Shown: positions 1 through 64,000 of the stretch, one piece after another | How positions within the stretch are numbered: the stretch's first letter is position 1 | Layout of the letters: each line of letters starts with the position of its first letter | DNA from: a virus | Length of the DNA stretch: 64,000 nucleotides | IMG/VR virus record: IMGVR_UViG_3300009183_000003 | Location: 2,724 to 66,723 of that record | Strand: one strand, 5' to 3' | Notes under the pieces: generated by a model | Told to the model about the DNA's origin: nothing | The model's input: the letters and a program-made list of their open reading frames with translations, nothing else | Database searches by the model: none | Program-made: the position numbers and the translations under genes

Positions 1-654
1 TTAATTGCAGGGGGTGCTACATCAGCTATGTTTACATATAAAACTTCTGACTTATGTGCAGACACTTCTCAAACTATTGACACTTGGAGTACAACTCAAT
101 TCACAAGTACCAATGGTCCAACACATTACGGCTTTTTTATTCATTGTTTTGGAGCTAAAAGAGGTAACTCCGCTAATTCATCTGTTAGAAATAGTTTTAT
201 TTTTGCTATTGTGAGTGGTGCTTCATGGACTTTTGATATTGCTGGAGGTACTAATGGGCTTTGGAGTATAGCAACAGCGCAAAGAAGTATTTCAGGTTAT
301 ATTCAAAATTCAAGCAGTTCGCTTGTAAACGCTTACGCATACGATCCATTTAGTCAAGAAGGAGATGCTATTTATATGTTTAGCTCAGGTATTTTCTCCC
401 TTCAAAATAGTCATCAAATATTTAAAATAAATTTGATAAGAGGAATTATTAGTGGATATACACCTATTAAAGCACCATATGGTTATGTACAAAGCGGAGC
501 CTGGACTTCACAAAATACTTCACCAGCAAATAAAATGGGAACTATTTGTTATCAAGATGGAACTACAAGAATAACAGCTATTTATTGCCCAGCTTTTGGA
601 AGAAGCACAAATCCTTATCAAAGTGAATTTTTTGAATTATTAATATCAGTATAA
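1..654 (+). CDS. tail/fibre-associated protein, 5' truncated by the window edge
   Basis: Frame is open from base 1 (TTA ATT GCA...) through the ORF-track start at 28. S/T/G/aromatic-rich beta-type composition resembles the fibre genes at the other end of the window. Confidence 0.5.
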   Translation, partial: LIAGGATSAMFTYKTSDLCADTSQTIDTWSTTQFTSTNGPTHYGFFIHCFGAKRGNSANSSVRNSFIFAIVSGASWTFDIAGGTNGLWSIATAQRSISGYIQNSSSSLVNAYAYDPFSQEGDAIYMFSSGIFSLQNSHQIFKINLIRGIISGYTPIKAPYGYVQSGAWTSQNTSPANKMGTICYQDGTTRITAIYCPAFGRSTNPYQSEFFELLISV

Positions 655-655
655 G

Positions 656-919
656 ATGTATAAAGTATCACTAACAAACAAAACTTTCGTGGACGGTAAC
701 CAATTAGTGGTTACTGTTCAAAACCTAACTAAATACTTTGAATCATCTATAGATGCAAATAAGTATTCAATGTATCTTATTGAGGCAAAAAATATCCAAA
801 ACTTTATGCCTGACGTGGAATATTTTGAGCTAACACAGGACTTAGATGTTTCTGAGTTGAAGAAACAAGATGCTCTTAATAAGCTATCACCTGAGGAAAA
901 AATACTCTTGGGATTATAA
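656..919 (+). CDS. hypothetical protein, possible tail-fibre assembly chaperone
   Basis: 87 aa directly after a fibre-like gene; ends ...ALNKLSPEEKILLGL, a tail often seen in small fibre-associated proteins. Confidence 0.45.
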   Translation: MYKVSLTNKTFVDGNQLVVTVQNLTKYFESSIDANKYSMYLIEAKNIQNFMPDVEYFELTQDLDVSELKKQDALNKLSPEEKILLGL

Positions 920-940
920 AATCAAAATAACTAAATAAAC

Positions 941-1096
941 ATGAAGGACATTGTAATTACTCAAGAACAAATGAAGCAGTTGGATGCTTTTATTCAAGAA
1001 ATGCCTACGAAATTTGGATTGCCAATATTGAACTTTCTAAACGATATTGCTCAGAATCAGAACGCAAACGTATCGGTAGTGATTGAGGAAAAATAA
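941..1096 (+). CDS. small hypothetical protein (51 aa, MKDIVITQEQMKQLDAFIQEMPTKFGLPILNFL...)
   Basis: Translated by hand: ATG 941, TAA 1094-1096, A-rich leader; below the ORF-track cutoff. Confidence 0.65.
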   Translation: MKDIVITQEQMKQLDAFIQEMPTKFGLPILNFLNDIAQNQNANVSVVIEEK

Positions 1097-1107
1097 ATTT
1101 ATTAACA

Positions 1108-1140
1108 TTTGTAATTACAAAAGATTATTTTGTATATTTG
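1108..1140 (+). promoter_or_regulatory. Bacteroidota primary-sigma promoter (-33 TTTG / -7 TAnnTTTG)
   Basis: TTTG 1108-1111, 21-nt spacer, TATATTTG 1133-1140. Confidence 0.8.
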
Positions 1141-1144
1141 CAAT

Positions 1145-1222
1145 GTTCAATTGTTTCTCATAGATTTATTGATTATTTATTTAGGTTACAGATAAGGGGG
1201 AGCAATCCTCCTTATTTGTTTT
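1145..1222 (+). ncRNA. candidate small RNA 1 (promoter-to-terminator transcript, ~78 nt)
   Basis: Consensus promoter immediately upstream, U-rich body, 13-bp GCAA-capped hairpin 1189-1218 followed by TTTT. Confidence 0.5.
1189..1222 (+). terminator. intrinsic terminator
   Basis: CAGATAAGGGGGA-GCAA-TCCTCCTTATTTG then TTTT. Confidence 0.75.
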
Positions 1223-1235
1223 AAACACAACGCCT

Positions 1236-1655
1236 ATGAAATGCCAAGCCGAGGAGTGTTTTTGTACGGATTTTAACCGCACATTCTGTAAGAACTACAG
1301 AGAGGATGCGAAGCCTAAGTCTAAGGGCCTCAAGAGAACTGATTTCAAAAAGAAGTACAAGCCTACTGGAGAGATGGATCTCTTCAAACATCTATGGGAA
1401 AGTCGTAAGCATCGTTGTTATATCACAGGAAGAGAATTAAAGTTCTCTCCATCAATCTGCTTCCACATCCTGGGCAAGGGAGCCTTTCCTGCCTATCGGC
1501 TCAATCCCTCCAATATAATCTTTGTTAATGCTGAGTACCACACAGATTGGCACACCATGTCAAGAGAGAAACTATTACAAAAGGATAGGAGGTGGGAGTA
1601 CGTCTTTAAACTATACGAGATGCTCAAGATTGCGTATTACAGCGAAGGTTTATAG
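1236..1655 (+). CDS. HNH-like (beta-beta-alpha-Me) endonuclease, NinG-like
   Basis: CYITG...HILGKG.FP..RLNPSNI......HTDWH pattern. Confidence 0.6.
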   Translation: MKCQAEECFCTDFNRTFCKNYREDAKPKSKGLKRTDFKKKYKPTGEMDLFKHLWESRKHRCYITGRELKFSPSICFHILGKGAFPAYRLNPSNIIFVNAEYHTDWHTMSREKLLQKDRRWEYVFKLYEMLKIAYYSEGL

Positions 1656-1833
1656 TGTGGTTCTTGCATAGCCTAATCTGATTAGAGTCGAAGTGTTTTA
1701 TCTCTCCAGTCTCCTCCAAGGCCACAACCCACACGGTATTATTTTGCATTCCGTAGTCCATGAGGAATAGGGCAATTCCCTCACCTAACTCCGTCTCTAC
1801 CCAAAGCACTTGTTGTATTTCATGTATAATCAT
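1624..1833 (-). CDS. conserved-looking phage hypothetical protein (start revised to ATG 1833)
   Basis: MIIHEIQQVLWVETELGEG...DYG....WVV; ATG lies 5 nt from a -7 promoter element. Confidence 0.65.
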   Translation of the reverse strand: MIIHEIQQVLWVETELGEGIALFLMDYGMQNNTVWVVALEETGEIKHFDSNQIRLCKNHTINLRCNTQS

Positions 1834-1865
1834 CGTAACAAATTTAGTGTTATATTTGTTACATG
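1831..1865. promoter_or_regulatory. back-to-back divergent -7 promoter elements
   Basis: TAAATTTG on the minus strand (1839-1846) and TATATTTG on the plus strand (1851-1858), within an imperfect inverted repeat that includes both ATGs. Confidence 0.7.
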
Positions 1866-2153
1866 AGAAATTCATTAGCAGGTACTAAAAAAGGCAAGTC
1901 AGAGAGTGCTAAATACTTTCAATCGAATCCAAAGGCTAAGGCTAAAAAGGATGAGTACAACAAAGAATATCATTCTACTCCCGAGAGACGTAAGTATCGT
2001 TCAGAACTGAACAAGGAGAACCGCAAGGCTGGAACTTACGGAAACAAAGATGGTAAGGATCGTAGCCATACCAAGTCGGGCAAAACTGTTTCCGAAGGTC
2101 AGTCAAAAAATAGGGCTAGAAATGGGAAAGGCGGCACTCCACGTTTGAAGTAA
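1863..2153 (+). CDS. small highly basic protein, degenerate HNH-like
   Basis: K/R-rich; GKDRSH......S.NRARNG resembles a minimal HNH remnant. Confidence 0.55.
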   Translation: MRNSLAGTKKGKSESAKYFQSNPKAKAKKDEYNKEYHSTPERRKYRSELNKENRKAGTYGNKDGKDRSHTKSGKTVSEGQSKNRARNGKGGTPRLK

Positions 2154-2182
2154 CCGCCTTCGCTCAACAGTAAAAAAAAAAC

Positions 2183-2515
2183 TTACTCGAGAGGGATGAT
2201 AGTAACTTCCCAAAACTCTTTACCTCGTGGGACAATTAGTTTATAGAGATGAATCTCATAAACATCCTTGTCATTAAACTCATACTTCTTCTGCATGATG
2301 TCCAACACTAACTTAGTGGGGTTATCTACGTCCGATGCTTTGTTAGAAAAGCCATACCGTATATGAAGTGCTACCTTGCCTTGGGGAAACCGTAGCCGGG
2401 GCATCATCAACAGGCATGACTTTTCATAATTGTTATAATCGCTTGTCTTAAACCTTCTGCCTTGGAAGGCTTTGTTTATAGACAATGGTTTTATGTTAAC
2501 CTTTATTGTATTCAT
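2183..2515 (-). CDS. rusA: RusA-like Holliday junction resolvase
   Basis: KPLSIN..., SDVDNPTKLVLD, NDKDV acidic catalytic motifs. Confidence 0.85.
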   Translation of the reverse strand: MNTIKVNIKPLSINKAFQGRRFKTSDYNNYEKSCLLMMPRLRFPQGKVALHIRYGFSNKASDVDNPTKLVLDIMQKKYEFNDKDVYEIHLYKLIVPRGKEFWEVTIIPLE

Positions 2516-2822
2516 CTGTGTTCAAGAAAACATTTATAACCCTCTCTCTCATTTCCTGATCTTCTATAAATGATAACGCTTGAAACAAATGAGGTGTGGT
2601 TGTGTTCTCACTTGTAAATTTAATGAATGTTGGGTTAATTGCTTCAATATGTCCTTCATAATTTTCAATAAACGCAACGCTCTCTCCCGAAACAATTCCC
2701 CAGGCGTGAAAGTACCCTGCCTTTGAGTTGTTGAATGTTATAACCTGGTACTCTCCGTTCCACATATAACAAGCCCCGTCATCAATTTGGATATCGTTCC
2801 AATACCTAACCTTCCGTCTCAT
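2496..2822 (-). CDS. hypothetical protein
   Basis: 108-aa ORF tightly packed in the operon; GYFHAWG...AFIE...G motif. Confidence 0.6.
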   Translation of the reverse strand: MRRKVRYWNDIQIDDGACYMWNGEYQVITFNNSKAGYFHAWGIVSGESVAFIENYEGHIEAINPTFIKFTSENTTTPHLFQALSFIEDQEMRERVINVFLNTDEYNKG

Positions 2823-3072
2823 TGCCCATTATAAGTAGCACATCCGACTCCATTATATACCCAACCTTTACCCCTTTCTCGTCAAGATATACCGGAGTTT
2901 TCTCTCCAAAGCGGATGATGTCTCCAAGTTTTACCTCCTCAATCTCTGGCCCAACCTCAATAACTTTCCCCTCAATAACTTGTGTTCCTATGTGGGACAA
3001 GTCTAATAGGGTTGACTTAACGAGGTCTTGTGTGATTGGTAGAAATTTAATTCTGTCTGCTAGTGTTTTCAT
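2806..3072 (-). CDS. groES: co-chaperonin GroES (Cpn10)-like protein
   Basis: LADRI...GKVIEVGP....VKLGDII.F......YIMESDVL matches the Cpn10 pattern. Confidence 0.8.
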   Translation of the reverse strand: MKTLADRIKFLPITQDLVKSTLLDLSHIGTQVIEGKVIEVGPEIEEVKLGDIIRFGEKTPVYLDEKGVKVGYIMESDVLLIMGNETEG

Positions 3073-3077
3073 GTGTG

Positions 3078-3527
3078 TTAGTTTAAAAGTTTAACTGTAA
3101 GTAGAACGCCTCCAACGAAGGAGACTGGTATGCCTACAATGGTAAGTGTCTTCCATGTAGTTTTCTTTGCGTTAAGTGTCCAATAGGAACTCTCCAAATC
3201 CTCGTATTCTTTAACTCTCAAGTCGTACTGCATCTGCAAGGACTCGTACTGATTTGACTTAGCCTCGAAGGAGACCTTGTAGCCATCGGCAATTACATCT
3301 AGCGTAGACAATTGCTTCTCTAGGTTAGAAATCTTACTCAAGTGAGTATCGTACATGGAGTGGTAGAACCTCTCGGCTGCTGCTAACTTGTTAATGATTT
3401 TAATCTCAGCGTCCTTCAGGCAGGTCAAAGTATCCTTTTTTATCAAGATCCTTGAACTCTGTGAGGTTAGTTGAGAGAAGAGTTGATTGCTGACTAGGAG
3501 TAGCAAGATCAATATACCTTTTTTCAT
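3078..3527 (-). CDS. secreted/membrane coiled-coil protein, spanin-like
   Basis: N-terminal signal peptide (MKKGILILLLLVSNQLFS-Q), coiled-coil body, C-terminal TM; overlaps the upstream gene by 122 nt. Confidence 0.5.
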   Translation of the reverse strand: MKKGILILLLLVSNQLFSQLTSQSSRILIKKDTLTCLKDAEIKIINKLAAAERFYHSMYDTHLSKISNLEKQLSTLDVIADGYKVSFEAKSNQYESLQMQYDLRVKEYEDLESSYWTLNAKKTTWKTLTIVGIPVSFVGGVLLTVKLLN

Positions 3528-3786
3528 CTTTGTATTTGGTTTTAGTTTCTTTTGACTTGTTATCTATTACAACCACATCTTTCTTCAAATCTTTTAGAGT
3601 CTGCTGAAGTTGATTAATCTCCACCTGTTTGCTGTCAATAATCTTCTGCTGCTCTTCTATTTGTTTACGAAGAATAACGTGAGAATTGTTGTTACCCTCC
3701 ATTTTCTTGACACTAACAACGTGAATGGTGGCAAATAGGGTTAATATAATTACGGAAAGTGTTAAAAATTTGTGGTGATTTCTCAT
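3406..3786 (-). CDS. i-spanin (Rz)-like membrane-anchored coiled-coil protein
   Basis: Single N-terminal TM helix followed by a long heptad-rich segment. Confidence 0.5.
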   Translation of the reverse strand: MRNHHKFLTLSVIILTLFATIHVVSVKKMEGNNNSHVILRKQIEEQQKIIDSKQVEINQLQQTLKDLKKDVVVIDNKSKETKTKYKDEKRYIDLATPSQQSTLLSTNLTEFKDLDKKGYFDLPEGR

Positions 3787-3840
3787 GACAAATGTGTGTA
3801 AATAAAGATAATAATTAATACAGCAAGTGAGATATAAATC

Positions 3841-4215
3841 TCACCCTTCTGCTGTGGGTTCAGATTCCATCCCTTTCTGAAGTTTCTCTCTGTCTTCCAA
3901 AACTTTTTCATCTTTGTATTTTTTAATTAGTTGAACGATGTCGTAGTAAGAAAACCAGGGTAGTGTAGAAATCTCCTCTATTAACTCCTCAGCATCACCC
4001 ATTGCTCGTAGGTAGTAGTCACCACCCTCAAGGTCGAAGAGGGCGGTGGCTAATACTTTGTATCTCTGCTCGGCAGCTTTAACGAATTGGTTACCTTTCA
4101 TCTTTACCTCCTTCTCCCAAAAGGGTGGCCCTATTTGGTCGGAGATGTTTACAAATGCATTTGCGTGTAGCATGGATGCAATTATCTGATGCTTTTTGTG
4201 TTCGTCTAGAATCAT
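3841..4215 (-). CDS. hypothetical protein
   Basis: 124-aa ORF, ATGA-coupled to the exonuclease stop. Confidence 0.6.
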   Translation of the reverse strand: MILDEHKKHQIIASMLHANAFVNISDQIGPPFWEKEVKMKGNQFVKAAEQRYKVLATALFDLEGGDYYLRAMGDAEELIEEISTLPWFSYYDIVQLIKKYKDEKVLEDREKLQKGMESEPTAEG

Positions 4216-4895
4216 CGGTTGCCTAACTTTTCGATTAAAAATTGTTTGTATTTAACTGCCATTGCAATGGCGTTGTCTAATATTTCTTTTGAATCAGGTT
4301 GTAAATGTACAGGAATTATCGCTAACTTGTTCTTCCCATCCATTCTTGGATCGTAAGATATGAACATCCCCTCTTCCTTTCCTGCGACAACCATGTTCAT
4401 TTGCAACTGCCACCAGTAAGGTTTTCTCTGCTTGAACAGGTCATCCTCGTCAGCAATGAGAAGGTTTTGCACATGATTCTCGAAGTTGTATGGACACTTA
4501 ATCTCAATCACACCGAAGCGTGAGCAGATACCATCTGGAGAACCTCCTGCGTGGTCTCCGTAGGGGATAAACCCTACCGATTCGACACGAGACTCCATCA
4601 TCTCGGCATATAGATTACAAGCCTCAGCCTCATGTTCTACACCCCAGTCCGTAGCCGCAGAGTTAGTGGTCTGCTCTACACCAGCCATTTCCTCGGCAAC
4701 CTTACCCATGATATAAGTCTTGGTAGTCTCGGACAACTCTCCGTTATCTCTCGCTGCTTTAGTTTGAGGTTGAGTCATTAGTTTGTATATCTCTGATGCG
4801 GTGAACTTACCCACACGAGCGTTAAACCAAGCCTGTGAGCGTTGGTCAGACGCTTGTGCTTGTTCCTTTAGGATTTCGTTTAATAGATTACTCAT
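4212..4895 (-). CDS. YqaJ/lambda-exonuclease family 5'-3' exonuclease (start revised to ATG 4895)
   Basis: QRS.AWF..R.GKFTASE, WG.EHE, GGSPDG, IEIKCP, YWWQLQ motifs. Confidence 0.92.
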   Translation of the reverse strand: MSNLLNEILKEQAQASDQRSQAWFNARVGKFTASEIYKLMTQPQTKAARDNGELSETTKTYIMGKVAEEMAGVEQTTNSAATDWGVEHEAEACNLYAEMMESRVESVGFIPYGDHAGGSPDGICSRFGVIEIKCPYNFENHVQNLLIADEDDLFKQRKPYWWQLQMNMVVAGKEEGMFISYDPRMDGKNKLAIIPVHLQPDSKEILDNAIAMAVKYKQFLIEKLGNR

Positions 4896-5754
4896 TGTCC
4901 CCTCCTTTAACTTTCTTACGAGCCTTCTCAATAATCTCCTTCTTCTGCTCAGGATCAATCATTACCGACTCGTCTGATAGAGCAGTCTCAAGTTCTACCA
5001 CATTAATAGTCTTCTCAAGTAGGCGGTCAATCTGTTCCTCGCTCATCTTCACATACTCAACGGTCTTGTACTCCTCGTTGTCAATAGAGATAGCGGTGTT
5101 AACCTTCTCAATCTTATCCAATGCAAATGATGACTTAGGGATAGACTTCCAACCTCTCTTCACAACGGTCTTACGAGCCATCTCTGAGTAGTCAGTAGAC
5201 CATGGGCCAACATCCTTGCGGCCAGTCTCTGAACGATTCTTGATGGCATCGATTTGCGGCTTCCACATAATCTCGAACAACTTCTCATCGTTGTGTAGTA
5301 CAAAAATTGCGTATACAGCTAACACATCGCTGTGCTTGAAGGTCTCTCCCTTCGGCTTGTGGATAATCTCAGGACTTGTTCCTTGAATGAAGTCGAACTC
5401 ATCTCCTCGGTAAACCACGGCAGAAGATACAGCCTTGATAATTCCTGTGTCAGAGATAAGTTTAATCATCCCTTGGTAGCCCGGCATTAGTTTAGCATTG
5501 CCCTTGAAAGGAACTAGGTAAGCCAAGTTCATCACAGGGTTCAGAGACAACTTGGTCAATGCACAATTGTACACAGCCATTGCAACTGATTGTGGGTTAG
5601 AATTTGCCAACACTTGGTTGTTGTTAGCAGCTTGGATGGCGAAAGACATCTCTCTCATGAGGACTTCTTCTCCTCCCATCAGTTTAATCATTTCCTCTCT
5701 GCGAGGTTCGATGAACGGCATAACCGTCTTTGGTGAAATTGTTATGTTTGACAT
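4888..5754 (-). CDS. recT: RecT-family single-strand annealing recombinase
   Basis: LSLNP....AYLVPF...A.L.PGYQG, W.TDY.EMARKTVVKR; adjacent to the exonuclease. Confidence 0.92.
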   Translation of the reverse strand: MSNITISPKTVMPFIEPRREEMIKLMGGEEVLMREMSFAIQAANNNQVLANSNPQSVAMAVYNCALTKLSLNPVMNLAYLVPFKGNAKLMPGYQGMIKLISDTGIIKAVSSAVVYRGDEFDFIQGTSPEIIHKPKGETFKHSDVLAVYAIFVLHNDEKLFEIMWKPQIDAIKNRSETGRKDVGPWSTDYSEMARKTVVKRGWKSIPKSSFALDKIEKVNTAISIDNEEYKTVEYVKMSEEQIDRLLEKTINVVELETALSDESVMIDPEQKKEIIEKARKKVKGGDNE

Positions 5755-5797
5755 AATTTATAGGTTTTCTTTATTAATGTTTTGCGAATGTAACACA

Positions 5798-6088
5798 TTA
5801 TTCGAAACCCTCCAAAACTTTTTTTGTAAATTTTTCTAATGTTAATAAATAAGGTTCATGTTCGAGCTTTATATCTGTACCCCACTTGCTAAAAATCTGC
5901 TTGAGAATCTTCCTTCTCTCCCCTTGAGGAAAGCTCAAGAGAGCAAGGTCGAAGTATACATATGACTTTGGATCTTGTGGTATACCCAGAGAGATGCACA
6001 TCTTGTTCACCCTCTTGTGCATAGTGTCAAGGACAAGGTATGTGTCTGCCCTCTTTAAATACTTCTGACTACGAAAAGATTTTGCCAT
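5798..6088 (-). CDS. hypothetical protein
   Basis: 96-aa ORF in a co-directional run. Confidence 0.55.
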   Translation of the reverse strand: MAKSFRSQKYLKRADTYLVLDTMHKRVNKMCISLGIPQDPKSYVYFDLALLSFPQGERRKILKQIFSKWGTDIKLEHEPYLLTLEKFTKKVLEGFE

Positions 6089-6308
6089 TGTTTCTTGTGT
6101 CCGTTCTCTCTATAGATGACTTTATATTCTTCCAATCGACTAGGTCTTGTTCCTCAAAAATCATCCTGCCATGAAACAAGGACATCATCCTTTTGACCTT
6201 CAAGGGATCAAACTCTGGTCGGAATATCTTCAAGGCATTCCTCGGATTTATGTCCTTCTCGGCAAAATAAGTGAGCCAATTTGCTCTATACTTGTGCTTC
6301 GATTTCAT
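6069..6308 (-). CDS. hypothetical protein
   Basis: 79-aa ORF overlapping both neighbours by ~20 nt. Confidence 0.55.
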   Translation of the reverse strand: MKSKHKYRANWLTYFAEKDINPRNALKIFRPEFDPLKVKRMMSLFHGRMIFEEQDLVDWKNIKSSIERTDTRNNGKIFS

Positions 6309-6579
6309 GCTTTAGGCGTTCAATTTTCTCTCTCATTTCCTCCACCTCTTCACAATATAGTAGGATAGAATTGATGACCTTCATGACCTTGTCTCGGTCT
6401 CTGATAGGCTTCTTTCTACCCACAATGTCGCTCATCCAACGCTGCCCATTACCACACATATGGTTGATATAAGCCATGTTTAACACGTCTGCATGAGACC
6501 GGCACGTCTTAATAAAGGACATCAGTAGAGAATCTCCAATAACCTTTTTCTGTGGCTTATTATCTTGCGTGGTGTTCAA
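6286..6579 (-). CDS. hypothetical protein, possible HTH DNA-binding
   Basis: 97 aa, helical; preceded by TACATTTG on the minus strand at 6624-6631. Confidence 0.5.
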   Translation of the reverse strand: MNTTQDNKPQKKVIGDSLLMSFIKTCRSHADVLNMAYINHMCGNGQRWMSDIVGRKKPIRDRDKVMKVINSILLYCEEVEEMREKIERLKHEIEAQV

Positions 6580-6785
6580 ACTATTCTTGTGGTGTAAAAT
6601 GTGTGCGAGAAGTTTTTACAAACCAAATGTACTATAAAAGTCAGCAAAATCAAAACTCTGCACCGTCTGACCTGCTAGAGAAAGTGATAGTAAATTTTTT
6701 GGATTGGGGCGGTGATTCGGTGAAATTTGTACCAGACATCCCAAGATCCACTCAAACAAGCCCTAACTCATTGAAAACTAGGCAC

Positions 6786-6820
6786 AAAAAAAAAGGATGC
6801 TGAATTAACAACATCCTTTT
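6786..6820 (-). terminator. intrinsic terminator closing the early-gene block
   Basis: AAAAGGATG...CATCCTTTT stem with a long U tract on the minus strand. Confidence 0.75.
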
Positions 6821-6837
6821 AAGATTATCCATGTCTA

Positions 6838-6987
6838 TTATTGCAAGTTACCTATCAGATAGACTATTGGTAGTATCGTCATCGTGCCTAACATTAGTGG
6901 TGTTGAATTCGTCATATAGGAGACGAAGAACATAACTAAACAAAGTACACCCAGTATAGTTAAGATGATATCAATTGTCTTTCTCAT
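6838..6987 (-). CDS. small two-TM membrane protein (49 aa, MRKTIDIILTILGVLCLVMFF...)
   Basis: Translated by hand; ATGA overlap with the upstream stop; two hydrophobic segments. Confidence 0.6.
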   Translation of the reverse strand: MRKTIDIILTILGVLCLVMFFVSYMTNSTPLMLGTMTILPIVYLIGNLQ

Positions 6988-7232
6988 ATCTCGCCCCCCG
7001 ATAGTTTAGGAATCAACCCGAACTGATTCTTGTGTGTGAAGCATAGAACACCGACATCGTTTCCTTCCTCGTCTTGAGATGGATATATTTCTACTCCATC
7101 ATCCAAGGTGATAACGATTGTTCCGTAGTACCATCCGTTCATTTCGATTTCCTCTTTTGTCATAAACCTTACTGATTTGATGACCTTGCCTACTAACATT
7201 AGTTCGGCTTGTTTTGTCCAATAGTTTTTCAT
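6984..7232 (-). CDS. hypothetical early protein (start revised to ATG 7232)
   Basis: LVGK.I..VR.M..EE....GW......I.LDDG....PSQDEEGN..G motif typical of small phage early proteins. Confidence 0.7.
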   Translation of the reverse strand: MKNYWTKQAELMLVGKVIKSVRFMTKEEIEMNGWYYGTIVITLDDGVEIYPSQDEEGNDVGVLCFTHKNQFGLIPKLSGGEI

Positions 7233-7245
7233 AGTGTTTTTATTT

Positions 7246-7623
7246 TTATAATCCAAAGTAACCTTGTGATTCACAATTTTTTGAATCTTCTACATCTGCC
7301 CAGTTCAAAGATCCATCCTCTACGAATCTTGGAGCAATAGCAAATTCTCTATTTGGTTCGTTATGAGATAGCATCATTATACCCTTGAATCTATTTTCCC
7401 ATCCTTGAGACATGATGTGTTCGAATTTCGGATTGTCTTTGTTCAGTTCATAGACGGCATCGTAGAAATCTATTCCTCCGAATATACCGTATCCTTCGTA
7501 ATCATCTTCGATGAACTTGTCTCCGTTAGGCATTAGCATTGTTACTTTTAACGCTCCTCTGCTAGAGTATGTGTTACTGATTGAGCGATTCGTATCGCTA
7601 GTTTTCCAAGAAAAAAATCCCAT
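7246..7623 (-). CDS. hypothetical early protein
   Basis: MGFFSW.T.D...YEGYG.FGG.D.Y motif. Confidence 0.7.
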   Translation of the reverse strand: MGFFSWKTSDTNRSISNTYSSRGALKVTMLMPNGDKFIEDDYEGYGIFGGIDFYDAVYELNKDNPKFEHIMSQGWENRFKGIMMLSHNEPNREFAIAPRFVEDGSLNWADVEDSKNCESQGYFGL

Positions 7624-7644
7624 GTTATTTATTGTGTTAAGTTA

Positions 7645-7905
7645 TTATTTAAGGTCATTAATGAATTCTATATCCGATGGAGAATACTCTTGATGGTTGT
7701 CATAATTCCCATCCCAGTCTTCGCATATATCTTGCGGAATGTACCAAGATCCATCAAACAATTGCTCTACGGATATTTCTGCTTTGCCGAATGTCATCAA
7801 TTGCTCTAACATAGAATTACCAAATTCTCTTATCTCATTATCTGAATCTCCGAAATACCAATCAAGGAATCGAGATGCTTTTACTGAATTTACTTTTTTG
7901 CTCAT
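7645..7905 (-). CDS. acidic hypothetical early protein
   Basis: 86 aa, D/E-rich. Confidence 0.65.
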   Translation of the reverse strand: MSKKVNSVKASRFLDWYFGDSDNEIREFGNSMLEQLMTFGKAEISVEQLFDGSWYIPQDICEDWDGNYDNHQEYSPSDIEFINDLK

Positions 7906-7909
7906 AGTT

Positions 7910-8266
7910 TTAAATTTTAGTTGATTGGATTAATGTGTAATAGTTATCATAATATTCGTTGAACAAGTCTTGTGCATCTTCAGTATAGGTTAACACATCC
8001 GATTTCACATCCTTGTAAATTGTGATGCTATCTTCCCAGTTCTCTATTAGTTTAGTATGTGCTAATTCTGAAGCAAGTTCTACGGCATTGATTGTGATTT
8101 CATGTGCGTTTTCAATTTCGCCATAGGGAAAATCATTGTGTGAAATATGATTGCAATTTTTACAAAGGTCAGATCCATCTTCGGCATCAAAATCCATTTC
8201 ATTTGCAGGATAGTGTTCGTGACATGAATTGCATATGTACTTATTCTCTTCGATTTCTTTTTTCAT
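7910..8266 (-). CDS. acidic early protein with an N-terminal Zn finger
   Basis: CNSC...CKNC followed by an acidic helical domain. Confidence 0.65.
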   Translation of the reverse strand: MKKEIEENKYICNSCHEHYPANEMDFDAEDGSDLCKNCNHISHNDFPYGEIENAHEITINAVELASELAHTKLIENWEDSITIYKDVKSDVLTYTEDAQDLFNEYYDNYYTLIQSTKI

Positions 8267-8277
8267 TGTCTTATGTT

Positions 8278-8688
8278 TTAATTGTTTGGATTTAATGCGT
8301 TGCCCAGTATGTTGAAGAGAGATTCTTTATCGTCTTCCCTAGTCAGTTTCAACTTGATTACTCTCTCTGCATAGAAGATGTGATGACAATTGTATAGGTC
8401 AATTAAACCTTGTCTCCAAAGAGCGACATCGGGAATGGATGCTCTGAAGTAAAAACCGTTGACGTATTTGCAGAGGACATCCGTATGAATTGCTTCCTCG
8501 TCTATCTCGAAATCGTCTTGGTTATAGTCTGCTCCAATGTGAGCATTCAACGATGCTAGAAGTTCCTCCATTGAATCGAATTCCTCGTGTCTCTCAATTG
8601 AATGAGAATTAACTTCCTGAAGTTCTCCATGCTCATATGAATCTAGTGTAGTGATGCATGAATGTCTTGTGATTCTAAATTTTTCCAT
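8278..8688 (-). CDS. acidic hypothetical early protein
   Basis: 136-aa ORF, D/E-rich. Confidence 0.65.
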   Translation of the reverse strand: MEKFRITRHSCITTLDSYEHGELQEVNSHSIERHEEFDSMEELLASLNAHIGADYNQDDFEIDEEAIHTDVLCKYVNGFYFRASIPDVALWRQGLIDLYNCHHIFYAERVIKLKLTREDDKESLFNILGNALNPNN

Positions 8689-8723
8689 TTTTTCTAATTG
8701 TTTTATTGATTTAATTTTATTTT

Positions 8724-9083
8724 TTAGATGTACGATCCACCAGTGAGATGGTCAAAAGTTTCGTTGTCGGAGAATGATAGTAAAGAGAAATCTTGGTAGT
8801 GATTCTGAATGTCCCAATCTCCGTTAACTTCGACATCAGCATCTACTGAAAATGTCTCGCATTTGAATTCGGCAATCTCTCTCATCTGACCATATCGAAA
8901 TGATTCGTCTTTCGAGTAATATCCGTCAATCCAAATCGTGACGAAGGTCTTGTCATCCATAACGAATTCTCTATCCAATTCAATATAACCAGTCTCTTGG
9001 TCATTTAGATAATCACCTAGGATAACTTGTATCCTAGTGATTTCATTTGCGTTTAGTTCTATTGCTTTCATATTACTTGTCAA
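8724..9083 (-). CDS. acidic hypothetical early protein
   Basis: 119-aa ORF, strongly D/E-rich. Confidence 0.65.
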   Translation of the reverse strand: MTSNMKAIELNANEITRIQVILGDYLNDQETGYIELDREFVMDDKTFVTIWIDGYYSKDESFRYGQMREIAEFKCETFSVDADVEVNGDWDIQNHYQDFSLLSFSDNETFDHLTGGSYI

Positions 9084-9945
9084 ATTTATATTCGTCAGTA
9101 GTTAGGTCAGTAAGTATTTTGATGTTGTGTGCGTGAGACAATTCCTCAGCCATTGTATCATCTTCACCATTACACAATTCAAGCAATTGGTCAAATAAGA
9201 TTTTCGCTTGTGTGTTAGCCAAAGCAAGTCTCTCAAGCAATTCTTCCTTGCTGATATTCTCTTCGTGAATGACTGACCAAATCGCATCGTCAATATTCAC
9301 CTTCTTCTCTAATACCTTTTCAGTAAGTTTCACATTAGGTAGGAAGAATTCCTCTTGCAAGGCATCGAAAGAATCATATCCTTGAAAGTAGTCTACTCCC
9401 ACAATCTCATTGTTCTCGTTTCTCCATTCAGATATCCATCTATCTGATTCCTGAACAAGTATCCATTGGTGCGTTACCTTCACGAAACGATGTTCGAATA
9501 GTTGGTAGTGTTGCACAACCTCACCACTATGGTCAGCAATGTCTATTGCTCCTTCCACATTTCCGTCATACGAATCGAAGACGAATACCTTTCCTTTCCA
9601 ATCGAAAGTCAAGTCATCACCATCCACAATCATCAGATAGTCTCCAACTTCGAATCTAATCTTCGGCATCATCTCTTTCAAGTTCTCATATATCTCAAAC
9701 CAATTGATTCTATCGAAAGCCATCAATCCGAATATATCTGACAATCCTCTTCCTCTGAAAATATCATCTTGAAAGTGTGCTGTCAATCGATACGGATTAC
9801 AATTCTTACGAAGTAGTTCAAACGATTCCTCTAACCATTCTTGGTCATTGTGTATATGCACAATCATTGTGTACGTCTCGTGGTTGGAATATCCATGCAC
9901 CGTTTCTTGTCCGCCAGTAATGGCTGAATTTAAATTTTTGTTCAT
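9073..9945 (-). CDS. multi-domain acidic early protein
   Basis: N-terminal GYSNHETY......NDQ...RINW.EI domain, SH3-like middle (FEVGD.L), acidic C-terminus. Confidence 0.7.
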   Translation of the reverse strand: MNKNLNSAITGGQETVHGYSNHETYTMIVHIHNDQEWLEESFELLRKNCNPYRLTAHFQDDIFRGRGLSDIFGLMAFDRINWFEIYENLKEMMPKIRFEVGDYLMIVDGDDLTFDWKGKVFVFDSYDGNVEGAIDIADHSGEVVQHYQLFEHRFVKVTHQWILVQESDRWISEWRNENNEIVGVDYFQGYDSFDALQEEFFLPNVKLTEKVLEKKVNIDDAIWSVIHEENISKEELLERLALANTQAKILFDQLLELCNGEDDTMAEELSHAHNIKILTDLTTDEYKFDK

Positions 9946-9982
9946 TGTCTTAGATTTTTAATTTATTGATTTTGATTTTTGA

Positions 9983-10261
9983 TTAGTTTTTCTCCTCGTC
10001 TTCGTAAGCTGCAAATCCAAGATCCACTAGGATGTCGAATATGCAAGTCTCGTTTACTTGGAGAATCTCTGCAATGTCTTTCGTTTCCATGTCATATAAC
10101 ATGAACATCTCGCAATCCTTTTGGTAGTTATCGAATTCGTTTATGAGATATTGTCTCACCTGTAATTCCTCTTCGTAGTTCATGTTCTTGATTCTACGAT
10201 TGATGTCATAACAAATGTCATTAACGGCATTCATTACCTTGTCTTGATGTGTTGCTTTCAT
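9983..10261 (-). CDS. hypothetical early protein
   Basis: 92-aa acidic helical ORF. Confidence 0.65.
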   Translation of the reverse strand: MKATHQDKVMNAVNDICYDINRRIKNMNYEEELQVRQYLINEFDNYQKDCEMFMLYDMETKDIAEILQVNETCIFDILVDLGFAAYEDEEKN

Positions 10262-10272
10262 CTCTTTAATTA

Positions 10273-10617
10273 TTATAGGTTATTGTATTCGTTCCATTCC
10301 TCTAGTTCGTCTTCGTGTATGAGCCAAAGGTCACCATCCTCACCTTGCGTTAGGTAGAATAGTTCGTTATTGGATGTGTTACGCATCTCGTTGTAGTGAC
10401 AAAGGATGTCGTTCCAATTGTCCCAATAGAATTCACTCTCTCTACCTTCCTCATCTAATTCAATCAACATCCGCTTCAATACATTTGAATTGGTAGTGAA
10501 ATCGTATGTAGGAGGACATTCGTGTCTCATCATCTCGGCAAAGTTTTGTGGGATGTAAGTTCCTCTATGACCATCTAAAAGGAAGATGGATTTTTGTAAG
10601 TTCATTGTGCTTTTCAT
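10273..10617 (-). CDS. hypothetical early protein (start revised to ATG 10617)
   Basis: LLD..RG.YIPQ.F...EFYWD.W..IL...DGDLW motif. Confidence 0.7.
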   Translation of the reverse strand: MKSTMNLQKSIFLLDGHRGTYIPQNFAEMMRHECPPTYDFTTNSNVLKRMLIELDEEGRESEFYWDNWNDILCHYNEMRNTSNNELFYLTQGEDGDLWLIHEDELEEWNEYNNL

Positions 10618-10652
10618 AATTTCCAGTTTATGTGTGTTTAAAAATTTTTGTG

Positions 10653-10826
10653 TTAACATCTACTTAAGTTACTTAAGTTACTGATTTGAACTTCTAATCC
10701 GTTTCCATGTTTATCGGCAATCCATCCTCTCTTGCAATCAATGTCAGTATATCCTAGGAAGAGATAGGTTTGTTCGTTCATTCGAACATTTTGTCCGCAC
10801 TTATACGGCATCTTTGAATTGTTCAT
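10653..10826 (-). CDS. small hypothetical protein (57 aa, MNNSKMPYKCGQNVRMN...)
   Basis: Translated by hand; AAGACG-ATG start context shared with neighbours. Confidence 0.55.
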   Translation of the reverse strand: MNNSKMPYKCGQNVRMNEQTYLFLGYTDIDCKRGWIADKHGNGLEVQISNLSNLSRC

Positions 10827-10836
10827 CGTCTTAAAA

Positions 10837-11007
10837 TTATTGGTTATTAATTACGTTTTCTGATGCGATGCATTTTCCTTTCGGGAACTTGTTACTTTGG
10901 ATGAGGAATCCTCCTCTGAACTTGTCCATGACTAATCCCGTCTCAAGAGTCTTAACGAATTGTCCTTGGACATTTGTGTAGTGGTAGAATGTGATGATGT
11001 CTTGCAT
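10837..11007 (-). CDS. small hypothetical protein (56 aa, MQDIITFYHYTNVQGQF...)
   Basis: Translated by hand; AAGACA-ATG start context. Confidence 0.55.
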   Translation of the reverse strand: MQDIITFYHYTNVQGQFVKTLETGLVMDKFRGGFLIQSNKFPKGKCIASENVINNQ

Positions 11008-11027
11008 TGTCTTGCGTTTATTATAGG

Positions 11028-11357
11028 TTAGAAATTGATTTCGTTGAATGTCTCAGTAGCAGTCTTGACAAGGTATTCTCTCTCGCTCTCTTTCACATCT
11101 TCCCAATCTCCATTGCAATTATCCCATCGTTGACAATAGGCAACAAGTTCTTCTAATGTCCATTCAGAGAAGGAAGGCATAACTACCTTCTTCATCTTTA
11201 TCTTAAACTTATAACTACTCATCCCTTGGAACAATAGCATTCTCTTCGCATTCTTGATTGCTTCAGTCCTATCTAATCCTTTGATGGTAGTGCTATCCAT
11301 CTCTTCTCCATTACTCGCAAGTAAGGTCAATGTCCATTGTTTCTTTAACTTTTCCAT
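11028..11357 (-). CDS. hypothetical early protein
   Basis: 109-aa ORF, appears to be two fused small domains. Confidence 0.6.
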   Translation of the reverse strand: MEKLKKQWTLTLLASNGEEMDSTTIKGLDRTEAIKNAKRMLLFQGMSSYKFKIKMKKVVMPSFSEWTLEELVAYCQRWDNCNGDWEDVKESEREYLVKTATETFNEINF

Positions 11358-11383
11358 AGTGGTAATTATTATTTATTGTGTGA

Positions 11384-11575
11384 TTATTTTTTGAATGTTG
11401 AAACGATTACCTCTCCTAGAAGAAAGGCAAGAATGAATGTAGATGCACTAAGAGATAGCAATCCCATAAAGACGATTCCTCTATTACTCATATCCTCTCC
11501 AAGATTTATAAGTACAAGAGAGAGAAGAAAGCAGATAGCAGAGAGCAATGCAATTTTGATGTTTGTGTTTTTCAT
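11384..11575 (-). CDS. small two-TM membrane protein, first gene of the early block
   Basis: MKNTNIKIALLSAICFLLSLVLI...; ATG 11575 follows a CA-rich leader and a TAACATTG promoter-like element. Confidence 0.6.
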   Translation of the reverse strand: MKNTNIKIALLSAICFLLSLVLINLGEDMSNRGIVFMGLLSLSASTFILAFLLGEVIVSTFKK

Positions 11576-11719
11576 TGTGTGTGTTGTTTGTTTGTTTGAT
11601 GGGGCAATGTTACAATCGTTATTCATATCATTCCAAACAATATTTAGTACCATTCTTGGAATCCTAACGTAATAAGCTGGAAATGTGCATTTTAACCCAC
11701 AAAAAAAAGTGTGCAAATT

Positions 11720-12500
11720 AACTGTTTTTGTGTGTTAGCAACGAAATTGACCTATAATAGAAGGCATAAATGTGATTTAGGATGCACCATAAATCCTCCG
11801 CAAATGATATGGATTTGTTTTGATTTGGTTTGTGCCGATGTTAAGGTGCTTGAATGCTTGTGTTGTTGTTGTGGTTTGTTGTGTTGATGCCTATAGTGAA
11901 TGTGGTTCATGTGTGCAATAGGATGCGAGGATAGTTACCAACATAGTTATGCACATTATTTATTACGGCATTGTGGATGACCTTGTGCGATTCGTGACGT
12001 GAATAGGGGCGTTGTATTGTGTCGACCATAGTAGACCATTACGATTCGCTTTGCGTTGCTTTATGCCTATCCAATGGAAGCGAGGAGAGGAGGAGACGAG
12101 ATGCTTGTGAGCCGTAATGCAAACAGGATCTCCTAGGGGGGTGGGTTCGCAAAGATCGATCTCCACCGGATCGGGGGTGTGGGTCCGTGGGTGGTAAACC
12201 CCCTTCCCCTGACTGCTTGCCCCTTTTTGTTTTTGGATTGGGTGTTCCCTTGATTCCCTTTTTGTGGTTATGTAAAGATACGAAATGTATTGTAAAGATT
12301 ATAAAAAATGGGGGCGAAATGCGGTTTGTTCATCGGTGAGTATCCCGTCTTTGCCGGGTTTGTAATTTTTGTAATAGGGGTATAGGGGGGGGTGGTATCG
12401 CAAAATGCGTTTCTTGCATAATGCTAAAAGTGGTCGAAATCGACCCCTCTAAAAAAAATTTTGGCGGTAAAAAAATGAGAGGGCATAAAAAAACCCTATC
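11720..12500. other. long non-coding segment with TG-rich and G-tract blocks; candidate genome terminus/packaging region
   Basis: ~780 bp without a credible ORF; G runs at 12136-12191 and 12377-12394; abuts the early-gene block. Confidence 0.5.
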
Positions 12501-12507
12501 TCTAGGG

Positions 12508-12987
12508 TTATTTATTTTTTCTACTTTGTTTGACTCTCTGCTTGTCGACTTTGAACTGTTCGGATTGAGTATAGAGCTTACCAGCCTTTTTATCCTTTCG
12601 GTATGCCTCGTTAGCATCTTTTTTATCTTGACCTTCCTTCCACTTCTTTCCGTATGCGAACTTCTCTGCTCTCTTGGCTGACTTGAATCCGACCACCTCT
12701 CCTCTCTTCTTTGCTTCGTAATATGCTTCGTTGCCCTTACCCCTTAGGTCTGTCCAAGTCTCTCCTTTGTTATTCGGGAATACTTGAGGGTTAACCTCGT
12801 ATGGTCTTCTCTTATTTCCCGACTGCCCTGATTCCAATAGATGGGTTGACGGAGATCCATCAGGATTTTTTAGAGGAGTGACTCCCTTTCTCATGTCTCG
12901 GATAGCTTTAACCTTGCGAGAGACGATGAGTCCATCCTTGGTGCGAGGTTTCTTTGGGTCTGGGTTGAAGTAGTCTTTTGCTTTCAT
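12508..12987 (-). CDS. basic hypothetical protein (start revised to ATG 12987)
   Basis: NPDGS.STH...A...A...GE...F.....A..FA...WK motif; K/R-rich. Confidence 0.65.
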   Translation of the reverse strand: MKAKDYFNPDPKKPRTKDGLIVSRKVKAIRDMRKGVTPLKNPDGSPSTHLLESGQSGNKRRPYEVNPQVFPNNKGETWTDLRGKGNEAYYEAKKRGEVVGFKSAKRAEKFAYGKKWKEGQDKKDANEAYRKDKKAGKLYTQSEQFKVDKQRVKQSRKNK

Positions 12988-12998
12988 GTTGTAAATAT

Positions 12999-13023
12999 AA
13001 AAAAAAAGCCTCTTGCGAGGCTT
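12999..13023 (-). terminator. intrinsic terminator
   Basis: AAGCCTC-GCAA-GAGGCTT plus a long U tract on the minus strand. Confidence 0.8.
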
Positions 13024-13047
13024 ATTCATTGCGAAATATTTTCTTTT

Positions 13048-13422
13048 TTATTTCTTTCTGTTTAGATTCTTGATGTTTTCTAAACTTTTCTGAGTGTATT
13101 TCTTAGTAGAGTCAGACATTTGCATTCCTCTTTTGTTTGTCTTATCTATAAAGTTAACTTGCTCTTGAGACATATTTTTAGTATACTTTGTGGCTTTATC
13201 AAGATCGCTGTTAGCCTTTCTCATTTCAGTGCCATAGTAAGCGGCTTTTTTAGCGTCAGACATTGGCTTTCCTGTGTACTTAACTTTACCCATGCTCATC
13301 ATTGTGTCCTTTGCTTTAGCAACAACACCTTTTCCAGGATCTGATTTTTTAACTACCACTTTTTTTGCAACTACTTTTTTAGCAGGTGCTGCACTCATCT
13401 TAACTGTTTTCTTAATGGCCAT
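13048..13422 (-). CDS. Lys/Ala-rich histone-H1-like basic protein (start revised to ATG 13422)
   Basis: PAKKVVAKKVVVKK low-complexity tract; TATATTTG promoter at 13451-13458 on the minus strand. Confidence 0.65.
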   Translation of the reverse strand: MAIKKTVKMSAAPAKKVVAKKVVVKKSDPGKGVVAKAKDTMMSMGKVKYTGKPMSDAKKAAYYGTEMRKANSDLDKATKYTKNMSQEQVNFIDKTNKRGMQMSDSTKKYTQKSLENIKNLNRKK

Positions 13423-13566
13423 GATTTTGTATTTTATTATTAATAATACACAAATATACAAACCTTGGTTTACTCTGCAAAAAATAAATGAGTTGGTTAC
13501 ATCTACTAACCATCTTGTCGGTGTCAACAAAAAGGTAGTAATTCGGAGGATTTCCGATTTAGTGTA

Positions 13567-13648
13567 GATTATTTTCCACTAAAGGGCTGATTCTGGGGAT
13601 TATTTTCCACTATGGTTTGTCACAATTTTCAAAATTATTGTGACGAAA
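13567..13648. repeat. 15-bp direct repeat plus inverted repeat in a non-coding gap
   Basis: GATTATTTTCCACTA at 13567-13581 and 13598-13612; TTTGTCACAAT...ATTGTGACGAA at ~13617-13647. Confidence 0.8.
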
Positions 13649-13688
13649 AAGTCATTGACTTGCAGGACAAAAAACCCAAAAGGTAAAA

Positions 13689-13892
13689 CTATCTCTTGAC
13701 GATCTCCTTGAGTTGAGAGAGAATATCTGTCTGTGTCTTTCCCCAGAAAAGGTCACAGGTTCCGTCATCTTTAATTGGCGGCTTTACAAAATAGGATTGT
13801 GCATACTCGTTAGCTGGTGCTGTGAAACGGTAGCACTTTTCTCTATGGGGACAAATTGTCCCTGGGGGGTTGCATTTACTTATGTCCGACAT
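13689..13892 (-). CDS. small Cys-rich phage protein (start revised to ATG 13892)
   Basis: MSDISKC....CP....CYRFTA......QSYF.......C motif. Confidence 0.65.
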   Translation of the reverse strand: MSDISKCNPPGTICPHREKCYRFTAPANEYAQSYFVKPPIKDDGTCDLFWGKTQTDILSQLKEIVKR

Positions 13893-14106
13893 CTCCGTAA
13901 GTTTCGTTGTAGTATTGTTGACCTTTAGAAATTGTTTCGCAGATTCCAAGACCATCAACATCCTCAAATTCTTGTTGGTTACAAGCCATTTCAATCTGCT
14001 CCTTCTCCATTTGCTTGGCTTGTTCTATTATCTCATCACAATTCAAATCTGTAATTCCTTTAATATAACTTGCTAACCATTCAACCGCAGTTTGTTTCTT
14101 TTCCAT
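13876..14106 (-). CDS. hypothetical protein (KQTAVEWL family)
   Basis: KQTAVEWL...EQAK.MEKEQI...YYNETY. Confidence 0.7.
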   Translation of the reverse strand: MEKKQTAVEWLASYIKGITDLNCDEIIEQAKQMEKEQIEMACNQQEFEDVDGLGICETISKGQQYYNETYGDVGHK

Positions 14107-14119
14107 AGTTATTTAGTTT

Positions 14120-14431
14120 TTAATTTGTTTCACGATATTTATCAATCATCTCCTCAGTAATATGAAAGGAGGATGTTGATTTACTTTCAGAGTAAGTTTT
14201 ACCTACACGTTTAGGGCCTCCGTCATCACTTAACATCACCTCATCTGTTGAGAATTTTGTGCCTCTTTCATTGTACCATTCAAGAGCTTGAGCATACGTC
14301 TTGTAGTGTTTACTCGTTCTAGGACCGTATCCATCTTCCCACTTTCCCCAGAATGTTTTAGTTTGACCTACATAGTCTACTGAACCGTCAAAGTTGGTTC
14401 TCTTTATAATTCTTTTTTCTCTGCAAAACAT
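14120..14431 (-). CDS. hypothetical protein
   Basis: 103-aa ORF. Confidence 0.6.
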   Translation of the reverse strand: MFCREKRIIKRTNFDGSVDYVGQTKTFWGKWEDGYGPRTSKHYKTYAQALEWYNERGTKFSTDEVMLSDDGGPKRVGKTYSESKSTSSFHITEEMIDKYRETN

Positions 14432-14450
14432 GGCTTTAGTTTTTAGGTTA

Positions 14451-14705
14451 TTAATTCCAATCTAAGATTTGTAACATCTCTGCATAAGGAGTGTGCAAGA
14501 TGAAAAATTCACCGCTGGTTAAGTACACAGCACACATATCTGGGTTTATCTCTTCGTCCTCATCGTCTGCAAATTGTCTTACAGCAATAATGTTTTCTGT
14601 GGGTATGCGTACCTCTGCTCTTATGGTGTGCTTTCCGCTACCGATGAGTTCAGCCATTTTAGTATTGAGCAACTCAATCTCGGCAGTTATAAACTTTTTG
14701 GTCAT
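14451..14705 (-). CDS. FlbD-like small beta protein
   Basis: I..ENIIAV......VYL.SGE.F....PY.E pattern; TATATTTG promoter at 14740-14747 on the minus strand. Confidence 0.55.
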   Translation of the reverse strand: MTKKFITAEIELLNTKMAELIGSGKHTIRAEVRIPTENIIAVRQFADDEDEEINPDMCAVYLTSGEFFILHTPYAEMLQILDWN

Positions 14706-14813
14706 AGATTATTTTTTGATTTAGTTATTGTGTGTTTTGCAAATATATTAACATTTTTGGAATTATTGCAATACGCATTTGTGCGTATTAATCTGCCCAT
14801 ATCCAAAAGCCAA

Positions 14814-15056
14814 TCATTCTATTGTCAGATTACTGTCCTGTAGTTCCTGGCGGATGTACTCTCTTATCCTGTAGCATACGTCCATTTCTTCTGGAGTGGC
14901 TTCTCCTGATCCTTCTATGGCGGCTCCGTACTTATGTACGCTGCGGAGTTTCTGGTCGAGGTCCCAGAGGAGCATTTTGTACTTGAACCCATCGAGAGCA
15001 GTACGAAGTTCATCCGCCTCTTCTACTCGGTCAAATTCTATTGTTACCTTGCTCAT
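14814..15056 (-). CDS. hypothetical protein
   Basis: IEF...EE......ALDG..Y....WDLDQ.LRS..KY motif. Confidence 0.7.
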   Translation of the reverse strand: MSKVTIEFDRVEEADELRTALDGFKYKMLLWDLDQKLRSVHKYGAAIEGSGEATPEEMDVCYRIREYIRQELQDSNLTIE

Positions 15057-15274
15057 AGCTTTTCTATTTCGTTAATTACCTTAAACCAGTATATGATTCT
15101 AATAGCAGAGGTATCATCATACTTATGCTCCTTGACCTCCTCTAACATTTCTTTTGCGGCTATTATTGCGCAATGCTTTGCATCGTCTTTTGCCTCCTCA
15201 TCGTAAAGCAGTCCTGCTCGCAGATAGATCCAATACTTGTCGACTAGTTCCTTTGCCTTTTCCTTAGGTGTCAT
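15053..15274 (-). CDS. hypothetical protein (MTPKEKA family)
   Basis: MTPKEKAKELV....AK.CA.I.....YW..V..EIEKL. Confidence 0.7.
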   Translation of the reverse strand: MTPKEKAKELVDKYWIYLRAGLLYDEEAKDDAKHCAIIAAKEMLEEVKEHKYDDTSAIRIIYWFKVINEIEKL

Positions 15275-15276
15275 GA

Positions 15277-15495
15277 TTACTCAAATGTATTCGTGTAGTA
15301 TTCCTCAAATTGCTTCTCGAAGATTTCTCTCAGGCGAGGGACTTTAGTCACATGAGCAAGATACAAATCTTTCATCTCCTGCTTGTGCATCTCTCTAACC
15401 TCCTTGAGTACGGCATTCCACTCCCACTTATCTCTTGGACATTCCCATAGTACTTCGAAGAGTACATCTACCGAGGTTTGCTTCTTGTTACTCAT
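15277..15495 (-). CDS. hypothetical protein, paralog of 13876-14106
   Basis: KKQTSVDVL...EMHKQE...EEYY..TF. Confidence 0.65.
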   Translation of the reverse strand: MSNKKQTSVDVLFEVLWECPRDKWEWNAVLKEVREMHKQEMKDLYLAHVTKVPRLREIFEKQFEEYYTNTFE

Positions 15496-15508
15496 AGTTT
15501 TAAAGTTT

Positions 15509-15620
15509 ACACCCGACTTTAGCTTGGTGTTGTGTGTTAGCAGCCTTTGCGAGGTCTGACACAGCTAGTTGGAACAATGTGGCCACCATCTCCAACGCAC
15601 TCTGAGTTTTAGTCAGGTAC
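15509..15620 (-). ncRNA. candidate structured RNA (closing stem enclosing two hairpins)
   Basis: ACCUGACU/AGUCGGGU closing stem, GUUGGA/UCCAAC hairpin, UGUGU-CAG-CCU/AGG-CUG-ACACA hairpin; mismatches read as G-U only on the minus strand. Confidence 0.55.
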
Positions 15621-15622
15621 AG

Positions 15623-15751
15623 TTACTTTTCTTTCTTATTCATTTGAGAGAGTACCCAAGTCAAGACCTCTAACTTTACCTCATCAGAGACATACTCACT
15701 AAAGGTCTTGCGGAGCATTCGCTCATACACTAGTTGCTTCACTATCTTCAT
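15623..15751 (-). CDS. small hypothetical protein (42 aa, MKIVKQLVYERMLRKTFSEYV...)
   Basis: Translated by hand; overlaps the end of the upstream gene. Confidence 0.5.
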   Translation of the reverse strand: MKIVKQLVYERMLRKTFSEYVSDEVKLEVLTWVLSQMNKKEK

Positions 15752-15995
15752 TGGATGCCCCTAATTGTAAAGCGTTTAAAAATGCAACAGACTCTTGTTG
15801 GAACTCCGGATCTTCTCTCATTTTATCAAAGGCTTCATTTGCAAGAGAGTTAAGTTCCTTACTTAGCCCATCAAACGACTCAATAATTTCCTCGTTGGTC
15901 AACTCCATGTTGAGTGCCAATAACTCTGTTAATACCTTGTGACAAGCCTGGGCATATTCTTGGATCGTCTCGTTTGTTACTTTTAATCTTTGCAT
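15723..15995 (-). CDS. hypothetical protein (start revised to ATG 15995)
   Basis: Acidic helical ORF; TATATTTG at 16013-16020 on the minus strand. Confidence 0.65.
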   Translation of the reverse strand: MQRLKVTNETIQEYAQACHKVLTELLALNMELTNEEIIESFDGLSKELNSLANEAFDKMREDPEFQQESVAFLNALQLGASNEDSEATSV

Positions 15996-16065
15996 TTTGT
16001 TTATTATTTTCACAAATATACAAAAGTTATTGAAATAACAATTAATAAGTTTTCAACAATAGGGA

Positions 16066-16227
16066 TTATAAATTGGGAGGAAGTTTATACTCCTCTCCGC
16101 TTTCTTTTGCGGCTTTATAGTCTTTAACGATGTCACACAACTTTATCTTCTTGTCCATCTCTGGACATCCTAGTTGGTGAGCGTTGTAGTAGCCACAGAC
16201 AGGGCATTTATATTTTGGCTTCTTCAT
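16066..16227 (-). CDS. small Zn-ribbon protein (53 aa, MKKPKYKCPVCGYYNAHQLGCP...)
   Basis: Translated by hand; CxxC...H...C. Confidence 0.6.
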   Translation of the reverse strand: MKKPKYKCPVCGYYNAHQLGCPEMDKKIKLCDIVKDYKAAKESGEEYKLPPNL

Positions 16228-16373
16228 GATCCACAGTATAGGCACCCCTCGTCATCGTCTGCGATAGAGTTTGCCTCCTTGTTAATTTTGATTGCTTCCA
16301 TTTCTACTTGAGCGTCTGTCCACGTTGGGTTGAACACTCTTATCTGCGACTTGAGGAATAGTAACTCGTTCAT
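16224..16373 (-). CDS. 49-aa peptide ending DDDEGCLYCGS
   Basis: Translated by hand; promoter TATATTTG at 16394-16401 on the minus strand; ATGA overlap with the next gene. Confidence 0.65.
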   Translation of the reverse strand: MNELLFLKSQIRVFNPTWTDAQVEMEAIKINKEANSIADDDEGCLYCGS

Positions 16374-16450
16374 TGATTTAAATTTTGGTTACACAAATAT
16401 ACGGAGAGAAACATATTTATATATCTTTGTTTTAGATAAAAAATTACACT

Positions 16451-16588
16451 ATGGCAAAGGTTCAGTCAACTAGCACATTTAAGAAGAAACCGAAGGTCAG
16501 CAGACCAGGGGTAATTGCAAAGACAAAATGCTCTTGCTCTAAGAACTCTAAAAATTACGTTAAATCATATAAAGGTCAAGGACGATGA
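16451..16588 (+). CDS. small basic protein (45 aa, ...KNYVKSYKGQGR)
   Basis: Translated by hand; TATCTTTG promoter at 16422-16429. Confidence 0.7.
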   Translation: MAKVQSTSTFKKKPKVSRPGVIAKTKCSCSKNSKNYVKSYKGQGR

Positions 16589-16740
16589 AAAAAGAAATGA
16601 TTAAAAGAAAGGACGGGAGTACATCCCCAAGAGGACTTTGGGACAACATCCGAGCAAACAAAGGATCAGGCAAGAAGCCTACCGCTGCTATGTTAAAGCA
16701 GGAGAAGGTTATTAAGTCTCAAACCAAAAAGAAAAAGTAA
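16585..16740 (+). CDS. small basic protein (51 aa, ...RGLWDNIRANKGSGKKPT...)
   Basis: Translated by hand; ATGA and TAATG coupling to its neighbours. Confidence 0.7.
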   Translation: MKKEMIKRKDGSTSPRGLWDNIRANKGSGKKPTAAMLKQEKVIKSQTKKKK

Positions 16741-16973
16741 TGGCAAGGGTAAAAGTCTCCGCAGGGGGAGAGAAACACGTTGTCTACAAAAAGACTAATA
16801 AGATAGGAAAAGGTAAGCCTGGTGACATCATGGTTAACCACCCGACAAAAGATAAAGGTAAGTGGGACACCATTGACCTAACCAAAAAGGCAGGAGCGAA
16901 GACAGTTCGTGAAGGAGTTTCTGCTGTAAAAAAATGGCACGAACAACATCCTTATTTTAGAAACAATGGCTAA
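16740..16973 (+). CDS. small basic protein
   Basis: 77 aa, K-rich, translationally coupled. Confidence 0.7.
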   Translation: MARVKVSAGGEKHVVYKKTNKIGKGKPGDIMVNHPTKDKGKWDTIDLTKKAGAKTVREGVSAVKKWHEQHPYFRNNG

Positions 16974-17238
16974 GACACCTGCATGGCAAAGAAAAGAAGG
17001 CAAGAGTGCTACAGGAGGACTCAACGCAAAAGGAATCGCTTCTTATAGGAAGGCTAATCCGGGTAGCAAATTACAAAAAGCTGTAACGAAGAAACCCTCT
17101 GAAATAAAGAAGGGAAGTAAGGACGATAAGCGTAGGACCAGTTTCTGTGCGAGAATGTCGGGTGTTCCAGGTCCAATGAAGGACGAAAAGGGGAAGCCAA
17201 CAAGGAAGGCTTTATCTCTAAAAAAATGGAACTGTTAA
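16966..17238 (+). CDS. small basic phage protein, DUF6321-like
   Basis: AWQRKEGK...GGLN.KG..SY...RR.SFCARM.G...LKKWNC. Confidence 0.7.
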   Translation: MAKTPAWQRKEGKSATGGLNAKGIASYRKANPGSKLQKAVTKKPSEIKKGSKDDKRRTSFCARMSGVPGPMKDEKGKPTRKALSLKKWNC

Positions 17239-17274
17239 CAAAAAAATAGTATATTTGTGTAAATATTTATAGCT

Positions 17275-17649
17275 ATGACTTCAGGTACATTAGAATTAGA
17301 AGAGGGACAAAACCTCATTAGAATTAACAACGGTTCAGGCTCAACGGCTATTAACTTTCGCAAGTTGAAGTTTGTTAAGAGTGCTATTGTTCAAGGAGTA
17401 ACTACAACTATTCCAAACGTAGCCCCAACTCTAGCAAACGTACTTGCTGCAAACAATGGTTTGGACACAAATATTTCTACATATTGCACATCAAACTTTG
17501 CTTACGGAACGGACTGGGAAACTACCACTCGTTACATTTGCTACGAATCAAATCGTGATGTAATGAACGCAGCAGGTTCTGCTGTTACCTACTTGCACGC
17601 TCAAGTAGATGTGTACGAAATTGCCAAGTCAACAAATAACGCATTCTAA
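17275..17649 (+). CDS. hypothetical protein, possibly virion-associated
   Basis: 124 aa, T/N/A-rich; own TATATTTG promoter at 17250-17257. Confidence 0.6.
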   Translation: MTSGTLELEEGQNLIRINNGSGSTAINFRKLKFVKSAIVQGVTTTIPNVAPTLANVLAANNGLDTNISTYCTSNFAYGTDWETTTRYICYESNRDVMNAAGSAVTYLHAQVDVYEIAKSTNNAF

Positions 17650-17900
17650 ATAGAATCTCGGTTCATAAAGATAGACTTTATAGACTCGTAAGATAGTTTG
17701 AATAGGCGTGGGTTTCCCATGCCTATTTCTATTACAGCATATTCTGGAACCAACTCGTCAACCTGTCGTATAGACATCACGTCTCGAATGTCGAACATAG
17801 TCCTAACTAATTGCTCTGTCATAGTTAGGTCGAAGAAGTCTACACCCCCAGTGTTGGTCAGGACCTCCATAGCCTCGATATAATAGCCTTTAATCAACAT
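17646..17900 (-). CDS. FlbD-like small beta protein
   Basis: FDIRDVMSIRQ....A.I..G......LSYE.I. Confidence 0.5.
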   Translation of the reverse strand: MLIKGYYIEAMEVLTNTGGVDFFDLTMTEQLVRTMFDIRDVMSIRQVDELVPEYAVIEIGMGNPRLFKLSYESIKSIFMNRDSI

Positions 17901-18093
17901 TTGGTCTTAGGACATGTCGGATTAATCTTCGTAGGTTTTTAGCGTCTCTATAGGAGAGAGGGATTAACTGCCTTCCCTTGTCATCGCTTATAGCAAAGTC
18001 TACCCCTGCGCCATTAGCCCACTCTGTTACCTCTAGTAACTTTCCCTCTTCCTGATCGTGGAAGAAAGTCTTCTTAATTTTTTTTGTGTACAT
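17890..18093 (-). CDS. hypothetical protein
   Basis: LEVTEW.NG.G.D..I motif. Confidence 0.65.
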   Translation of the reverse strand: MYTKKIKKTFFHDQEEGKLLEVTEWANGAGVDFAISDDKGRQLIPLSYRDAKNLRRLIRHVLRPNVD

Positions 18094-18562
18094 TTTCTTT
18101 GAATTTTAATAGTTGGTGTTGGTCTAATACATACGAGTCTCCTGTGCCAAGGTTACGGACGTTCTCATCTTTTTTAATGTCATCCGAGCGAGAGTATCCA
18201 GCAAAACGAATTGTGTAGTCATCCTCCACTATAGCGAGGACATACATATCCATCGGTTGAGAGTTTAACTTAACAATCATACGCCCTTGAGGAAGGCGAG
18301 TGCTTTTTATATCTATCGTCAAGTTCTTATAGACGCAGTCTGGCTGACCTGCCGTATCGTCTCCAAAAGATAAACTGAAGTGGATGTTGTGCCACTTGCA
18401 GAAGGCGTATTCCGAAAGGCATCCGTCAAAGTCAATCTCAAACCCCGACTTGTCCACAGCAAACTTTTGGTCCACCACGTTCTTCTTTCTACTGAAGAAC
18501 GCTCTTGTGGAGGCGAGTGTTCTAAGGAAGTGTACTTCCGACTCGTTTAGTTTAATTTTCAT
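18074..18562 (-). CDS. PD-(D/E)xK restriction-endonuclease-fold protein
   Basis: G.L.E.AF..., PD......IDIKST, YVLA motifs. Confidence 0.6.
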   Translation of the reverse strand: MKIKLNESEVHFLRTLASTRAFFSRKKNVVDQKFAVDKSGFEIDFDGCLSEYAFCKWHNIHFSLSFGDDTAGQPDCVYKNLTIDIKSTRLPQGRMIVKLNSQPMDMYVLAIVEDDYTIRFAGYSRSDDIKKDENVRNLGTGDSYVLDQHQLLKFKENVHKKN

Positions 18563-18657
18563 GACTGAAATCCTGTTTCATTGTCATCACCTCCAAAGTA
18601 GGAGATGATTACTATTATCGCTGTTATGATTACAGCTGCCATTAGAAATTTATTCAT
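18559..18657 (-). CDS. 32-aa single-TM peptide (MNKFLMAAVIITAIIVIISYF...)
   Basis: Translated by hand; ATGA overlap with the nuclease gene. Confidence 0.45.
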   Translation of the reverse strand: MNKFLMAAVIITAIIVIISYFGGDDNETGFQS

Positions 18658-18679
18658 TGTTTTTGTTTTTGTTTTTGTT

Positions 18680-19513
18680 TTATAGCCCACAGTATCCAGA
18701 GTCGCAGTCGTTGAAGTCTTCGTCAAACAAGTCCAACTGCATCTTATATTCTTTTATTTTTTCGTATGTAATTCCGTTCTTAAACGTGCAGTTGTTTTCC
18801 TGCTCCATTCTCATAAACCAGTCAAACTGTTTCTCATCCCTCTTACTCATGTGGTTGAGAAAAATCTCGTTGCGGTGGAAACAACCTACGCAATTGTTTT
18901 TGTAGGCAAATCTTACGTCTTTGTCCTTCCAATATGTTTCAACTGCATCTTTGAATATTCCGTCTTCGATGAGAGGGAATGACACGCTTCGGTATGGCAA
19001 TGTTTTCCACTTCTTCCTTCCGTTCTTTTCGCCGACTTTAAACTTAAACATTTCTATTCCGTCTTCAGCCTTGGCCAACATTGTTTTGGCTCTGCTCATC
19101 TCGTTTGCTCGGAAGCCAATCCTCATATCTATAGGAAGTTCGGTATTCTCGTAACACCATTGAGCGATTGGTTCAACCTTCATTTTAGAGGTGCAGAATC
19201 TTCTAGTTACATTTGGCAAGTAGCCCCCAGCCTTTTTAATCACCTTCTCAAAGGTTGTCTCACTTAGCCATATGATTTCTTGCCCAAGGTATTGCTCAAG
19301 GTCCAACATTGTGTACACAATCGTATCCTCCTCAAGGGTTCCAATGAATTCCTTTCCAATCTTGTCCGAAACAATTTGCCTTACCTTCTCGTCTGGGAAG
19401 AGAACTCGCTTGTCATCCGTCCGCACAAGAGAGAAGACATTGTAGTCAGCCGGGTAGTGAACCGCTAAGTACGAAGATGTCTTCCCTCCGCTTAAACTAT
19501 TTACTGTCTTCAT
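18680..19513 (-). CDS. PAPS-reductase-family (PP-loop) protein with Cys clusters
   Basis: SLSGGKTS PP-loop, RFCT..MK, IGFR..E..R, NCVGCF, C-terminal CDSGYCG. Confidence 0.8.
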   Translation of the reverse strand: MKTVNSLSGGKTSSYLAVHYPADYNVFSLVRTDDKRVLFPDEKVRQIVSDKIGKEFIGTLEEDTIVYTMLDLEQYLGQEIIWLSETTFEKVIKKAGGYLPNVTRRFCTSKMKVEPIAQWCYENTELPIDMRIGFRANEMSRAKTMLAKAEDGIEMFKFKVGEKNGRKKWKTLPYRSVSFPLIEDGIFKDAVETYWKDKDVRFAYKNNCVGCFHRNEIFLNHMSKRDEKQFDWFMRMEQENNCTFKNGITYEKIKEYKMQLDLFDEDFNDCDSGYCGL

Positions 19514-20839
19514 TCAGGAATTTTTCTGTTCGTTAATTAGATTGCTTACCTCTTGAATTCTTTTTCCAATCCAAGCCATTACAGGTACAGCCATTGAGTT
19601 GCCAAGTGCTTTGTATCTTGGTCCATCGGGAGACTCTTCCTTTTTTCTGTATGGAATATTTGTGAAGTTGTCAGGGAATCCTTGAAGTCTCTCACACTCA
19701 ACAGGAGTAAGTCTACGAACCTTTGCATTTTGAATCGTACCACCTGTGTGATTGATATCTGAAGCGGAGGATGATAAGGTTTGAGATGTCTGCTCGTTAA
19801 TACTCATGTTGTACATATCAACGGCAATACTTTTTTCAGAAACAACTAAACCCCTTCCATCTGTCATATCTTGATTACAGAACCCTTTATAATCTCTCGC
19901 TTGTAAAGTACCTACTGTCTCAGAATCATTTGGCGGCAACCATTTGGTTTCTTCAAACAACCATTGATCCGGTGAGGTTGCAATGGTGAAAGACTTTTCT
20001 TCACTTCCAAGGTAACCCTTTCCTGCTGATTTACCAGGAACACCGCCTTGTATTCCCGAGTTCTCAGAAACACCGCCTCGTACTTTAAAACAAAGAGCAG
20101 TCTTTTCTTCGTTTTGAATCACAGCAGAGAAGTGTCCCTTGTCAGGCATATATTGGTCATGGCAACGAGTAGTTAAACTAGCGGCAGTTTGTCCTCCGTC
20201 CCACCATTCTCCTGACTCACTGTTGTCAATAACGCTTCCCTCAATCTCTCGGGTAACTTTTTGCCTCTTACTTCTGCTCTCCGCAATATTCCTGCACAGG
20301 CTTTCGGACTCAAATAGAACCGCTGCGGCAGGTCTCCAGTCTCCAAGATATCCGATAAGAAAGACTCTTCTGCGTCTTTGTGCAACTCCAAAGTGTTGAG
20401 CGTCAAGAATTCTGTAGGCGAACCCATACCCGAGTTCCCCCAACGCCCCGAGGAGGGAACCAAAATCTTTTCCTCCGTTACTTGACAAGACCCCGGGGAC
20501 ATTTTCCCAAACAATCCACTGGGGTTTTGCCTTGTCAGCAATGCGACAGAATTCAAGGGCCAAGTTGCCACGAGAGTCTTCCATTCCTTTTCTGAGACCT
20601 GCGACTGAGAATGATTGGCAGGGAGTTCCTCCAACAAGAACATCGATAGTTGTTTCATTAAATATAGGGTTTGAGTGAATTAAAGTCATGTCTCCAAGAT
20701 TTGGGGTTTGTGGGTAATGGTGTTGTAGCACAGCCGATGGGAAGGGTTCTATTTCAGAGAACCATTGTGGCTTCCATCCTAATGAGTGCCAAGCCATTGT
20801 AGCGGCTTCTATCCCCGAGCATACTGACCCGTACTTCAT
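19514..20839 (-). CDS. dcm: DNA (cytosine-5) methyltransferase
   Basis: Motif I SVCSGIEA, IV GGTPCQSFS, VI ENV, VIII QRRRRVF, IX RRLTPVECERLQGFP, X LGNSMAVPV. Confidence 0.95.
   Translation of the reverse strand: MKYGSVCSGIEAATMAWHSLGWKPQWFSEIEPFPSAVLQHHYPQTPNLGDMTLIHSNPIFNETTIDVLVGGTPCQSFSVAGLRKGMEDSRGNLALEFCRIADKAKPQWIVWENVPGVLSSNGGKDFGSLLGALGELGYGFAYRILDAQHFGVAQRRRRVFLIGYLGDWRPAAAVLFESESLCRNIAESRSKRQKVTREIEGSVIDNSESGEWWDGGQTAASLTTRCHDQYMPDKGHFSAVIQNEEKTALCFKVRGGVSENSGIQGGVPGKSAGKGYLGSEEKSFTIATSPDQWLFEETKWLPPNDSETVGTLQARDYKGFCNQDMTDGRGLVVSEKSIAVDMYNMSINEQTSQTLSSSASDINHTGGTIQNAKVRRLTPVECERLQGFPDNFTNIPYRKKEESPDGPRYKALGNSMAVPVMAWIGKRIQEVSNLINEQKNS
20173..20658 (-). CDS. overprinted alternative-frame ORF inside the MTase (EcoHK31I beta-like arrangement)
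   Basis: 161-aa same-strand nested ORF with LSDILE...P.RFYLSPKAC.GILRRA..RGK.LP..L..AL. Confidence 0.65.
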   Translation of the reverse strand: MKQLSMFLLEELPANHSQSQVSEKEWKTLVATWPLNSVALLTRQNPSGLFGKMSPGSCQVTEEKILVPSSGRWGNSGMGSPTEFLTLNTLELHKDAEESFLSDILETGDLPQRFYLSPKACAGILRRAEVRGKKLPERLREALLTTVSQENGGTEDKLPLV

Positions 20840-21072
20840 TTATTCTTTATTTTTTCGATTGCGCTTTTTAAATACACAGCCATGTCAAGGCACTCCTCGT
20901 ATGCCTCCTGTAACCACATTAGGTGGTCATAGTCATTTCGGTCAACTGTTGTTCCGTACTGCAAGAAACCTTTCTTCTCTCTCTTTTTAAGATCCTCAAT
21001 TAACTTGGTAAGTATCTTGGAGTCTTTAAGTTCGTAGTGAGGTTCCACGTTGTGGGTACTATTCTGCTCCAT
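20836..21072 (-). CDS. all-alpha NTP pyrophosphohydrolase-like (MazG-fold) protein (start revised to ATG 21072)
   Basis: R...G...YGTT.DR.D....WLQEAYEECLDMAVYL. Confidence 0.55.
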   Translation of the reverse strand: MEQNSTHNVEPHYELKDSKILTKLIEDLKKREKKGFLQYGTTVDRNDYDHLMWLQEAYEECLDMAVYLKSAIEKIKNK

Positions 21073-21295
21073 AAGTCTCGTAGTGTTTACGGATAATGTT
21101 CTCAACAAACTTTTGTTTTGTTTCACTCCAATCACTTGTATCTGACTCGTCTTTTGATAGTTGAGCAGACACTCCGTAAATTGTTCCTTCCGCAGTTACA
21201 GATTTAGCTAGAGTATATTCATACTTCATATCTAAAGTAATTTCTCCTTTAAAGTAATACTCTGTCTTGTGTGGCTTTTCGATTGTGATTTCCAT
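21059..21295 (-). CDS. hypothetical protein
   Basis: 78-aa ORF. Confidence 0.6.
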   Translation of the reverse strand: MEITIEKPHKTEYYFKGEITLDMKYEYTLAKSVTAEGTIYGVSAQLSKDESDTSDWSETKQKFVENIIRKHYETYGAE

Positions 21296-21302
21296 TGTGT
21301 TT

Positions 21303-21812
21303 TTAGTGTTGAATGTTTAATTTAAAATATAACTCTCTGTATGCTTGTCTAGGTTGTGGGTATCCAAGCTCCTCCATCCTCTCAACAAAGTATTGGATAA
21401 CCATCCTATCTTTCCAAGATGTCTCCATCGTATTTTCAAACATCTTAATGCCGTGTAAAACAGTCCCATGTTTTTTATTTCCAAACTCATTACCAATACC
21501 CTCTAATGTTACAGGTAGTGTTTTATACATTATCCAATACACCAATTGCCTATAAAGGATATTTTCTCTCTTCCTGTTCTTTTCCCCTGTAGCGTTATAA
21601 ACTTTTACGGCAATATCTTTTACGAGGTCAATGTAGTTCCTCATGTTAGTGCCGATAGCAACATTGTGAATCACATGGCTAAACTTATCAGCCTCCTCTT
21701 TTAGTTGAGGTACATAGAGGATTAAATCACTAATGAATCTTTCCTTACGATCATTTGGCACATACTCTAGGATGTCTCCAAAATGAATCTTTTTTTCCGC
21801 TTGAACTTCCAT
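21303..21812 (-). CDS. DnaA domain IV (C-terminal HTH)-like DNA-binding protein
   Basis: RKRE....RQ...W......TL..IG..FG.K.H.TVLHG.K. Confidence 0.8.
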   Translation of the reverse strand: MEVQAEKKIHFGDILEYVPNDRKERFISDLILYVPQLKEEADKFSHVIHNVAIGTNMRNYIDLVKDIAVKVYNATGEKNRKRENILYRQLVYWIMYKTLPVTLEGIGNEFGNKKHGTVLHGIKMFENTMETSWKDRMVIQYFVERMEELGYPQPRQAYRELYFKLNIQH

Positions 21813-21827
21813 TTTTGTTTTTGTTTA

Positions 21828-22247
21828 TTATTTGAGGTTATTAAAAATTTCTTGAACTTGTTCTAGTGTGTGTCGTTGAATAAAGTCCCAGTAAACGAAC
21901 TTGTACAGATTTTGAAAATATTTGTTCTTGTAACTTTGAGAGTTGACCGGCTTGTCGATGCCAAGTTCTTTACAAGTCCTCTTACTCGCTTTAGTTTTAA
22001 TTTCATCCTTTACTTCTTTATTGATAATGTTATTGTTTCGCAAATATCTAACATTCTTTTCACAAAATCCAAATAAAACTTCAACTATTTCAACATATTT
22101 TTTATCAACACAGATATAAACAGCCTCAATGTTTTCGTAAAACGCTTCTTTTGAACCTGTTAACTCCCCATCTTTCAGTTTAGTAATTGCAACTTGTCGA
22201 AGGCCATATTGAAAAGTGGGGTCAGAATGGTATGTCTTCGTCTTCAT
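21828..22247 (-). CDS. hypothetical protein
   Basis: 139-aa ORF overlapping the primase-helicase stop. Confidence 0.55.
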   Translation of the reverse strand: MKTKTYHSDPTFQYGLRQVAITKLKDGELTGSKEAFYENIEAVYICVDKKYVEIVEVLFGFCEKNVRYLRNNNIINKEVKDEIKTKASKRTCKELGIDKPVNSQSYKNKYFQNLYKFVYWDFIQRHTLEQVQEIFNNLK

Positions 22248-23967
22248 ATTCTTGTTGTCTTGTTTCGTACTCGTCTAATAATATTCCCTTACTATCATCT
22301 CCAATCTCTGAAAATCTTTTTGTCTTCACGTCATAAACAAAAGGAACTTCCCCAACTCGACCAATGAAGGACCAACGTATTTTCTGAATGTTGATGAGGG
22401 TTTGACCAGACACATAGTCTCTGTAAGCAACGAACCCATTGTCGCACTTGTTAAAGAAGTGAGCAGACCCTGCTATGTCGTAAAGTGTTGGCATAACATA
22501 CACTCCATTCTCCTTCCTGATCTTTGTAGGGTGTGCAATAACAAACACATGGACTCCGTAGCGGTCCTTGAATCGTTTAACCTTGGTGAGTGCCTCTGAT
22601 ATGTACTGCGTCTCACTCATTCCCTTTGGGACCTGGTGTTCGACATAGTTCCAAGGATCTATCACAAGGCAATTGATTCCACTTCTCTTTACAAGTTCTG
22701 CGGCTTTGTCTAGGATGCCGTCAATTGTTACATCCATCTCATCAATCTTCATGAAGTAGAAGAACTCTTCAACAAAGTCTCTTGCCTTATCAACTTCCTC
22801 TTGACTCATCTTTGCGGCAGGCACAAAAGAGAAGAAAGGCTTCCCAATAAATATTTCAGCAAGTTCAGAAAAAAGTATCTCTGTGGGTTGCTTTTCTGGG
22901 GAAAACATTGCTATCTTCCACGAATGTTTCGCAGACAATCTGACAAGTAAATTGTTCAGAAAAGTTGACTTTCCTGCGTTGGGTGTTCCTGTAATAATGG
23001 TGAACTCTGAGCCTCGAAACGAGATATGTTCATCAAACTGATTAAACCCTGCTTTCAGCCCATGAGGAAACCCGTTAAGATATATGTCCGTTATTTTTTC
23101 CTTTACGTCATTTACCTTCTCAATGCCTTCTATTGGAATTTGGTAGGCTTCGGCTACAACCTTCTGAAGAAGCTCTACTCCGTAATTAACTAGAATTTCA
23201 TTAGCGTCCTTGCATCCATCAGGTATATTAACATACCAAATCTTTTCTCTTCCTAGTCTTCGGGTTAACTCCTCACGAAGAGATAAACCTGCTGAGTCAT
23301 TATCTGTAAAAATGATTACCTTATCCTTGTCGGCAAATGCGTCAATGCAGTTGTCTAAATATTTAAGGTTCTGATTTCCTTTCGTTGCCCCGTTAGGAAC
23401 GCTTACGACAGGGTAAATTTGAGCTTCCTCCAAAGAGAGGGTGTCCATTTCACCTTCAACGATTACACACCAATCATAGCCCTCTATGGAGTTCAGGTTA
23501 TAGAGTATCAACTCAGCATCCTTCACCATACGAAAGTTCTTTGCCGCATCTCTGTACTTGATGTTAACCAAGTCACCTCCTCGGAAGTAATTAAAACATA
23601 TGGCGTTTCTGTTCTCTCCAGCTTGTGGGAAAAAACATTCCTCCTCAGTAACTTTGAGTTTCAGCAAGGTGTTGTTGGATATTCCTCTCTTCTCAAACCA
23701 AGAGAGGACCTTGTCGCTCACCTTCTGAAGTTTTGATACGGGGACAAAGTATTCAACCTTTCGGTCCGACTTGTTTACGCTCTTCCCCATAAACGATTCA
23801 CAGTTTGGGTAGTGGCACTTGTACACTCCTAACTCGACATTTACAGATAGACTCTTGTCCTTCTTGTTACTTCTCGTGTCTTTGCAGAACGGACAGTTTA
23901 CTTTTTGTTGTGCCGAGATATCCTTGCAGACAATTCCAAGGGCAGATAATTTTTGGTAGTTGCTCAT
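22222..23967 (-). CDS. primase-helicase (T7 gp4/Twinkle-like)
   Basis: Zn finger CPFC...CHYPNC, TOPRIM VEGEMD and TDND.AG, Walker A GTPNAGKST, Walker B LVIDP, AHP.K, acidic EDIPF tail. Confidence 0.95.
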   Translation of the reverse strand: MSNYQKLSALGIVCKDISAQQKVNCPFCKDTRSNKKDKSLSVNVELGVYKCHYPNCESFMGKSVNKSDRKVEYFVPVSKLQKVSDKVLSWFEKRGISNNTLLKLKVTEEECFFPQAGENRNAICFNYFRGGDLVNIKYRDAAKNFRMVKDAELILYNLNSIEGYDWCVIVEGEMDTLSLEEAQIYPVVSVPNGATKGNQNLKYLDNCIDAFADKDKVIIFTDNDSAGLSLREELTRRLGREKIWYVNIPDGCKDANEILVNYGVELLQKVVAEAYQIPIEGIEKVNDVKEKITDIYLNGFPHGLKAGFNQFDEHISFRGSEFTIITGTPNAGKSTFLNNLLVRLSAKHSWKIAMFSPEKQPTEILFSELAEIFIGKPFFSFVPAAKMSQEEVDKARDFVEEFFYFMKIDEMDVTIDGILDKAAELVKRSGINCLVIDPWNYVEHQVPKGMSETQYISEALTKVKRFKDRYGVHVFVIAHPTKIRKENGVYVMPTLYDIAGSAHFFNKCDNGFVAYRDYVSGQTLINIQKIRWSFIGRVGEVPFVYDVKTKRFSEIGDDSKGILLDEYETRQQEYEDEDIPF

Positions 23968-24698
23968 ATTTTATTGAAAAATCCTTTTTCAGCTTTGTTT
24001 ATTTCATCTTGAGTTTTGAAGTGTGTGCTTCCAAATACATCTCTCACCTTGATTTTTTCCTCTTTAATCTTATTCTCTTCCTTAAACCAAACGTGCATCT
24101 TGAGTCTCCAATTCCTGACGGGAGATCCACTCTTGTCATGCCAGTTGCCATCGGTGTAGTAATTAAACGCTTTGATAGCGGCATCCTCCCTGTAACCCTT
24201 ATCTCTAAAAAACATCTTCACTTCTTCTACAGTAGGTGGCACAAAACTATTTTTCGGTTTTTTTGCCAATGTATCTATATTAGTATTTGTATTAATATTA
24301 GTATTTGTATTAGTGTGTCTTTGTATAGGCATACTCTGACCGAGGTCGGCAAATCCCGATGTCGGCTTTTCCCGAATGTCGGGTTCCGTTAATGTCGGTT
24401 CTTCGTATACAATATGATTCCACCCCTTGAATACTTTTGTCTGTGGGTCAATAACTTTTACGCTAAGAATATAACCTTTCTCTTGGAGTTGTTTAAACAC
24501 ACGATCTATAGCCCCCTTAGACTCATTTGTTTTTTCGGGAAGACTTTTTTTGTAAAGCACCCAATCAATGGGCAGGCTTAATAGATAAACAAGTAATCCC
24601 TTCTCTTCAATTGTTATGGAGCAATCCTGTAACAACTTGTTGCTTAACATGGTGAAGGCTTTCTCAGATTTAGCTCTAACGATTTGTCCTGTGTTCAT
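23964..24698 (-). CDS. phage replication initiator/replisome organizer (N-terminal wHTH)
   Basis: FT...N.LL.D..I....KGLL.YLLS.P.DW, NTNTNIN linker, F.PPT.EEV...W....G....NW. Confidence 0.8.
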   Translation of the reverse strand: MNTGQIVRAKSEKAFTMLSNKLLQDCSITIEEKGLLVYLLSLPIDWVLYKKSLPEKTNESKGAIDRVFKQLQEKGYILSVKVIDPQTKVFKGWNHIVYEEPTLTEPDIREKPTSGFADLGQSMPIQRHTNTNTNINTNTNIDTLAKKPKNSFVPPTVEEVKMFFRDKGYREDAAIKAFNYYTDGNWHDKSGSPVRNWRLKMHVWFKEENKIKEEKIKVRDVFGSTHFKTQDEINKAEKGFFNKI

Positions 24699-24712
24699 AA
24701 TATTTTAGTGAT

Positions 24713-24810
24713 AAAAATGCCCCGAAGAACAGGGAGGTAGAGGACTCACCTATTCAACAGGGCTAGTATTTGTTTATTTTGTCGGCCTCTACTCCAACGA
24801 AACAAAGATA
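24713..24810 (-). promoter_or_regulatory. promoter plus structured 5' leader (attenuator-like) of the replication operon
   Basis: TATCTTTG 24803-24810; hairpin 24719-24763 plus U tract; 5' GGAGUAGAGG complementary to CCUCUACCUCC. Confidence 0.65.
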
Positions 24811-24817
24811 ATAAAAA

Positions 24818-25033
24818 TTACGCTGCTCTCCAAACACGAACTCCACCATCCGTTGATCGGGCAGTTAGTTCGTATTTCTTTTTCTTCTTTTGGTAGAAAA
24901 GTTTAGCAAGGTATTTTGATGTTTCTCCAGGAACAAAGAAAGAGTCTCCTACTTCCATCTCCGGTAAAACATATTCGGTTTTTCTACCTCTCCCACTTGT
25001 GCTTGGGATTGGTATATTTTTATCTACGTTCAT
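24818..25033 (-). CDS. small putative DNA-binding protein
   Basis: K.IPIP....Y....MEVGDSFFVP....GVRVWR; promoter at 25057-25064 on the minus strand. Confidence 0.7.
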   Translation of the reverse strand: MNVDKNIPIPSTSGRGRKTEYVLPEMEVGDSFFVPGETSKYLAKLFYQKKKKKYELTARSTDGGVRVWRAA

Positions 25034-25169
25034 TTTTGTTGTGTGTTAATTCTTCGCAAATATACATTATACAAATCAAAATCCTAATAATATTTTATAA
25101 ACAACAATGTTAAAAACTATTTGAAGAACCTTTCAATATAATTTATACATTTGTGAAAATTATATAACA

Positions 25170-25508
25170 ATGAACATTAAAGGAAAAATCAAATCGGTAG
25201 GCAGCACCGAACAAAAGAGTGCCAAATTTTCTGTTAGAACATTTGTCCTAGAACTAGAGGGTAAGTACCCGGAGTTAGTAGAGTTCCAATTAGTAAATGA
25301 CAACACACTCCTAATCAACCCATTCTCATCAGGGGACGAAATCGAAGTCGAGTTCAACCTGAAAGGAAGGGAGTACAACGGAAGAGTCTACAACTCTCTC
25401 CAGGTTTGGAAAATAACAGGGGAATCAAAACCAAAAAATGAATCCACACCAAAAGCAGAAAGTCCGCAGGGAGAATCTGAAAAGTCAGAGGAAGACCTCC
25501 CCTTCTAA
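25170..25508 (+). CDS. ssb: DUF3127-family single-stranded DNA-binding protein
   Basis: F..R.FVL....KYP....FQ......GD.IEV.FNL.GRE...YNSL..WKI and acidic EDLPF tail; promoter TACATTTG 25146-25153. Confidence 0.85.
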   Translation: MNIKGKIKSVGSTEQKSAKFSVRTFVLELEGKYPELVEFQLVNDNTLLINPFSSGDEIEVEFNLKGREYNGRVYNSLQVWKITGESKPKNESTPKAESPQGESEKSEEDLPF

Positions 25509-25517
25509 TATAAAAAC

Positions 25518-25545
25518 AAAGTCCCCCTTATTTAGGGGGATTTTT
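25518..25545 (+). terminator. intrinsic terminator
   Basis: TCCCCCT-TATTT-AGGGGGA followed by TTTTT. Confidence 0.75.
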
Positions 25546-25569
25546 GTATTTTTGGATAAAATTAACAGT

Positions 25570-25923
25570 ATGTTCTTTAAGTCCAAGAAAAGAAGAGAAG
25601 AGGAAGAGGATGATAAAAAACCTCTTCCAGTGCTTTGCAGTACCGTCTGCGTAGTATGGAACACCGAAGAAGAAATTGAAGGCAATCCTGGTCAAGGGCT
25701 ATACGCTGAATATGTGCCTATAATATTTGATATAACCAAAGTTGCTGCTATACAAGCAGACGTGGAGTTTCGTAACGATGGTTCAGCGTCTATAGGTTCA
25801 AGAACTTTAGTGTACATTATTGGATCAACAGACCCTCTGATTATTGACGCTCCGTATAAATCGTTTTTAGAATATTTTACACTTTTAAAATCTAACGAGT
25901 TTCATAACAACGCAAACTACTAA
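25570..25923 (+). CDS. FlbD-like hypothetical protein (start revised to ATG 25570)
   Basis: FDITKVAAIQ....TLVYI.G.....IDAPY..F; promoter TATTTTTG 25547-25554. Confidence 0.55.
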   Translation: MFFKSKKRREEEEDDKKPLPVLCSTVCVVWNTEEEIEGNPGQGLYAEYVPIIFDITKVAAIQADVEFRNDGSASIGSRTLVYIIGSTDPLIIDAPYKSFLEYFTLLKSNEFHNNANY

Positions 25924-25940
25924 GTCTTTAAATCAGCTAT

Positions 25941-27098
25941 ATGACAATCCAAAAACTAGTACAGATACTCCACGCTAGACCAGGTTACTTAAAGTCAGGT
26001 CCAAGTTATATAGCAAGAAAATTTAAGGTTAGTCTACAAGATGCTACCGCAGCTTTAAAAGCCGCAAGAGTAGATAGAAAACAAGTTAATAGAAAGGTTG
26101 TAAAGGTTGAGTTGTCCAATGATTCTGATAATGTTATAACCGAGTTCGAACAGTATTTAGATAAAAATGGTATTGACCACTCGATGGTTAATTCTGTTAA
26201 ATACTGGCAAAATATGAAAGGAGAACAAAGGTTCTCTGTAGTAACCAAAAGTGACAGAAGAGCAGAAGAGATTCAAAAAGACATTGAAGAGTTTGCGGCT
26301 AGTTATAGTCCTAAAGCTAGAGTAATAACTAAAGGTAGAAGACCTGACTACAAAGTGAAGTCAACTTTAGAAATTTCTCTTCCCGATATTCACTATGGAA
26401 AGTTAACAGATATTACACTAGAGGAAATGGAAAAACAATTCCTTGATACAATTGAGGACTTAGTTAATAAGGGAAGAGGTTTAAATATTGAAAGAGTTCT
26501 GCTACCAATCGGAAACGATGGAATGAATACAGATGGCATGAGAATGGCTACAACAAAAGGCACTCCTCAGCATGATGTAATCGGATGGAAAGAATCATTT
26601 AAAGGTTACTGGACTTTAATAGTTAGAGCAGTAGATTTCTTAAAAGATGTAGCTCCAGTTGATATAATTGTTGTATCGGGGAACCATGACTACGAAAGAA
26701 TGTTTTATGCCGGAGATGTTTTAGCAGGTTGGTATCGTAATGATCCAAATGTTTCTGTAGACAACTCCACAATGCCTAGAAAATATTATAAGTACGGAAA
26801 AAACATGATAATGTTTACTCATGGAGATAATGAGAAGCCTTCTGATATGCCACTAATAATGGCTACCGAGCAACCGGAAATGTTTGCGTCAACTGAGTTT
26901 AGAGAAGCTCATTGTGGTCATTACCATAAAGAACAAGTAAACGAATACCGAGGTGTTAAGGTGAGATTCCTCCCTTCAATATGTGCGTTAGATGAATGGC
27001 ATAAAAAAATGGGTTACCAAGCACTAAGAACAGCCCAGGCGTTTATTTGGAACCATGACGAGGGCCTTGAAGGATATTTACAGAGTAATGTTAAATAA
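25941..27098 (+). CDS. calcineurin-like metallophosphoesterase
   Basis: PDIHYG, GND...D, GNHD, THGD, GHYH motifs. Confidence 0.9.
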   Translation: MTIQKLVQILHARPGYLKSGPSYIARKFKVSLQDATAALKAARVDRKQVNRKVVKVELSNDSDNVITEFEQYLDKNGIDHSMVNSVKYWQNMKGEQRFSVVTKSDRRAEEIQKDIEEFAASYSPKARVITKGRRPDYKVKSTLEISLPDIHYGKLTDITLEEMEKQFLDTIEDLVNKGRGLNIERVLLPIGNDGMNTDGMRMATTKGTPQHDVIGWKESFKGYWTLIVRAVDFLKDVAPVDIIVVSGNHDYERMFYAGDVLAGWYRNDPNVSVDNSTMPRKYYKYGKNMIMFTHGDNEKPSDMPLIMATEQPEMFASTEFREAHCGHYHKEQVNEYRGVKVRFLPSICALDEWHKKMGYQALRTAQAFIWNHDEGLEGYLQSNVK

Positions 27099-27204
27099 AA
27101 TTATGAAATTATACATTTTGTCATTCAATACTGCCTATGAGACAGAAAATATTAAGAAGGCAATATTGTTGCTCCCCACATTTACACAAGTACGAGATCA
27201 CTAA

Positions 27205-27285
27205 CAAAAAATGGGAACCGTTGTCCCCATTTTCTGCACACAAATAAAGAACACAATAACAAAAATCAAGCATCAGAACGATGCC
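27205..27285 (-). ncRNA. candidate small RNA 2 (promoter-to-terminator transcript, ~80 nt)
   Basis: TACTTTTG at 27289-27296 on the minus strand; 5' hairpin GCAUC/GAUGC; U/G-rich body; terminator 27206-27233. Confidence 0.5.
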
Positions 27286-27336
27286 GTACAAAAGTACACC
27301 AATTCATTCACAAAAAACACACTTAATATTTTCAAA

Positions 27337-27963
27337 ATGAAGTATTTGAATTATTTGCCAGTAGTTATGAAATCAAAAGATCATCTCGCTGATGGAGTTG
27401 ACATTGGAGACAAAAGAATTCACATGGTTATTAGAATAGCCTCCGAAGAGGCTGACTACTGGACAAACACAGATTGTGTTGTTTTTGAAGACTTTGGTAA
27501 GTGGAAAAAAGGAGACGAGGTGTTTGTTAAATACGTTGAGATTAGAGAAGTTGTTGGGGCATATAGCGAGGGAAAAAACAAGCGTGTTATTGATGTTGGT
27601 AATCAGGAAGTTTTATTAGTTAGACCCGACCTTGTGTATTTAACGATGAGAGATGGTGAATTCATTCCTCAAGATGGATGGTGTTTAATTAAAAGAGTTC
27701 TTGAGAAACCTAAGACATCTTTACTTATTGTGCCAGAAATGTATGACGAGAAGTATAAAGAAAATGAGTGGGAAATAATTGCCGTTGGTGGACCTTCTCC
27801 TGAAAGTGAGCGTGCATACGGAAAGGATGCCTTACCTCCTATAGGTAAAATTATATTAGGAAAGGATAGTGCTGGAATTCCATTAGAGGCAGGACTAAAC
27901 AAAAAGTTGAAAGAAGAGTATCATCTTATCAGACACAATGAAATATTAGCGTATGAAGTTTGA
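27337..27963 (+). CDS. tandem GroES-like protein (start revised to ATG 27337)
   Basis: C-terminal half P..GWCLIK...SLLIVP....IIAVG....YHLIRHNEILA is Cpn10-like; N-terminal half has a second degenerate copy (KKGDEVFV). Confidence 0.65.
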   Translation: MKYLNYLPVVMKSKDHLADGVDIGDKRIHMVIRIASEEADYWTNTDCVVFEDFGKWKKGDEVFVKYVEIREVVGAYSEGKNKRVIDVGNQEVLLVRPDLVYLTMRDGEFIPQDGWCLIKRVLEKPKTSLLIVPEMYDEKYKENEWEIIAVGGPSPESERAYGKDALPPIGKIILGKDSAGIPLEAGLNKKLKEEYHLIRHNEILAYEV

Positions 27964-28618
27964 ACATAATGAGTTTAACAAACTAAAATACCCGATTCAT
28001 AAAATACCATTAGGCACACCTGTGCTTTTTGAGTTCTCTGACTTATCTAAGTTCTCCATAATATTTGCGGCAAACGATTTACCTAAGAAGTTAGATCCCG
28101 ATATTGTTATGCGGTACTTGATTTATATGTACGACTTAGGTTCTCCAGGTCAGGGTATTCCTGATTTGAAGAGAAGAAAAGTGTGGGCATTGCAATGTTT
28201 AAACCTTGAGCCTCCATACGATGATGTGATTAAGGATATGCTCAACTGGAAAATTAAGGGGGTAAATAGAAGGGCAATATATTTCCTTATGTTGATGGGT
28301 GGTGAGCAATACATGGTTTGGAAGTCTGCTGAAGAGGCTCTCTTGCGTTATACAGAATTAGAGATTAAATTAGAGGCTGAAGATGAAGTTGCTCAAGCTA
28401 AAATAGTTCAGGCAGAAAAGACTCGAAGAGAAATTATTAATATGACCATGAGTCAAATTACAGCTTCAAAGACTCAATTCCTACAAGGTGAAAAGAGTAA
28501 GGAACTAGAGGAAGAGTTGACCGAGTTTACTTTATTAGACTCTTTAGGCATAAGACCTGAAGAGTATATTCGTGAATTTGAACAAAATGGTGATGTATTC
28601 CCAGAGATAGATGCGTGA
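27953..28618 (+). CDS. hypothetical protein, candidate terminase small subunit
   Basis: Helical 221 aa overlapping the terL start; positional evidence only. Confidence 0.4.
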   Translation: MKFEHNEFNKLKYPIHKIPLGTPVLFEFSDLSKFSIIFAANDLPKKLDPDIVMRYLIYMYDLGSPGQGIPDLKRRKVWALQCLNLEPPYDDVIKDMLNWKIKGVNRRAIYFLMLMGGEQYMVWKSAEEALLRYTELEIKLEAEDEVAQAKIVQAEKTRREIINMTMSQITASKTQFLQGEKSKELEEELTEFTLLDSLGIRPEEYIREFEQNGDVFPEIDA

Positions 28619-31019
28619 AGTAAAATATAAATACAACCGACCCGAAGAGTTCATTGTTGTTAATAACGATGATGAGGACTTGTACCCAACAAAAATAAAA
28701 GTCCCCACTCTTGAGGAGTATTATAAATTACCTTACGAAGAGGCAATAAAAAAAGTTGAAGGGTATGGACTTCCTCCCGAAAAACAGAAGTTTACATACC
28801 AGGATATGCCGTCAAAGTTAGTAGAGATTGAGTCTATTATCCGTAGAAAGAAACAGATGAAGCCTAAGGATGTTGTGAAGTTAGAGGATATTGATGAGGA
28901 GTTATTTAATGATGTTTCCCATTATTCAAAAGAAATAAATTGGATTAAGAGACAAATCAAAAGGCACTACAAGGGTTATTTCTTTTTCAATAATGGCACC
29001 CCAACATATATGCCTGGGTGTCAGTACACATATCTAAACTATTGGCCAATTGGTAACGGAAGAAATACAAAGGGATTAGCGGAATATAGAGACAGGGATA
29101 GGAAGTGGTTCTTGACTGTTATGTATGCGTACACAACGCAAGAGGCTTTCTATAAGTTTAAGGTTGTTTACCTTGAAAAGAAAAAGAGTTATGTTCGTTA
29201 CTTCAATATGCAAAAAAGCGTGGATGAGTTTAAAGAAAAGCATCCTGATTGTTATGTAGAAAAAGGAGAGTACACGATAGATACAGGCGAGAGAACAACT
29301 TACGGAGTAATCTACCCAAAACACCGAAGAGAGGGGGCAACCTCTCGTGCAGGTTTTATGAATTGGTATGTGACGGCAACCCTAGGTATACAAAGGTTTG
29401 GAGGTATACAAAGTATGTCGGACTACCACTCTACTCAAGTGTTTGTGGACCACATTGCAAAGCGTCTCCGCAGAATGCCCTTCTTCTTTAAGTTAATGAC
29501 GGAAGGTTCTTCTGTTCCAAAGGAAGCGATACAATTTACAGCACCTGCAAATAGAACAGCAGGCGGTGTTGGAACAACTTCTCTACCTCCACACGAGGGT
29601 TGGATAAATCACCGACCATCTGGAGAGAGAGCTTATGACATGGAAAAACTTCACTTTATTCACCACGATGAGGTTGGAAAGATTGACCCCAAAGCAGGTA
29701 TTAACATTAATGTTGTTGATAGATGGAGAGTTGTTATGAAGTGTCTCGCACAGGGACCATACATTCATGGCATCGGTCTCCTCACCTCGACATTAGGTGA
29801 GATGGAAAAGGGTGGTGGTGAGCAAATGAAAAAACTTATTCTAGGATCTCGCTTTAACGAAAGGAACGACAACGGGCAAACAATGACAGGACTTCTCACT
29901 CTATTCTTTCCTGCCCATGATGGTTTGGATGGTTTTATTGACGAGTTCGGAAACTCTATTATTGAAGACCCGGAGAAGCCAACAAAGAATGTTGATGGAA
30001 AATTTGTTTCGATGGGAGCAAAGACCTATCTCCAAAATAAACGAAGAGCGTTTGAAATGAACGGAGACCAAACAGGGCTTATTGAAGAGATGCAAAACTT
30101 TCCAATGAACTTAAAGGAGTGCTTTATGTCAGCATCGAAAGACTCTTCTTTCCCTGTCCTCAAGATAAGAAAAAGAATTACAGAGTTGACTTTTGAAAAA
30201 CACAAAACTCGTAGGTACAACTTTGAGTGGGAAAATGGAAGATGCTCAAAAGTAAAACTTGTTGAAGATGATGAGGGTAAGTTTATCATCTCATATCTTC
30301 CTCCATCAGGGGCAAGAAACCTGAAAGAGTGGGACTCTGACTTAGAGTCTTGGAAGCCAGCTTGGACTGTTATGAGTAAGTTTGTGATGGGGGCTGACCC
30401 TGCTAAATACGAATCCCATGAAGTAAGCGGTAAGAAAAAGTCTTACAACGCAGGCGCAATGTATTACAAGAAAGATGATCACCTTGACGGGGATACAGGT
30501 CTGCTTATTAAGCCAAGAGGAATGTGGGCATCCGATAAGTTTGTCCTCACTTATAAACAAAGAGATGTTGGAAGAGAGGAATATTGCGATGATATGGCAA
30601 AGGCTTGTATGTTTTTTGGAGCAATGTTATACCCCGAGATGAATATTACCTTCCTTTACGAAAAGTTTTTAGAGTGGGGTTTAAAAGGATATCTCTTATA
30701 CGACATGGACGAAAATGGATTCAGAAAGCCACTTCCAGGAAGGATAACTACAGACGGCTCAAGTAATTCTGCAAAGCAAGACATCTTTGATTGTTGGGAA
30801 CATTACTTAAAAAATGGCGTTGAAGGAGAGAACCACATTGAGGTTTTAGAGGAGTGTGCTAACATTGACGGCAAGCAAGAAATGACAAAATACGATTTAT
30901 TTGCTGCTGGAGGCTACGCACTTTTGGGAAGTAAGTCAGTTTACCCTAAATTTGTAGAATTAAATGAGCAGTCTATGAATATAGATTCAAAACTTTTTGA
31001 TACATTTGATTATTATTAA
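28611..31019 (+). CDS. terL: terminase large subunit, crAss-like
   Basis: Walker A PKHRREGAT, Walker B HHDEVGK, E....P....E.F, RNase H GADP; 802 aa. Confidence 0.92.
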   Translation: MREVKYKYNRPEEFIVVNNDDEDLYPTKIKVPTLEEYYKLPYEEAIKKVEGYGLPPEKQKFTYQDMPSKLVEIESIIRRKKQMKPKDVVKLEDIDEELFNDVSHYSKEINWIKRQIKRHYKGYFFFNNGTPTYMPGCQYTYLNYWPIGNGRNTKGLAEYRDRDRKWFLTVMYAYTTQEAFYKFKVVYLEKKKSYVRYFNMQKSVDEFKEKHPDCYVEKGEYTIDTGERTTYGVIYPKHRREGATSRAGFMNWYVTATLGIQRFGGIQSMSDYHSTQVFVDHIAKRLRRMPFFFKLMTEGSSVPKEAIQFTAPANRTAGGVGTTSLPPHEGWINHRPSGERAYDMEKLHFIHHDEVGKIDPKAGININVVDRWRVVMKCLAQGPYIHGIGLLTSTLGEMEKGGGEQMKKLILGSRFNERNDNGQTMTGLLTLFFPAHDGLDGFIDEFGNSIIEDPEKPTKNVDGKFVSMGAKTYLQNKRRAFEMNGDQTGLIEEMQNFPMNLKECFMSASKDSSFPVLKIRKRITELTFEKHKTRRYNFEWENGRCSKVKLVEDDEGKFIISYLPPSGARNLKEWDSDLESWKPAWTVMSKFVMGADPAKYESHEVSGKKKSYNAGAMYYKKDDHLDGDTGLLIKPRGMWASDKFVLTYKQRDVGREEYCDDMAKACMFFGAMLYPEMNITFLYEKFLEWGLKGYLLYDMDENGFRKPLPGRITTDGSSNSAKQDIFDCWEHYLKNGVEGENHIEVLEECANIDGKQEMTKYDLFAAGGYALLGSKSVYPKFVELNEQSMNIDSKLFDTFDYY

Positions 31020-31022
31020 AGT

Positions 31023-33356
31023 ATGAGCGAATATACAATCTTGTGGCCAAAGGATGATATTGATCCTAAAAAGAAAGACAACAACTGGTTGTCTCAAATT
31101 GGCCGTGCTATTTTTTATCGTTACGAAAATAACAAAACTTATTTTGGCCGACAAGATATTGCTCGTTTATTTGAGATAAGAAACTACTCTGAAGGAAGAC
31201 AAAACCAACAGAAGTATATTGATATGTGGATTCAGCGAGGGGAAGAAAAGACAAGTCTATCAAGCCCTAACGCACAAGCTCAACGTATTCGTAGAAAAGG
31301 TTACGCAAACATGAACTTTGAGATTTTCTCAATAGCACCTGAGTTAAAGAGAGTTATTCATTCTGTTATAGGTACTGATAATCAGCGTATTCAAGTTGAT
31401 TGTATTAACCCGGAGATTAAAAATAAGAAAGCGTTAGATAAGGCAACCCTTTACGTTAAGTCGAAGATGGAGCCTTTAATGAAAGATTTAGGAATGCCGC
31501 AAGTTGGTGAGGGAGAATTTCTACCTCAGAACCCTGGTGAGTTAGATGTATTCGAAAGTCTTGGTGGGTTTAAACAAAACTTAGAAATTACTTTAGAGAA
31601 GTTAATAGAGTTAGGTTTTACAAATAGTGATTGGGGAAAGATAGAGCGTCAGTTAAAAGACGATGCTATCAACTTCAACTTTATGGTTTGTAAAGACTAC
31701 ACAGACGCTCATACAGGCATGGCAAAGGTTAAGTATGTAGACGTAACCAAATTTATTTGTGCTTGGACGGATGACTCTCAAGGGGACAATACTCCATTTG
31801 CAGGACACTTTGAAAAATATAGCATTCCTCAGATTAGAGACTTGCTCATCCAAAACGGCTGGACTGAGGAGGATACCGAAAGACAAGTTAACAGAATTGC
31901 TAAGTGGGCGTTTGATTTAACTTATTCAAACGATAGATACGGATGGTCTTGGTATTGTCAAAGAGATACTATCACGGATCGTATGCGTTACGATGATTTC
32001 TTTGTGGACGTTCTTGAGTTCGAATATATTTCGAAGGATACTCAGTTCTACAAAAAGAAAGATCGTGATGGTATTCACACATTCTACTCAGACAAGTTTG
32101 GGGAATATGTAAATACAGATAAGAAGAAAACAGTTATTGTAGACGCTCACGTTATTTACGAGGGGTACTTTATCCCAGGAGCAAACATCACAGTAGGTGG
32201 TAAGCAGAAGAACATGAAGAGAGTGAGCAAGCAAAAGCCTCAAATCTCTTACCGCTTTGAAAGAGTACCGGGAAAGGCTATCACAGAAACAGCCATACCT
32301 ATTTACGACTCTCTTCAAATCAATCACCTTAAACTACAGGCAGCCAAACTAGCCGCTGCTCCAAAGGGTATTGCGATTGACATCGGGGCATTAAACATTA
32401 ATAGCATAGCAGGTTCGATGTACACCCCATTTGACCTTGTTCAAGTATATTCTCACACAGGTAATTTCTTTTACAGATCTTCTTTATTAGGAGGTAAGGT
32501 AAACACAAATAAGACCTTTGATGAATTAGAGGGTGGTATAGGTAAACAATTGTCCGAATGGATTTTAGCTTACCAACATGACGTAGAGAAATTACTACAA
32601 ATTACAGGCATTACCCCAACCATGGCAGGTTCTCCTGCAAAGGGTGATAAGTTAGTTGGCGTAGCTGAATTAGAAGTAGAGGCTACTAACAATGCATTGT
32701 GGCCACTACAACAAGCGTTAGAGCGTTTGAAAGTTAAGATGGGCCAGAACATTGCTTTGCGTGCTATGACAACCATGCGTTTTGATAGCGAGGTGAAAGA
32801 CTACTACGCTGAAGTGTTTGGCAAAACATCAATCGATTACTTATTACCTGCGGCTGACTTTACGCTAGACGAGTTAGGTATATCCCTCAGCAACAAGATA
32901 TCAGCGACTCAGAAGTTTAAAATTGCAGAAGCCGCTGAGACCGCATTAAAAGTTGGTCGTAACGGAATGCCTGAGATAGAACTCTCTGACTACACCATGA
33001 TTCTTGAAATGTTGGAGAAGGGGCGTTTAAAAGAAGCAACTTGGTACTTGACATACAAGAGCAGTAAGAAACGTCAGTACAACGACCAGATGGCTGCTCA
33101 GAACCAACAAGCACAGGCTCAATCTCTACAAGAGTTAGAGTTGATGAAGCAGAAAGGTGAGATGGAGTTAATGCAGATGAAGGCTAAGATAGAGGTTGAA
33201 AAAGAGGCAGCCCTCTCTAACATTAGAGTTAAAGAAAAACAAATGATTATTGCCGCTGAAACTCAAGGAACAATTGAGGAGATTAAAGCAGAGGCATACT
33301 TACAAGAACAGACTGGTGCTGAAATCACAGGTAAGTTCCGTAAACCAAGCGCATAA
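31023..33356 (+). CDS. portal protein, crAss-like
   Basis: 777 aa directly after terL; LL.ITGI....G segment and Q/E-rich C-terminal coil. Confidence 0.85.
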   Translation: MSEYTILWPKDDIDPKKKDNNWLSQIGRAIFYRYENNKTYFGRQDIARLFEIRNYSEGRQNQQKYIDMWIQRGEEKTSLSSPNAQAQRIRRKGYANMNFEIFSIAPELKRVIHSVIGTDNQRIQVDCINPEIKNKKALDKATLYVKSKMEPLMKDLGMPQVGEGEFLPQNPGELDVFESLGGFKQNLEITLEKLIELGFTNSDWGKIERQLKDDAINFNFMVCKDYTDAHTGMAKVKYVDVTKFICAWTDDSQGDNTPFAGHFEKYSIPQIRDLLIQNGWTEEDTERQVNRIAKWAFDLTYSNDRYGWSWYCQRDTITDRMRYDDFFVDVLEFEYISKDTQFYKKKDRDGIHTFYSDKFGEYVNTDKKKTVIVDAHVIYEGYFIPGANITVGGKQKNMKRVSKQKPQISYRFERVPGKAITETAIPIYDSLQINHLKLQAAKLAAAPKGIAIDIGALNINSIAGSMYTPFDLVQVYSHTGNFFYRSSLLGGKVNTNKTFDELEGGIGKQLSEWILAYQHDVEKLLQITGITPTMAGSPAKGDKLVGVAELEVEATNNALWPLQQALERLKVKMGQNIALRAMTTMRFDSEVKDYYAEVFGKTSIDYLLPAADFTLDELGISLSNKISATQKFKIAEAAETALKVGRNGMPEIELSDYTMILEMLEKGRLKEATWYLTYKSSKKRQYNDQMAAQNQQAQAQSLQELELMKQKGEMELMQMKAKIEVEKEAALSNIRVKEKQMIIAAETQGTIEEIKAEAYLQEQTGAEITGKFRKPSA

Positions 33357-33374
33357 ACACAAAAACAACACATA

Positions 33375-34478
33375 ATGGAAAATCAAGAACAAGCTACGCC
33401 TACAAGCATTTTTAGTGCCTTAGGTTTGGAGAACCCGACTCCTACACCGGTGGAAATTTCAGAAGAGCCAACGCCTTCTTTTGAGCCAACGGCAACTCCT
33501 GATGGTGGCGAACCTGCTCCAATAGCAGACACTACTATTAATGATGACACCACCTTCAAGGCATCTGACTTAAGAGCAATCTTCGGGGACTTTGAGTCTA
33601 TGGACTCTATCAAGCAAAAGTATTCTGGCTTTGAAGAAAGAGCAAAGAAATACGATGAGTTTGAGCCTTTAATATCTCAGCAGGAGAGTTTAATGAAAGA
33701 GTTAGAGTCTCCATTTGCAAACGAAAAACTTGCAGGGCTTAATTCATTTATCAGAAACACAGGAATTAACGACTTAGATGTTGCTAGTAAATTTGTCGGA
33801 AAAACATCCGAAGAGATTAAACAAACTCCAATTCAAGTCATGGCACTTGCTCAAGTTATTCAAGAGCCAGACTTGTTAAACAATATGTCTTTTGAAGACC
33901 TATGCGAGGCAATTGCAGACGAGAACAGCACTTACGCTGACGTTACTTTTGAAGACGCTCCAAAGGTGATGAAAATGAAAATTGGAAAAAACATTGCTAT
34001 AGTCGAAGAAAAATTACAAAATATAGGACAGAATAAAGATTTTGTTGCATCTTTGCGTAACCAATATAACGAGTCTAAAGAGACTGTTGCGAAGGCGGTT
34101 CAGGAATGGAAGCCTACAATTGAAAAACTGACTGATTTGAAAGAGGTGGAGTATGACCTTGAGGGGTATAAAGTGAAGGCGCAGGTGTCTGCGGAAACCC
34201 GAACTCAGCTTCAAAAAGAGATTACAAATATCATCGCTTCAAATCCATCTTTACCAGATGACCAAAGTATTGAGCTTATAAACACATATGTTCGGAGCCG
34301 AATAGAAAATTTAGAAGCAGCCAATATTTATAAATCTCTTATATCAGCCGCTAAAGGGGAGGCCCTTGAAAAATCGGTTAAAGAGTTTCATAACGGATCG
34401 TCTGTTGCTAGACCGGAAAAGCAGGGTGGAACTAATGAGAAGAGTCAATTGTTGCAATACTTCGAAGGACAGATTTAA
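33375..34478 (+). CDS. acidic scaffold-like protein
   Basis: P/E/T-rich disordered N-terminus and helical body; lies between portal and capsid. Confidence 0.6.
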   Translation: MENQEQATPTSIFSALGLENPTPTPVEISEEPTPSFEPTATPDGGEPAPIADTTINDDTTFKASDLRAIFGDFESMDSIKQKYSGFEERAKKYDEFEPLISQQESLMKELESPFANEKLAGLNSFIRNTGINDLDVASKFVGKTSEEIKQTPIQVMALAQVIQEPDLLNNMSFEDLCEAIADENSTYADVTFEDAPKVMKMKIGKNIAIVEEKLQNIGQNKDFVASLRNQYNESKETVAKAVQEWKPTIEKLTDLKEVEYDLEGYKVKAQVSAETRTQLQKEITNIIASNPSLPDDQSIELINTYVRSRIENLEAANIYKSLISAAKGEALEKSVKEFHNGSSVARPEKQGGTNEKSQLLQYFEGQI

Positions 34479-34518
34479 GGAAAAAATAAATTTTTTTATT
34501 AATTAATACTTTACCAAA

Positions 34519-36045
34519 ATGGCTTTTGGAACAGCTTCAAATAATGCGGTAGCAGCACCTGGCGGTCTTAATGGCTCCCTCTTATCGCTCTTTGACGCAA
34601 GTTATACAACAGGCTTATTAGTGCCTCACTACTTGCGTACACTTAAAAACAAATTCGGAGACAACGGTCTTTCTGACTTCCAACTTTTGATGGGATTAGG
34701 AATGAAGCGTGGTGTTCAGAACATCACAGGATGGCACTGGGAGAAGGGTCTTTATGACGCTCCAGTTATTTCTATTGGTGCTGTAGCAACGCCAGCGGCA
34801 GGTGCTACGATTCAAATCACTTCTGACACTACCGCAGGTGGTGGTCAAGTTCCTACTGTTGCCTCTACAAATCCACTTACTTTCTTGGGTAACAACTCAG
34901 GAGCGACTGTGGCTAACGGACAGGCTTACCTTGAGCAACCTTCTGCATTTACATATGCAAAAGTTGGTCAGATTTTGATGAACACTAGCAACGCTAACCT
35001 TCCTCAATACTTGGTTACAGCGGTTAACAACTCAACTAACGTAGTTGACTTGAAGCCAGTTTTAGCGGTTACTGCTGAGGCTGTTGTTGCAGGTGACATC
35101 TTCGTTGTAGTTGGTTCTGCATGGGACGAAGGAACAGACCAACCAATGTCTTCTCAATCTTTCTGGACTAAGTACAACTGGAAGACTCAAATCTTCAAAG
35201 AGACTTACCAACTTTCTGGTACTCAAAAAACTAACGCCCCACAGTGGATGGAAGTTGAGTACGGAGATGGCAAGACTAAGAAAATGAACGGATTCTTCTA
35301 CGAAGGTCAAGATGAGGCTGAATATCGTTTGATTAAGCAAATCGCTTTGTCAATGATTTTTGGAACTTCTGCGACTAACACAGGTGTTCCTCAAACATTC
35401 TCTGGTCTTGATAACGAGATTGCTTCTCGTGGATATTCTCACTCAGCAGGTGCAGTTGCAGGTTTTGATGTTTCTGACTTGCGTACCATTGCTAACGTAA
35501 TGAGCCGTAGATATTCAAGTAACTTGTTCTTGGCTTGGTTGACTAATGAATTGTACAGCAAGTTGAACACTAGCTTGAACAATATGACTAGTAACAACTA
35601 CCAAAACGCTAACTTGGTTAACGCTACTACTCAAAACATGGCTGACGTGTTCTTCGGTGGTAACATGGAGCAGACTGAGACTTTGTTCTCTACATTCTCT
35701 TGGCAGGCATTAAATGTTGACGGATACAACTTCGCTTTGAAACAAGCTCGTTTCATGCAAGATCCTGCAACTACTGCTGCTAACTATGGTGCTACTGCTC
35801 CTCTTCGTAACCGTGGATGGATTATCCCATTGAACAAAGTTCAAGACGCTGAAGGGGTTCTTCGTAACCGTATCGAGTTGGTTTACAAGGAGATGGACGG
35901 ATATAGCCGCTTCATGGAAATCACAGACGATGGACGTGCTTCTGCTCGTAAAATCGGACCAAGTGACGTTGCTCGTCTATACTTGTCATCTGACCTTGGA
36001 TTTGACTTCTTCACATTGGAGCAATTCACTCGTATCGTAGCCTAA
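34519..36045 (+). CDS. major capsid protein, crAss-like HK97 fold
   Basis: 508 aa; GSAWDEGT, TQIFKETY.LSG, GL...I..RG motifs; biased high-expression codons; followed by a terminator. Confidence 0.85.
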   Translation: MAFGTASNNAVAAPGGLNGSLLSLFDASYTTGLLVPHYLRTLKNKFGDNGLSDFQLLMGLGMKRGVQNITGWHWEKGLYDAPVISIGAVATPAAGATIQITSDTTAGGGQVPTVASTNPLTFLGNNSGATVANGQAYLEQPSAFTYAKVGQILMNTSNANLPQYLVTAVNNSTNVVDLKPVLAVTAEAVVAGDIFVVVGSAWDEGTDQPMSSQSFWTKYNWKTQIFKETYQLSGTQKTNAPQWMEVEYGDGKTKKMNGFFYEGQDEAEYRLIKQIALSMIFGTSATNTGVPQTFSGLDNEIASRGYSHSAGAVAGFDVSDLRTIANVMSRRYSSNLFLAWLTNELYSKLNTSLNNMTSNNYQNANLVNATTQNMADVFFGGNMEQTETLFSTFSWQALNVDGYNFALKQARFMQDPATTAANYGATAPLRNRGWIIPLNKVQDAEGVLRNRIELVYKEMDGYSRFMEITDDGRASARKIGPSDVARLYLSSDLGFDFFTLEQFTRIVA

Positions 36046-36072
36046 CCTTAGGTTATCTTATACTGTAATAAA

Positions 36073-36098
36073 AGGGGGAGGGGAAACTCTCCCCCCTA
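36073..36098 (+). terminator. GC-rich hairpin after the capsid gene
   Basis: GGGGGAGGG-GAAA-CTCTCCCCC; weak U tract. Confidence 0.6.
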
Positions 36099-36144
36099 AT
36101 TACAAAAACACACACAAAATAAAAACAATAATAAATTTACAACT

Positions 36145-37011
36145 ATGCTATTTCAAGATGGCCAAAAATTCATTTTAGATCAAGAGGATATTGACGAGTT
36201 GACCTCGGTTTTTCCTGAGTACATGACTAAGAAAAAAGCTGTTCGTATTACTTACAACGCTAATGTTGTGCAAAAGATTGAAACAAACAATCCAGCTGCA
36301 CCTTTTGTATTTTCAAAGCCTACATTTAGCATAAACCTTTCTAACACTTGGGTAGACTATAACACAGGTGAACAAAGAGAGATTCGCTTCTCGTACCTTC
36401 CTGCAAGATATCGTTCTGACGGTTCTTCTTACTTTGAAGATAATCATATCATTGTAGACCACTCTTTTGTATTTAAACCAGGGGAAGACATGGAACTACT
36501 TTGGTTCTGTTATAACTTTAGTAAGTTGTTTACAAACTCAAAAATTGGTCAAACATCATCTCCCTTCCAATTTATTATCCAGCACAAACTTGTTGAGCAG
36601 AAGACTAGCACAACTATGTCAGAAGCAAAAACTAAAGTTGCTTTAGGTGAATTGCCAAGTGATAAGTTAATTGCCTTTGCTAAAACATTTATGGTTGTTG
36701 ACGAGGAAGATACACAAGATGTTATTTTGGCAAAAATCTTCAGCACGATGGACTCAAACCTTGAGTTCAAGAAGTTTTTGATTTCAAAATTTGACAAGGA
36801 CGCTGTGGATGAGGATATTGTTTCTCTCGTAGAAAAGGCAATATCAACAGGTCTATTGAAGTCTAATGAAGATGGGGACCAGGTACTTATGGTGATTAAT
36901 GGCAAGGAAACTATCGTTGCCGACATCCCGTTTGACGCAAAAGGACTTCTAATCGCATACGTTTCTAAGGAGAAAAAGCTATACGCTCAGTTGAAGAAGG
37001 CTTTGTCTTAA
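36145..37011 (+). CDS. conserved-position structural-module protein after the MCP
   Basis: 288 aa; position matches the crAss-like head gene block. Confidence 0.55.
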   Translation: MLFQDGQKFILDQEDIDELTSVFPEYMTKKKAVRITYNANVVQKIETNNPAAPFVFSKPTFSINLSNTWVDYNTGEQREIRFSYLPARYRSDGSSYFEDNHIIVDHSFVFKPGEDMELLWFCYNFSKLFTNSKIGQTSSPFQFIIQHKLVEQKTSTTMSEAKTKVALGELPSDKLIAFAKTFMVVDEEDTQDVILAKIFSTMDSNLEFKKFLISKFDKDAVDEDIVSLVEKAISTGLLKSNEDGDQVLMVINGKETIVADIPFDAKGLLIAYVSKEKKLYAQLKKALS

Positions 37012-37032
37012 ACAAAAGATACAAATAATCTG

Positions 37033-37063
37033 AAATGGGGTACTTTTGTACCCTATTTTTTTT
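37033..37063 (+). terminator. intrinsic terminator abutting the next promoter
   Basis: GGGGTAC-TTTT-GTACCCT plus T tract running into TATCTTTG (37063-37070). Confidence 0.75.
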
Positions 37064-37088
37064 ATCTTTGTGTATAAATTAAAAGAAA

Positions 37089-38348
37089 ATGCCTACTACT
37101 CTAAGTTTTAACGTATCCACAAAAAAATACCAAGGAACAGCTACTCCATCAGCAACTGTTTACGCAAAGTTGACTGACCCGTCAGGTAATCTAATTTTGA
37201 ATAAGAGTACCGCTGGTAATGCTTTTATTACAGCTTCGACTACTTCCGCTTTGTACAACCTGCCCTTAGACACTTCGTCTAATGTTTTGCAAGGCACATA
37301 TACATTTGAGTATGGTGCAGTCGCAGGGATGGGTGCTGGAACTACTACTACAGTTTTGTACACTTACTCGGGTGTTAATATTGCTTGCCAAGAGTTCAAC
37401 GTAACTAATGATTGCAACTTTTATCCTAACGGACAAATTACTGCAACAGATTCTACGAGTTACGGACTTTGGACAGTTTCGAGTAAGAGTATTCGTTTAT
37501 ACTTTCCTGTCGGACTTATTCCTGCTCCTGTCGTTCCATACTACGAAACAACAACAGCATCAACTCTTGTGGTCAACACATTAGCTACAGGAATGTGGAC
37601 AGCGATACTAACAGCAAATTTAACAATCACTCAAGTTGACGGTTTAACAATAGTTGCTGTTCTAACAAAAACATTAAACCACAACGTAGCGTGTAACTCT
37701 CAACTATGTAGTGTTAACTCTGCACTTGACCAAATTACTGCGGCATATGCAGCTGACGTGGCTTGTGGATCTACAACTCCTCGTTACGCTCAAGAACTAA
37801 CTTTAGCCAATGCTTACTACACCCAATATCAAATTGAAAGATCTTGCGGAGACACTCTTGCGGCAGATAGGTATGCTGAAAAAATCACTTCGCTTCTTGG
37901 CGAGTCGAGTTCTTCTTGCGGTAGTTCTTGCGGTTGTAGTGACTCTAGTTGCTCTTGCGATACTTCTTGTGGTTGTAGTGGAGAAAACATTACACCTGAG
38001 TGGGTTAACAACACGTCAAGCGAGTCGGGATATAAATCATATGTAGCCTTAATGTCTCAAACAGGAACTGCTGCACCTACTGCTGTTGAGTTAGAAAATA
38101 GTTTAGGAAATATTGTTTGGACTAGAAATAGTGCAGGTATATATTACGGCACGTTGTCAGGAGCTTTCCCAATTACAAAAACATTTGCTCTCTCTATTCA
38201 AGGAGGTGGGTACGATGCAGACGTATTGATTGGTGGCGGTGGAGATAAATATAATTTAGTTAGATTAAATGATAATGTTTTAGTTTTATCTGCAACTGGA
38301 GACACTCTTTTAAATTACTCTCCCATAGAAATCAGAGTTTATAACTAA
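37089..38348 (+). CDS. virion structural protein with Cys/Ser-rich linker and C-terminal fibre-like domain
   Basis: T-rich beta N-terminus, helical middle, SCGSSCGCSDSSCSCDTSCGC, then YKSYVA...GT.APT..LEN.LG.IVW.R. Confidence 0.6.
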   Translation: MPTTLSFNVSTKKYQGTATPSATVYAKLTDPSGNLILNKSTAGNAFITASTTSALYNLPLDTSSNVLQGTYTFEYGAVAGMGAGTTTTVLYTYSGVNIACQEFNVTNDCNFYPNGQITATDSTSYGLWTVSSKSIRLYFPVGLIPAPVVPYYETTTASTLVVNTLATGMWTAILTANLTITQVDGLTIVAVLTKTLNHNVACNSQLCSVNSALDQITAAYAADVACGSTTPRYAQELTLANAYYTQYQIERSCGDTLAADRYAEKITSLLGESSSSCGSSCGCSDSSCSCDTSCGCSGENITPEWVNNTSSESGYKSYVALMSQTGTAAPTAVELENSLGNIVWTRNSAGIYYGTLSGAFPITKTFALSIQGGGYDADVLIGGGGDKYNLVRLNDNVLVLSATGDTLLNYSPIEIRVYN

Positions 38349-38357
38349 TAGAAGATT

Positions 38358-39107
38358 ATGAATCTTAACGACATACTAAATCAGGTTTACAACAAGATTG
38401 GTAAGGATGCTTATGGCAACCTTATTACCCCCGATATTTATAACGAGGCTATTGAGTATGTCAACATAGATAAGATTAACGACTTCTTAGAGGTGTACGA
38501 AGAGAACCAAGAGATTACCGACAACCTTCGTCCTTTTATAGTTACGCTTGGGGATAACGGAATTACTCCATTACCCCTCGATTCTTACGGATACGGCATT
38601 CTTCCCTCTGATTATTTAAGGTATGGAAGGGCGAGTCGTTACGACTACGAGAACACTTCTACCGGATCTAATCAAATCTATCGTCACGTTGAGATGTTGT
38701 CGAATAAGGATTTTTCTTACAGACTTTCCACATCTCTATTCTCTCCGAGTTTAGCGAGACCAGTGGCAACAATTCAAAACCAAAAGATTTTAGTTAGACC
38801 TCAAGGCATACCAACAATTAATTTAACTTACGTTAGATTCCCAAGCCAACCTGTGTTTGACTACGATATTATTACAGCATCGGGGATGCCGTACTACTTA
38901 GCCCCAGGAACTACTCATAGCAACTCTGCAACTCTAACTTGTAATCCAAACTTCTCCCCTGGAGACCCAAGTATAAGTGTTGAGTTTGAGTACACAGACG
39001 ATGTGTTGAACGACATTATAAACGAGTTGACTAAATACTTCATGATTAACTTAAAGGATCTTAACTCACTTGCAGTTATAGACATTGAAAAAGGATTAAC
39101 GCCATGA
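38358..39107 (+). CDS. tail ring/adaptor protein
   Basis: K...G.ITP..YN, LP.DY, LTYVR.P..P motifs of tail-tubular-type ring proteins. Confidence 0.7.
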   Translation: MNLNDILNQVYNKIGKDAYGNLITPDIYNEAIEYVNIDKINDFLEVYEENQEITDNLRPFIVTLGDNGITPLPLDSYGYGILPSDYLRYGRASRYDYENTSTGSNQIYRHVEMLSNKDFSYRLSTSLFSPSLARPVATIQNQKILVRPQGIPTINLTYVRFPSQPVFDYDIITASGMPYYLAPGTTHSNSATLTCNPNFSPGDPSISVEFEYTDDVLNDIINELTKYFMINLKDLNSLAVIDIEKGLTP

Positions 39108-39697
39108 CGAAAAGACAACTTATAGAATTAATACAGGAGCGTCTTGCTTCGGGTGATGTGCCTAACGATATCTTAGGTCGCTACAAGTATAACACTATTG
39201 CTGCTCTTTTGGACATTGTGTTCCAAGAGGCTTCAACTGCCGACAATGAGTTAACTCAAAACATGGCGGTGCCTTACGTTGTTAGTGTAACTTGTGCAAA
39301 CGGTAAGTACACAAGCACTTTACCAGTCTCTCCTATTGCAGGAAACAAGAGCGTGAAGTATGCTACAGACGATTGTTGTAACAACTACTTTGCTCGTCAG
39401 ACTGAGGACCAAAATATTTTCTTGAGTACAATTAAGAGAATGGGCAAGGCAGAATTTTATGTTCGTGGCAAGCAGGTGAATTGGACGGCAGAGCCTCTCT
39501 CTGACAGCATAACATTTTACATTATTCCGTCTTTTTTAGATTCAGAAGAAGATGATGAGGTTGTTATGCCGACAACTGTAGGCCCTATCTTTGCAAGAAT
39601 AATTGAGTTGATTAAGTCTACAGACGTAAGACCACAAGAAGTTATTAACAATACGGTTCAGGACAATGTCCCTCGCCCTACTAATTACTCCTCATAA
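39104..39697 (+). CDS. tail ring protein
   Basis: 197 aa between ring genes; LPVSPI motif. Confidence 0.6.
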   Translation: MTKRQLIELIQERLASGDVPNDILGRYKYNTIAALLDIVFQEASTADNELTQNMAVPYVVSVTCANGKYTSTLPVSPIAGNKSVKYATDDCCNNYFARQTEDQNIFLSTIKRMGKAEFYVRGKQVNWTAEPLSDSITFYIIPSFLDSEEDDEVVMPTTVGPIFARIIELIKSTDVRPQEVINNTVQDNVPRPTNYSS

Positions 39698-40443
39698 TGG
39701 AAGGAACTCCAATTAAAAACATTGAATACGTTGTTCAGTCATCTTTAAATAGGGTGAAGGGACAGACCGCTGAAATCCCTCGTGTGGAGCAAATTGCTAT
39801 AGAGTGGATGACAGAGGTTGTTAGAGGTACAACTCCTTTTCCTTGCATGAAGGTTGCTCACTTAAAGGTGAACAGTTTAATGCAAGCGGCCTTGCCTGCT
39901 GACTACATGAGATATTCAAAGATTGCCCTCAACTACGGAGGTCGATTAATCACCTTGGGTTTGGATGTGAACATGAACATTCCAACCACCATGCAGGCTA
40001 CAAATTTTGAACAAGTAAATAACAATGAGGCATCTACTAACCAAGGCGTTTTCTTTATCAACCACACTTGGAGGGGAACTTATTACCCTGCTCTATTCGC
40101 ATTGGGAGGTGGCTTTAATCAGGCTTATTATAGAATTGACCCTACTAATACTTTCATACAGTTAAGTAATGGAATAGATGGTAGCGATGTTGTGTTGGAG
40201 TATTTAAGCACAGGGATAGACGTAAATTCTCAAACCCTTGTTCCCCCATACTACTTAGAGCCGATGAGGAACTATATCATTTGGCAACTTGCTGAATTTG
40301 AACCTCAAAAATATCCTGTTAATCCTCAAAATAGAGAAAGAATTTATACCGAGTCTATGGCTGAAGCCGCAATGGCCCAAGGTAATACAATTGATGAGAT
40401 TTTGGACGCATACTATTCTGCTCCTGGACTAAAACTACGATAA
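39697..40443 (+). CDS. tail tubular ring protein
   Basis: LP.DY..YSKI, Y.ID.....I, VVLEYLS.G, YI.W motifs. Confidence 0.7.
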   Translation: MEGTPIKNIEYVVQSSLNRVKGQTAEIPRVEQIAIEWMTEVVRGTTPFPCMKVAHLKVNSLMQAALPADYMRYSKIALNYGGRLITLGLDVNMNIPTTMQATNFEQVNNNEASTNQGVFFINHTWRGTYYPALFALGGGFNQAYYRIDPTNTFIQLSNGIDGSDVVLEYLSTGIDVNSQTLVPPYYLEPMRNYIIWQLAEFEPQKYPVNPQNRERIYTESMAEAAMAQGNTIDEILDAYYSAPGLKLR

Positions 40444-40446
40444 GAT

Positions 40447-43400
40447 ATGTACCAACAAGGTGTCTTTTTTTACGGAGGTATGAATACTGACGATGAGGAT
40501 CGTCTTATCACAAATGGTGACTATCGAAGTGCTACATTCTCTCGGAACTATGGAGTAAACTCTCCTTCCGAAGGTGCTTTGCAGTCAATGACAGGCAACC
40601 TTTTACAAAATAACACAGCCCTACCAGGGGGTGTTAATATTTTAATCGGTGCTTGCGAAGATGTTGAGTATAAGGCATTAATTCTCTTTGTTTTCAATGA
40701 CCTTGGTCAGCATACAATTTGGAGGTACACTGTTGAAGATGCACAATATGAATTGATTCTTCAAAATTCAATTTTGAATTTTAAAAAAACAAACCAAATA
40801 TACCATGCCAATGTAGTCAACAACTTGCTGTATTGGACAGATAACTATTTCAATAGCTACACCGCTAATAATTTCAATCCTCCTCGTAAGATTAATATCC
40901 AAAAGGCAATCCTTTACACTCAGTCAGCAGGAACAAACCCTGATGGATATTCAGAGATTACTTTCAATAATTTAGACTGGATTAAACACCCACCTCTATT
41001 TTCTCCAATATTTGCATATAACTCAGACCCAACGGAGAATTCTAATAATTTGAAGAATAAGTTGTTTCAGTTTCGTTACCAGTATGTGTATGACGATAAC
41101 GAAGAGTCGGCATGGTCTCCAATCTCAGAAATGACTTTGCCTACCGCATCCGAATACATTGGTCAGACGGTTAATATCAACCCGTATATTGACAACAATA
41201 TACGCTTAGATATAAGCACCGGGTCTTCTATAGTTCGCTTAATTCGTGTGGCGTATAGAATCGGAAACACAGGAGAGTTTTTTTTGTACAAGGAATACGA
41301 CAAGACCCAATTAAGTTGGTCCAACTATACTACGGAAACAATTGATTTTAAGAACGAGACCTCTGGGCCTGCAATAAGCAACTCTGAAAGAAACTACGAC
41401 CTAATACCTCAAATTGCAAAAACAATTGAATATTTACCCTCTAATGAGTTTGCAATAGGTAACTACATCGAGGGTTATGACAAGCAAGAGATAACCGATG
41501 ACAATGTTGCTTTTGGTGTGGTTAGATATGAAATTGACGATACGGCATTTACCTACCCATTAGCATCGTATTTTAATGACTTCAATCCTAGCACGCCTGC
41601 TCCAAAAAAAGGTTTTTATGTTTTTTTTAATCCAATTGGAGATGATTTTTTTAAATATAGGTATCAAACAGGAGACATACTAATACTTCAATTAAAAGAT
41701 TATAGCATCTCTGCGCCAAATACGGTAGCTCCCGATTCTACTATTTATTTTACAGTTCCGTCTATTGATCCTGTTGTTTACACGACTGATTTGCAAAAGT
41801 TAAATCAATTATGCGCTTCTCTTCAGGCATACTTACTAACTATAGGCATATCATCATCAGTTGAAGCCCCTGGTTCGGCAACTGGACCATTTCCATCCGT
41901 AGCTTGGCCATCTTTAAAAATAACAGGAAAAACTTGGTATAACAGAACACAAGCGCAAGCTACGCAAACTACTAATGGTTCAATTATAGTTTTTCGTGAA
42001 AATAAATCAACAAGAACATTTAAATCAGGAGCAAAGCACGAGTTTGCTTTTCAATACTACGACAGGGCAAATAGAGACGGGACAGTTTTAACAGTTCCTG
42101 TTGGTGATGTGTACGTTCCGTTTAATACGGATTTAACCAATTCTTCACTTAACGGGCCTCTTGGATTAAACAAAAAGCCATATGTCAACACTATAAATGT
42201 ACTAATTAGCTCTACATATCGACCTCCAATATGGGCAGATACCTATCAAATACTCTATAAGCCTTCTACAAATATTTCTAACTTTCAACAGAGGTCGGTT
42301 AAAGAGGTGATATTTAATCCTGATTCAACAGCTAAACTTATTTTAGAAAATTACTATAAGGGAAATATTTTAGGAGCTTCAATAAATCAAACTCCATCAA
42401 AAGGAGATTTCGTACGTTTTGTTAGACAAAGAGCAACTTTTGATAAAGCAAAACCTTTAATAAACGCTTTTACAGCAAATGAAGTAAATCAACCTGTATC
42501 AGGCGTTGGCACATATGTTCTAAACTTATCATCTTATATTAGTGAAACTTATGACCCAAGTGGGAATATGTCAGCTGGAGTATTTACAGCTCCAAGTACA
42601 GGTCAGTATCAATTTCAAGGTGAAACAACATTATCTGTAAACTATGTAGCTTCTCCAATTCCAACAGATGCTTATGGCTATATAAGAATAGTTATAAACG
42701 GTGTTACAACTAACGATATCGGATTTACTTATACAGCACCGGGTAGTGTCCCGTTTTCATTCCCAATACTTATTGCAAACGAAACAATATCTTTAAATGC
42801 AGGAGATACAGTTCAATTTTATAGTGTTGTTATATTAAATGGAACAACCCCTGCTACTATAAATATTACCAATCAGTCTAGTTCGTATAGTATTTATTCA
42901 GTCGGTGCTGATTATGATAATTTTCAATATTACCCTAGTTATGTAACACAAGAGTCTAATTTAGAACAAGAGTTAAATGTTTTAAGTTATGACCCAGCAG
43001 GAGGGCCAGCAGGTGAAGAGGTTGTAGTCGTAAATAATTTTGACTCTAATCTACTTGGTCAGTATTTAGTGTTTAGTGGAACAAATACTAACAGAGCGAT
43101 ATGTACAGGTGGCTTCCAAATAGAAATTTATACCCCGAAATTAGAGAGTGAAAACGATCCTTGGTATGAAGTAGGTATAGAGTTTCCTATATTAAATGCC
43201 CACAGCAACTCAAGGCGTCATGCTGGTGATGTAAACCAAGTGTACGGCATTACAGACGGGGAGGTTTATTTAGATTGCGGAGATGTTTATATTCGCCAAA
43301 GAGTTATGTCTACAGGGTATCAATACGTTGGAGGCTCTGCTGATATTGGCGATGCAAACGATAACATTGGTGCTTGGTTCTGCGAGGACCCTCACTACTC

Positions 43401-44841
43401 TGACTTTTACACTTCCAATTGGAACAATAAGGGTCGCTTAGGACTATTCTCTCCATTTGCTAAACAACAACACTTAAAGTCATCTATTTATCACACTAAC
43501 GCTCTTATTGACAACACTCAAATTAACGGGTTAAGTCGAATTGAATTCTTTAACAACGTGGCGTTAAAAGATGAACATGGAGGTATAAACAAGTTGATGC
43601 AAATTGGAGACACTCTCAAGGCGTTTCAAGACAAAAAGATTACTTCTGTTTATATCCAAAAGGCATTTGCTCTTAACGGAGACGGCACTAATAATGTAAT
43701 CCTTTCCGACAAGACGTTTGCAGGTATTCGTCCCCACGATGATGACTACGGATGTATTCATCCAGGGTCTGTGTCCAAGGTTGAGAACAACGTATTCTTC
43801 TATGACTTTTATAACGCTGCTGTAGTTCAAGCTACTCAAGGTGGTTTAATAAATATTTGTGAGGGTGAACGTAAGTTTTCTGTTGGAATTCGTAATTTCA
43901 CTAATAACATAAGAAGTTACGAAACTCTCGCTGGAATGAACTCTAATGTAGTGTCTCACATCAATCGGTCTAACGGTGAGTACGCCTTGTACGCAGGAAC
44001 AAATATTGATGAGATACCTAACAGCGTTCAGTTTTTAACTTTTATTATCGATGCACCTAGTGAAGTTCGTATTGATGGTGATTTCACTTACCTATTTACA
44101 CCAGGGTCTACTTTCACAATAATTGGTGCCACATTTCCAAGTAATAACGGAACTCGCACTGTGACATCCTCGTCTCTTAATGTAGGTTTAAATAAAACTA
44201 TCGTTCTTGTGTCTCCTGGTTTTGTTTCTGACGAAAAACCTTCTCCCGGAACTCTTATTATCAGTCCAGAAATTAATATTTCTACTGAAGGAATTATTTA
44301 CTCTTTCAACAGACAGCGTTGGACATCTTATACAAATCACCCTGTTATATTTGCCTATCAGTTTGGTAATAGGGCATACACCTCAGGCGGTTCAATTTCG
44401 TCTAATATTGGTAAATTGTTTGAAGAGGATAAAGGGGCAACGGAGTTAACATTCTTTAGCGAAGGGGAAACTCAACAAATAGAGTTCTTGTTTAACCCCA
44501 ACCCAACGATAGTTAAAAGATTCTTGACCTTTACAACTCAGTCAAATATGCCGTTTAGTGTGGATGTTACAGTTCCTGCAACAAATCAGTACCCTTACGG
44601 AATGAGTTCCGACATCTCAATTGCTAATTTTAGAAATCAAGAGTCTTATTACGTCTCTAAATATTTTAGAGATAAAAATGATCCTAACCCATTTATAATA
44701 GGAGTTTTAAAAAGATTAAACGGAAGAGAGTTAAGAGGGTATGTTTTGAAACATAGTTTGACCAATACTGTGACAAATAAGAAAATGATATTGTTCTCAG
44801 CAAACGTGAACTTTGTACCATCAGAACCTATCATGCAATAA
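40447..44841 (+). CDS. tail stabilization/muzzle protein
   Basis: GGMNTD.E.RLI..GDY, LLYWTD...NPPRKIN, FQFRYQY.Y.D.E.SAWSP.S, YGC.HP.S; 1464 aa. Confidence 0.8.
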   Translation: MYQQGVFFYGGMNTDDEDRLITNGDYRSATFSRNYGVNSPSEGALQSMTGNLLQNNTALPGGVNILIGACEDVEYKALILFVFNDLGQHTIWRYTVEDAQYELILQNSILNFKKTNQIYHANVVNNLLYWTDNYFNSYTANNFNPPRKINIQKAILYTQSAGTNPDGYSEITFNNLDWIKHPPLFSPIFAYNSDPTENSNNLKNKLFQFRYQYVYDDNEESAWSPISEMTLPTASEYIGQTVNINPYIDNNIRLDISTGSSIVRLIRVAYRIGNTGEFFLYKEYDKTQLSWSNYTTETIDFKNETSGPAISNSERNYDLIPQIAKTIEYLPSNEFAIGNYIEGYDKQEITDDNVAFGVVRYEIDDTAFTYPLASYFNDFNPSTPAPKKGFYVFFNPIGDDFFKYRYQTGDILILQLKDYSISAPNTVAPDSTIYFTVPSIDPVVYTTDLQKLNQLCASLQAYLLTIGISSSVEAPGSATGPFPSVAWPSLKITGKTWYNRTQAQATQTTNGSIIVFRENKSTRTFKSGAKHEFAFQYYDRANRDGTVLTVPVGDVYVPFNTDLTNSSLNGPLGLNKKPYVNTINVLISSTYRPPIWADTYQILYKPSTNISNFQQRSVKEVIFNPDSTAKLILENYYKGNILGASINQTPSKGDFVRFVRQRATFDKAKPLINAFTANEVNQPVSGVGTYVLNLSSYISETYDPSGNMSAGVFTAPSTGQYQFQGETTLSVNYVASPIPTDAYGYIRIVINGVTTNDIGFTYTAPGSVPFSFPILIANETISLNAGDTVQFYSVVILNGTTPATINITNQSSSYSIYSVGADYDNFQYYPSYVTQESNLEQELNVLSYDPAGGPAGEEVVVVNNFDSNLLGQYLVFSGTNTNRAICTGGFQIEIYTPKLESENDPWYEVGIEFPILNAHSNSRRHAGDVNQVYGITDGEVYLDCGDVYIRQRVMSTGYQYVGGSADIGDANDNIGAWFCEDPHYSDFYTSNWNNKGRLGLFSPFAKQQHLKSSIYHTNALIDNTQINGLSRIEFFNNVALKDEHGGINKLMQIGDTLKAFQDKKITSVYIQKAFALNGDGTNNVILSDKTFAGIRPHDDDYGCIHPGSVSKVENNVFFYDFYNAAVVQATQGGLINICEGERKFSVGIRNFTNNIRSYETLAGMNSNVVSHINRSNGEYALYAGTNIDEIPNSVQFLTFIIDAPSEVRIDGDFTYLFTPGSTFTIIGATFPSNNGTRTVTSSSLNVGLNKTIVLVSPGFVSDEKPSPGTLIISPEINISTEGIIYSFNRQRWTSYTNHPVIFAYQFGNRAYTSGGSISSNIGKLFEEDKGATELTFFSEGETQQIEFLFNPNPTIVKRFLTFTTQSNMPFSVDVTVPATNQYPYGMSSDISIANFRNQESYYVSKYFRDKNDPNPFIIGVLKRLNGRELRGYVLKHSLTNTVTNKKMILFSANVNFVPSEPIMQ

Positions 44842-44870
44842 AATTTGTATATTTGATTAAAATTTAAGTT

Positions 44871-45530
44871 ATGGCAGGACTAGAAGGATTAGCAAAAGCA
44901 AACCCATATTTACAAGCGGCTGAAATAGCAGGCACGTTAGGTATGGGTACTTACCAACTTATTAAAGCGAAGCAACTCCAAAAGAAACTTGGGGACAGAC
45001 CAGTTTATGATTATACAGAGGCGAAGGCTGCTAATCAAGGTCAACTTGCCTTGGCTCAGGGAGAGGCTCCAGGACTTGCTCAACAGATGCAGGGTGTAAA
45101 CCAAACACTTGCAAATACAACTCAAAGTATTGCCAACATGGCACCATCGGGAGCAGCAGGATTAGGTGCTTTAGTTCAGGCAGGTGCAGGAACTCAACAA
45201 ACTGTTGCTGACCTACTTGCAAATGCGGCTCAACAGAAGTTGGGTCTTCAACAGAACTATTTGGCAGGAAAAGCGGCTAATCAACAATACGCAGACAAAG
45301 CGTTTGACATAAATAAAATGGACCCTTACACTCAAAAGGTAAACGAGATTGCTGCAATGAAGCAAGCAGGTCTTCAAAACATCGGAGGTGGTGTAAGCGC
45401 AGGTGTTGATATGTCATCTACAGCAGCGGCAAATGAAGCGTTAGCAAAGGGTCAAATAAAAGACAACGAAGCTATAACAGCAATGTTAATAAAATTAGGT
45501 CTTCTAAAAGAAGGTGATGTTACAAAATAA
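44871..45530 (+). CDS. internal virion/ejection protein (A/G/Q-rich)
   Basis: Amphipathic, glycine-zipper-like; own promoter TATATTTG 44848-44855. Confidence 0.6.
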   Translation: MAGLEGLAKANPYLQAAEIAGTLGMGTYQLIKAKQLQKKLGDRPVYDYTEAKAANQGQLALAQGEAPGLAQQMQGVNQTLANTTQSIANMAPSGAAGLGALVQAGAGTQQTVADLLANAAQQKLGLQQNYLAGKAANQQYADKAFDINKMDPYTQKVNEIAAMKQAGLQNIGGGVSAGVDMSSTAAANEALAKGQIKDNEAITAMLIKLGLLKEGDVTK

Positions 45531-45548
45531 ATAATCAAGAGAGATAAG

Positions 45549-47018
45549 ATGGCATTAACACCAGGATTATATGTACCGCAAGGTCAAGTAGGAACAGGCG
45601 CAGCTTATGTGCATCAGATTAAAGACAGATCTGGATATTTAGAAGCTATTGCAAAAGCATCTGAAAAACAAAGGCTTAACCAAGAGAAACAGATGGCTAA
45701 ACTCAAAGGTTTCGACTATGGAAAAGTAGTGGACGAAAACATGAAAAAGCATATATCTGCAAAATACAAAGAAGGACTTGAAACTTTTGCTGCAATTACA
45801 GCCGCAGGTGGTGATATCGCAAGTATATCTACACCCGAAGGTCAAGCATTTAGTGTGTGGCAAAATCAAATAAAAGATGAGGCTGATACAGCCGCCCTTG
45901 CCGAGGCGAATAAGGAGAAGTTTTTAACTTCTTATTCAACACGTCCGGAGTTATACGACACCGATATTGCATCCGCTGTTTTAGAAGAATATGAAGCGGC
46001 TACTACCCCTGACGATAAGTTGAGAGCAACTCAAAATCTAGACCCTCTTCATTTAAAACAGTTTAATTACAACAAATGGATTCAAGAGGAGATTGAACCT
46101 GCTAAAACAGATAAGGAAATTATAGAATTAGGAGAAGATATTACAGAATATCAAAATGTTTACAATAAAAAACTTGAAGAAATCCCTTCGATATTAGCCA
46201 CTAAACCAGGTTACAGATTAGCTGAAGTTCAATGGAAAAAAAGAAAAGAAAAAGGGGAGGCAGGTTTTGACCAACCTGATTTTCAAACATTTTTAGAAGA
46301 TCAAGTTGCTCAACAAAAAATTATTAGAGAAAGTAAGTCAGAATCTCCTGCGGCTCAAGGAAATAATTTTACTATAGTTATGCCTGGAGAAGACGCAAGT
46401 AAAGCAGTAACAACGCCTACTTCAAATGTACAGGGAATGGCGATAAATCTCCCTGACCTTAAAGAGGCATTTGAAGGTACAAGTCCTAATAACCAAGCGT
46501 TTTGGGCAGCAGGTACTGGAAATGTACCTAAATTAGTATTGAAAGGTAAGGGTAATGACCCGGCTGCATACGGGCTTGACGCAACTGTGGCGGAAGCAGA
46601 CGGTGATGATCCAAACGGTATTAAAATAAAGGGAGATATGTTGTGGAAGTTTAGAATACCTACACAAGGTCAAGTCTTTCAACCTCAAGATAAGTCTGAC
46701 CTATCTCGTCAGTTTAAAGACGCTAACTTTTTTGATGAAAATGGTAAGGTTACAGGAGGAGAACCTGCTGATATGTATCAAGATCAGTTGGGTGACTTAT
46801 GGATAGACTTAACTGATGAAAAAGGAGGTCTTAAACACATTATAGTAGCTGTTGGTGGGTACACTCAAACGTATAAAGATTCATATGGTGACTTAAAACC
46901 AAATCCTTTGAAGTCAGTAGCTGAAAAGAATCAAGCGGCTCTTGAAAAATCGTTGGGTGTAAAGTTTAGTGACTTTGCCAACAAGTATTTTTACAACAAC
47001 ATGAATATAACAAAGTAG
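45549..47018 (+). CDS. internal virion/ejection (cargo) protein
   Basis: 489 aa between the muzzle and the giant gene; helical N-terminal half. Confidence 0.55.
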   Translation: MALTPGLYVPQGQVGTGAAYVHQIKDRSGYLEAIAKASEKQRLNQEKQMAKLKGFDYGKVVDENMKKHISAKYKEGLETFAAITAAGGDIASISTPEGQAFSVWQNQIKDEADTAALAEANKEKFLTSYSTRPELYDTDIASAVLEEYEAATTPDDKLRATQNLDPLHLKQFNYNKWIQEEIEPAKTDKEIIELGEDITEYQNVYNKKLEEIPSILATKPGYRLAEVQWKKRKEKGEAGFDQPDFQTFLEDQVAQQKIIRESKSESPAAQGNNFTIVMPGEDASKAVTTPTSNVQGMAINLPDLKEAFEGTSPNNQAFWAAGTGNVPKLVLKGKGNDPAAYGLDATVAEADGDDPNGIKIKGDMLWKFRIPTQGQVFQPQDKSDLSRQFKDANFFDENGKVTGGEPADMYQDQLGDLWIDLTDEKGGLKHIIVAVGGYTQTYKDSYGDLKPNPLKSVAEKNQAALEKSLGVKFSDFANKYFYNNMNITK

Positions 47019-47072
47019 AAATAAGGCTTATCTATTAAATGAAATTAGTATATTTGTATATACAATTTTTAT

Positions 47073-50000
47073 ATGGCAACCTTACAAGACCTCTTTAACG
47101 AAATACAAGCAGATTCTAGAATTTCAAATCCTCCTACATTTGAAGACTTTCAATCTAAAATGGAAGACCCTGCATATGCAGAAAGAGTTAATGAAATATT
47201 AGGTAGAAACGGCTACGATGTAAACGCTTACGAGGGATTAAAAAAAAAAGAGGAGTCTATGGTCGAATCTGCTCCGCTATCTCAGCAGGAGTCAGAGCAG
47301 CCAAGCGAAACTACAGAGCCAACCCAGACGGTTGGTACTGAGCCTACACAAGAAGTAGTTACAGAGCAAGTAATTGAAAAGCCAGTCTTTTCAGCACCTG
47401 CTCCTATAAATACAATTTCTCCATTTAAAAAGAAAAAACCGCAAGAAACTAAAGAGGAACTTGCGGCAAAAGCAGTTCCGTTTGACGATTCTTATAACGT
47501 ATCTATGGGTTATTTCAACCCAACAACTAATAAGGTTGAGGTGCTTGTAGAGCCAAAAGAAGAGGGGTCTTTTCCCTACACTCAAGTTGTTGACGCAGGT
47601 GATCCTTGGTTAGAGTCTGTAAAGAAGACCTTTCCTGGAATGGCTATGTACGCTGATGAGAAGGAATGGAAAACCGCCTCTGCTCAAAAGATGGCAAAGG
47701 AAGAGAATGCAATTCCCCCAACTAGCTTAGGTGCTTTGCCTATGACGCCTGTGGATATTAGCGGAAGAAAGGCAGGTCCTTTAGGAAAGATAATTCAAAA
47801 AACATTTGGTTGGGATGACGCTAGATTAGAGCAATTTTATACAGACCAAGATAAAAGGAAGGCAAACAGAACTCCATTGGAAGTTTGGGGGTCTGAGTTC
47901 AATAAGTTTTTAAAGGGTTCAAAAGATGTTGCTGAAATACAACAAGCAAAAGAATGGGTAAAGCAAGAAAATATTGCTAACGCCACAGCCGCAAAAGAAA
48001 AGTATGAATTTGTATTTTCAAATGGTCGCAGCAATTTAAATCACGATAAAAATGCAATATTAGAAGAGTATGCCACCAACCCAGATGCAGCGTATTCTAA
48101 GTTTAAAAACTTTAGGTCGGACGTTACCCTTGATTATTACGATGCTGAAGAAAGGTATTTAAATAATAAAGGTGAAGATCAAGACCAAATTAGGTTTGAA
48201 AGGTCAAAATACGAGGCTTTAATTAATGACGAGCGTAACGGAAAAGATTTAGACCGAGTTGATGAGCAGTTTATTCAAGCACAAGAATCTCGTGCAATGA
48301 ATGCTTACTCTAACACCCTTGGCTCTGATGTTACTCTATTAACATCAACCAAAGAGTACGAGAAGGCATCCAAGGATTTAAGAATTACAAACTTTAAAAT
48401 TGTACAGGCTCAAAAAAGACTACAAGAGTTAGGTTATGATGTTGCTGGGAAAGCTATAGAGGAACAAGGTAAAACATTAACCCAACAACAAATTGAGGCA
48501 AAAAAATATGCCGATGAGATGACCTCGTTAAACGATGACTATGAGGAGTTTACTACACCATTAACATCTCGTCAAGATGTTATCAACAAGAGAATAGAAG
48601 AGTTGCAAACCAAAGGAGAGGTTACGAGAGAAGAAGAGGCGGAATATTCTCAATTGGTTGAAGAGTTCAATGCTATTAATGAGCAAGTTAACGCCAAGAC
48701 TTTAAATTACACAACGTCTTGGGGAAAAGCCCAAGAAAATTACAACAAGTATTATACTGAATCAAATGCTCTTTACCAAACAATTAAAGAGCAAGAAAAG
48801 AAAATAAATGACCCCGAGGTTCAAGCGTTAGTTAAAATTATTAACAACGCTAATGACGAAAAGAATTTTGTAATAAACCAAACCGGAGTAGATGCGGCAG
48901 CGATTTCTGACTTGACTATGGCTGCTGACAGAGTTGACTTAGTTAGTAAGTTAAATGAAAGATCTAAAGGTCATGAGGAATCTTCTGTAAATCGTTTTGA
49001 CGATATTCGTGAGAGAGAGAAGATGGATTTCTATATTAATTTGTATGGAAAAGTTGCTGACGAAGCGGTGGGATCACCTTTTGTTAGTGGGGCTGTAGAG
49101 TTTACTAAAGGTGCTGTTAATACCGCATATAAAATGGCATCTGGATTGTTATTTAGTCCTGTTTATATTGCTAATTTATTTGCCGCTGACGATGAGTATT
49201 CTGAAATGGACAGGGTTACGGAAACTTTATCAGACGCAAGCACGGTGTTAGACCCATTCACATCGGTTAGAAGCGATGCTGACATGGTTGACAAGATATT
49301 AAACGCTACAGGTGGTGCAGCAGTTCAAATGGCGGCAATGGCTACAGGCTCAGGAGTTTTAATGGAGGGTGGTATGGGTGTTATGGCGGCCCAAACCGTT
49401 ACAACTTTCATGTCCTCTTTCCCAATGAACTACCAAGACAATATCAACTCGGGAATGAATCCAATGGACGCTAGAAACATTGCTTTGATGAACACCGCTA
49501 CTGATGTTTTATTAGAAGGAATATATGGCGAGGGTAAAATTTACAAGGCAATAAGAGCTAGTCGTTCAAGTGCTATTAAAGAGGGTATTAAGGCTGGTAA
49601 AAATGTAGACGAAATAATGGCTGACTTTTATAAGTCTCTACCAAAAGAAGTTGCTGATAAAGCTAAAGACGTGGGAGTTAGAGCTGTTGCAATAGTTGAG
49701 GGAGCAGCTTTAAACGCTTTTGAAGAAACTACTCAAATGGTAGGTCAGAAAGCTACAAACCGAGCGTATAACTATATAAACGATGGCTCTGTAGCTGAAG
49801 TGGAGACTAATGGAGAAGAGGTAATATTAACAACTATACCTGCCTTATTATTAGGGGGAGCAGGTAACGCTACTATAGACATTGCCTCTACACAATCAAG
49901 AGACGCTTTATCAGAAGGAATTTTATATGTAGGAGCAAATAGCAACAACTTTTTATCAGAGATAGAAAAACAAGTACCAGACTTTTATAACGAGAATAAA

Positions 50001-53000
50001 AAGCAATTAGAAGAAATTTCAATGGTTGCTAAAGAGTCTCAGAAGTTACCCGGATACGCTAACCTAGACGCTAACTTAAAGGCTCACGTTTTATCTGAGA
50101 CAATCAGAAAAAAGAACCTTGAGGCAGCCATGAAAAACTTTGGTTTGGAAGACCCTAAAACTAAAGAGGAAATAGCAAACATTGATACTGAAATAAAACA
50201 AATTCTCGCAGGAGAAAAAACATCAACTATAACCGAAACACCACAAGAAAATGCCGTACAAGAGCCAAGCACAGGAGAAGTTCTTCAACGCCAACCGCAA
50301 GAAGTTGGAGAAGCAGGGAGTCAACGTAAAGGAGTGGAACCAGTCCTCGAAGGGGAAGGTACTACCCAAGAAGTTGGGAAAGAAGAAATAGTAGCCACTC
50401 CACAAGAAGCCAAAGAACAAGAGGCGATGCAAAATGACATCGACCAAGTTCAGCAGTCGACAGGCACCGTTATTAATTTAAACGAGGACGGGACTCTTAC
50501 TATCAACGCTCCTCAAAGAGGTGGTCAGTCTAAAAAAGACGCTGCCATTGAGAACGCTAAACAAGAGTTGACTAACCTTGGTTACAATGTCGAGAGTAGA
50601 GTTGTACAACCTACTCAACAAGAAGTTGTACAAGAGGAAGTACAACCCGAGATTACAGACGAAGAGTTTGACAACTCAATCAAAGAGGCTGAGGGAATGG
50701 GTGTGGTTGCTGGTTCCGAGGCAATAGCTGACTTACAAACTCGTACTGCCCAAGACCCGAAGAAGGGTAAGATTGTTTCTCAAGCGTCTCGTGCAGTACA
50801 AGCACTTAAGTCATTATTCCCAAACATGAACATTGTCCTCCATGAGAATGATGAGTCATATAACAACGCAATGGGAACTTTAGGGGGTACGGCTAACACT
50901 CGTGGTCAGTTTGTGTATAAGCCTACTGCCGATGGTAACATCCAAGGTGCTGTGCATATCAACCTTGACAGAGCAAACGCAAGAACAATTGCTCACGAGG
51001 TTACTCACGCTGCTCTCCTCAAGATGTTCAAAGGAGATGGAAAGGTGTTCGGAAACTTTAAAGACAAGTTAAAGGACATTGCCAAGAACCAAAAGATGGT
51101 TATCACAGACAAGGAAGGCAACCAAGTAGAAACTACATGGGGAGACGAGGCTGAGAAACTATCTAGCAGATACCAAACAGAAGATCAGGCAGAAGAATAT
51201 CTATCTGAACTTGCAGGTCTTGTTGCGGAGATGGATACAGAGAATCCTACTAACAAGAGCATACTTCAAAAGATTGCCGAGTTCATCAACAAGTTTATTT
51301 TGAGTAACCCTCAACTTAACGCTTTAGGTATAAAGCCAATTACTGATACATCTTCTGCGGAAGAGGTGTTGGAATTCTTCGACACTCTTGGTAAGAAGAT
51401 TTCTAGAGGAGAGGAGATTAAAGAATTTGATGACGTGAACTCACTTGGTCTTAGTGGTAAAGTTAATGTCTCTGAAGGTGTAAAGTCTAAAAGTTCAATA
51501 GACTCCGGTGAAATAAAAAGGTTTCCTGTCAACCCAAACACAAGGGTTGAAGAGGGTGTTCCTTTAGAGCAATTCAACGGAAAGAGAGTTAACCTAATGG
51601 AGTCAGATCGTATGACGGGTGGTTACATAAGCGACTCTGAGGGTAACCCCTTGTTTAAATTTTACGGGGGTGTATTTTACCCTGTAATTACAGGAAAGTG
51701 GTGGGCTTCAAGAAACAAGATGAAGGCAAAAGGAATCGCTGAAAACGCAAACAAAAACAGAGACAAGGACGGGTATATTTATTCCGCTCCTATGATTGGC
51801 TCAGACAAGCAACACATGAGCAACACAGATATGTTGACCGTCACTGTTGAGCTGATGAAGTTTGACGCTAATTCAAAAACATCAAAGGTTAAAAAAGCTG
51901 ACGTTATAAGTTACATTGACAAGGCGTTTAGTAATAAGAGTGTTCAAGGCAAAAAAGCTGTAGTAAAAACTGTCTTGAAAAAGTCAAACAATATAAATGA
52001 ATTATTTAATGAGTTGGAGTTTGTCTTGTTCCAAGAGGGGGATAAGATATTAGACAAGAACGGAAGTCCGATATTGGACGAGAATAAAAAGCCAATATCA
52101 AACTTTACGTTTGAGGAAAGGTTAGCAATAGTTAACTCTATCTTAGGAGACCCAAAAGTTAAAGAAGCAAGATTCCCATCGGCAGGGTCTATATCAGACG
52201 CTGCTAAAAGATTTGAAGAGCCAATTACGGCAAAGGCTAACAAGATAGGGGACTTGGTTACCATAATGAGAACTAAAGGCACTTTACAATACAAAACATC
52301 CGAGGTTAATGACGACTTTTATCACAAGTCTTACCCAGAAGAAATTTATGCCGTTAACGAAGACGGCTCCCCTGCTGAGATTGAAGTGTATGTATTAGAA
52401 GGGGCTTATAGCATGAACGATGTTTTGCCTTCTTTAACTCAGTCTAGCGGAAAAGAGTTTACATGGGACGAGTATTTAGAAAAACACAAGTCTGAAAATT
52501 TAGCAATAGCTCAATACAACAGAACTGCTAAATTAAGTAGTGCGTCCGGTGAAATCAAATCAGGCGTTAAGACAAAGTCTCAAATGGATGACGTTCAGCG
52601 TACAGCACAGATGTACAACATGAGCGAGCAAGGTTTCTTTCCAAAGAACGCTGACGAGTTTAAGATTAACAAGGACTTTGAAAAGTTTGGTTTAAAATCA
52701 AAGAGAGCAAACCCTACTAATTTTGGTCCAGGTTCTCTATACTTAGTTAACCAATCAGGAAGAAAGGTTAATCCATTTGGAGTAAAAAGAAAAGCTCAAA
52801 TTGATATTGACGCAGCAGAGAGTCCTCTATACCAAACGAGAACTAAAGAGGATGTGCCTTTTGTATCTAACGAGCAAGTTAGAAATGATGTGCCTAAGAT
52901 GGATGCGACTACTCGTCAGACGGAGGCAAAGAATATTAAGATTGAGCCAGGAATGTTAGTGGGTTCTCGAATAAACATTAACGCATCTAAGTCATTGGGT

Positions 53001-56000
53001 TACCCTGTACTTACTATTCACCATACATTTGATAAAGGCAAACCTCAAAAAGAAAATCCAAACGCTTCAAAAGGAGAGGCAATTGGACAGAGAGGTAACG
53101 TAACCCTCTCCAATGTAAACTTCAACGTAAGTCAGAGCGAAAGAAATAAGATTGCTGAAGGTCGTGCAAAGGGAGTAATGGCTATGGCAGTTGGTCGAGT
53201 GATGGATGTTGAACCAAACTTTGATGGAGTTGAACTCTCGTTTAATCCTAATCGTGAACATTTATTTGTCGATTCTGAAGGAAGGGCAGTTAAATCAGCA
53301 GAAGAAGTTACTGTTATGGGATTCAAGGCTTACGCTCGTGGTAAGATAACTTACTTTGAAGATTTTGAAGACCCAAGAAGTCCTAAGTATACAGCACCAT
53401 CTCAAACCAAGTTTGCTAAAACAAAAGAAGAACTTGTTAAGATGGCTGACGATGTAGATACCGGCAACACAACTGTTGAAGAGGTTGGTGTTCCAGAGTT
53501 AGCACCCGAAGTAGTTGCCGAGGCGATTACCGCTTTCTCTGATGCTATTGAAAATGGTTCTACTATTGAAGAGGCTACAGAAGAGGTTGCGCTTATTTTG
53601 GAGAATAGTGCTGAAGAAGGTCCTCGCAAAGTAACTCCTCCATCAGAAAAGACAGAGCCTGTTTCTGCAAATAAAAAAGAGGAGAAGCCTAAGGCAGAGA
53701 AAAAAGAAAAGGTTGTAGGTCCTATACTAAGCGACTCGGAAACTATCGTTGCCTTCACTATTGCAGGAAACGCCAAGTCTATCATGGACACTACTGGAGT
53801 TGCTCAAGCAGATGCAGTTAACGAAGCGGTCCTTGAAATTACCAACGGGGACCAAGAGTCTGCTGATAGATACTTAGCTCAACCAGGAATTAAAGAGGCG
53901 GTCAATAACAAGATAAAACAGATTAAGGCGAAGACTGCAAGAGAGTTAGAGGCTGAGTCTCCAAAGATTACAATTAGTGAGCGTAAACTTCTTTTGGACA
54001 GAGTTAAGGCAGAAATCAAAGCTGCTCTTGAAGGTCGCAAAGAAGGTAAGAAAGAAGGGGTGGAACAAGCTACTGAAAAAGCTCAAAAGACAATTGATGC
54101 TCTAAATAAAAAGTTAGAGGAAGGAAAGATTACTAAGCAAGAGTTGCAAGACAGAATCAAAGAGCTTGGCTATAACATCCGATTTGAGGCTGGAGTTGCA
54201 AGACTTGCAGGAGAGAAGACTGGAAAGTCTATGGGTAAAAAGTTTGGAGAGTTTGTTGGGTACTTCAAGGGACTCAAGGCAGGAAGAACTGAGCAGAGAG
54301 GTTTGGGTGCTTTAGTATCTGAGTACATAAAAGACGTGGTGGACAATGAGTTTGGCAAGAAGGGTACCGTCTCTCCCGCTACATTGAAGTCTATTGCTCG
54401 TAGAGCAGCAACTATCTCTAACCAAAAACAATTGGATGCCTTTGTGTCTTACTTGGATAAGGTTATTGCAAACAGAAGACTCGCTGAAGGATTAAATGAA
54501 ATCAAGAAACTTCAGAAGCAGTTGTTAAACAAGGTTGGGTATCAGTACACATCTAACATGAAGATGTTTGCCAAGTTCGATATGTTTACAGCGGACGGAG
54601 ACTTAGCGTTTGATATGCTTACCATGACTGAATACTTAGACGCTCTTCGTGACTTGACTAGCGATAGAGTACCAAAGATTGGCAAGATGATGGAATTGTT
54701 TGACGATATGTACGACATCAACCAACAGAACCAGCCTGCGCTTAAAACCGCAATTGACTCACTTAATGAATGGCAAATAGCAGTAAATAAGTTGTTTAAT
54801 ACCGCTAAAGATATCATTGTTCAAAACAACGGAGTGGTTGATCTAGCCGAATCTTTTCAAAACTATAGGGCATTTAAATCTAATGTAAAGAAATACACAA
54901 ACGCACTTGATGAGTTACTAGTCACAGGCATGATTAGTGAATCTGACTACGAAAGGATGTTTAATGATGTTATTGAAAAATCTGCTGTTACAGATACTTA
55001 CGCTTCTGAGTTCCAAGACCAAATAGATGAGTTGAAGAAGATGTTGATAGACGGTATCACAGACAAAGGTGATTATGGATTTATGGACTCAATCAAGGAT
55101 TGGTTGAGTAATTCTCCTAACTCATTTACGGAAAATCAAAAGAAATTGATTGACCAGTTAATGAGAGCGACTCCTAAAAACTTGATGACTTTAAGTCTTG
55201 AGGATCTTGACTTGTTAAACCAAGTTACTGCTCAGATTGCTGAGGCAGGATTTGTTGACGAAAAGAATTTAAGAACCCTATTAGATCGTGCAGAAATTAG
55301 AGGCAACGAGGTTGGTAAGAGTTTAGTTGAGCAGTCTCAAAAAGTTCGTAACAAATACTCAAACCCTAAGAATGGATACATCAAGATGATGAGAGACACT
55401 CTAGGAAAGAGCGTTGTGTTCTGGGAGTCTCGACTAGGAATGAAAGAGAATGGTGCTTTCAGAAAGCATTTGATAGACCCAATCGTAAGAGCAATCAACG
55501 GATGGGAGAAAGACTCTCAACGAATTCTAAAAGACTATCAAAGAAAAGTTGATAAAATTAGGGGCATAAATATTTTAAAGAAACCTTCGGATATTAAAAA
55601 ACTTATCAACAGAACCAAGATTGAAAAGTTTAAGTTAACCACCGATGGAACTTTGGTCCCTAACGGAACAGTGAAGGTGTCAAAAGACGCTTACGATAGA
55701 GTAATGATTGGTGTTGTTGGACACATACTTAACAACGCATGGAATGCTAAACAGAAGAAGAAAACTGTTAACGATTGGTTGGGTAAGCAGATACTTAGTG
55801 CGGAGCAAAGAAATAAGATGCAGAACGAGGATGTCAACGAGTTGGATATTGTAAATAATATTTACAACGACTTGAAGCAGATGTTTCCTGACGGAAATGG
55901 AGGGTTGGACCACATGGCAGTCCTAGAAGCATTTGAATCAGATCCTACATCTATTCTTACAAGCAATCAGTTGGAGTATTACAAAGCTGCACAAAGTGCC

Positions 56001-58406
56001 TTACAAGAGGCAGGGGAGTATATTAACAGCGCAAGTGGCATCAGAAACCAACAGCATGAAACTACTCCTTACTATATGCCGAGACAATCTATAGGTACAA
56101 GAAAAGCAGCTTTAACATCTACAGATATATCTTACAATAAAAATGTTGGTCCAGCAATACGATCAGGAGCTTCTTATCAGCGTGTTCTTCAAGTCCCAAC
56201 AGAGGCTATCCGTTATAACATAGATAGACTTGTAATGACTAATGTTAACGAGGGTCTAAGAGATTATTATTTGACTGACGCTAAAAGATATGTGAACGAA
56301 GTTTTTTCTAACGCACAAGAAAATGCTAAATCAGATGAGGTTGTAATGTTGAATAACTTAAAACAATTGAGTGACACAATAGCCCCATTTGCTTTGGAGA
56401 AGTCTAAAAGTACATTTGGGTTATCTAAGTTAATGGGTAAGTTCTTTGTTGATGCTTTAATAGGAATTGTAAGAACGCCTGTTGAATTTACAACCAACCT
56501 TATTTCTTACGCAGTAGGCAACAGAAGTTTAAGATCTTTAACATTGCCATTCAGTCCAAAAGAAAAGCAAGAGACGGACAAATTATTATCAGAGTTCGAC
56601 TCTTCGGTTCAGTTTACTGGATTAGAAAAGAAAGTTAAACTTAGTGGGAAGAAAGGTATTGACGGATACTTAGATAGAGAAAGCAATTTCGGTTTGATTA
56701 ACAAGTTCCTCAACAACATAACTGGATTTATGAGAAAAGGGGAGTGGATGTCTCAGTTCGAAAGAGATTTTCAAAATAATACAGGAGAGAAGTTTAACTA
56801 CGAAAAACATTTTGTAAAAGAGAAAGCGAAGTATTATGATGATATGAAAAGAGCCGCTTCAGATGCTGACTTTAGAATGAGAAGAATTATGAAGGGCGGC
56901 AACAAAGCAGAGCAAAGACAATTCATTGAATGGGTTCCTTTCGTTAAGAAGGCAAGAATCTCAGCAGATTCAGCAGCTGCACCTTTTGTAGGTATGTTCT
57001 CTGGTTTTATTAACCATGACGCTGATAACCTTATAGGAGGTATGCGTAAAGTAATTACAAGAGGAGAAATTAAAGATGGTTTGACCCAATCTTTAGGTGC
57101 TTATAGTAGATTGGCTTTGTACCCTGTGTTGATGGTTATAGGAAAGGCTATAGCAAACTTAAATTTAGGTGACGATGATGAGAAGGAAGAGGCTCAAGAA
57201 ACTTTAGATTCTCTAAAAACAACACAAGGTTGGATTGATATGGCTATATTCTCAGCAAAACAAGTTGGAGCAACTTTATTTGGAGGTAAGTACGCAGCCG
57301 GTGGTAAGATTGTCGGATCTCTTTTATTAGATGCTGCCTACACTATAAGTGGCATGAATGGCGATAGGAAACAACAAAGACTTATTGAGGATACAATGAG
57401 AGAGTTATACTTTGTAGACCCTATTGACTTCTACAACCTACCTTCAGAGAAAGATGATATTGCTTTACAAATATCTGCAAACCTCGAACCGATTATTGGA
57501 ATGGCAGTTAATGCCGTGGCTGATTTTGCTAAGGATGTTCAAAATAAAGGAAGAGAGCAAGTTACTCTTTACGACATCTACGAATGGACTCAACAAACTG
57601 AAGAGGGTAAGCAATGGATGTATATGACAAATTCTTTAGCAACTTTAGGGCAGACATTAACGGTTATGTTTACTCCAGGTGCTATTCCACTTATTGACGA
57701 TTATGTACGTTGGGCAGAAGATGAGTTGTCTCAAAAAGAGCCAAACGAAAACACTTTGTACAAAACACCTGGTGGTGAAGTAATAGACATGAGAGATTTA
57801 TTTTTAGATGACAGCCAAAGAGTACCTATTAATACTCCCGGAATAAGCACAAGGGAGAGAGATAAATATTCTATATTGGCAACTGAAAAATTCAATAAAG
57901 CAATTGAAAAGGAAGGAAAGTCACTAAAGGATTTATTTGCCGATGAGAAGTATTTGCAAATTGATTACCTCTTTAATAAGGCTAAATATGACGCTGGTTC
58001 TGAACTAGGTTTTCCTACTGAAAGATGGAGTGAGACTGAGGGGGAGATGGTATCAGGAGAACCTATACCATTAAGTGAAAGAGATGATTTGCCAGAAAGT
58101 GAGGTGACTTTAGAAAAACTTCATCAGCAAATTATAAAAGGAAAACAATTGAGCTTTGTTCAGAACATTAAGGAGAAAAGAAAGGCTGAAGACTATATGT
58201 TTAAAGAGTTGGATAAAAACCCAAACATAAAAAATGATTACAAAAACGCTACTATCGGTGGAAAACTAGGTGTCAGAGAGTATTTTAAAGCAAAATATCT
58301 TTACGATAAGTATAAATTAACCGAACCGCCTGTTTCGTCTAACTATTTCATAAAAGAAAAAGGCAAAATAAAACAGGTTGAAAGTATGCCAACAGAAGAA
58401 AATTAA
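47073..58406 (+). CDS. giant (3777 aa) polyvalent virion cargo protein with a zincin-like HExxH domain
   Basis: TIAHEVTH (50994-51008) followed by AEEYLSEL; coiled coils, hydrophobic G/A-rich segments; promoter TATATTTG 47049-47056. Confidence 0.75.
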   Translation: MATLQDLFNEIQADSRISNPPTFEDFQSKMEDPAYAERVNEILGRNGYDVNAYEGLKKKEESMVESAPLSQQESEQPSETTEPTQTVGTEPTQEVVTEQVIEKPVFSAPAPINTISPFKKKKPQETKEELAAKAVPFDDSYNVSMGYFNPTTNKVEVLVEPKEEGSFPYTQVVDAGDPWLESVKKTFPGMAMYADEKEWKTASAQKMAKEENAIPPTSLGALPMTPVDISGRKAGPLGKIIQKTFGWDDARLEQFYTDQDKRKANRTPLEVWGSEFNKFLKGSKDVAEIQQAKEWVKQENIANATAAKEKYEFVFSNGRSNLNHDKNAILEEYATNPDAAYSKFKNFRSDVTLDYYDAEERYLNNKGEDQDQIRFERSKYEALINDERNGKDLDRVDEQFIQAQESRAMNAYSNTLGSDVTLLTSTKEYEKASKDLRITNFKIVQAQKRLQELGYDVAGKAIEEQGKTLTQQQIEAKKYADEMTSLNDDYEEFTTPLTSRQDVINKRIEELQTKGEVTREEEAEYSQLVEEFNAINEQVNAKTLNYTTSWGKAQENYNKYYTESNALYQTIKEQEKKINDPEVQALVKIINNANDEKNFVINQTGVDAAAISDLTMAADRVDLVSKLNERSKGHEESSVNRFDDIREREKMDFYINLYGKVADEAVGSPFVSGAVEFTKGAVNTAYKMASGLLFSPVYIANLFAADDEYSEMDRVTETLSDASTVLDPFTSVRSDADMVDKILNATGGAAVQMAAMATGSGVLMEGGMGVMAAQTVTTFMSSFPMNYQDNINSGMNPMDARNIALMNTATDVLLEGIYGEGKIYKAIRASRSSAIKEGIKAGKNVDEIMADFYKSLPKEVADKAKDVGVRAVAIVEGAALNAFEETTQMVGQKATNRAYNYINDGSVAEVETNGEEVILTTIPALLLGGAGNATIDIASTQSRDALSEGILYVGANSNNFLSEIEKQVPDFYNENKKQLEEISMVAKESQKLPGYANLDANLKAHVLSETIRKKNLEAAMKNFGLEDPKTKEEIANIDTEIKQILAGEKTSTITETPQENAVQEPSTGEVLQRQPQEVGEAGSQRKGVEPVLEGEGTTQEVGKEEIVATPQEAKEQEAMQNDIDQVQQSTGTVINLNEDGTLTINAPQRGGQSKKDAAIENAKQELTNLGYNVESRVVQPTQQEVVQEEVQPEITDEEFDNSIKEAEGMGVVAGSEAIADLQTRTAQDPKKGKIVSQASRAVQALKSLFPNMNIVLHENDESYNNAMGTLGGTANTRGQFVYKPTADGNIQGAVHINLDRANARTIAHEVTHAALLKMFKGDGKVFGNFKDKLKDIAKNQKMVITDKEGNQVETTWGDEAEKLSSRYQTEDQAEEYLSELAGLVAEMDTENPTNKSILQKIAEFINKFILSNPQLNALGIKPITDTSSAEEVLEFFDTLGKKISRGEEIKEFDDVNSLGLSGKVNVSEGVKSKSSIDSGEIKRFPVNPNTRVEEGVPLEQFNGKRVNLMESDRMTGGYISDSEGNPLFKFYGGVFYPVITGKWWASRNKMKAKGIAENANKNRDKDGYIYSAPMIGSDKQHMSNTDMLTVTVELMKFDANSKTSKVKKADVISYIDKAFSNKSVQGKKAVVKTVLKKSNNINELFNELEFVLFQEGDKILDKNGSPILDENKKPISNFTFEERLAIVNSILGDPKVKEARFPSAGSISDAAKRFEEPITAKANKIGDLVTIMRTKGTLQYKTSEVNDDFYHKSYPEEIYAVNEDGSPAEIEVYVLEGAYSMNDVLPSLTQSSGKEFTWDEYLEKHKSENLAIAQYNRTAKLSSASGEIKSGVKTKSQMDDVQRTAQMYNMSEQGFFPKNADEFKINKDFEKFGLKSKRANPTNFGPGSLYLVNQSGRKVNPFGVKRKAQIDIDAAESPLYQTRTKEDVPFVSNEQVRNDVPKMDATTRQTEAKNIKIEPGMLVGSRININASKSLGYPVLTIHHTFDKGKPQKENPNASKGEAIGQRGNVTLSNVNFNVSQSERNKIAEGRAKGVMAMAVGRVMDVEPNFDGVELSFNPNREHLFVDSEGRAVKSAEEVTVMGFKAYARGKITYFEDFEDPRSPKYTAPSQTKFAKTKEELVKMADDVDTGNTTVEEVGVPELAPEVVAEAITAFSDAIENGSTIEEATEEVALILENSAEEGPRKVTPPSEKTEPVSANKKEEKPKAEKKEKVVGPILSDSETIVAFTIAGNAKSIMDTTGVAQADAVNEAVLEITNGDQESADRYLAQPGIKEAVNNKIKQIKAKTARELEAESPKITISERKLLLDRVKAEIKAALEGRKEGKKEGVEQATEKAQKTIDALNKKLEEGKITKQELQDRIKELGYNIRFEAGVARLAGEKTGKSMGKKFGEFVGYFKGLKAGRTEQRGLGALVSEYIKDVVDNEFGKKGTVSPATLKSIARRAATISNQKQLDAFVSYLDKVIANRRLAEGLNEIKKLQKQLLNKVGYQYTSNMKMFAKFDMFTADGDLAFDMLTMTEYLDALRDLTSDRVPKIGKMMELFDDMYDINQQNQPALKTAIDSLNEWQIAVNKLFNTAKDIIVQNNGVVDLAESFQNYRAFKSNVKKYTNALDELLVTGMISESDYERMFNDVIEKSAVTDTYASEFQDQIDELKKMLIDGITDKGDYGFMDSIKDWLSNSPNSFTENQKKLIDQLMRATPKNLMTLSLEDLDLLNQVTAQIAEAGFVDEKNLRTLLDRAEIRGNEVGKSLVEQSQKVRNKYSNPKNGYIKMMRDTLGKSVVFWESRLGMKENGAFRKHLIDPIVRAINGWEKDSQRILKDYQRKVDKIRGINILKKPSDIKKLINRTKIEKFKLTTDGTLVPNGTVKVSKDAYDRVMIGVVGHILNNAWNAKQKKKTVNDWLGKQILSAEQRNKMQNEDVNELDIVNNIYNDLKQMFPDGNGGLDHMAVLEAFESDPTSILTSNQLEYYKAAQSALQEAGEYINSASGIRNQQHETTPYYMPRQSIGTRKAALTSTDISYNKNVGPAIRSGASYQRVLQVPTEAIRYNIDRLVMTNVNEGLRDYYLTDAKRYVNEVFSNAQENAKSDEVVMLNNLKQLSDTIAPFALEKSKSTFGLSKLMGKFFVDALIGIVRTPVEFTTNLISYAVGNRSLRSLTLPFSPKEKQETDKLLSEFDSSVQFTGLEKKVKLSGKKGIDGYLDRESNFGLINKFLNNITGFMRKGEWMSQFERDFQNNTGEKFNYEKHFVKEKAKYYDDMKRAASDADFRMRRIMKGGNKAEQRQFIEWVPFVKKARISADSAAAPFVGMFSGFINHDADNLIGGMRKVITRGEIKDGLTQSLGAYSRLALYPVLMVIGKAIANLNLGDDDEKEEAQETLDSLKTTQGWIDMAIFSAKQVGATLFGGKYAAGGKIVGSLLLDAAYTISGMNGDRKQQRLIEDTMRELYFVDPIDFYNLPSEKDDIALQISANLEPIIGMAVNAVADFAKDVQNKGREQVTLYDIYEWTQQTEEGKQWMYMTNSLATLGQTLTVMFTPGAIPLIDDYVRWAEDELSQKEPNENTLYKTPGGEVIDMRDLFLDDSQRVPINTPGISTRERDKYSILATEKFNKAIEKEGKSLKDLFADEKYLQIDYLFNKAKYDAGSELGFPTERWSETEGEMVSGEPIPLSERDDLPESEVTLEKLHQQIIKGKQLSFVQNIKEKRKAEDYMFKELDKNPNIKNDYKNATIGGKLGVREYFKAKYLYDKYKLTEPPVSSNYFIKEKGKIKQVESMPTEEN

Positions 58407-58438
58407 ACTAAATTTGTAACACTCTTACTATCATTAAA

Positions 58439-58939
58439 ATGAAAAAACCAGAGAAATTATCTCAACCAGTTATAAACTTACTCCTGCCTCGTTTGCAGGA
58501 TGAGTTTAATGCGGCATATTTTTATCGCTCTGCATCTAACTGGTGTAAAAATGTAGGCTTCTTTAAGGCAGGTGCTTTCTTCGACAAAGAGTCGGAGGAT
58601 GAGTTCGGTCACGCTAAGAAGATTGAGAACTACTTAGTCGATTGGAATATCACCCCTGCTCTTCCAACGATTCCAAAGCCTACGCTTGAGTTTGCTAGTA
58701 TAGGCGAGGTCATCAGCATGGCATATGACATGGAGTACAAGTTGTACGAAGAGTATGAGGACACGAGCATGAAGATTTTTAAGACGGGAGACCTTTGTGT
58801 GTTTGACTTCCTCCAACAATATCGCACAGGGCAGAAGGATGCCGTTGCTGAGTATAGCGACAAGTTGAATGTGTTAGAAGGAACGGATACAAAAAGTAAG
58901 TTTGAGATGTTAATGTTGGAAGAAATTTTATTTGGATAA
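58439..58939 (+). CDS. ftn: non-heme ferritin
   Basis: E..A.Y.Y....W.......FF..ES.DE..HA.K...Y, E, D....DFLQ.Y...Q four-helix di-iron pattern; promoter TAAATTTG 58409-58416. Confidence 0.85.
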   Translation: MKKPEKLSQPVINLLLPRLQDEFNAAYFYRSASNWCKNVGFFKAGAFFDKESEDEFGHAKKIENYLVDWNITPALPTIPKPTLEFASIGEVISMAYDMEYKLYEEYEDTSMKIFKTGDLCVFDFLQQYRTGQKDAVAEYSDKLNVLEGTDTKSKFEMLMLEEILFG

Positions 58940-59403
58940 TGGTATCATTAAGCAAATACGCAACCTTAGACGAATGCAGTAGATCAGTTACTGCCTCTCG
59001 TCTCGGCATTGATAACAACCCTCCACTAGAGGTTAGAGACAATCTAAGGGAAATTTGTTCAAAAGTTTTTGACCCATGCCGAGAGTTTGTGGGCGGCCCT
59101 TTGGCTATTGCATCGGGATATAGATGCCCAAAACTTAACAAGGCGGTTGGTGGTTCAAAGACGAGCGAGCATATGCTAGGTCAAGCTCTTGACATTGATT
59201 GCGATACATTTGGCGGAAAAACTAACGCTGAACTATTCTATTTTATTAAAGACAATCTTGATTTCAATCAATTGATTTGGGAGTTCGGGACAGACAAGAA
59301 TCCAGAATGGGTTCATGTTTCCTATTCAAGACTGCACAATAAAAAGAAAGTTATAAAGGCTACAAAAGTAAAAGGTAAAACTATATACACTATTTTCAAA
59401 TGA
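58939..59403 (+). CDS. endolysin, peptidase M15A family
   Basis: SGYRC..LN.AVGG...SEH..GQA.DI, DFNQLIWEF, WVHVSY. Confidence 0.9.
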   Translation: MVSLSKYATLDECSRSVTASRLGIDNNPPLEVRDNLREICSKVFDPCREFVGGPLAIASGYRCPKLNKAVGGSKTSEHMLGQALDIDCDTFGGKTNAELFYFIKDNLDFNQLIWEFGTDKNPEWVHVSYSRLHNKKKVIKATKVKGKTIYTIFK

Positions 59404-59573
59404 GCAATCATCAACAACAAATAACGGAAGGGATAACAGGTACAATCAGTAGCATTCTATTATCAGTCCCAGCTTGGTTGTTGGACGTTGAGTTTGCTCT
59501 TAAAATGTTTTGCCTTTTCTTGTCGGGCATCGCCTCTATCTACACCATAATCAAAATGGCTAAGAAGAAATGA
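59400..59573 (+). CDS. holin-like membrane protein (57 aa)
   Basis: Translated by hand: MSNHQQQITEG...FLSGIASIYTIIKMAKKK; hydrophobic with a basic tail; ATGA-coupled. Confidence 0.6.
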   Translation: MSNHQQQITEGITGTISSILLSVPAWLLDVEFALKMFCLFLSGIASIYTIIKMAKKK

Positions 59574-59737
59574 GTGAAACTATAATTAGCAAGATGCTTG
59601 ATTATGGAGTTCTAGGTATCTTATGCGTAGCCTTAGGGTATGCTGTGTATCGTTTTTGGCAGCAAGATAGAGCTGAGAAGAAGCGTTTAATTGAACGCTT
59701 AGAGAAGTTGAATGACGAACTTAGAGAAAAAAAATGA
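59570..59737 (+). CDS. single-TM coiled-coil protein, BhlA-like holin/antiholin candidate (55 aa)
   Basis: Translated by hand: MSETIISKMLDYGVLGILCVALGYAVY...; ATGA-coupled on both sides. Confidence 0.55.
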   Translation: MSETIISKMLDYGVLGILCVALGYAVYRFWQQDRAEKKRLIERLEKLNDELREKK

Positions 59738-59976
59738 AGTGGTTAAAGTCACTATTAAGTTCTGAAGGAGATGCAAGTACAAAAAGGGTTAGTGCAATAC
59801 TCTCTCTACTCGTTTGCATATCGTTGGCATACGTTGCTACATTCACTTCCTATAGATGCCCTGACTATATGTTTGAGGGACTTCTCGTCATAGCAGGAGG
59901 GGGTTTGGGACTTACGGTTATTGAGAGTATCTTTACACGATATAAGAAGAAGGATGACACACCATCCGAACAATAA
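59734..59976 (+). CDS. holin-like two-TM protein
   Basis: STKRV followed by two TM helices and a charged tail. Confidence 0.65.
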   Translation: MKWLKSLLSSEGDASTKRVSAILSLLVCISLAYVATFTSYRCPDYMFEGLLVIAGGGLGLTVIESIFTRYKKKDDTPSEQ

Positions 59977-59995
59977 CAAATAACAAAAAAAACAA

Positions 59996-60811
59996 ATGAA
60001 ATGTTCTCTACCATTCTCTCTCTCCAAGGAGGAGAAAAGTCTCATTGAACTATATACAGCTATAAGCGATTCTGTAAACACAGGAGACATCAGATGGCAA
60101 ATCTTTAAGGAAGAGTCTATCGCTCCAAAGAGTGTTAAGGTCACAGGGTACATGACCATTGCTGACAAGAGGAGCGACACCTTTTCTGTAGTGTGCGAGG
60201 AAGAGAAGCCGAGAGAGGCCCTCATCGCAATTGCCAACATGAAACTTCTCGTTATGACCTGTACCTCTCTAGGTATACCTATTGACTTTGAGTTTGAGAA
60301 GCCAAGGAAGGAGACAGAGTTCAAGCCTGTAAAGAGTTGGAAGATAGTTGCAGAAGAGCATGGAATAGATCCGGTGGAGGTCATCAAATGTCAGGACTTA
60401 CGTTCCCTCTCTCGCTATTGCAAACCATCCAAGTTCCCTATAGCGCAAGCGTTGGAGGCAACCTCACAGAAGTTTAACTCAGAGAGGGTTACTGTTAAAC
60501 AACTCTTTGAGTTTATTTGGGGTGAGGAGAACTACAACAGAGTTCGGACCCTCTCCTCCAAAAAGAAGAAGGCGAGAACTATAAGTACGCCTCAAGTTGA
60601 GGAAGTGGAGGAAGAAGTTGAAGCACACGCAGAGAACCGAGGTCAGCAAGACACGAAGTATGTCATGGGTAAATTAATCTCGATAGGAATTAATAGTTTA
60701 AATTTTGAAGAAAAGGCTCCAATAATGTCTGAAAGGTATGGTAATTTTCAGTATTTTTGTATGAACGCATCCGATGATGAGATTGCGTCTGTACTAATGC
60801 TTGAGCAATGA
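59996..60811 (+). CDS. hypothetical protein
   Basis: 271-aa ORF between the lysis and fibre genes. Confidence 0.6.
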   Translation: MKCSLPFSLSKEEKSLIELYTAISDSVNTGDIRWQIFKEESIAPKSVKVTGYMTIADKRSDTFSVVCEEEKPREALIAIANMKLLVMTCTSLGIPIDFEFEKPRKETEFKPVKSWKIVAEEHGIDPVEVIKCQDLRSLSRYCKPSKFPIAQALEATSQKFNSERVTVKQLFEFIWGEENYNRVRTLSSKKKKARTISTPQVEEVEEEVEAHAENRGQQDTKYVMGKLISIGINSLNFEEKAPIMSERYGNFQYFCMNASDDEIASVLMLEQ

Positions 60812-63800
60812 ATGTAAATGTAACAAAAATACAGCGTCTATCTAACGGAATAGTCCAGTTTTATAACGGGTTAGACATTGTAGATTCCTTTAGTATTACC
60901 AGTTCAGTTTCTATAGGCTTCGAAAGCAATTTAGCTAAAACAATTATATTCTCAAACAGTGTAAAGACTCTCTCGTTCAATGTATTTAATATAATTGCTC
61001 TTTACGGGTCAACAAGCAATAAGATTTACTCAGCAGGAATAGATCCCTCTGACACAAGTGAGGCGTATGTAAACAGACTTTACGACATATACGGATTTTT
61101 AATTTCAGATGTTATCCAAGGGTGTTGCCCTGGACCTACCTTTGTTGGAGGTGTTGTTGCTGTATATCCTAACTTTGCATCTTTTCCAGCAACAGGACAG
61201 CAGTCTGTAATATATATCGATGAGTCTACAAATCAAGCCTATTTTTGGGACGGTTCATCGTATCAACTATTAACATCTACAGGTGTAGAAACATATCCTA
61301 ATTTCGCTTCCTTCCCTGCAATAGGAATGGCAAACATTATATATGTCGATTTAAGTGTGCCTGAATCTTATGTTTGGGATGGGTCGGTATATGTATCTTT
61401 AGATGGTGGCTCTGTTGCTTGGGGTTCTATTATAGGAACCCTCTCTACTCAAACCGATTTACAAAACGCTTTGAACGCTAAACAAGCAACGCTTGTAAGT
61501 GGTACTAATATTAAGACGGTTAACTCCACTTCTTTACTTGGCGCAGGCGATTTGTCGGTTGGAACAGTAACAAGTGTAGGTGTAACGGCAGGCACAGGGA
61601 TAAGCGTAAGCGGTAGTCCTATTACTTTAAGCGGTAGTATTACTGTAACTAACTCTGCTCCCGATCAGGTAGTTGCATTAACCGCAGGCACGGGTATTGG
61701 AGTGGCAGGAACATATCCAAACTTTACCATTACTAATAGCTCTCCTTCAAGTGGAGGAACGGTTACAAGTGTGGGATTAACAATGCCTTCAGCATTTAAT
61801 GTAGCGAGTAGCCCTGTCACCACTTCGGGAACTTTAGCAGTTACAGGAGCAGGCACTGTTTCTCAATATGTGAGAGGTGACGGAAGCCTCGCCAACTTTC
61901 CAGCGTCATCAGGTGGCGGTGCTTCATTAACTTATTACCTAAACGGATCGGTATCTCAGGGAACATTTGGTGGTATAGCAATGAAGGAAATGGACAGAGT
62001 GCCTGTCTTAGGTGCAGGAACAGACTTCACGATTGCAACAAATGGTTATATTCAATCATTTATCACAGACGCTAACGTCCCAAACTTATTAGAGATACCA
62101 GCAGGAAATTGGAACTTCGAAACTTATTTCAGTGCCTCAAGCGGAGGAGGCACTCCTTCGTTTTACGTTGAATTGTATAAATGGAATGGTGTAACTTTAT
62201 CTTTAATTGCATCAGGTTCAGCTAATCCCGAAAGCATAACCAACGGAACAGCGATAGATTTATATGTAAGTGCATTAGCAGTACCACAAACTACGTTAGT
62301 GGCTACAGATAGGTTAGCGGTTAGAATATGGGTTAACAATTCGGGTAGAACGATTACACTCCACACTGAGAATAGTCACCTTTGTGAAGTAATAACTACA
62401 TTCTCAACAGGCTTAACTGCGTTGAATGGCTTGACGGCTCAGGTGCAGAACTTTGCAACAGGAACAACAGGGACTGACTTTGGTATCTCGTCTGCAACAA
62501 GCACACACACGTTCAACCTTCCAACGGCAAGCGCAGCAAATAGAGGCGCATTGAGTTCGGCAGATTGGACTACATTTAACAATAAGCAAGCGGCACTCGT
62601 TAGCGGCACAAACATTAAGACGGTTAACGGGACGACACTACTCGGTAGTGGTGATTTAGTTATTCCTGTTTTCCAATTACAAGGAACTAACTTCCTTTCA
62701 GTATTAGCAAACGGAACTCCAGCTCAAAATGGACAAGCGGTGAGAGATGCTTATACGGCAGCGCAGGCAATGACTCCAAACGGAGCAGCTAAGTCAACTA
62801 ATAACCGTGTAGTAATACTATTGGCTCCGGGATATTATACTTTTAGTGAAGCTACATTAGGTGCATTTACTGTTAACCAATCGTTCATTGATTTCGAATC
62901 ATTAAGTGGAGTGACTGACGTGTACTTTTCAAGTATGCAAGTAACGAGTCCATTTCCAGGTATCAATGTTCGTATATCAGGAATTGACACTACAAAAAAT
63001 AATTACTACGGACACGCTGCATTTGCTGTAGCTTCTACAGGTGATCCTTCGGAGAATATTTATATCAAAAATTGTGTCGGAGGCACTTATTCATTTTGTG
63101 CTTTTTCATTCGCATTTTCAGGTACTATTGAAAACTGTGTAGCAGGGAACTATTCATTTTTATATGGAACTACTGCTACTCCTCCGGCAGGTATAGTATC
63201 ATCAGGAAGCGGAAGCATAAGCTTATATGGAACATTCAAAAACTGTACATCAGGATCTAACTCATTTGTACGTTTAGACGGTGTGGGCTATGTAATAAGT
63301 TATGGTACTATTGATAATTGCACAGCAGGAGGAGGAGGAGGTTCATTTTTATCCGGTGGTACAATGTATACACTTAATTATGGAACTATATCAAACTGTT
63401 TTAGTACAGGTAATAATAATTTTTGTACCGGCACTAATGTTGAAAATGCTTCAAGAATAGTTAATTGCACATCAGAGGGAGGCTATTCGTTTGTTGTAAC
63501 AGCTAATGCATCAGGTGGTGTAATTAATGGAGGCTTAATATCAAACTGTGAATGTAGTGGATTAGATCCTTCTTTTGTAATAAAGGCTACTGCAACTTAT
63601 ACAGGAAGTAATTTAAACGGTAGAATAATTAATTGTACGGCTCTTAATAGTGACGCTGCATTTTGTGGAGATTTAGGAACAAACAGTGGGTTAATATCAA
63701 ATTGTATAGCTTGGCAACAAGCCTTTTGCTGTAATAATGCGGCAGGATTAACGAGGGATATATTGAGATGCACCATGATATATGATACTTTTACAAGTGG

Positions 63801-63861
63801 TCTTACAAGTGGAGGAAGGGTCGTATTAGGAATTGACACTACAGGTGTTGTAAACTATTAA
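60808..63861 (+). CDS. tail fibre/spike protein with a C-terminal beta-helix
   Basis: Duplicated YPNFASFPA.G and LVSGTNIKTVN units, GTVTSVG repeats, repeated I.NC in the C-terminal ~300 aa. Confidence 0.8.
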   Translation: MNVNVTKIQRLSNGIVQFYNGLDIVDSFSITSSVSIGFESNLAKTIIFSNSVKTLSFNVFNIIALYGSTSNKIYSAGIDPSDTSEAYVNRLYDIYGFLISDVIQGCCPGPTFVGGVVAVYPNFASFPATGQQSVIYIDESTNQAYFWDGSSYQLLTSTGVETYPNFASFPAIGMANIIYVDLSVPESYVWDGSVYVSLDGGSVAWGSIIGTLSTQTDLQNALNAKQATLVSGTNIKTVNSTSLLGAGDLSVGTVTSVGVTAGTGISVSGSPITLSGSITVTNSAPDQVVALTAGTGIGVAGTYPNFTITNSSPSSGGTVTSVGLTMPSAFNVASSPVTTSGTLAVTGAGTVSQYVRGDGSLANFPASSGGGASLTYYLNGSVSQGTFGGIAMKEMDRVPVLGAGTDFTIATNGYIQSFITDANVPNLLEIPAGNWNFETYFSASSGGGTPSFYVELYKWNGVTLSLIASGSANPESITNGTAIDLYVSALAVPQTTLVATDRLAVRIWVNNSGRTITLHTENSHLCEVITTFSTGLTALNGLTAQVQNFATGTTGTDFGISSATSTHTFNLPTASAANRGALSSADWTTFNNKQAALVSGTNIKTVNGTTLLGSGDLVIPVFQLQGTNFLSVLANGTPAQNGQAVRDAYTAAQAMTPNGAAKSTNNRVVILLAPGYYTFSEATLGAFTVNQSFIDFESLSGVTDVYFSSMQVTSPFPGINVRISGIDTTKNNYYGHAAFAVASTGDPSENIYIKNCVGGTYSFCAFSFAFSGTIENCVAGNYSFLYGTTATPPAGIVSSGSGSISLYGTFKNCTSGSNSFVRLDGVGYVISYGTIDNCTAGGGGGSFLSGGTMYTLNYGTISNCFSTGNNNFCTGTNVENASRIVNCTSEGGYSFVVTANASGGVINGGLISNCECSGLDPSFVIKATATYTGSNLNGRIINCTALNSDAAFCGDLGTNSGLISNCIAWQQAFCCNNAAGLTRDILRCTMIYDTFTSGLTSGGRVVLGIDTTGVVNY

Positions 63862-63863
63862 TT

Positions 63864-64000
63864 ATGAAAAAATATAAAGCAATAAACGAAAGTAGTTGGG
63901 TAAGGCTTATCGATGTTACTATAACAGAAGGTGAAGCTCTTATACTTAACACCGGTACTGAAGAACAGATAGCTGCATTAGAGGAAGATATTAAACTTCG
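63864..64000 (+). CDS. hypothetical protein, 3' truncated
   Basis: ATG 63864, open to the window end (MKKYKAINESSWVRL...). Confidence 0.55.
   Translation, partial: MKKYKAINESSWVRLIDVTITEGEALILNTGTEEQIAALEEDIKL

What the first reader, a model, noticed from the sequence alone, without database searches (positions are those of the whole stretch)
24713..24810. Switch-like leader controlling the initiator/primase operon
Seen on the minus strand: right after the TATCTTTG element the RNA begins with GGAGUAGAGG (24795-24786). About 45 nt later CCUCUACCUCC (24743-24733) forms the loop and part of the 3' arm of a long hairpin (GCCC..GAAUAGG-UGAG / CUC-CCUGUUC..GGGGC) followed by AUUUUU, just before the initiator ATG. 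The two pairings compete or form a pseudoknot. Inference: terminator/antiterminator or antisense-type control of replication, reminiscent of plasmid rep leaders and P1/P4 C4/CI control, in an apparently lytic phage.
Basis: partly seen in the sequence, partly recalled or inferred. Interest (0 to 1): 0.7.

Follow-up and report, generated by a model that had tools for sequence, protein, structure and literature searches.

The report
Kissing-loop leader RNA before phage replication genes
Just upstream of this phage's replication genes lies a short structured RNA in which a small hairpin loop base-pairs with the loop of a stop-signal hairpin; dozens of related phages keep this pairing under different sequences, so it looks like a previously undescribed control element for phage DNA replication.

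Summary
On the minus strand a Bacteroidota-type promoter (-7 box 24810-24803) is followed by hairpin H1 (24798-24781), an A-rich linker, and a long hairpin H2 (24763-24719) with a U-tract. This ends 14 nt before the ATG (24698) of a DnaD-like initiator, which is followed by a primase-helicase.

The H1 loop (GUAGAGG) is complementary to the H2 loop (CCUCUAC). Relatives keep this loop-loop pairing under about 25 different sequences:
- 63 of 80 distinct loci score at least 6 nt, against 2 of 269 other terminator-like hairpins.
- Cross-locus pairings reach 6 nt in 11 of 2292 cases.

The pairing stays within the loops, so it is a kissing-loop pseudoknot. Rfam 15 has no match.

The element is present once per genome and always heads the replication operon. 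It does so even where the initiator cassette is swapped (four types) or a homing-endonuclease-like gene is inserted.

The best reading is a promoter-proximal attenuator or leader RNA of about 86 nt. It would gate transcription into the initiator/primase genes and a probable origin inside the initiator gene, with the kissing contact tuning termination or RNA stability. The structure is shown; the mechanism is inferred. No RNA ends could be observed. A trans-acting, allele-specific role remains possible.

The parts
24803..24834 (-). Bacteroidota sigma-A type promoter: TTTG (-33) ... TATCTTTG (-7 box, 24810-24803). Predicted start is G24798, the first base of H1.
   Evidence: Pattern match. The -7 box alone is not enriched in the window (82 found, 70.6 expected). 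However, a TAnnTTTG or near-match lies 2-14 nt upstream of H1 in nearly all relatives (read by eye). The box spans -12 to -5 relative to the start site according to passages of PMC9723704.
24781..24798 (-). H1: 5-bp hairpin GUUGG/CCGAC with the 8-nt loop AGUAGAGG.
   Evidence: MFE fold. H1 pairs covary: all 6 pairs show changes on both sides in 24 sequences.
24786..24792 (-). Kissing segment 1, GUAGAGG, in the H1 loop.
24764..24780 (-). 17-nt A-rich single-stranded linker.
   Evidence: Unpaired in the MFE. Linkers are 12-25 nt in relatives (read by eye). By my own geometric estimate this is long enough for an intramolecular kiss.
24719..24763 (-). H2: long imperfect hairpin (5' arm 24763-24745, loop UCCUCUAC 24744-24737, 3' arm 24736-24719).
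   Evidence: MFE fold. All 16 pairs are paired in 97.5-100% of cells with many compensatory changes. Frequent U-G/G-U pairs place the structure on the sense strand. The arms are 89-100% identical within the window's clade, where flanking genes are 68-98% identical.
24737..24743 (-). Kissing segment 2, CCUCUAC, in the H2 loop.
24713..24718 (-). A + U5 tract after H2. Together with H2 this has the form of an intrinsic terminator.
   Evidence: The terminator-like scan picks up the inner stem plus T-run. A run of 5-9 U follows H2 in relatives.
23964..24698 (-). 244-aa replication initiator (DnaD-like / O-like winged-helix type), first gene after the leader. It carries internal repeats at about 24278-24398 that look like an origin.
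   Evidence: PHROG 186 (2.2e-14) and PHROG 428 (6.7e-12); no Pfam hit. Repeats.
22222..23967 (-). 581-aa primase-helicase (Toprim + DnaB_C), overlapping the initiator's stop codon.
   Evidence: Pfam DnaB_C 7.1e-13 and Toprim_2 1.6e-10.

Best explanation
This is a cis-encoded structured leader RNA of the phage replication operon. Host sigma-A polymerase starts at or next to the first base of H1 (predicted G24798). The nascent RNA folds H1. After a 17-nt A-rich linker it makes the long hairpin H2 and a U-tract, which together have the form of an intrinsic terminator ending 14 nt before the initiator ATG.

The H1 loop docks on the H2 loop through a 7-bp kissing helix, giving a compact pseudoknotted RNA of about 86 nt. 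No promoter lies between the U-tract and the ATG. All transcription of the initiator, the primase-helicase and the probable origin inside the initiator gene must therefore read through this terminator, which makes the element an attenuator by architecture.

I infer that the kissing contact sets how often polymerase stops there, how long the short RNA survives, or both. That in turn would set the supply of initiator and the transcription across the origin.

Shown: the anatomy, the strand, the covariation of H1, H2 and the loop-loop helix, the single copy per genome, and the constant position at the head of the replication operon.

Inferred: transcription start, termination, the direction of the kissing effect, and any signal that modulates it.
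For: Fold and significance.

Covariation of all three helices. G-U pairs fit only the sense strand.

Specificity of the loop-loop match:
- 41 of 50 leaders reach at least 6 nt, against 11 of 2292 cross-locus pairs.
- 63 of 80 distinct loci do so, against 2 of 269 other terminator-like hairpins in the same loci.
- 36 of 36 sequences found through the H2 arms alone, with the 8 loop letters left free, carry a 7-nt complement upstream.

The kissing helices are 6-8 bp with 3-5 G-C pairs and duplex energies of -5.8 to -10.8 kcal/mol. This is the size range of known kissing complexes (recalled).

Promoter position. U-tract.

Position at the operon head:
- The element precedes the initiator in all clades.
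- It stays at the operon's 5' end when a T5orf172/GIY-YIG-like or HNH-like gene is inserted.
- It stays there when the initiator cassette is one of four different types.

Copy number: one copy in each of 4 complete or near-complete genomes.

A cultured Flavobacterium phage (MT497075) has the same layout, with UGAGAGC/GCUCUCA loops.
Against: - No RNA 5' or 3' ends were seen. The only public runs holding relatives are kept as contigs, so neither transcription start nor termination is demonstrated.
- A kiss that leaves the terminator stem intact has no obvious way to switch termination. No conserved alternative (antiterminator) pairing and no conserved ligand-like core were seen.
- The -7 box by itself is not enriched in the window.
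- The window's U-tract is short (5 U after an A), so the terminator may be weak.
- Within the window's clade the H2 arms are far more conserved than pairing alone requires. This points to an unidentified sequence-specific partner that the model does not explain.
Confidence: 0.55

Rival explanations
1. Trans-acting, allele-specific regulator. The terminated leader, or a processed H2 hairpin, accumulates and uses one loop to kiss the complementary loop of nascent leaders from other genome copies or from co-infecting relatives. This would change their read-through. The result would be copy-number feedback or an RNA-level incompatibility or immunity between phages, as with P4 CI RNA, P1/P7 C4, plasmid kissing-loop control, or Gifsy-1 IsrK acting on its own read-through mRNA.
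For: - H1 and the H2 loop vary while the H2 arms are frozen. In the window's clade H1 is 50-67% and the H2 loop 50% identical in the GUCGCAG-allele relatives (83-89% and 75% in GUCGAGG), while the arms are 89-100% identical.
- Four alleles (GUAGAGG 11, GUCGAGG 8, GUCGCAG 16, GUAGCAG 1 of 36) sit on one scaffold. The three common ones occur with all four initiator types, like independent specificity modules.
- There are precedents for a leader-derived RNA acting on its own operon: passages of PMC4825925 on IsrK and P4 CI. A terminator loop forms a kissing complex in OxyS, per passages of PMC11979758.
Against: - Both partners sit 45 nt apart in one RNA, so the intramolecular kiss should outcompete any trans partner unless the RNA is processed. 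No evidence on processing exists.
- The allele pattern is also explained by mosaic recombination with a breakpoint between promoter and H1.
- The 7-mer is not enriched in the window (6 found, 4.9 expected). No allele-matched second site was found in three other whole genomes.
- No lysogeny genes were found.
Confidence: 0.2
2. Stand-alone stable small RNA. The promoter-to-terminator unit is an sRNA gene whose compact kissing fold is the product, for example a protein-binding or decoy RNA. Its place before the initiator would be a matter of timing only.
For: - It is a complete promoter-hairpin-terminator unit of about 86 nt.
- Strong sequence conservation of the H2 arms beyond pairing needs suggests a sequence-specific partner.
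- The element is independent of initiator type.
Against: - In every locus examined it lies directly at the 5' end of the replication operon, with no room for a separate promoter downstream. Whatever else it does, it gates that operon.
- Outside the window's clade the H2 sequence is free to vary with compensation.
Confidence: 0.12
3. The 5' segment GGAGUAGAGG pairs with the loop plus the 3' arm of the hairpin (CCUCUACCUCC) and so competes with terminator formation (antiterminator/terminator).
For: In the window's allele the loop pairing can be extended by GGA/UCC across a bulged C.
Against: - Across distinct leaders the contiguous complement is 6-8 nt and ends at the loop borders: 7 nt in 26, 8 in 10 and 6 in 5 of 50, with one flanking base allowed.
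- Other clades show no extension. For example, L052 (GUUGCAG/CUGCAAC) is flanked by non-complementary bases.
- H1 and H2 stems are themselves kept by compensatory changes.
Confidence: 0.06
4. DNA-level element. The hairpins form in single-stranded or cruciform DNA at or near the origin, and the loop complementarity serves replication rather than RNA.
For: - The probable origin repeats lie only 300-420 nt away, inside the initiator gene.
- The cumulative GC skew has its minimum at 24-26 kb.
Against: - Many U-G/G-U pairs would be A-C mismatches on the other strand.
- A conserved promoter lies just upstream and a conserved U-tract just downstream.
- The leader stays constant while the initiator cassette, which carries the probable origin repeats in the window-type initiator, is swapped.
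Confidence: 0.04

Closest known systems
Promoter-proximal intrinsic terminators / attenuators before phage operons (lambda tR1 before cII-O-P; pR'-tR' giving the short 6S transcript until Q acts). Recalled textbook knowledge; Q read-through is described in passages of PMC4825925.
   Same: A terminator is placed between a promoter and the genes it serves, so expression needs read-through. Here it stands before the replication genes, as tR1 does in lambda.
   Different: In this element the terminator loop is base-paired to an upstream hairpin loop. No nut/qut-like site or antiterminator protein was identified. Host and promoter type are Bacteroidota.
P4 CI RNA (seqB pairing with seqA/seqC) and P1/P7 C4 RNA
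   Same: Complementary segments lie within one leader transcript of an operon that includes replication or antirepressor genes. The complementarity differs between relatives. In P4 the outcome is premature termination before the replication genes (as summarised in PMC4825925).
   Different: Those RNAs are processed from the leader and act in trans in lysogens. Here nothing shows processing or trans action, no lysogeny genes were found, the pairing is loop-to-loop, one partner is the terminator loop itself, and no Rfam model matches.
Kissing-loop control of plasmid replication (ColE1 RNA I/RNA II; R1 CopA/CopT; pT181/pIP501 attenuation). Recalled.
   Same: Loop-loop helices of 6-8 bp sit in front of replication functions. 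Loop sequence defines specificity. In pT181/pIP501 the read-out is a leader terminator.
   Different: Those systems use a countertranscript from an antisense promoter. Here both loops are on the sense RNA, and no conserved antisense -7 box exists.
Gifsy-1 IsrK
   Same: One promoter gives both a short terminated RNA and a read-through mRNA of a phage operon, and the short form acts on the long form (PMC4825925; abstract and passages).
   Different: IsrK works by long alternative helices that free a ribosome-binding site, not by a loop-loop contact with its terminator. There is no sequence relation.
phi29 pRNA (recalled)
   Same: Two loops of one phage RNA are complementary to each other, and they covary among related phages.
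   Different: pRNA loops pair between molecules to build a ring on the packaging motor. pRNA is not a leader of replication genes, and no Rfam model matched at all.
Riboswitch aptamers with loop-loop contacts (purine L2-L3; guanidine-II). Recalled.
   Same: A kissing or loop-loop tertiary contact lies in a 5' leader that ends in a terminator.
   Different: In riboswitches the kiss is inside the aptamer and a conserved ligand pocket exists. Here the terminator loop is the partner, and few positions outside the stems are conserved.

Membership tests
Intrinsic (factor-independent) terminator used as attenuator | G+C-rich hairpin directly followed by a U-tract | tested here: met
   H2 has a GCCC/GGGC base, then A+U5 in the window and U5-U9 in relatives.
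Intrinsic (factor-independent) terminator used as attenuator | Lies between the promoter and the first gene, with no promoter in between | tested here: met
   The -7 box is at 24810-24803, the U-tract ends at 24713, the ATG is at 24698, and no TAnnTTTG lies between them. In relatives the gap between U-tract and start codon is mostly 0-20 nt (up to 37, L144/L148).
Intrinsic (factor-independent) terminator used as attenuator | RNA 3' ends at the U-tract, with partial regulated read-through | not testable with these tools
   Public runs holding relatives are kept as contigs only, with no ends.
P1/P7 C4 and P4 CI type leader-derived immunity RNAs | Sequence/structure match to the described family | tested here: not met
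   Rfam 15 gave only chance-level hits to unrelated families (E 4.4 and 5.4) in the window region and none at E<=1 in 12 diverse loci. That Rfam holds a C4 model is recalled, not checked.
P1/P7 C4 and P4 CI type leader-derived immunity RNAs | Complementarity between segments of the same leader that covaries among relatives | tested here: met
P1/P7 C4 and P4 CI type leader-derived immunity RNAs | Processing of the RNA from the leader and action in trans in a lysogen | not testable with these tools
   No RNA data. No tyrosine or serine recombinase in the complete genome, which speaks against lysogeny but does not exclude it.
Countertranscript (antisense) control of replication genes (ColE1, R1, pT181, pIP501) | Antisense promoter giving an RNA complementary to the leader | tested here: not met
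   22 of 29 leaders have no reverse-strand TAnnTTTG between -100 and +500, and 0 of 29 have one with a -33 TTTG. Promoters of other types were not tested.
Countertranscript (antisense) control of replication genes (ColE1, R1, pT181, pIP501) | Loop-loop (kissing) recognition of 6-8 bp | tested here: met
phi29-type pRNA | Match to the pRNA model and association with the packaging motor | tested here: not met
   No Rfam hit. The element heads the replication operon.
Riboswitch | Conserved ligand-binding core, unpaired and sequence-invariant across clades | tested here: not met
   Invariant columns are limited to the H2 base and the U-tract. Loops and linker vary. Absence of a pocket cannot be proven from sequence.

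The most novel reading that the evidence does not exclude
The leader is an RNA 'identity tag' for the replicon. The short terminated RNA, or its H2 half, acts in trans through its loop on nascent leaders. Phages with the same loop allele would then cross-regulate each other's replication genes while phages with another allele escape. This would be an RNA-based incompatibility or superinfection-interference system in virulent Bacteroidota phages. Its interchangeable specificity alleles (at least 4 on one scaffold, about 25 in the family) reassort freely with four initiator/origin cassettes.
Probability: 0.2. Interest if true: 0.85.

Novelty: new variant of a known kind. Interest (0 to 1): 0.68.

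Why it matters
Structured leader RNAs that control phage DNA replication are known from a few model systems, all from Proteobacteria or Firmicutes and their plasmids. This element is widespread in uncultured freshwater, marine and wastewater Bacteroidota phages. All 80 distinct initiator-linked loci examined come from phage-like contigs, and the element is present in at least 63 of them. It has unusually clean covariation, matches nothing in Rfam 15, and uses an architecture I could not find described: a 5' hairpin kissing the loop of the operon's own terminator.

It offers three things:
- A direct handle on how these phages time or limit expression of initiator and primase, and transcription across a probable origin.
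- A natural set of about 25 orthogonal 6-8-bp kissing pairs on a common scaffold, useful for RNA engineering in Bacteroidota.
- A test case for whether loop-loop specificity drives interference between co-infecting phages.

A cultured phage-host pair with the same layout exists (Flavobacterium phage vB_FspP_elemoA on Flavobacterium sp. BAL314), so the questions can be tested directly.

Tried and rejected
- Rfam and tRNA/tmRNA scan: nothing.
- DNA search of the phage collection with the 1.7-kb region: no match.
- RNA evidence: three coded runs hold 5-8% of the sampled words, all as contigs. They show diverged relatives (about 85-97% alike) only and no RNA ends. One 7266-nt contig keeps the leader and primase but has other sequence in place of 24036-24712.
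- Trans targets:
  - The loop 7-mer occurs 6 times in the window against 4.9 expected.
  - One copy at 7317(-) sits in a weak hairpin inside an ORF (z -1.5). Its gene has a DNA homologue in only one of four related genomes, and that genome has the same allele, so this was uninformative.
  - In three other whole genomes the allele 7-mers show no shared allele-matched site. One site shared by G001 and G002 lies in a gene absent from the other two genomes.
- Iteron copy in the leader: the 10-mer ACAAAUACUA of the linker recurs twice in the AT-rich repeats of the initiator gene. However, shared 9-mers arise in about 80% of shuffled leaders (234 of 300 for the window), and the leader persists with swapped initiator cassettes. 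I rejected it as a general feature.
- Leader peptide: an ATG in the linker of some clades opens a short frame that ends at the initiator ATG (read by eye). It is absent from the window's clade, so rejected.
- Antisense promoter: not conserved.
- First automated permutation script: it mis-centred H2 apices and was replaced.
- MAFFT alignment of all classes: structurally unreliable, so I used a covariance-model alignment instead.
- Literature: six searches found no description of this element. PMC10690425 lists over 10,000 candidate structured RNAs from IMG/VR. Its main text does not mention this element. Its supplementary tables could not be read and may contain it.

Full report
**What is in the window.** All coordinates below are read on the minus strand.
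- A 71-aa ORF (25033-24818) is a partial DUF7303 match.
- It is followed by TTTG-N20-TATCTTTG (24834-24803).
- Next comes a 5-bp hairpin H1 (24798-24781, loop AGUAGAGG), then a 17-nt A-rich linker.
- A long imperfect hairpin H2 follows (24763-24719, loop UCCUCUAC), then A+U5 (24718-24713).
- The ATG at 24698, 14 nt further on, opens a 244-aa protein.

PHROGs place the 244-aa protein with DnaD-like helicase loaders and replication initiation proteins (2.2e-14 and 6.7e-12). The next gene is a 581-aa Toprim + DnaB_C primase-helicase.

The leader folds as H1 plus H2 at -31.7 kcal/mol. Shuffles average -20.3 (z -3.74), and 0 of 200 fold as well. The window belongs to a complete 66,723-bp virus record with terminal repeats. 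No tyrosine or serine recombinase was found in it.

**The key observation.** The seven loop bases GUAGAGG of H1 (24792-24786) are the exact complement of CCUCUAC in the H2 loop (24743-24737). I fetched relatives of the initiator from viral contigs: 34 loci, then 147 relatives of which 80 were kept. I also fetched 2 Bacteroidia MAG contigs. I read their upstream regions.

The same layout recurs: promoter, small hairpin, linker, long hairpin, U-tract, start codon. The loop sequences differ and remain complementary. Examples:
- GUCGCAG/CUGCGAC
- GUAAGAG/CUCUUAC
- GUACGAG/CUCGUAC
- GUGGAAG/CUUCCAC
- GUUGCAG/CUGCAAC
- GUCGGAU/AUCCGAC
- CCGUACA/UGUACGG
- GAGUCAG/CUGACUC

One class has an extra middle hairpin and 8-bp pairs (AGAACCAC/GUGGUUCU in some members, AGAGCAAC/GUUGCUCU in others).

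**Statistics.**
- Window's clade (12 sequences): 98.3% of cells pair. The kissing helix is 100% paired, with 3 of 7 pairs changed on both sides. Sliding the partner by 1-3 columns drops pairing to 40-51%.
- I built a covariance model from that alignment. It found one copy in the window (103.7 bits) and copies in more distant loci.
- Model-made alignment of 24 sequences: 93.8% of cells pair against 68.9% in shuffles (0 of 500 reach it). 26 of 29 pairs change on both sides. The kissing helix is 86.1% paired. Its unpaired cells come from four rows whose 6-bp kiss is shifted by one column, an alignment effect visible.
- Strand: abundant U-G and G-U pairs mean the structure exists only on the sense strand.
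- Cross-locus control: the loop-loop complement reaches at least 6 nt in 41 of 50 distinct leaders. When H1 loops are paired with H2 loops of loci carrying another allele, it does so in 11 of 2292 cases.
- Scan without pre-selection: 63 of 80 distinct loci have, within 720 nt upstream of the initiator, a terminator-like hairpin whose loop matches an upstream hairpin loop by at least 6 nt. Only 2 of 269 other terminator-like hairpins in the same loci do.
- The 17 misses in that scan:
  - 9 score 5 because the MFE closes two extra pairs inside H1. By eye their complement is 7 nt.
  - 5 have a more complex H2.
  - 2 (L073, L103) pair by eye.
  - 1 (L089) shows nothing.
- The helices are 6-8 bp with 3-5 G-C pairs and duplex energies of -5.8 to -10.8 kcal/mol.

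**What the pairing is not.** The complement ends at the loop borders: 7 nt in 26, 8 in 10 and 6 in 5 of 50 leaders, with one flanking base allowed. H1, H2 and the loop-loop helix are therefore compatible, and the fold is a kissing-loop pseudoknot. I saw no conserved alternative pairing that would unzip the terminator.

No conserved antisense promoter exists. 22 of 29 leaders have no reverse-strand -7 box between -100 and +500, and none has one with a -33 element.

**Context.**
- The -7 box TAnnTTTG spans -12 to -5 in flavobacteria (passages of PMC9723704). This puts the start at G24798, the first base of H1. In relatives H1 begins about 1-11 nt after the predicted start (read by eye).
- The box alone is not enriched in the window (82 found, 70.6 expected). 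Its weight comes from its conserved position.
- There is no room for a promoter between the U-tract and the start codon, so the operon depends on read-through.
- Where another gene separates leader and initiator, the leader stays upstream of the inserted gene. Inserted genes are T5orf172/MUG113 (GIY-YIG-like) or HNH-like.

I then searched viral contigs with the H2 arms only, leaving the 8 loop letters free. This returned 35 loci. With the window that makes 36, and 36 of 36 carry a 7-nt complement upstream. They comprise four alleles:

| Allele | Count of 36 |
|---|---|
| GUCGCAG | 16 |
| GUAGAGG | 11 |
| GUCGAGG | 8 |
| GUAGCAG | 1 |

Behind these near-identical leaders stand four different ~245-aa initiators. 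All hit replication-initiator PHROGs, and their N-termini are unalike. All are followed by the same primase-helicase. Each of the three common alleles occurs with all four initiator types. A 7266-nt contig of a public run shows the same swap, with breakpoints at 24035 and 24713.

The leader therefore belongs to the operon, not to a particular initiator. This argues against an initiator-specific RNA operator. Each of four complete or near-complete genomes has one copy.

A cultured Flavobacterium podovirus, vB_FspP_elemoA_1-9A (MT497075), has the same arrangement: TATCTTTG, an 8-bp H1, UGAGAGC/GCUCUCA loops, and a U6 tract. Downstream are a 75-aa ORF, a replication protein and a primase/helicase.

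**Probable origin.** Inside the initiator ORFs, 300-420 nt from the start, most of the 29 loci examined carry two or three 16-nt-spaced palindromic repeats of the CCGACAUCGG type. AT-rich 18-nt repeats follow them. In the window these lie at about 24398-24278. The cumulative GC skew has its minimum at 24-26 kb, although divergent transcription starts there too. Read-through of the leader would therefore also drive transcription across a likely origin. This is an inference.

**Mechanism.** The best-supported reading is a promoter-proximal attenuator whose short product is a compact pseudoknotted RNA. The kissing contact would tune termination efficiency and/or the stability of the RNA (confidence 0.55).

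Several things are not shown: the RNA ends, termination itself, the direction of the effect and any modulating signal. The public runs hold relatives only as contigs.

The main rival is trans action with allele specificity (0.2).
- For it: H1 and the H2 loop are the variable parts of an otherwise frozen scaffold. H2 arms are 89-100% identical where neighbouring genes are 68-98% identical, while in the GUCGCAG-allele relatives H1 is 50-67% and the H2 loop 50% identical (83-89% and 75% in GUCGAGG).
- Against it: that pattern is equally explained by mosaic recombination with a breakpoint between promoter and H1. The cis partner should win any competition. No second allele-matched site exists in the genomes examined.
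- The frozen H2 arms point to a further, sequence-specific partner that I could not identify.

**Known relatives.** Rfam 15 has no matching family: only two chance-level hits (E 4.4 and 5.4) in the window region and none at E<=1 in 12 diverse loci. Six literature searches found no description. PMC10690425, a survey of candidate structured RNAs in IMG/VR, does not mention the element in its main text, and its supplements were closed.

In logic the element resembles several known systems:
- terminators placed before phage replication or late genes;
- the leader-derived RNAs of P4 and P1 (P4 as summarised in PMC4825925; P1 recalled);
- plasmid kissing-loop control;
- IsrK acting on its own read-through mRNA;
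- the kissing terminator loop of OxyS (PMC11979758).

It fails the testable membership criteria of each named family. I therefore file it as a new variant of the leader/attenuator kind.

**Caveats.**
- Many contigs come from related samples, so rows are not independent events. Counts of distinct alleles (about 25) are the safer measure.
- Promoter assignment rests on a consensus and its conserved position.
- Several distances and some loop calls were read by eye from printed sequences.

Noticed in passing
window 24278-24398 (inside the initiator ORF, minus strand); same place in L007, L008, L024, L033, L042, L052, L072, L090, L093, L094, L103, L111 and others: Two or three 16-nt-spaced palindromic repeats (CCGACAUU / CCGACAUCGG type), followed by AT-rich 18-nt tandem repeats (AAUACAAAUACUAAUAU x2), lie 300-420 nt into the initiator gene in most of the 29 loci examined (all with the window-type initiator). 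This looks like an origin of replication embedded in the initiator gene, as in lambda O.
   Followed up: partly
L133, L136, L139, L142, L144, L151, L156, L157, L160-L163, compared with window 23964-24698: Four different ~245-aa replication-initiator cassettes, with unlike N-terminal DNA-binding parts and a shared C-terminal PHROG 15768, sit between a near-identical leader and the same primase-helicase. This is replicon-module swapping with breakpoints at the leader's U-tract and near the initiator's 3' end.
   Followed up: partly
L031, L067, L136, L139, L151 and others, between leader and initiator: Small T5orf172/MUG113 (GIY-YIG-like) or HNH-like genes are inserted between the leader and the initiator gene in some relatives. 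These are probably homing endonucleases using this junction.
   Followed up: partly
window 24000-26000: The cumulative GC skew has its minimum here, and leftward and rightward gene blocks diverge at 25033-25170. -7 boxes sit on both strands (25064-25057 minus, 25146-25153 plus).
   Followed up: no
L025, L027, L029 upstream of H1: In this clade an extra hairpin plus T-run (AGAGGG...CCCUCU + U7) lies between the -7 box and H1, so the leader would have to pass two terminator-like hairpins. Unexplained.
   Followed up: no
window 25518-25544: A strong hairpin (CCCCC..GGGGG) flanked by T-runs on both strands looks like a two-way terminator, lying within the overlapping 112-aa (DUF3127, ends 25508) and 161-aa (25438-25923) + strand ORFs.
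   Followed up: no
window 19514-20839 and 21303-21812 (minus strand): The replication block also encodes a 441-aa C-5 cytosine DNA methylase (3e-60) and a 169-aa protein with a DnaA C-terminal helix-turn-helix (6.3e-10).
   Followed up: no
window 7300-7340 (minus strand): A second GUAGAGG lies in a small hairpin inside a 125-aa ORF. The fold is not significant (z -1.5) and the gene is missing from relatives with other alleles, so this is probably chance.
   Followed up: yes
window 24764-24773 compared with 24281-24290 and 24299-24308: The 10-mer of the leader's linker next to H2 equals the core of the AT-rich repeats inside the initiator gene. Shared 9-mers are common in shuffled leaders, so this may be chance.
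   Followed up: partly

Follow-up and report, generated by a model that had tools for sequence, protein, structure and literature searches.

The intergenic gap at positions 27205-27336 of the analysed viral DNA (64,000 nucleotides, hereafter the window) very probably carries a functional element, judging from its conservation among related phages. The gap lies on a long arm of plus-strand genes, between an open reading frame (ORF) at 27103-27204 and a gene starting at 27337. On the minus strand, it is probably the gene for a non-coding RNA of ~79 nt, running from 27284 to about 27206. Such an RNA would probably be a phage cis-antisense or small regulatory RNA without an Rfam family. We further propose, tentatively, that the RNA controls in cis the passage from replication to packaging genes; this combined reading, RNA gene and antisense role together, is the best of those considered, at slightly less than even odds.

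The window comprises bases 2724-66723 of a virus record of 66,723 bp, which has direct terminal repeats and is rated complete. Upstream of the element lie the plus-strand genes of the replication module. These are the SSB gene (25170-25508; phrog_4932), an unnamed gene and the gene for a 385-aa exonuclease (25941-27098; phrog_704, E 1.4e-61), which is the last full replication-module gene before the element. An ORF at 25438-25923 overlaps the SSB gene and the SSB terminator, and a conserved promoter box at 25547 together with a conserved ATG at 25570 suggests that its true start is at 25570. The 33-codon ORF at 27103-27204, which ends at the hairpin, corresponds to the C-terminal end (last ~30 codons) of 292-aa ORFs in relatives (tblastn). 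These 292-aa exonuclease ORFs match phrog_7339 (L074:1483-2361, L081:1510-2388) and in many relatives occupy the place of the 33-codon ORF. In the lineage of the window, the 385-aa exonuclease has displaced the 292-aa exonuclease, leaving the 3' end of the older gene in front of the conserved hairpin.

Downstream, also on the plus strand, the 208-aa gene (27337-27963) is the first gene of the packaging and structural arm, and the C-terminal half of its product is weakly GroES-like (phrog_3188, E 0.003). It is followed by a 221-aa gene (27953-28618), by TerL (28611-31019; phrog_6681), by the portal (phrog_6547) and then by a capsid-like protein. Further along, the structural arm contains a single ORF of 3777 codons (47073-58406). 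Among cultured phages, the closest TerL matches, at ~25% identity, come from phages of Flavobacterium, Cellulophaga and Maribacter, and the host is thus likely a member of the Bacteroidota. A DNA search with 25900-29000 against cultured phage records gave no match. A crAss-like label for the phage was considered and dropped for want of supporting evidence.

Architecture and conservation of the minus-strand element

Read on the minus strand, the element opens with TACTTTTG at 27296-27289, a -7 promoter box of the Bacteroidota sigma-A type (TAnnTTTG). The predicted transcription start (G 27284) is the first base of a 5'-terminal stem-loop, GCAUC-GUUCU-GAUGC (27284-27270), which is indicated by folding and by comparison. 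An unpaired, variable U/G-rich linker (27269-27251) leads to a conserved single-stranded core (27250-27237), in which UAUUUGUGUG runs into CAGAAA. The unit closes with an intrinsic terminator (27237-27204), whose core UGGGGAC/GUUCCCA with the loop AACG (27229-27212) is followed by U6 (27211-27206). This 7-bp core sits inside a 15-bp helix with outer pairs between an A-tract and a U-tract, and the minus strand thus has the stable G+C-rich hairpin and subsequent U tract of an intrinsic terminator. The preliminary description of this DNA had listed the box, the 5' hairpin, a U/G-rich body and a terminator with a U tract in a gap between plus-strand genes, and all of them are present. In the 102-nt minus-strand fold, the z-score is -2.6 and 3/200 shuffled sequences fold equally well; taken alone, the fold is modest evidence.

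Across the whole window, Rfam 15 gave no match at the gathering threshold; the best local hit was STnc390, with 18.7 bits against a gathering score of 50. ARAGORN found no tRNA or tmRNA. A coding reading of the minus-strand ORF 27121-27291 (in-frame ATG at 27273) was rejected, as the ORF runs through the terminator and is broken by 7- or 10-nt indels. Between the sequence groups described below, indels of 1, 3, 4, 7 and 10 nt occur, and the ATG is absent in groups B and D. The element is considered non-coding because the indels are not confined to multiples of three and no ORF is conserved.

Related loci were collected through the flanking proteins (17 by the 208-aa protein, 41 by the exonuclease and 34 by alignment of the 208-aa protein), and blastn with the gap sequence matched 29 loci with 16 distinct sequences. 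A covariance-type search of related gaps had been suggested in the preliminary description as a check, and a homology model of this kind (R1, built from 15 blastn-matched sequences) recovered the element in 10/10 further, more distant loci of the 208-aa gene. A degenerate pattern of the terminator core located the element in 35 viral contigs and 13 metagenome contigs, and had no exact match in 185,579 prokaryote species, represented by one genome each. In total, the set comprises 49 stretches including the window (48 relatives, one stretch cut by a contig end) with 29 distinct sequences. Loci found by the pattern are preselected for fixed terminator bases; therefore, the appropriate sample for terminator invariance is the set of 21 distinct sequences obtained via flanking proteins. 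All loci that were fetched through the 208-aa gene and contain enough upstream sequence have the element ahead of this gene, and it accompanies the 208-aa gene regardless of which exonuclease is encoded upstream. Downstream of exonuclease homologues in other contexts (28 loci: L030-L046, L048-L054 and L056-L058), model R1 found nothing convincing (best E 0.62).

The sequences fall into four groups. Group A, which includes the window, has the box TACTTTTG and the 5' hairpin GCAUC-GUUCU-GAUGC. Group B shares the box and has the hairpin GGACU-GUUCU-RGUCC and a linker shorter by 7 or 10 nt. Group C, again with TACTTTTG, has the GCAUC hairpin with a G-C outer pair and a different linker, and group D combines TAATTTTG or TACATTTG with the hairpin GCUC-GUUCU-GAGC. 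In group B the exonuclease is 94-96% identical to that of the window, the 208-aa protein only 49-53% and TerL only 76-77%, and in group D the 208-aa protein is 52% identical. Given these low identities of flanking proteins, the hairpin and the box have been kept while the surrounding genome diverged strongly. The segment 27205-27250 is 87-93% identical between groups, where the flanks are 58-89% identical, and the core UUGUGUGCAGAAA is invariant in 21/21 distinct sequences found via flanking proteins. The linker (27251-27268) is the least conserved part, with 28-61% identity to groups B, C and D.

Comparison also bears on base pairing. In a MAFFT alignment, made independently of structure (15 sequences, 13 distinct), the 21 modelled pairs amount to 273 cells, and 273/273 form standard pairs when read on the minus strand; shifting the partners by 1-3 columns lowers this to 44-58%. 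Alignments fitted to the model, which hence lean towards it, give 440/440 paired cells for the 21 distinct protein-anchored sequences, with six pairs changing on both sides, and 597/598 stem cells for the 29 distinct sequences. The sole failure occurs in one sequence and affects the outermost pair of the modelled 5' hairpin, a position that lies before the predicted +1. The 5' stem occurs in three versions (GCAUC/GAUGC, GGACU/RGUCC and GCUC/GAGC), always with the loop GUUCU (AUUCU in one variant), and five of its six modelled pairs change on both sides. In the terminator, all 15 pairs are kept in the 29 distinct sequences, with one compensatory series (AU/GU/GC). After comparison with relatives, the architecture as a whole thus appears far beyond chance.

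The promoter box follows the same trend. TAnnTTTG is kept in 28/28 full-length distinct sequences and varies at the two free positions only (TACTTTTG in 24, TAATTTTG in 2 and TACATTTG in 2), also where the adjoining 208-aa protein is only 48-53% identical. Taken alone, the box is not above chance: the 64-kb window holds 49 occurrences on the plus and 33 on the minus strand, simulated sequences hold ~35 +/- 6 per strand, and one TAnnTTTG is expected about every 1.8 kb per strand. In the account of Flavobacterium psychrophilum transcription in PMC9723704, the box spans -12 to -5. Applied to the element, this spacing would place +1 at G 27284. In each of the groups A-D the predicted start coincides with the opening base of the 5' stem, although the sequence of the spacer between box and stem differs.

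Bacteroidota sigma-A promoters also have a -33 TTTG, spaced by about 19-21 nt from the -7 box. At this spacing, no TTTG precedes the box of the element; in group A, 14 nt separate the nearest one from the box, and no TTTG is present in group D. In contrast, a promoter at 1133 of the window has TTTG-N21-TATATTTG. The commonest box variant in the phage is TATATTTG and not TACTTTTG; this and the lack of a correctly spaced TTTG count against the promoter reading. Sense boxes, mostly TATATTTG or TACATTTG, at 25146, 31001, 37063, 44848, 47049 and 58409 (+) lie 22-30 nt before at least six start codons (25170, 31023, 37089, 44871, 47073 and 58439), which implies leaders of only about 10-18 nt for many phage genes.

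RNAalifold proposed a mini-hairpin over the box, GUAC-UUUU-GUAC, which covaries between groups A and B and is unpaired in C and D. It was set aside, since the promoter reading suits all four groups. A 12-mer of the same region, GTACTTTTGTAC, recurs at 37036-37053 (+), where it makes up the loop and the inner part of the stem in a good terminator (GGGGTAC-TTTT-GTACCC, then T8); this loop varies in relatives.

Transcription setting and possible modes of action

Eight representatives of all four groups were compared from 1.9 kb upstream of the 208-aa start to approximately the TerL start (1.3 kb downstream). Only two TAnnTTTG boxes are positionally conserved in this region. One is a plus-strand box at 25547-25554, just after the SSB terminator, which lies at about -1720 to -1790 from the 208-aa start in 8/8 representatives, and the other is the element's own minus-strand box (8/8). 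Between the hairpin and TerL, none of the eight has a positionally conserved plus-strand box of this promoter type. The absence of this one type of promoter suggests read-through on the plus strand: the 208-aa gene, the 221-aa gene and TerL lack a canonical promoter and are therefore probably expressed by transcription across the exonuclease gene and the element. Box 25547 would be the probable source of these transcripts.

Given such read-through of the element by plus-strand mRNA, the RNA would most likely be a cis-antisense regulator of the passage from replication to packaging genes. We envisage that host sigma-A RNA polymerase starts at TAnnTTTG, so that the transcript would begin exactly at the base of the 5' stem-loop, which probably shields the 5' end of the RNA. 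Transcription would end at an intrinsic terminator tuned to the minus strand only. The RNA would thus be made head-on within a plus-strand unit that starts at promoter 25547 among the replication genes, includes the exonuclease gene and continues into packaging with the 208-aa gene, the 221-aa gene and TerL, and the RNA would be fully complementary to the intercistronic stretch of the read-through mRNA. Control might be exerted by duplex formation and subsequent cleavage, by collision of converging polymerases, or by both. The probable target operon in cis consists of the 208-aa gene, the gene at 27953-28618 and TerL.

A role purely in cis does not account for all of the conservation. The GUUCU loop and the core UUGUGUGCAGAAA are conserved in sequence beyond the needs of pairing. 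Antisense action leaves this unexplained, as an antisense RNA of any sequence complements its target; the conservation hints at a partner protein or at a target in trans. Many trans-acting small RNAs consist of a 5' hairpin, an unpaired U-rich stretch and a terminator, and the element has the same architecture. The RNA might hence be real and act in trans, with the core (UAUUUGUGUG and its surroundings) or the GUUCU loop pairing with host or phage mRNAs or binding a protein. We consider this unlikely, mainly in view of the search for phage targets described below.

A second element of the window, at 1121-1228 (+), was cited in support of such a system. This unit runs from a promoter (TTTG-N21-TATATTTG) through ~80 nt of body to a terminator, GGGGGAG/CUCCUCC, whose end lies 14 nt short of the ATG at 1236, and it is probably the first small RNA of the preliminary description, to which the present element had been likened. 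Of this likeness, a single match to model R1 stands, too weak to establish paralogy (24.1 bits, E 0.026). Body and terminator of 1121-1228 are conserved in the related genomes G001 and G002, and the 5' hairpin is not kept in G002.

The preliminary description had seen in the two RNAs an anti-leader system directed at A/C-rich leaders, with the linker as targeting segment. The matches that it quoted do exist (TTGATTTAGTTATTGTGT at 14716-14733, TTGATTTTTG at 9972-9981 and TTATTGTGTT at 7629-7638) and are at the level of shuffled sequences. Shuffled controls, which it had itself recommended for target prediction, give this outcome in every test on phage targets within the window. The rest of the window contains 14 exact 10-mers complementary to the body, compared with 14.3 +/- 6.5 for dinucleotide shuffles, and complementary 11-mers and 12-mers are below the shuffle mean. 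The best gapped local score is 28 (shuffles 29.5 +/- 2.8; 76% of 200 shuffles reach 28), and the best-scoring local matches fall at places other than those named earlier. Among 86 translation-start regions, the element's own locus excepted, the best duplex has -19.2 kcal/mol against a shuffle minimum of -20.5 +/- 1.8. The leader of gene 14451-14705, the proposed target, reaches -17.1, which is matched by 5% of shuffles for that gene alone. Pairing of the body with start regions equals that with intragenic segments (-11.85 vs -11.85 kcal/mol, p = 0.46). The complement of the core, CTGCACACAA, has three matches with at most one mismatch, one of which is the element itself, where 3.7 are expected. 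Thus, no phage target stands out by 10-mers, local scores, duplexes or core complement.

Conservation also argues against the proposed targets. The seed (27251-27268) is deleted in group B and is the least conserved segment, at 28-61% identity compared with 87-93% for 27205-27250. A search of five related records for a homologue of gene 14451-14705 came back empty, which by itself proves nothing, and three whole related records have no blastn match to 14451-14693, though both flanks match; a record with an identical RNA body is among those lacking the gene. In G001 and G002, the conserved promoter and leader of this gene precede a different, unrelated first gene (MKTKRTVFIYN...). The promoter and leader (14706-14760, minus strand) are 82-93% conserved in these two genomes, an instance of cassette exchange behind a fixed promoter. 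The anti-leader system therefore finds no support: its complementarity is at chance level, its seed varies and its target gene is missing in relatives. The likeness noted earlier is one of low-complexity, A/C-rich stretches resembling one another. A fuller trans model, in which the invariant core and the GUUCU loop serve to recognise mRNAs of the host or one of its RNA-binding proteins and the RNA may cooperate with 1121-1228, seems very unlikely to us.

Strand preference and readings without a regulatory RNA

The features of the gap might also be read on the plus strand, without any minus-strand RNA. The segment 27205-27236 would then terminate the exonuclease operon or stabilise its 3' end, the second hairpin (loop AGAAC) and the A/C tract would form the leader of the 208-aa gene, and the box would be incidental. 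Several observations are compatible with this. The terminator hairpin lies 0-12 nt past the upstream stop codon in all relatives, A/C-rich tracts precede other phage genes as well (e.g., 36099-36144), the plus strand folds too (z = -2.9) with both hairpins still formed, and a single box is, at the frequency given above, no surprise.

Pairing separates the two strands. With the structure mirrored to the plus strand in the same MAFFT alignment, only 81.3% of the cells pair; the 18.7% that fail are all A.C, corresponding to G.U on the minus strand, where no cell is mismatched. Six pair positions vary between Watson-Crick and G.U on the minus strand among the 29 distinct sequences. Since the plus strand is rich in A and C at this place, a general drift of composition towards these bases would likewise yield A.C mismatches, and the asymmetry is thus not wholly independent of composition. 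The SSB and capsid-gene terminators were intended as positive controls for the G.U test and have too little one-sided variation to be informative. Stability points in the same direction. Folded by itself, the terminator core has the lower energy in its minus-strand version in 28/28 distinct sequences (mean -10.9 vs -9.5 kcal/mol); for the 5' hairpin, 17 sequences favour the minus strand, 11 show no difference and none favours the plus strand. Moreover, 7/8 of the first bases after the stem are T on the minus strand compared with 4/8 on the plus strand, where the tail reads UUUUCUGC or CUUUCUGC. Two sequences (L020 and L029) would retain only 4/6 pairs of the second hairpin on the plus strand.

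Furthermore, the box survives in four diverged groups at a fixed distance to the stem, with changes at its free positions alone, which an incidental box would not explain. An efficient plus-strand terminator at this place would also cut off the promoter-less packaging genes, whereas a strong minus-strand and poor plus-strand terminator fits the stopping of a small RNA while the mRNA passes. Together, the comparison favours the minus strand over a plus-strand terminator and leader, and we regard the latter as distinctly unlikely. The small-RNA transcription unit on the minus strand, as first described, thereby gains comparative support from pairing (273/273 vs 81.3% of cells) and from terminator stability.

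Alternatively, a minus-strand RNA might be made without having a role of its own, with the terminator as an insulator that keeps antisense transcription from an internal promoter out of the replication genes. Pervasive antisense transcription is described as common in flavobacteria (PMC9723704), and the hairpin at 36070-36098, after the capsid-like gene, likewise has a T tract only on the minus strand. One would expect a useless promoter to disappear, not to be insulated; instead, box, spacing, pairing and loop are kept across lineages whose flanking protein is ~50% identical. An insulator therefore appears highly improbable. On the plus strand, the hairpin at 36070-36098 is preceded by an A tract and lacks a T tract behind it. 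A 45-nt A/C-rich tract then leads to the next ATG, and no minus-strand TAnnTTTG lies near the hairpin.

Finally, a linker for homologous recombination between exchangeable modules, not an RNA, would suit the mosaic junction, with two unrelated exonuclease genes upstream of the same element and, in group B, a 94-96% identical exonuclease joined to a 49-53% identical 208-aa protein, and is compatible with the RNA readings; as an explanation in its own right it is barely credible, since it predicts neither compensatory changes nor imperfections restricted to G.U, neither a constant loop on variable stems nor a kept TAnnTTTG.

Relation to known phage and bacterial RNAs

To our knowledge, nearly all described small RNAs of phages come from enterobacterial phages and a few other models, and the Bacteroidota are, as far as we know, a phylum without Hfq/ProQ-type paradigms. 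A full-text literature search, judged by titles and the opening of abstracts, yielded no such RNA described in a Bacteroidota phage. The terms 'Bacteroid' and 'Flavobacteri' do not occur in the main text of a 2025 review of phage small RNAs (PMC12197685). The element belongs to a lineage of uncultured phages with at least 48 related contigs and is located at the junction of replication and packaging genes, and its comparative support is unusually clean, combining covariation, strand asymmetry and a promoter that varies at its free positions. If confirmed, it would offer a tractable case in which phages that infect an ecologically dominant phylum control their middle-to-late transition by antisense RNA, and a natural one-way terminator. 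If the trans reading were true, it would point to small-RNA-based reprogramming of host expression by Bacteroidota phages. The anti-leader reading, in turn, has been traced to low-complexity matches.

The closest functional parallels might be the OOP RNA of phage lambda and the sar RNA of P22, which are described as short antisense phage RNAs with their own promoter, of constitutive type, and intrinsic terminator that act by duplex formation, with RNase III-dependent cleavage in the case of OOP (PMC12197685). Like these, the element is a short non-coding unit on the opposite strand with a predicted promoter and terminator of its own. Unlike OOP and sar, which overlap a coding region or a ribosome-binding site, it overlaps an intercistronic stretch ~50 nt before the next start codon. 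OOP and sar take part in lysis-lysogeny decisions of temperate enterobacterial phages, whereas the element lies at a replication/packaging junction, and no lysogeny genes were noticed in the window. It also differs in its Bacteroidota-type promoter and has no sequence or Rfam relationship to them.

Within the Bacteroidota, the Rfp RNAs of F. psychrophilum are described as short structured non-coding transcripts, many of them antisense, with TAnnTTTG at -12 to -5 (PMC9723704), and the same article cites cis-encoded small RNAs of polysaccharide loci in Bacteroides. The element has the same promoter type as these RNAs; those are chromosomal, whereas the element is phage-borne. With terminators shared by convergent units, the element has in common a G+C-rich hairpin between converging units, with an A tract at one flank and a T tract at the opposite flank. 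In contrast to such terminators, it is asymmetric in 28/28 distinct sequences: the minus strand pairs perfectly and continues into U6, whereas the plus strand has A.C mismatches and the tail UUUUCU or CUUUCU.
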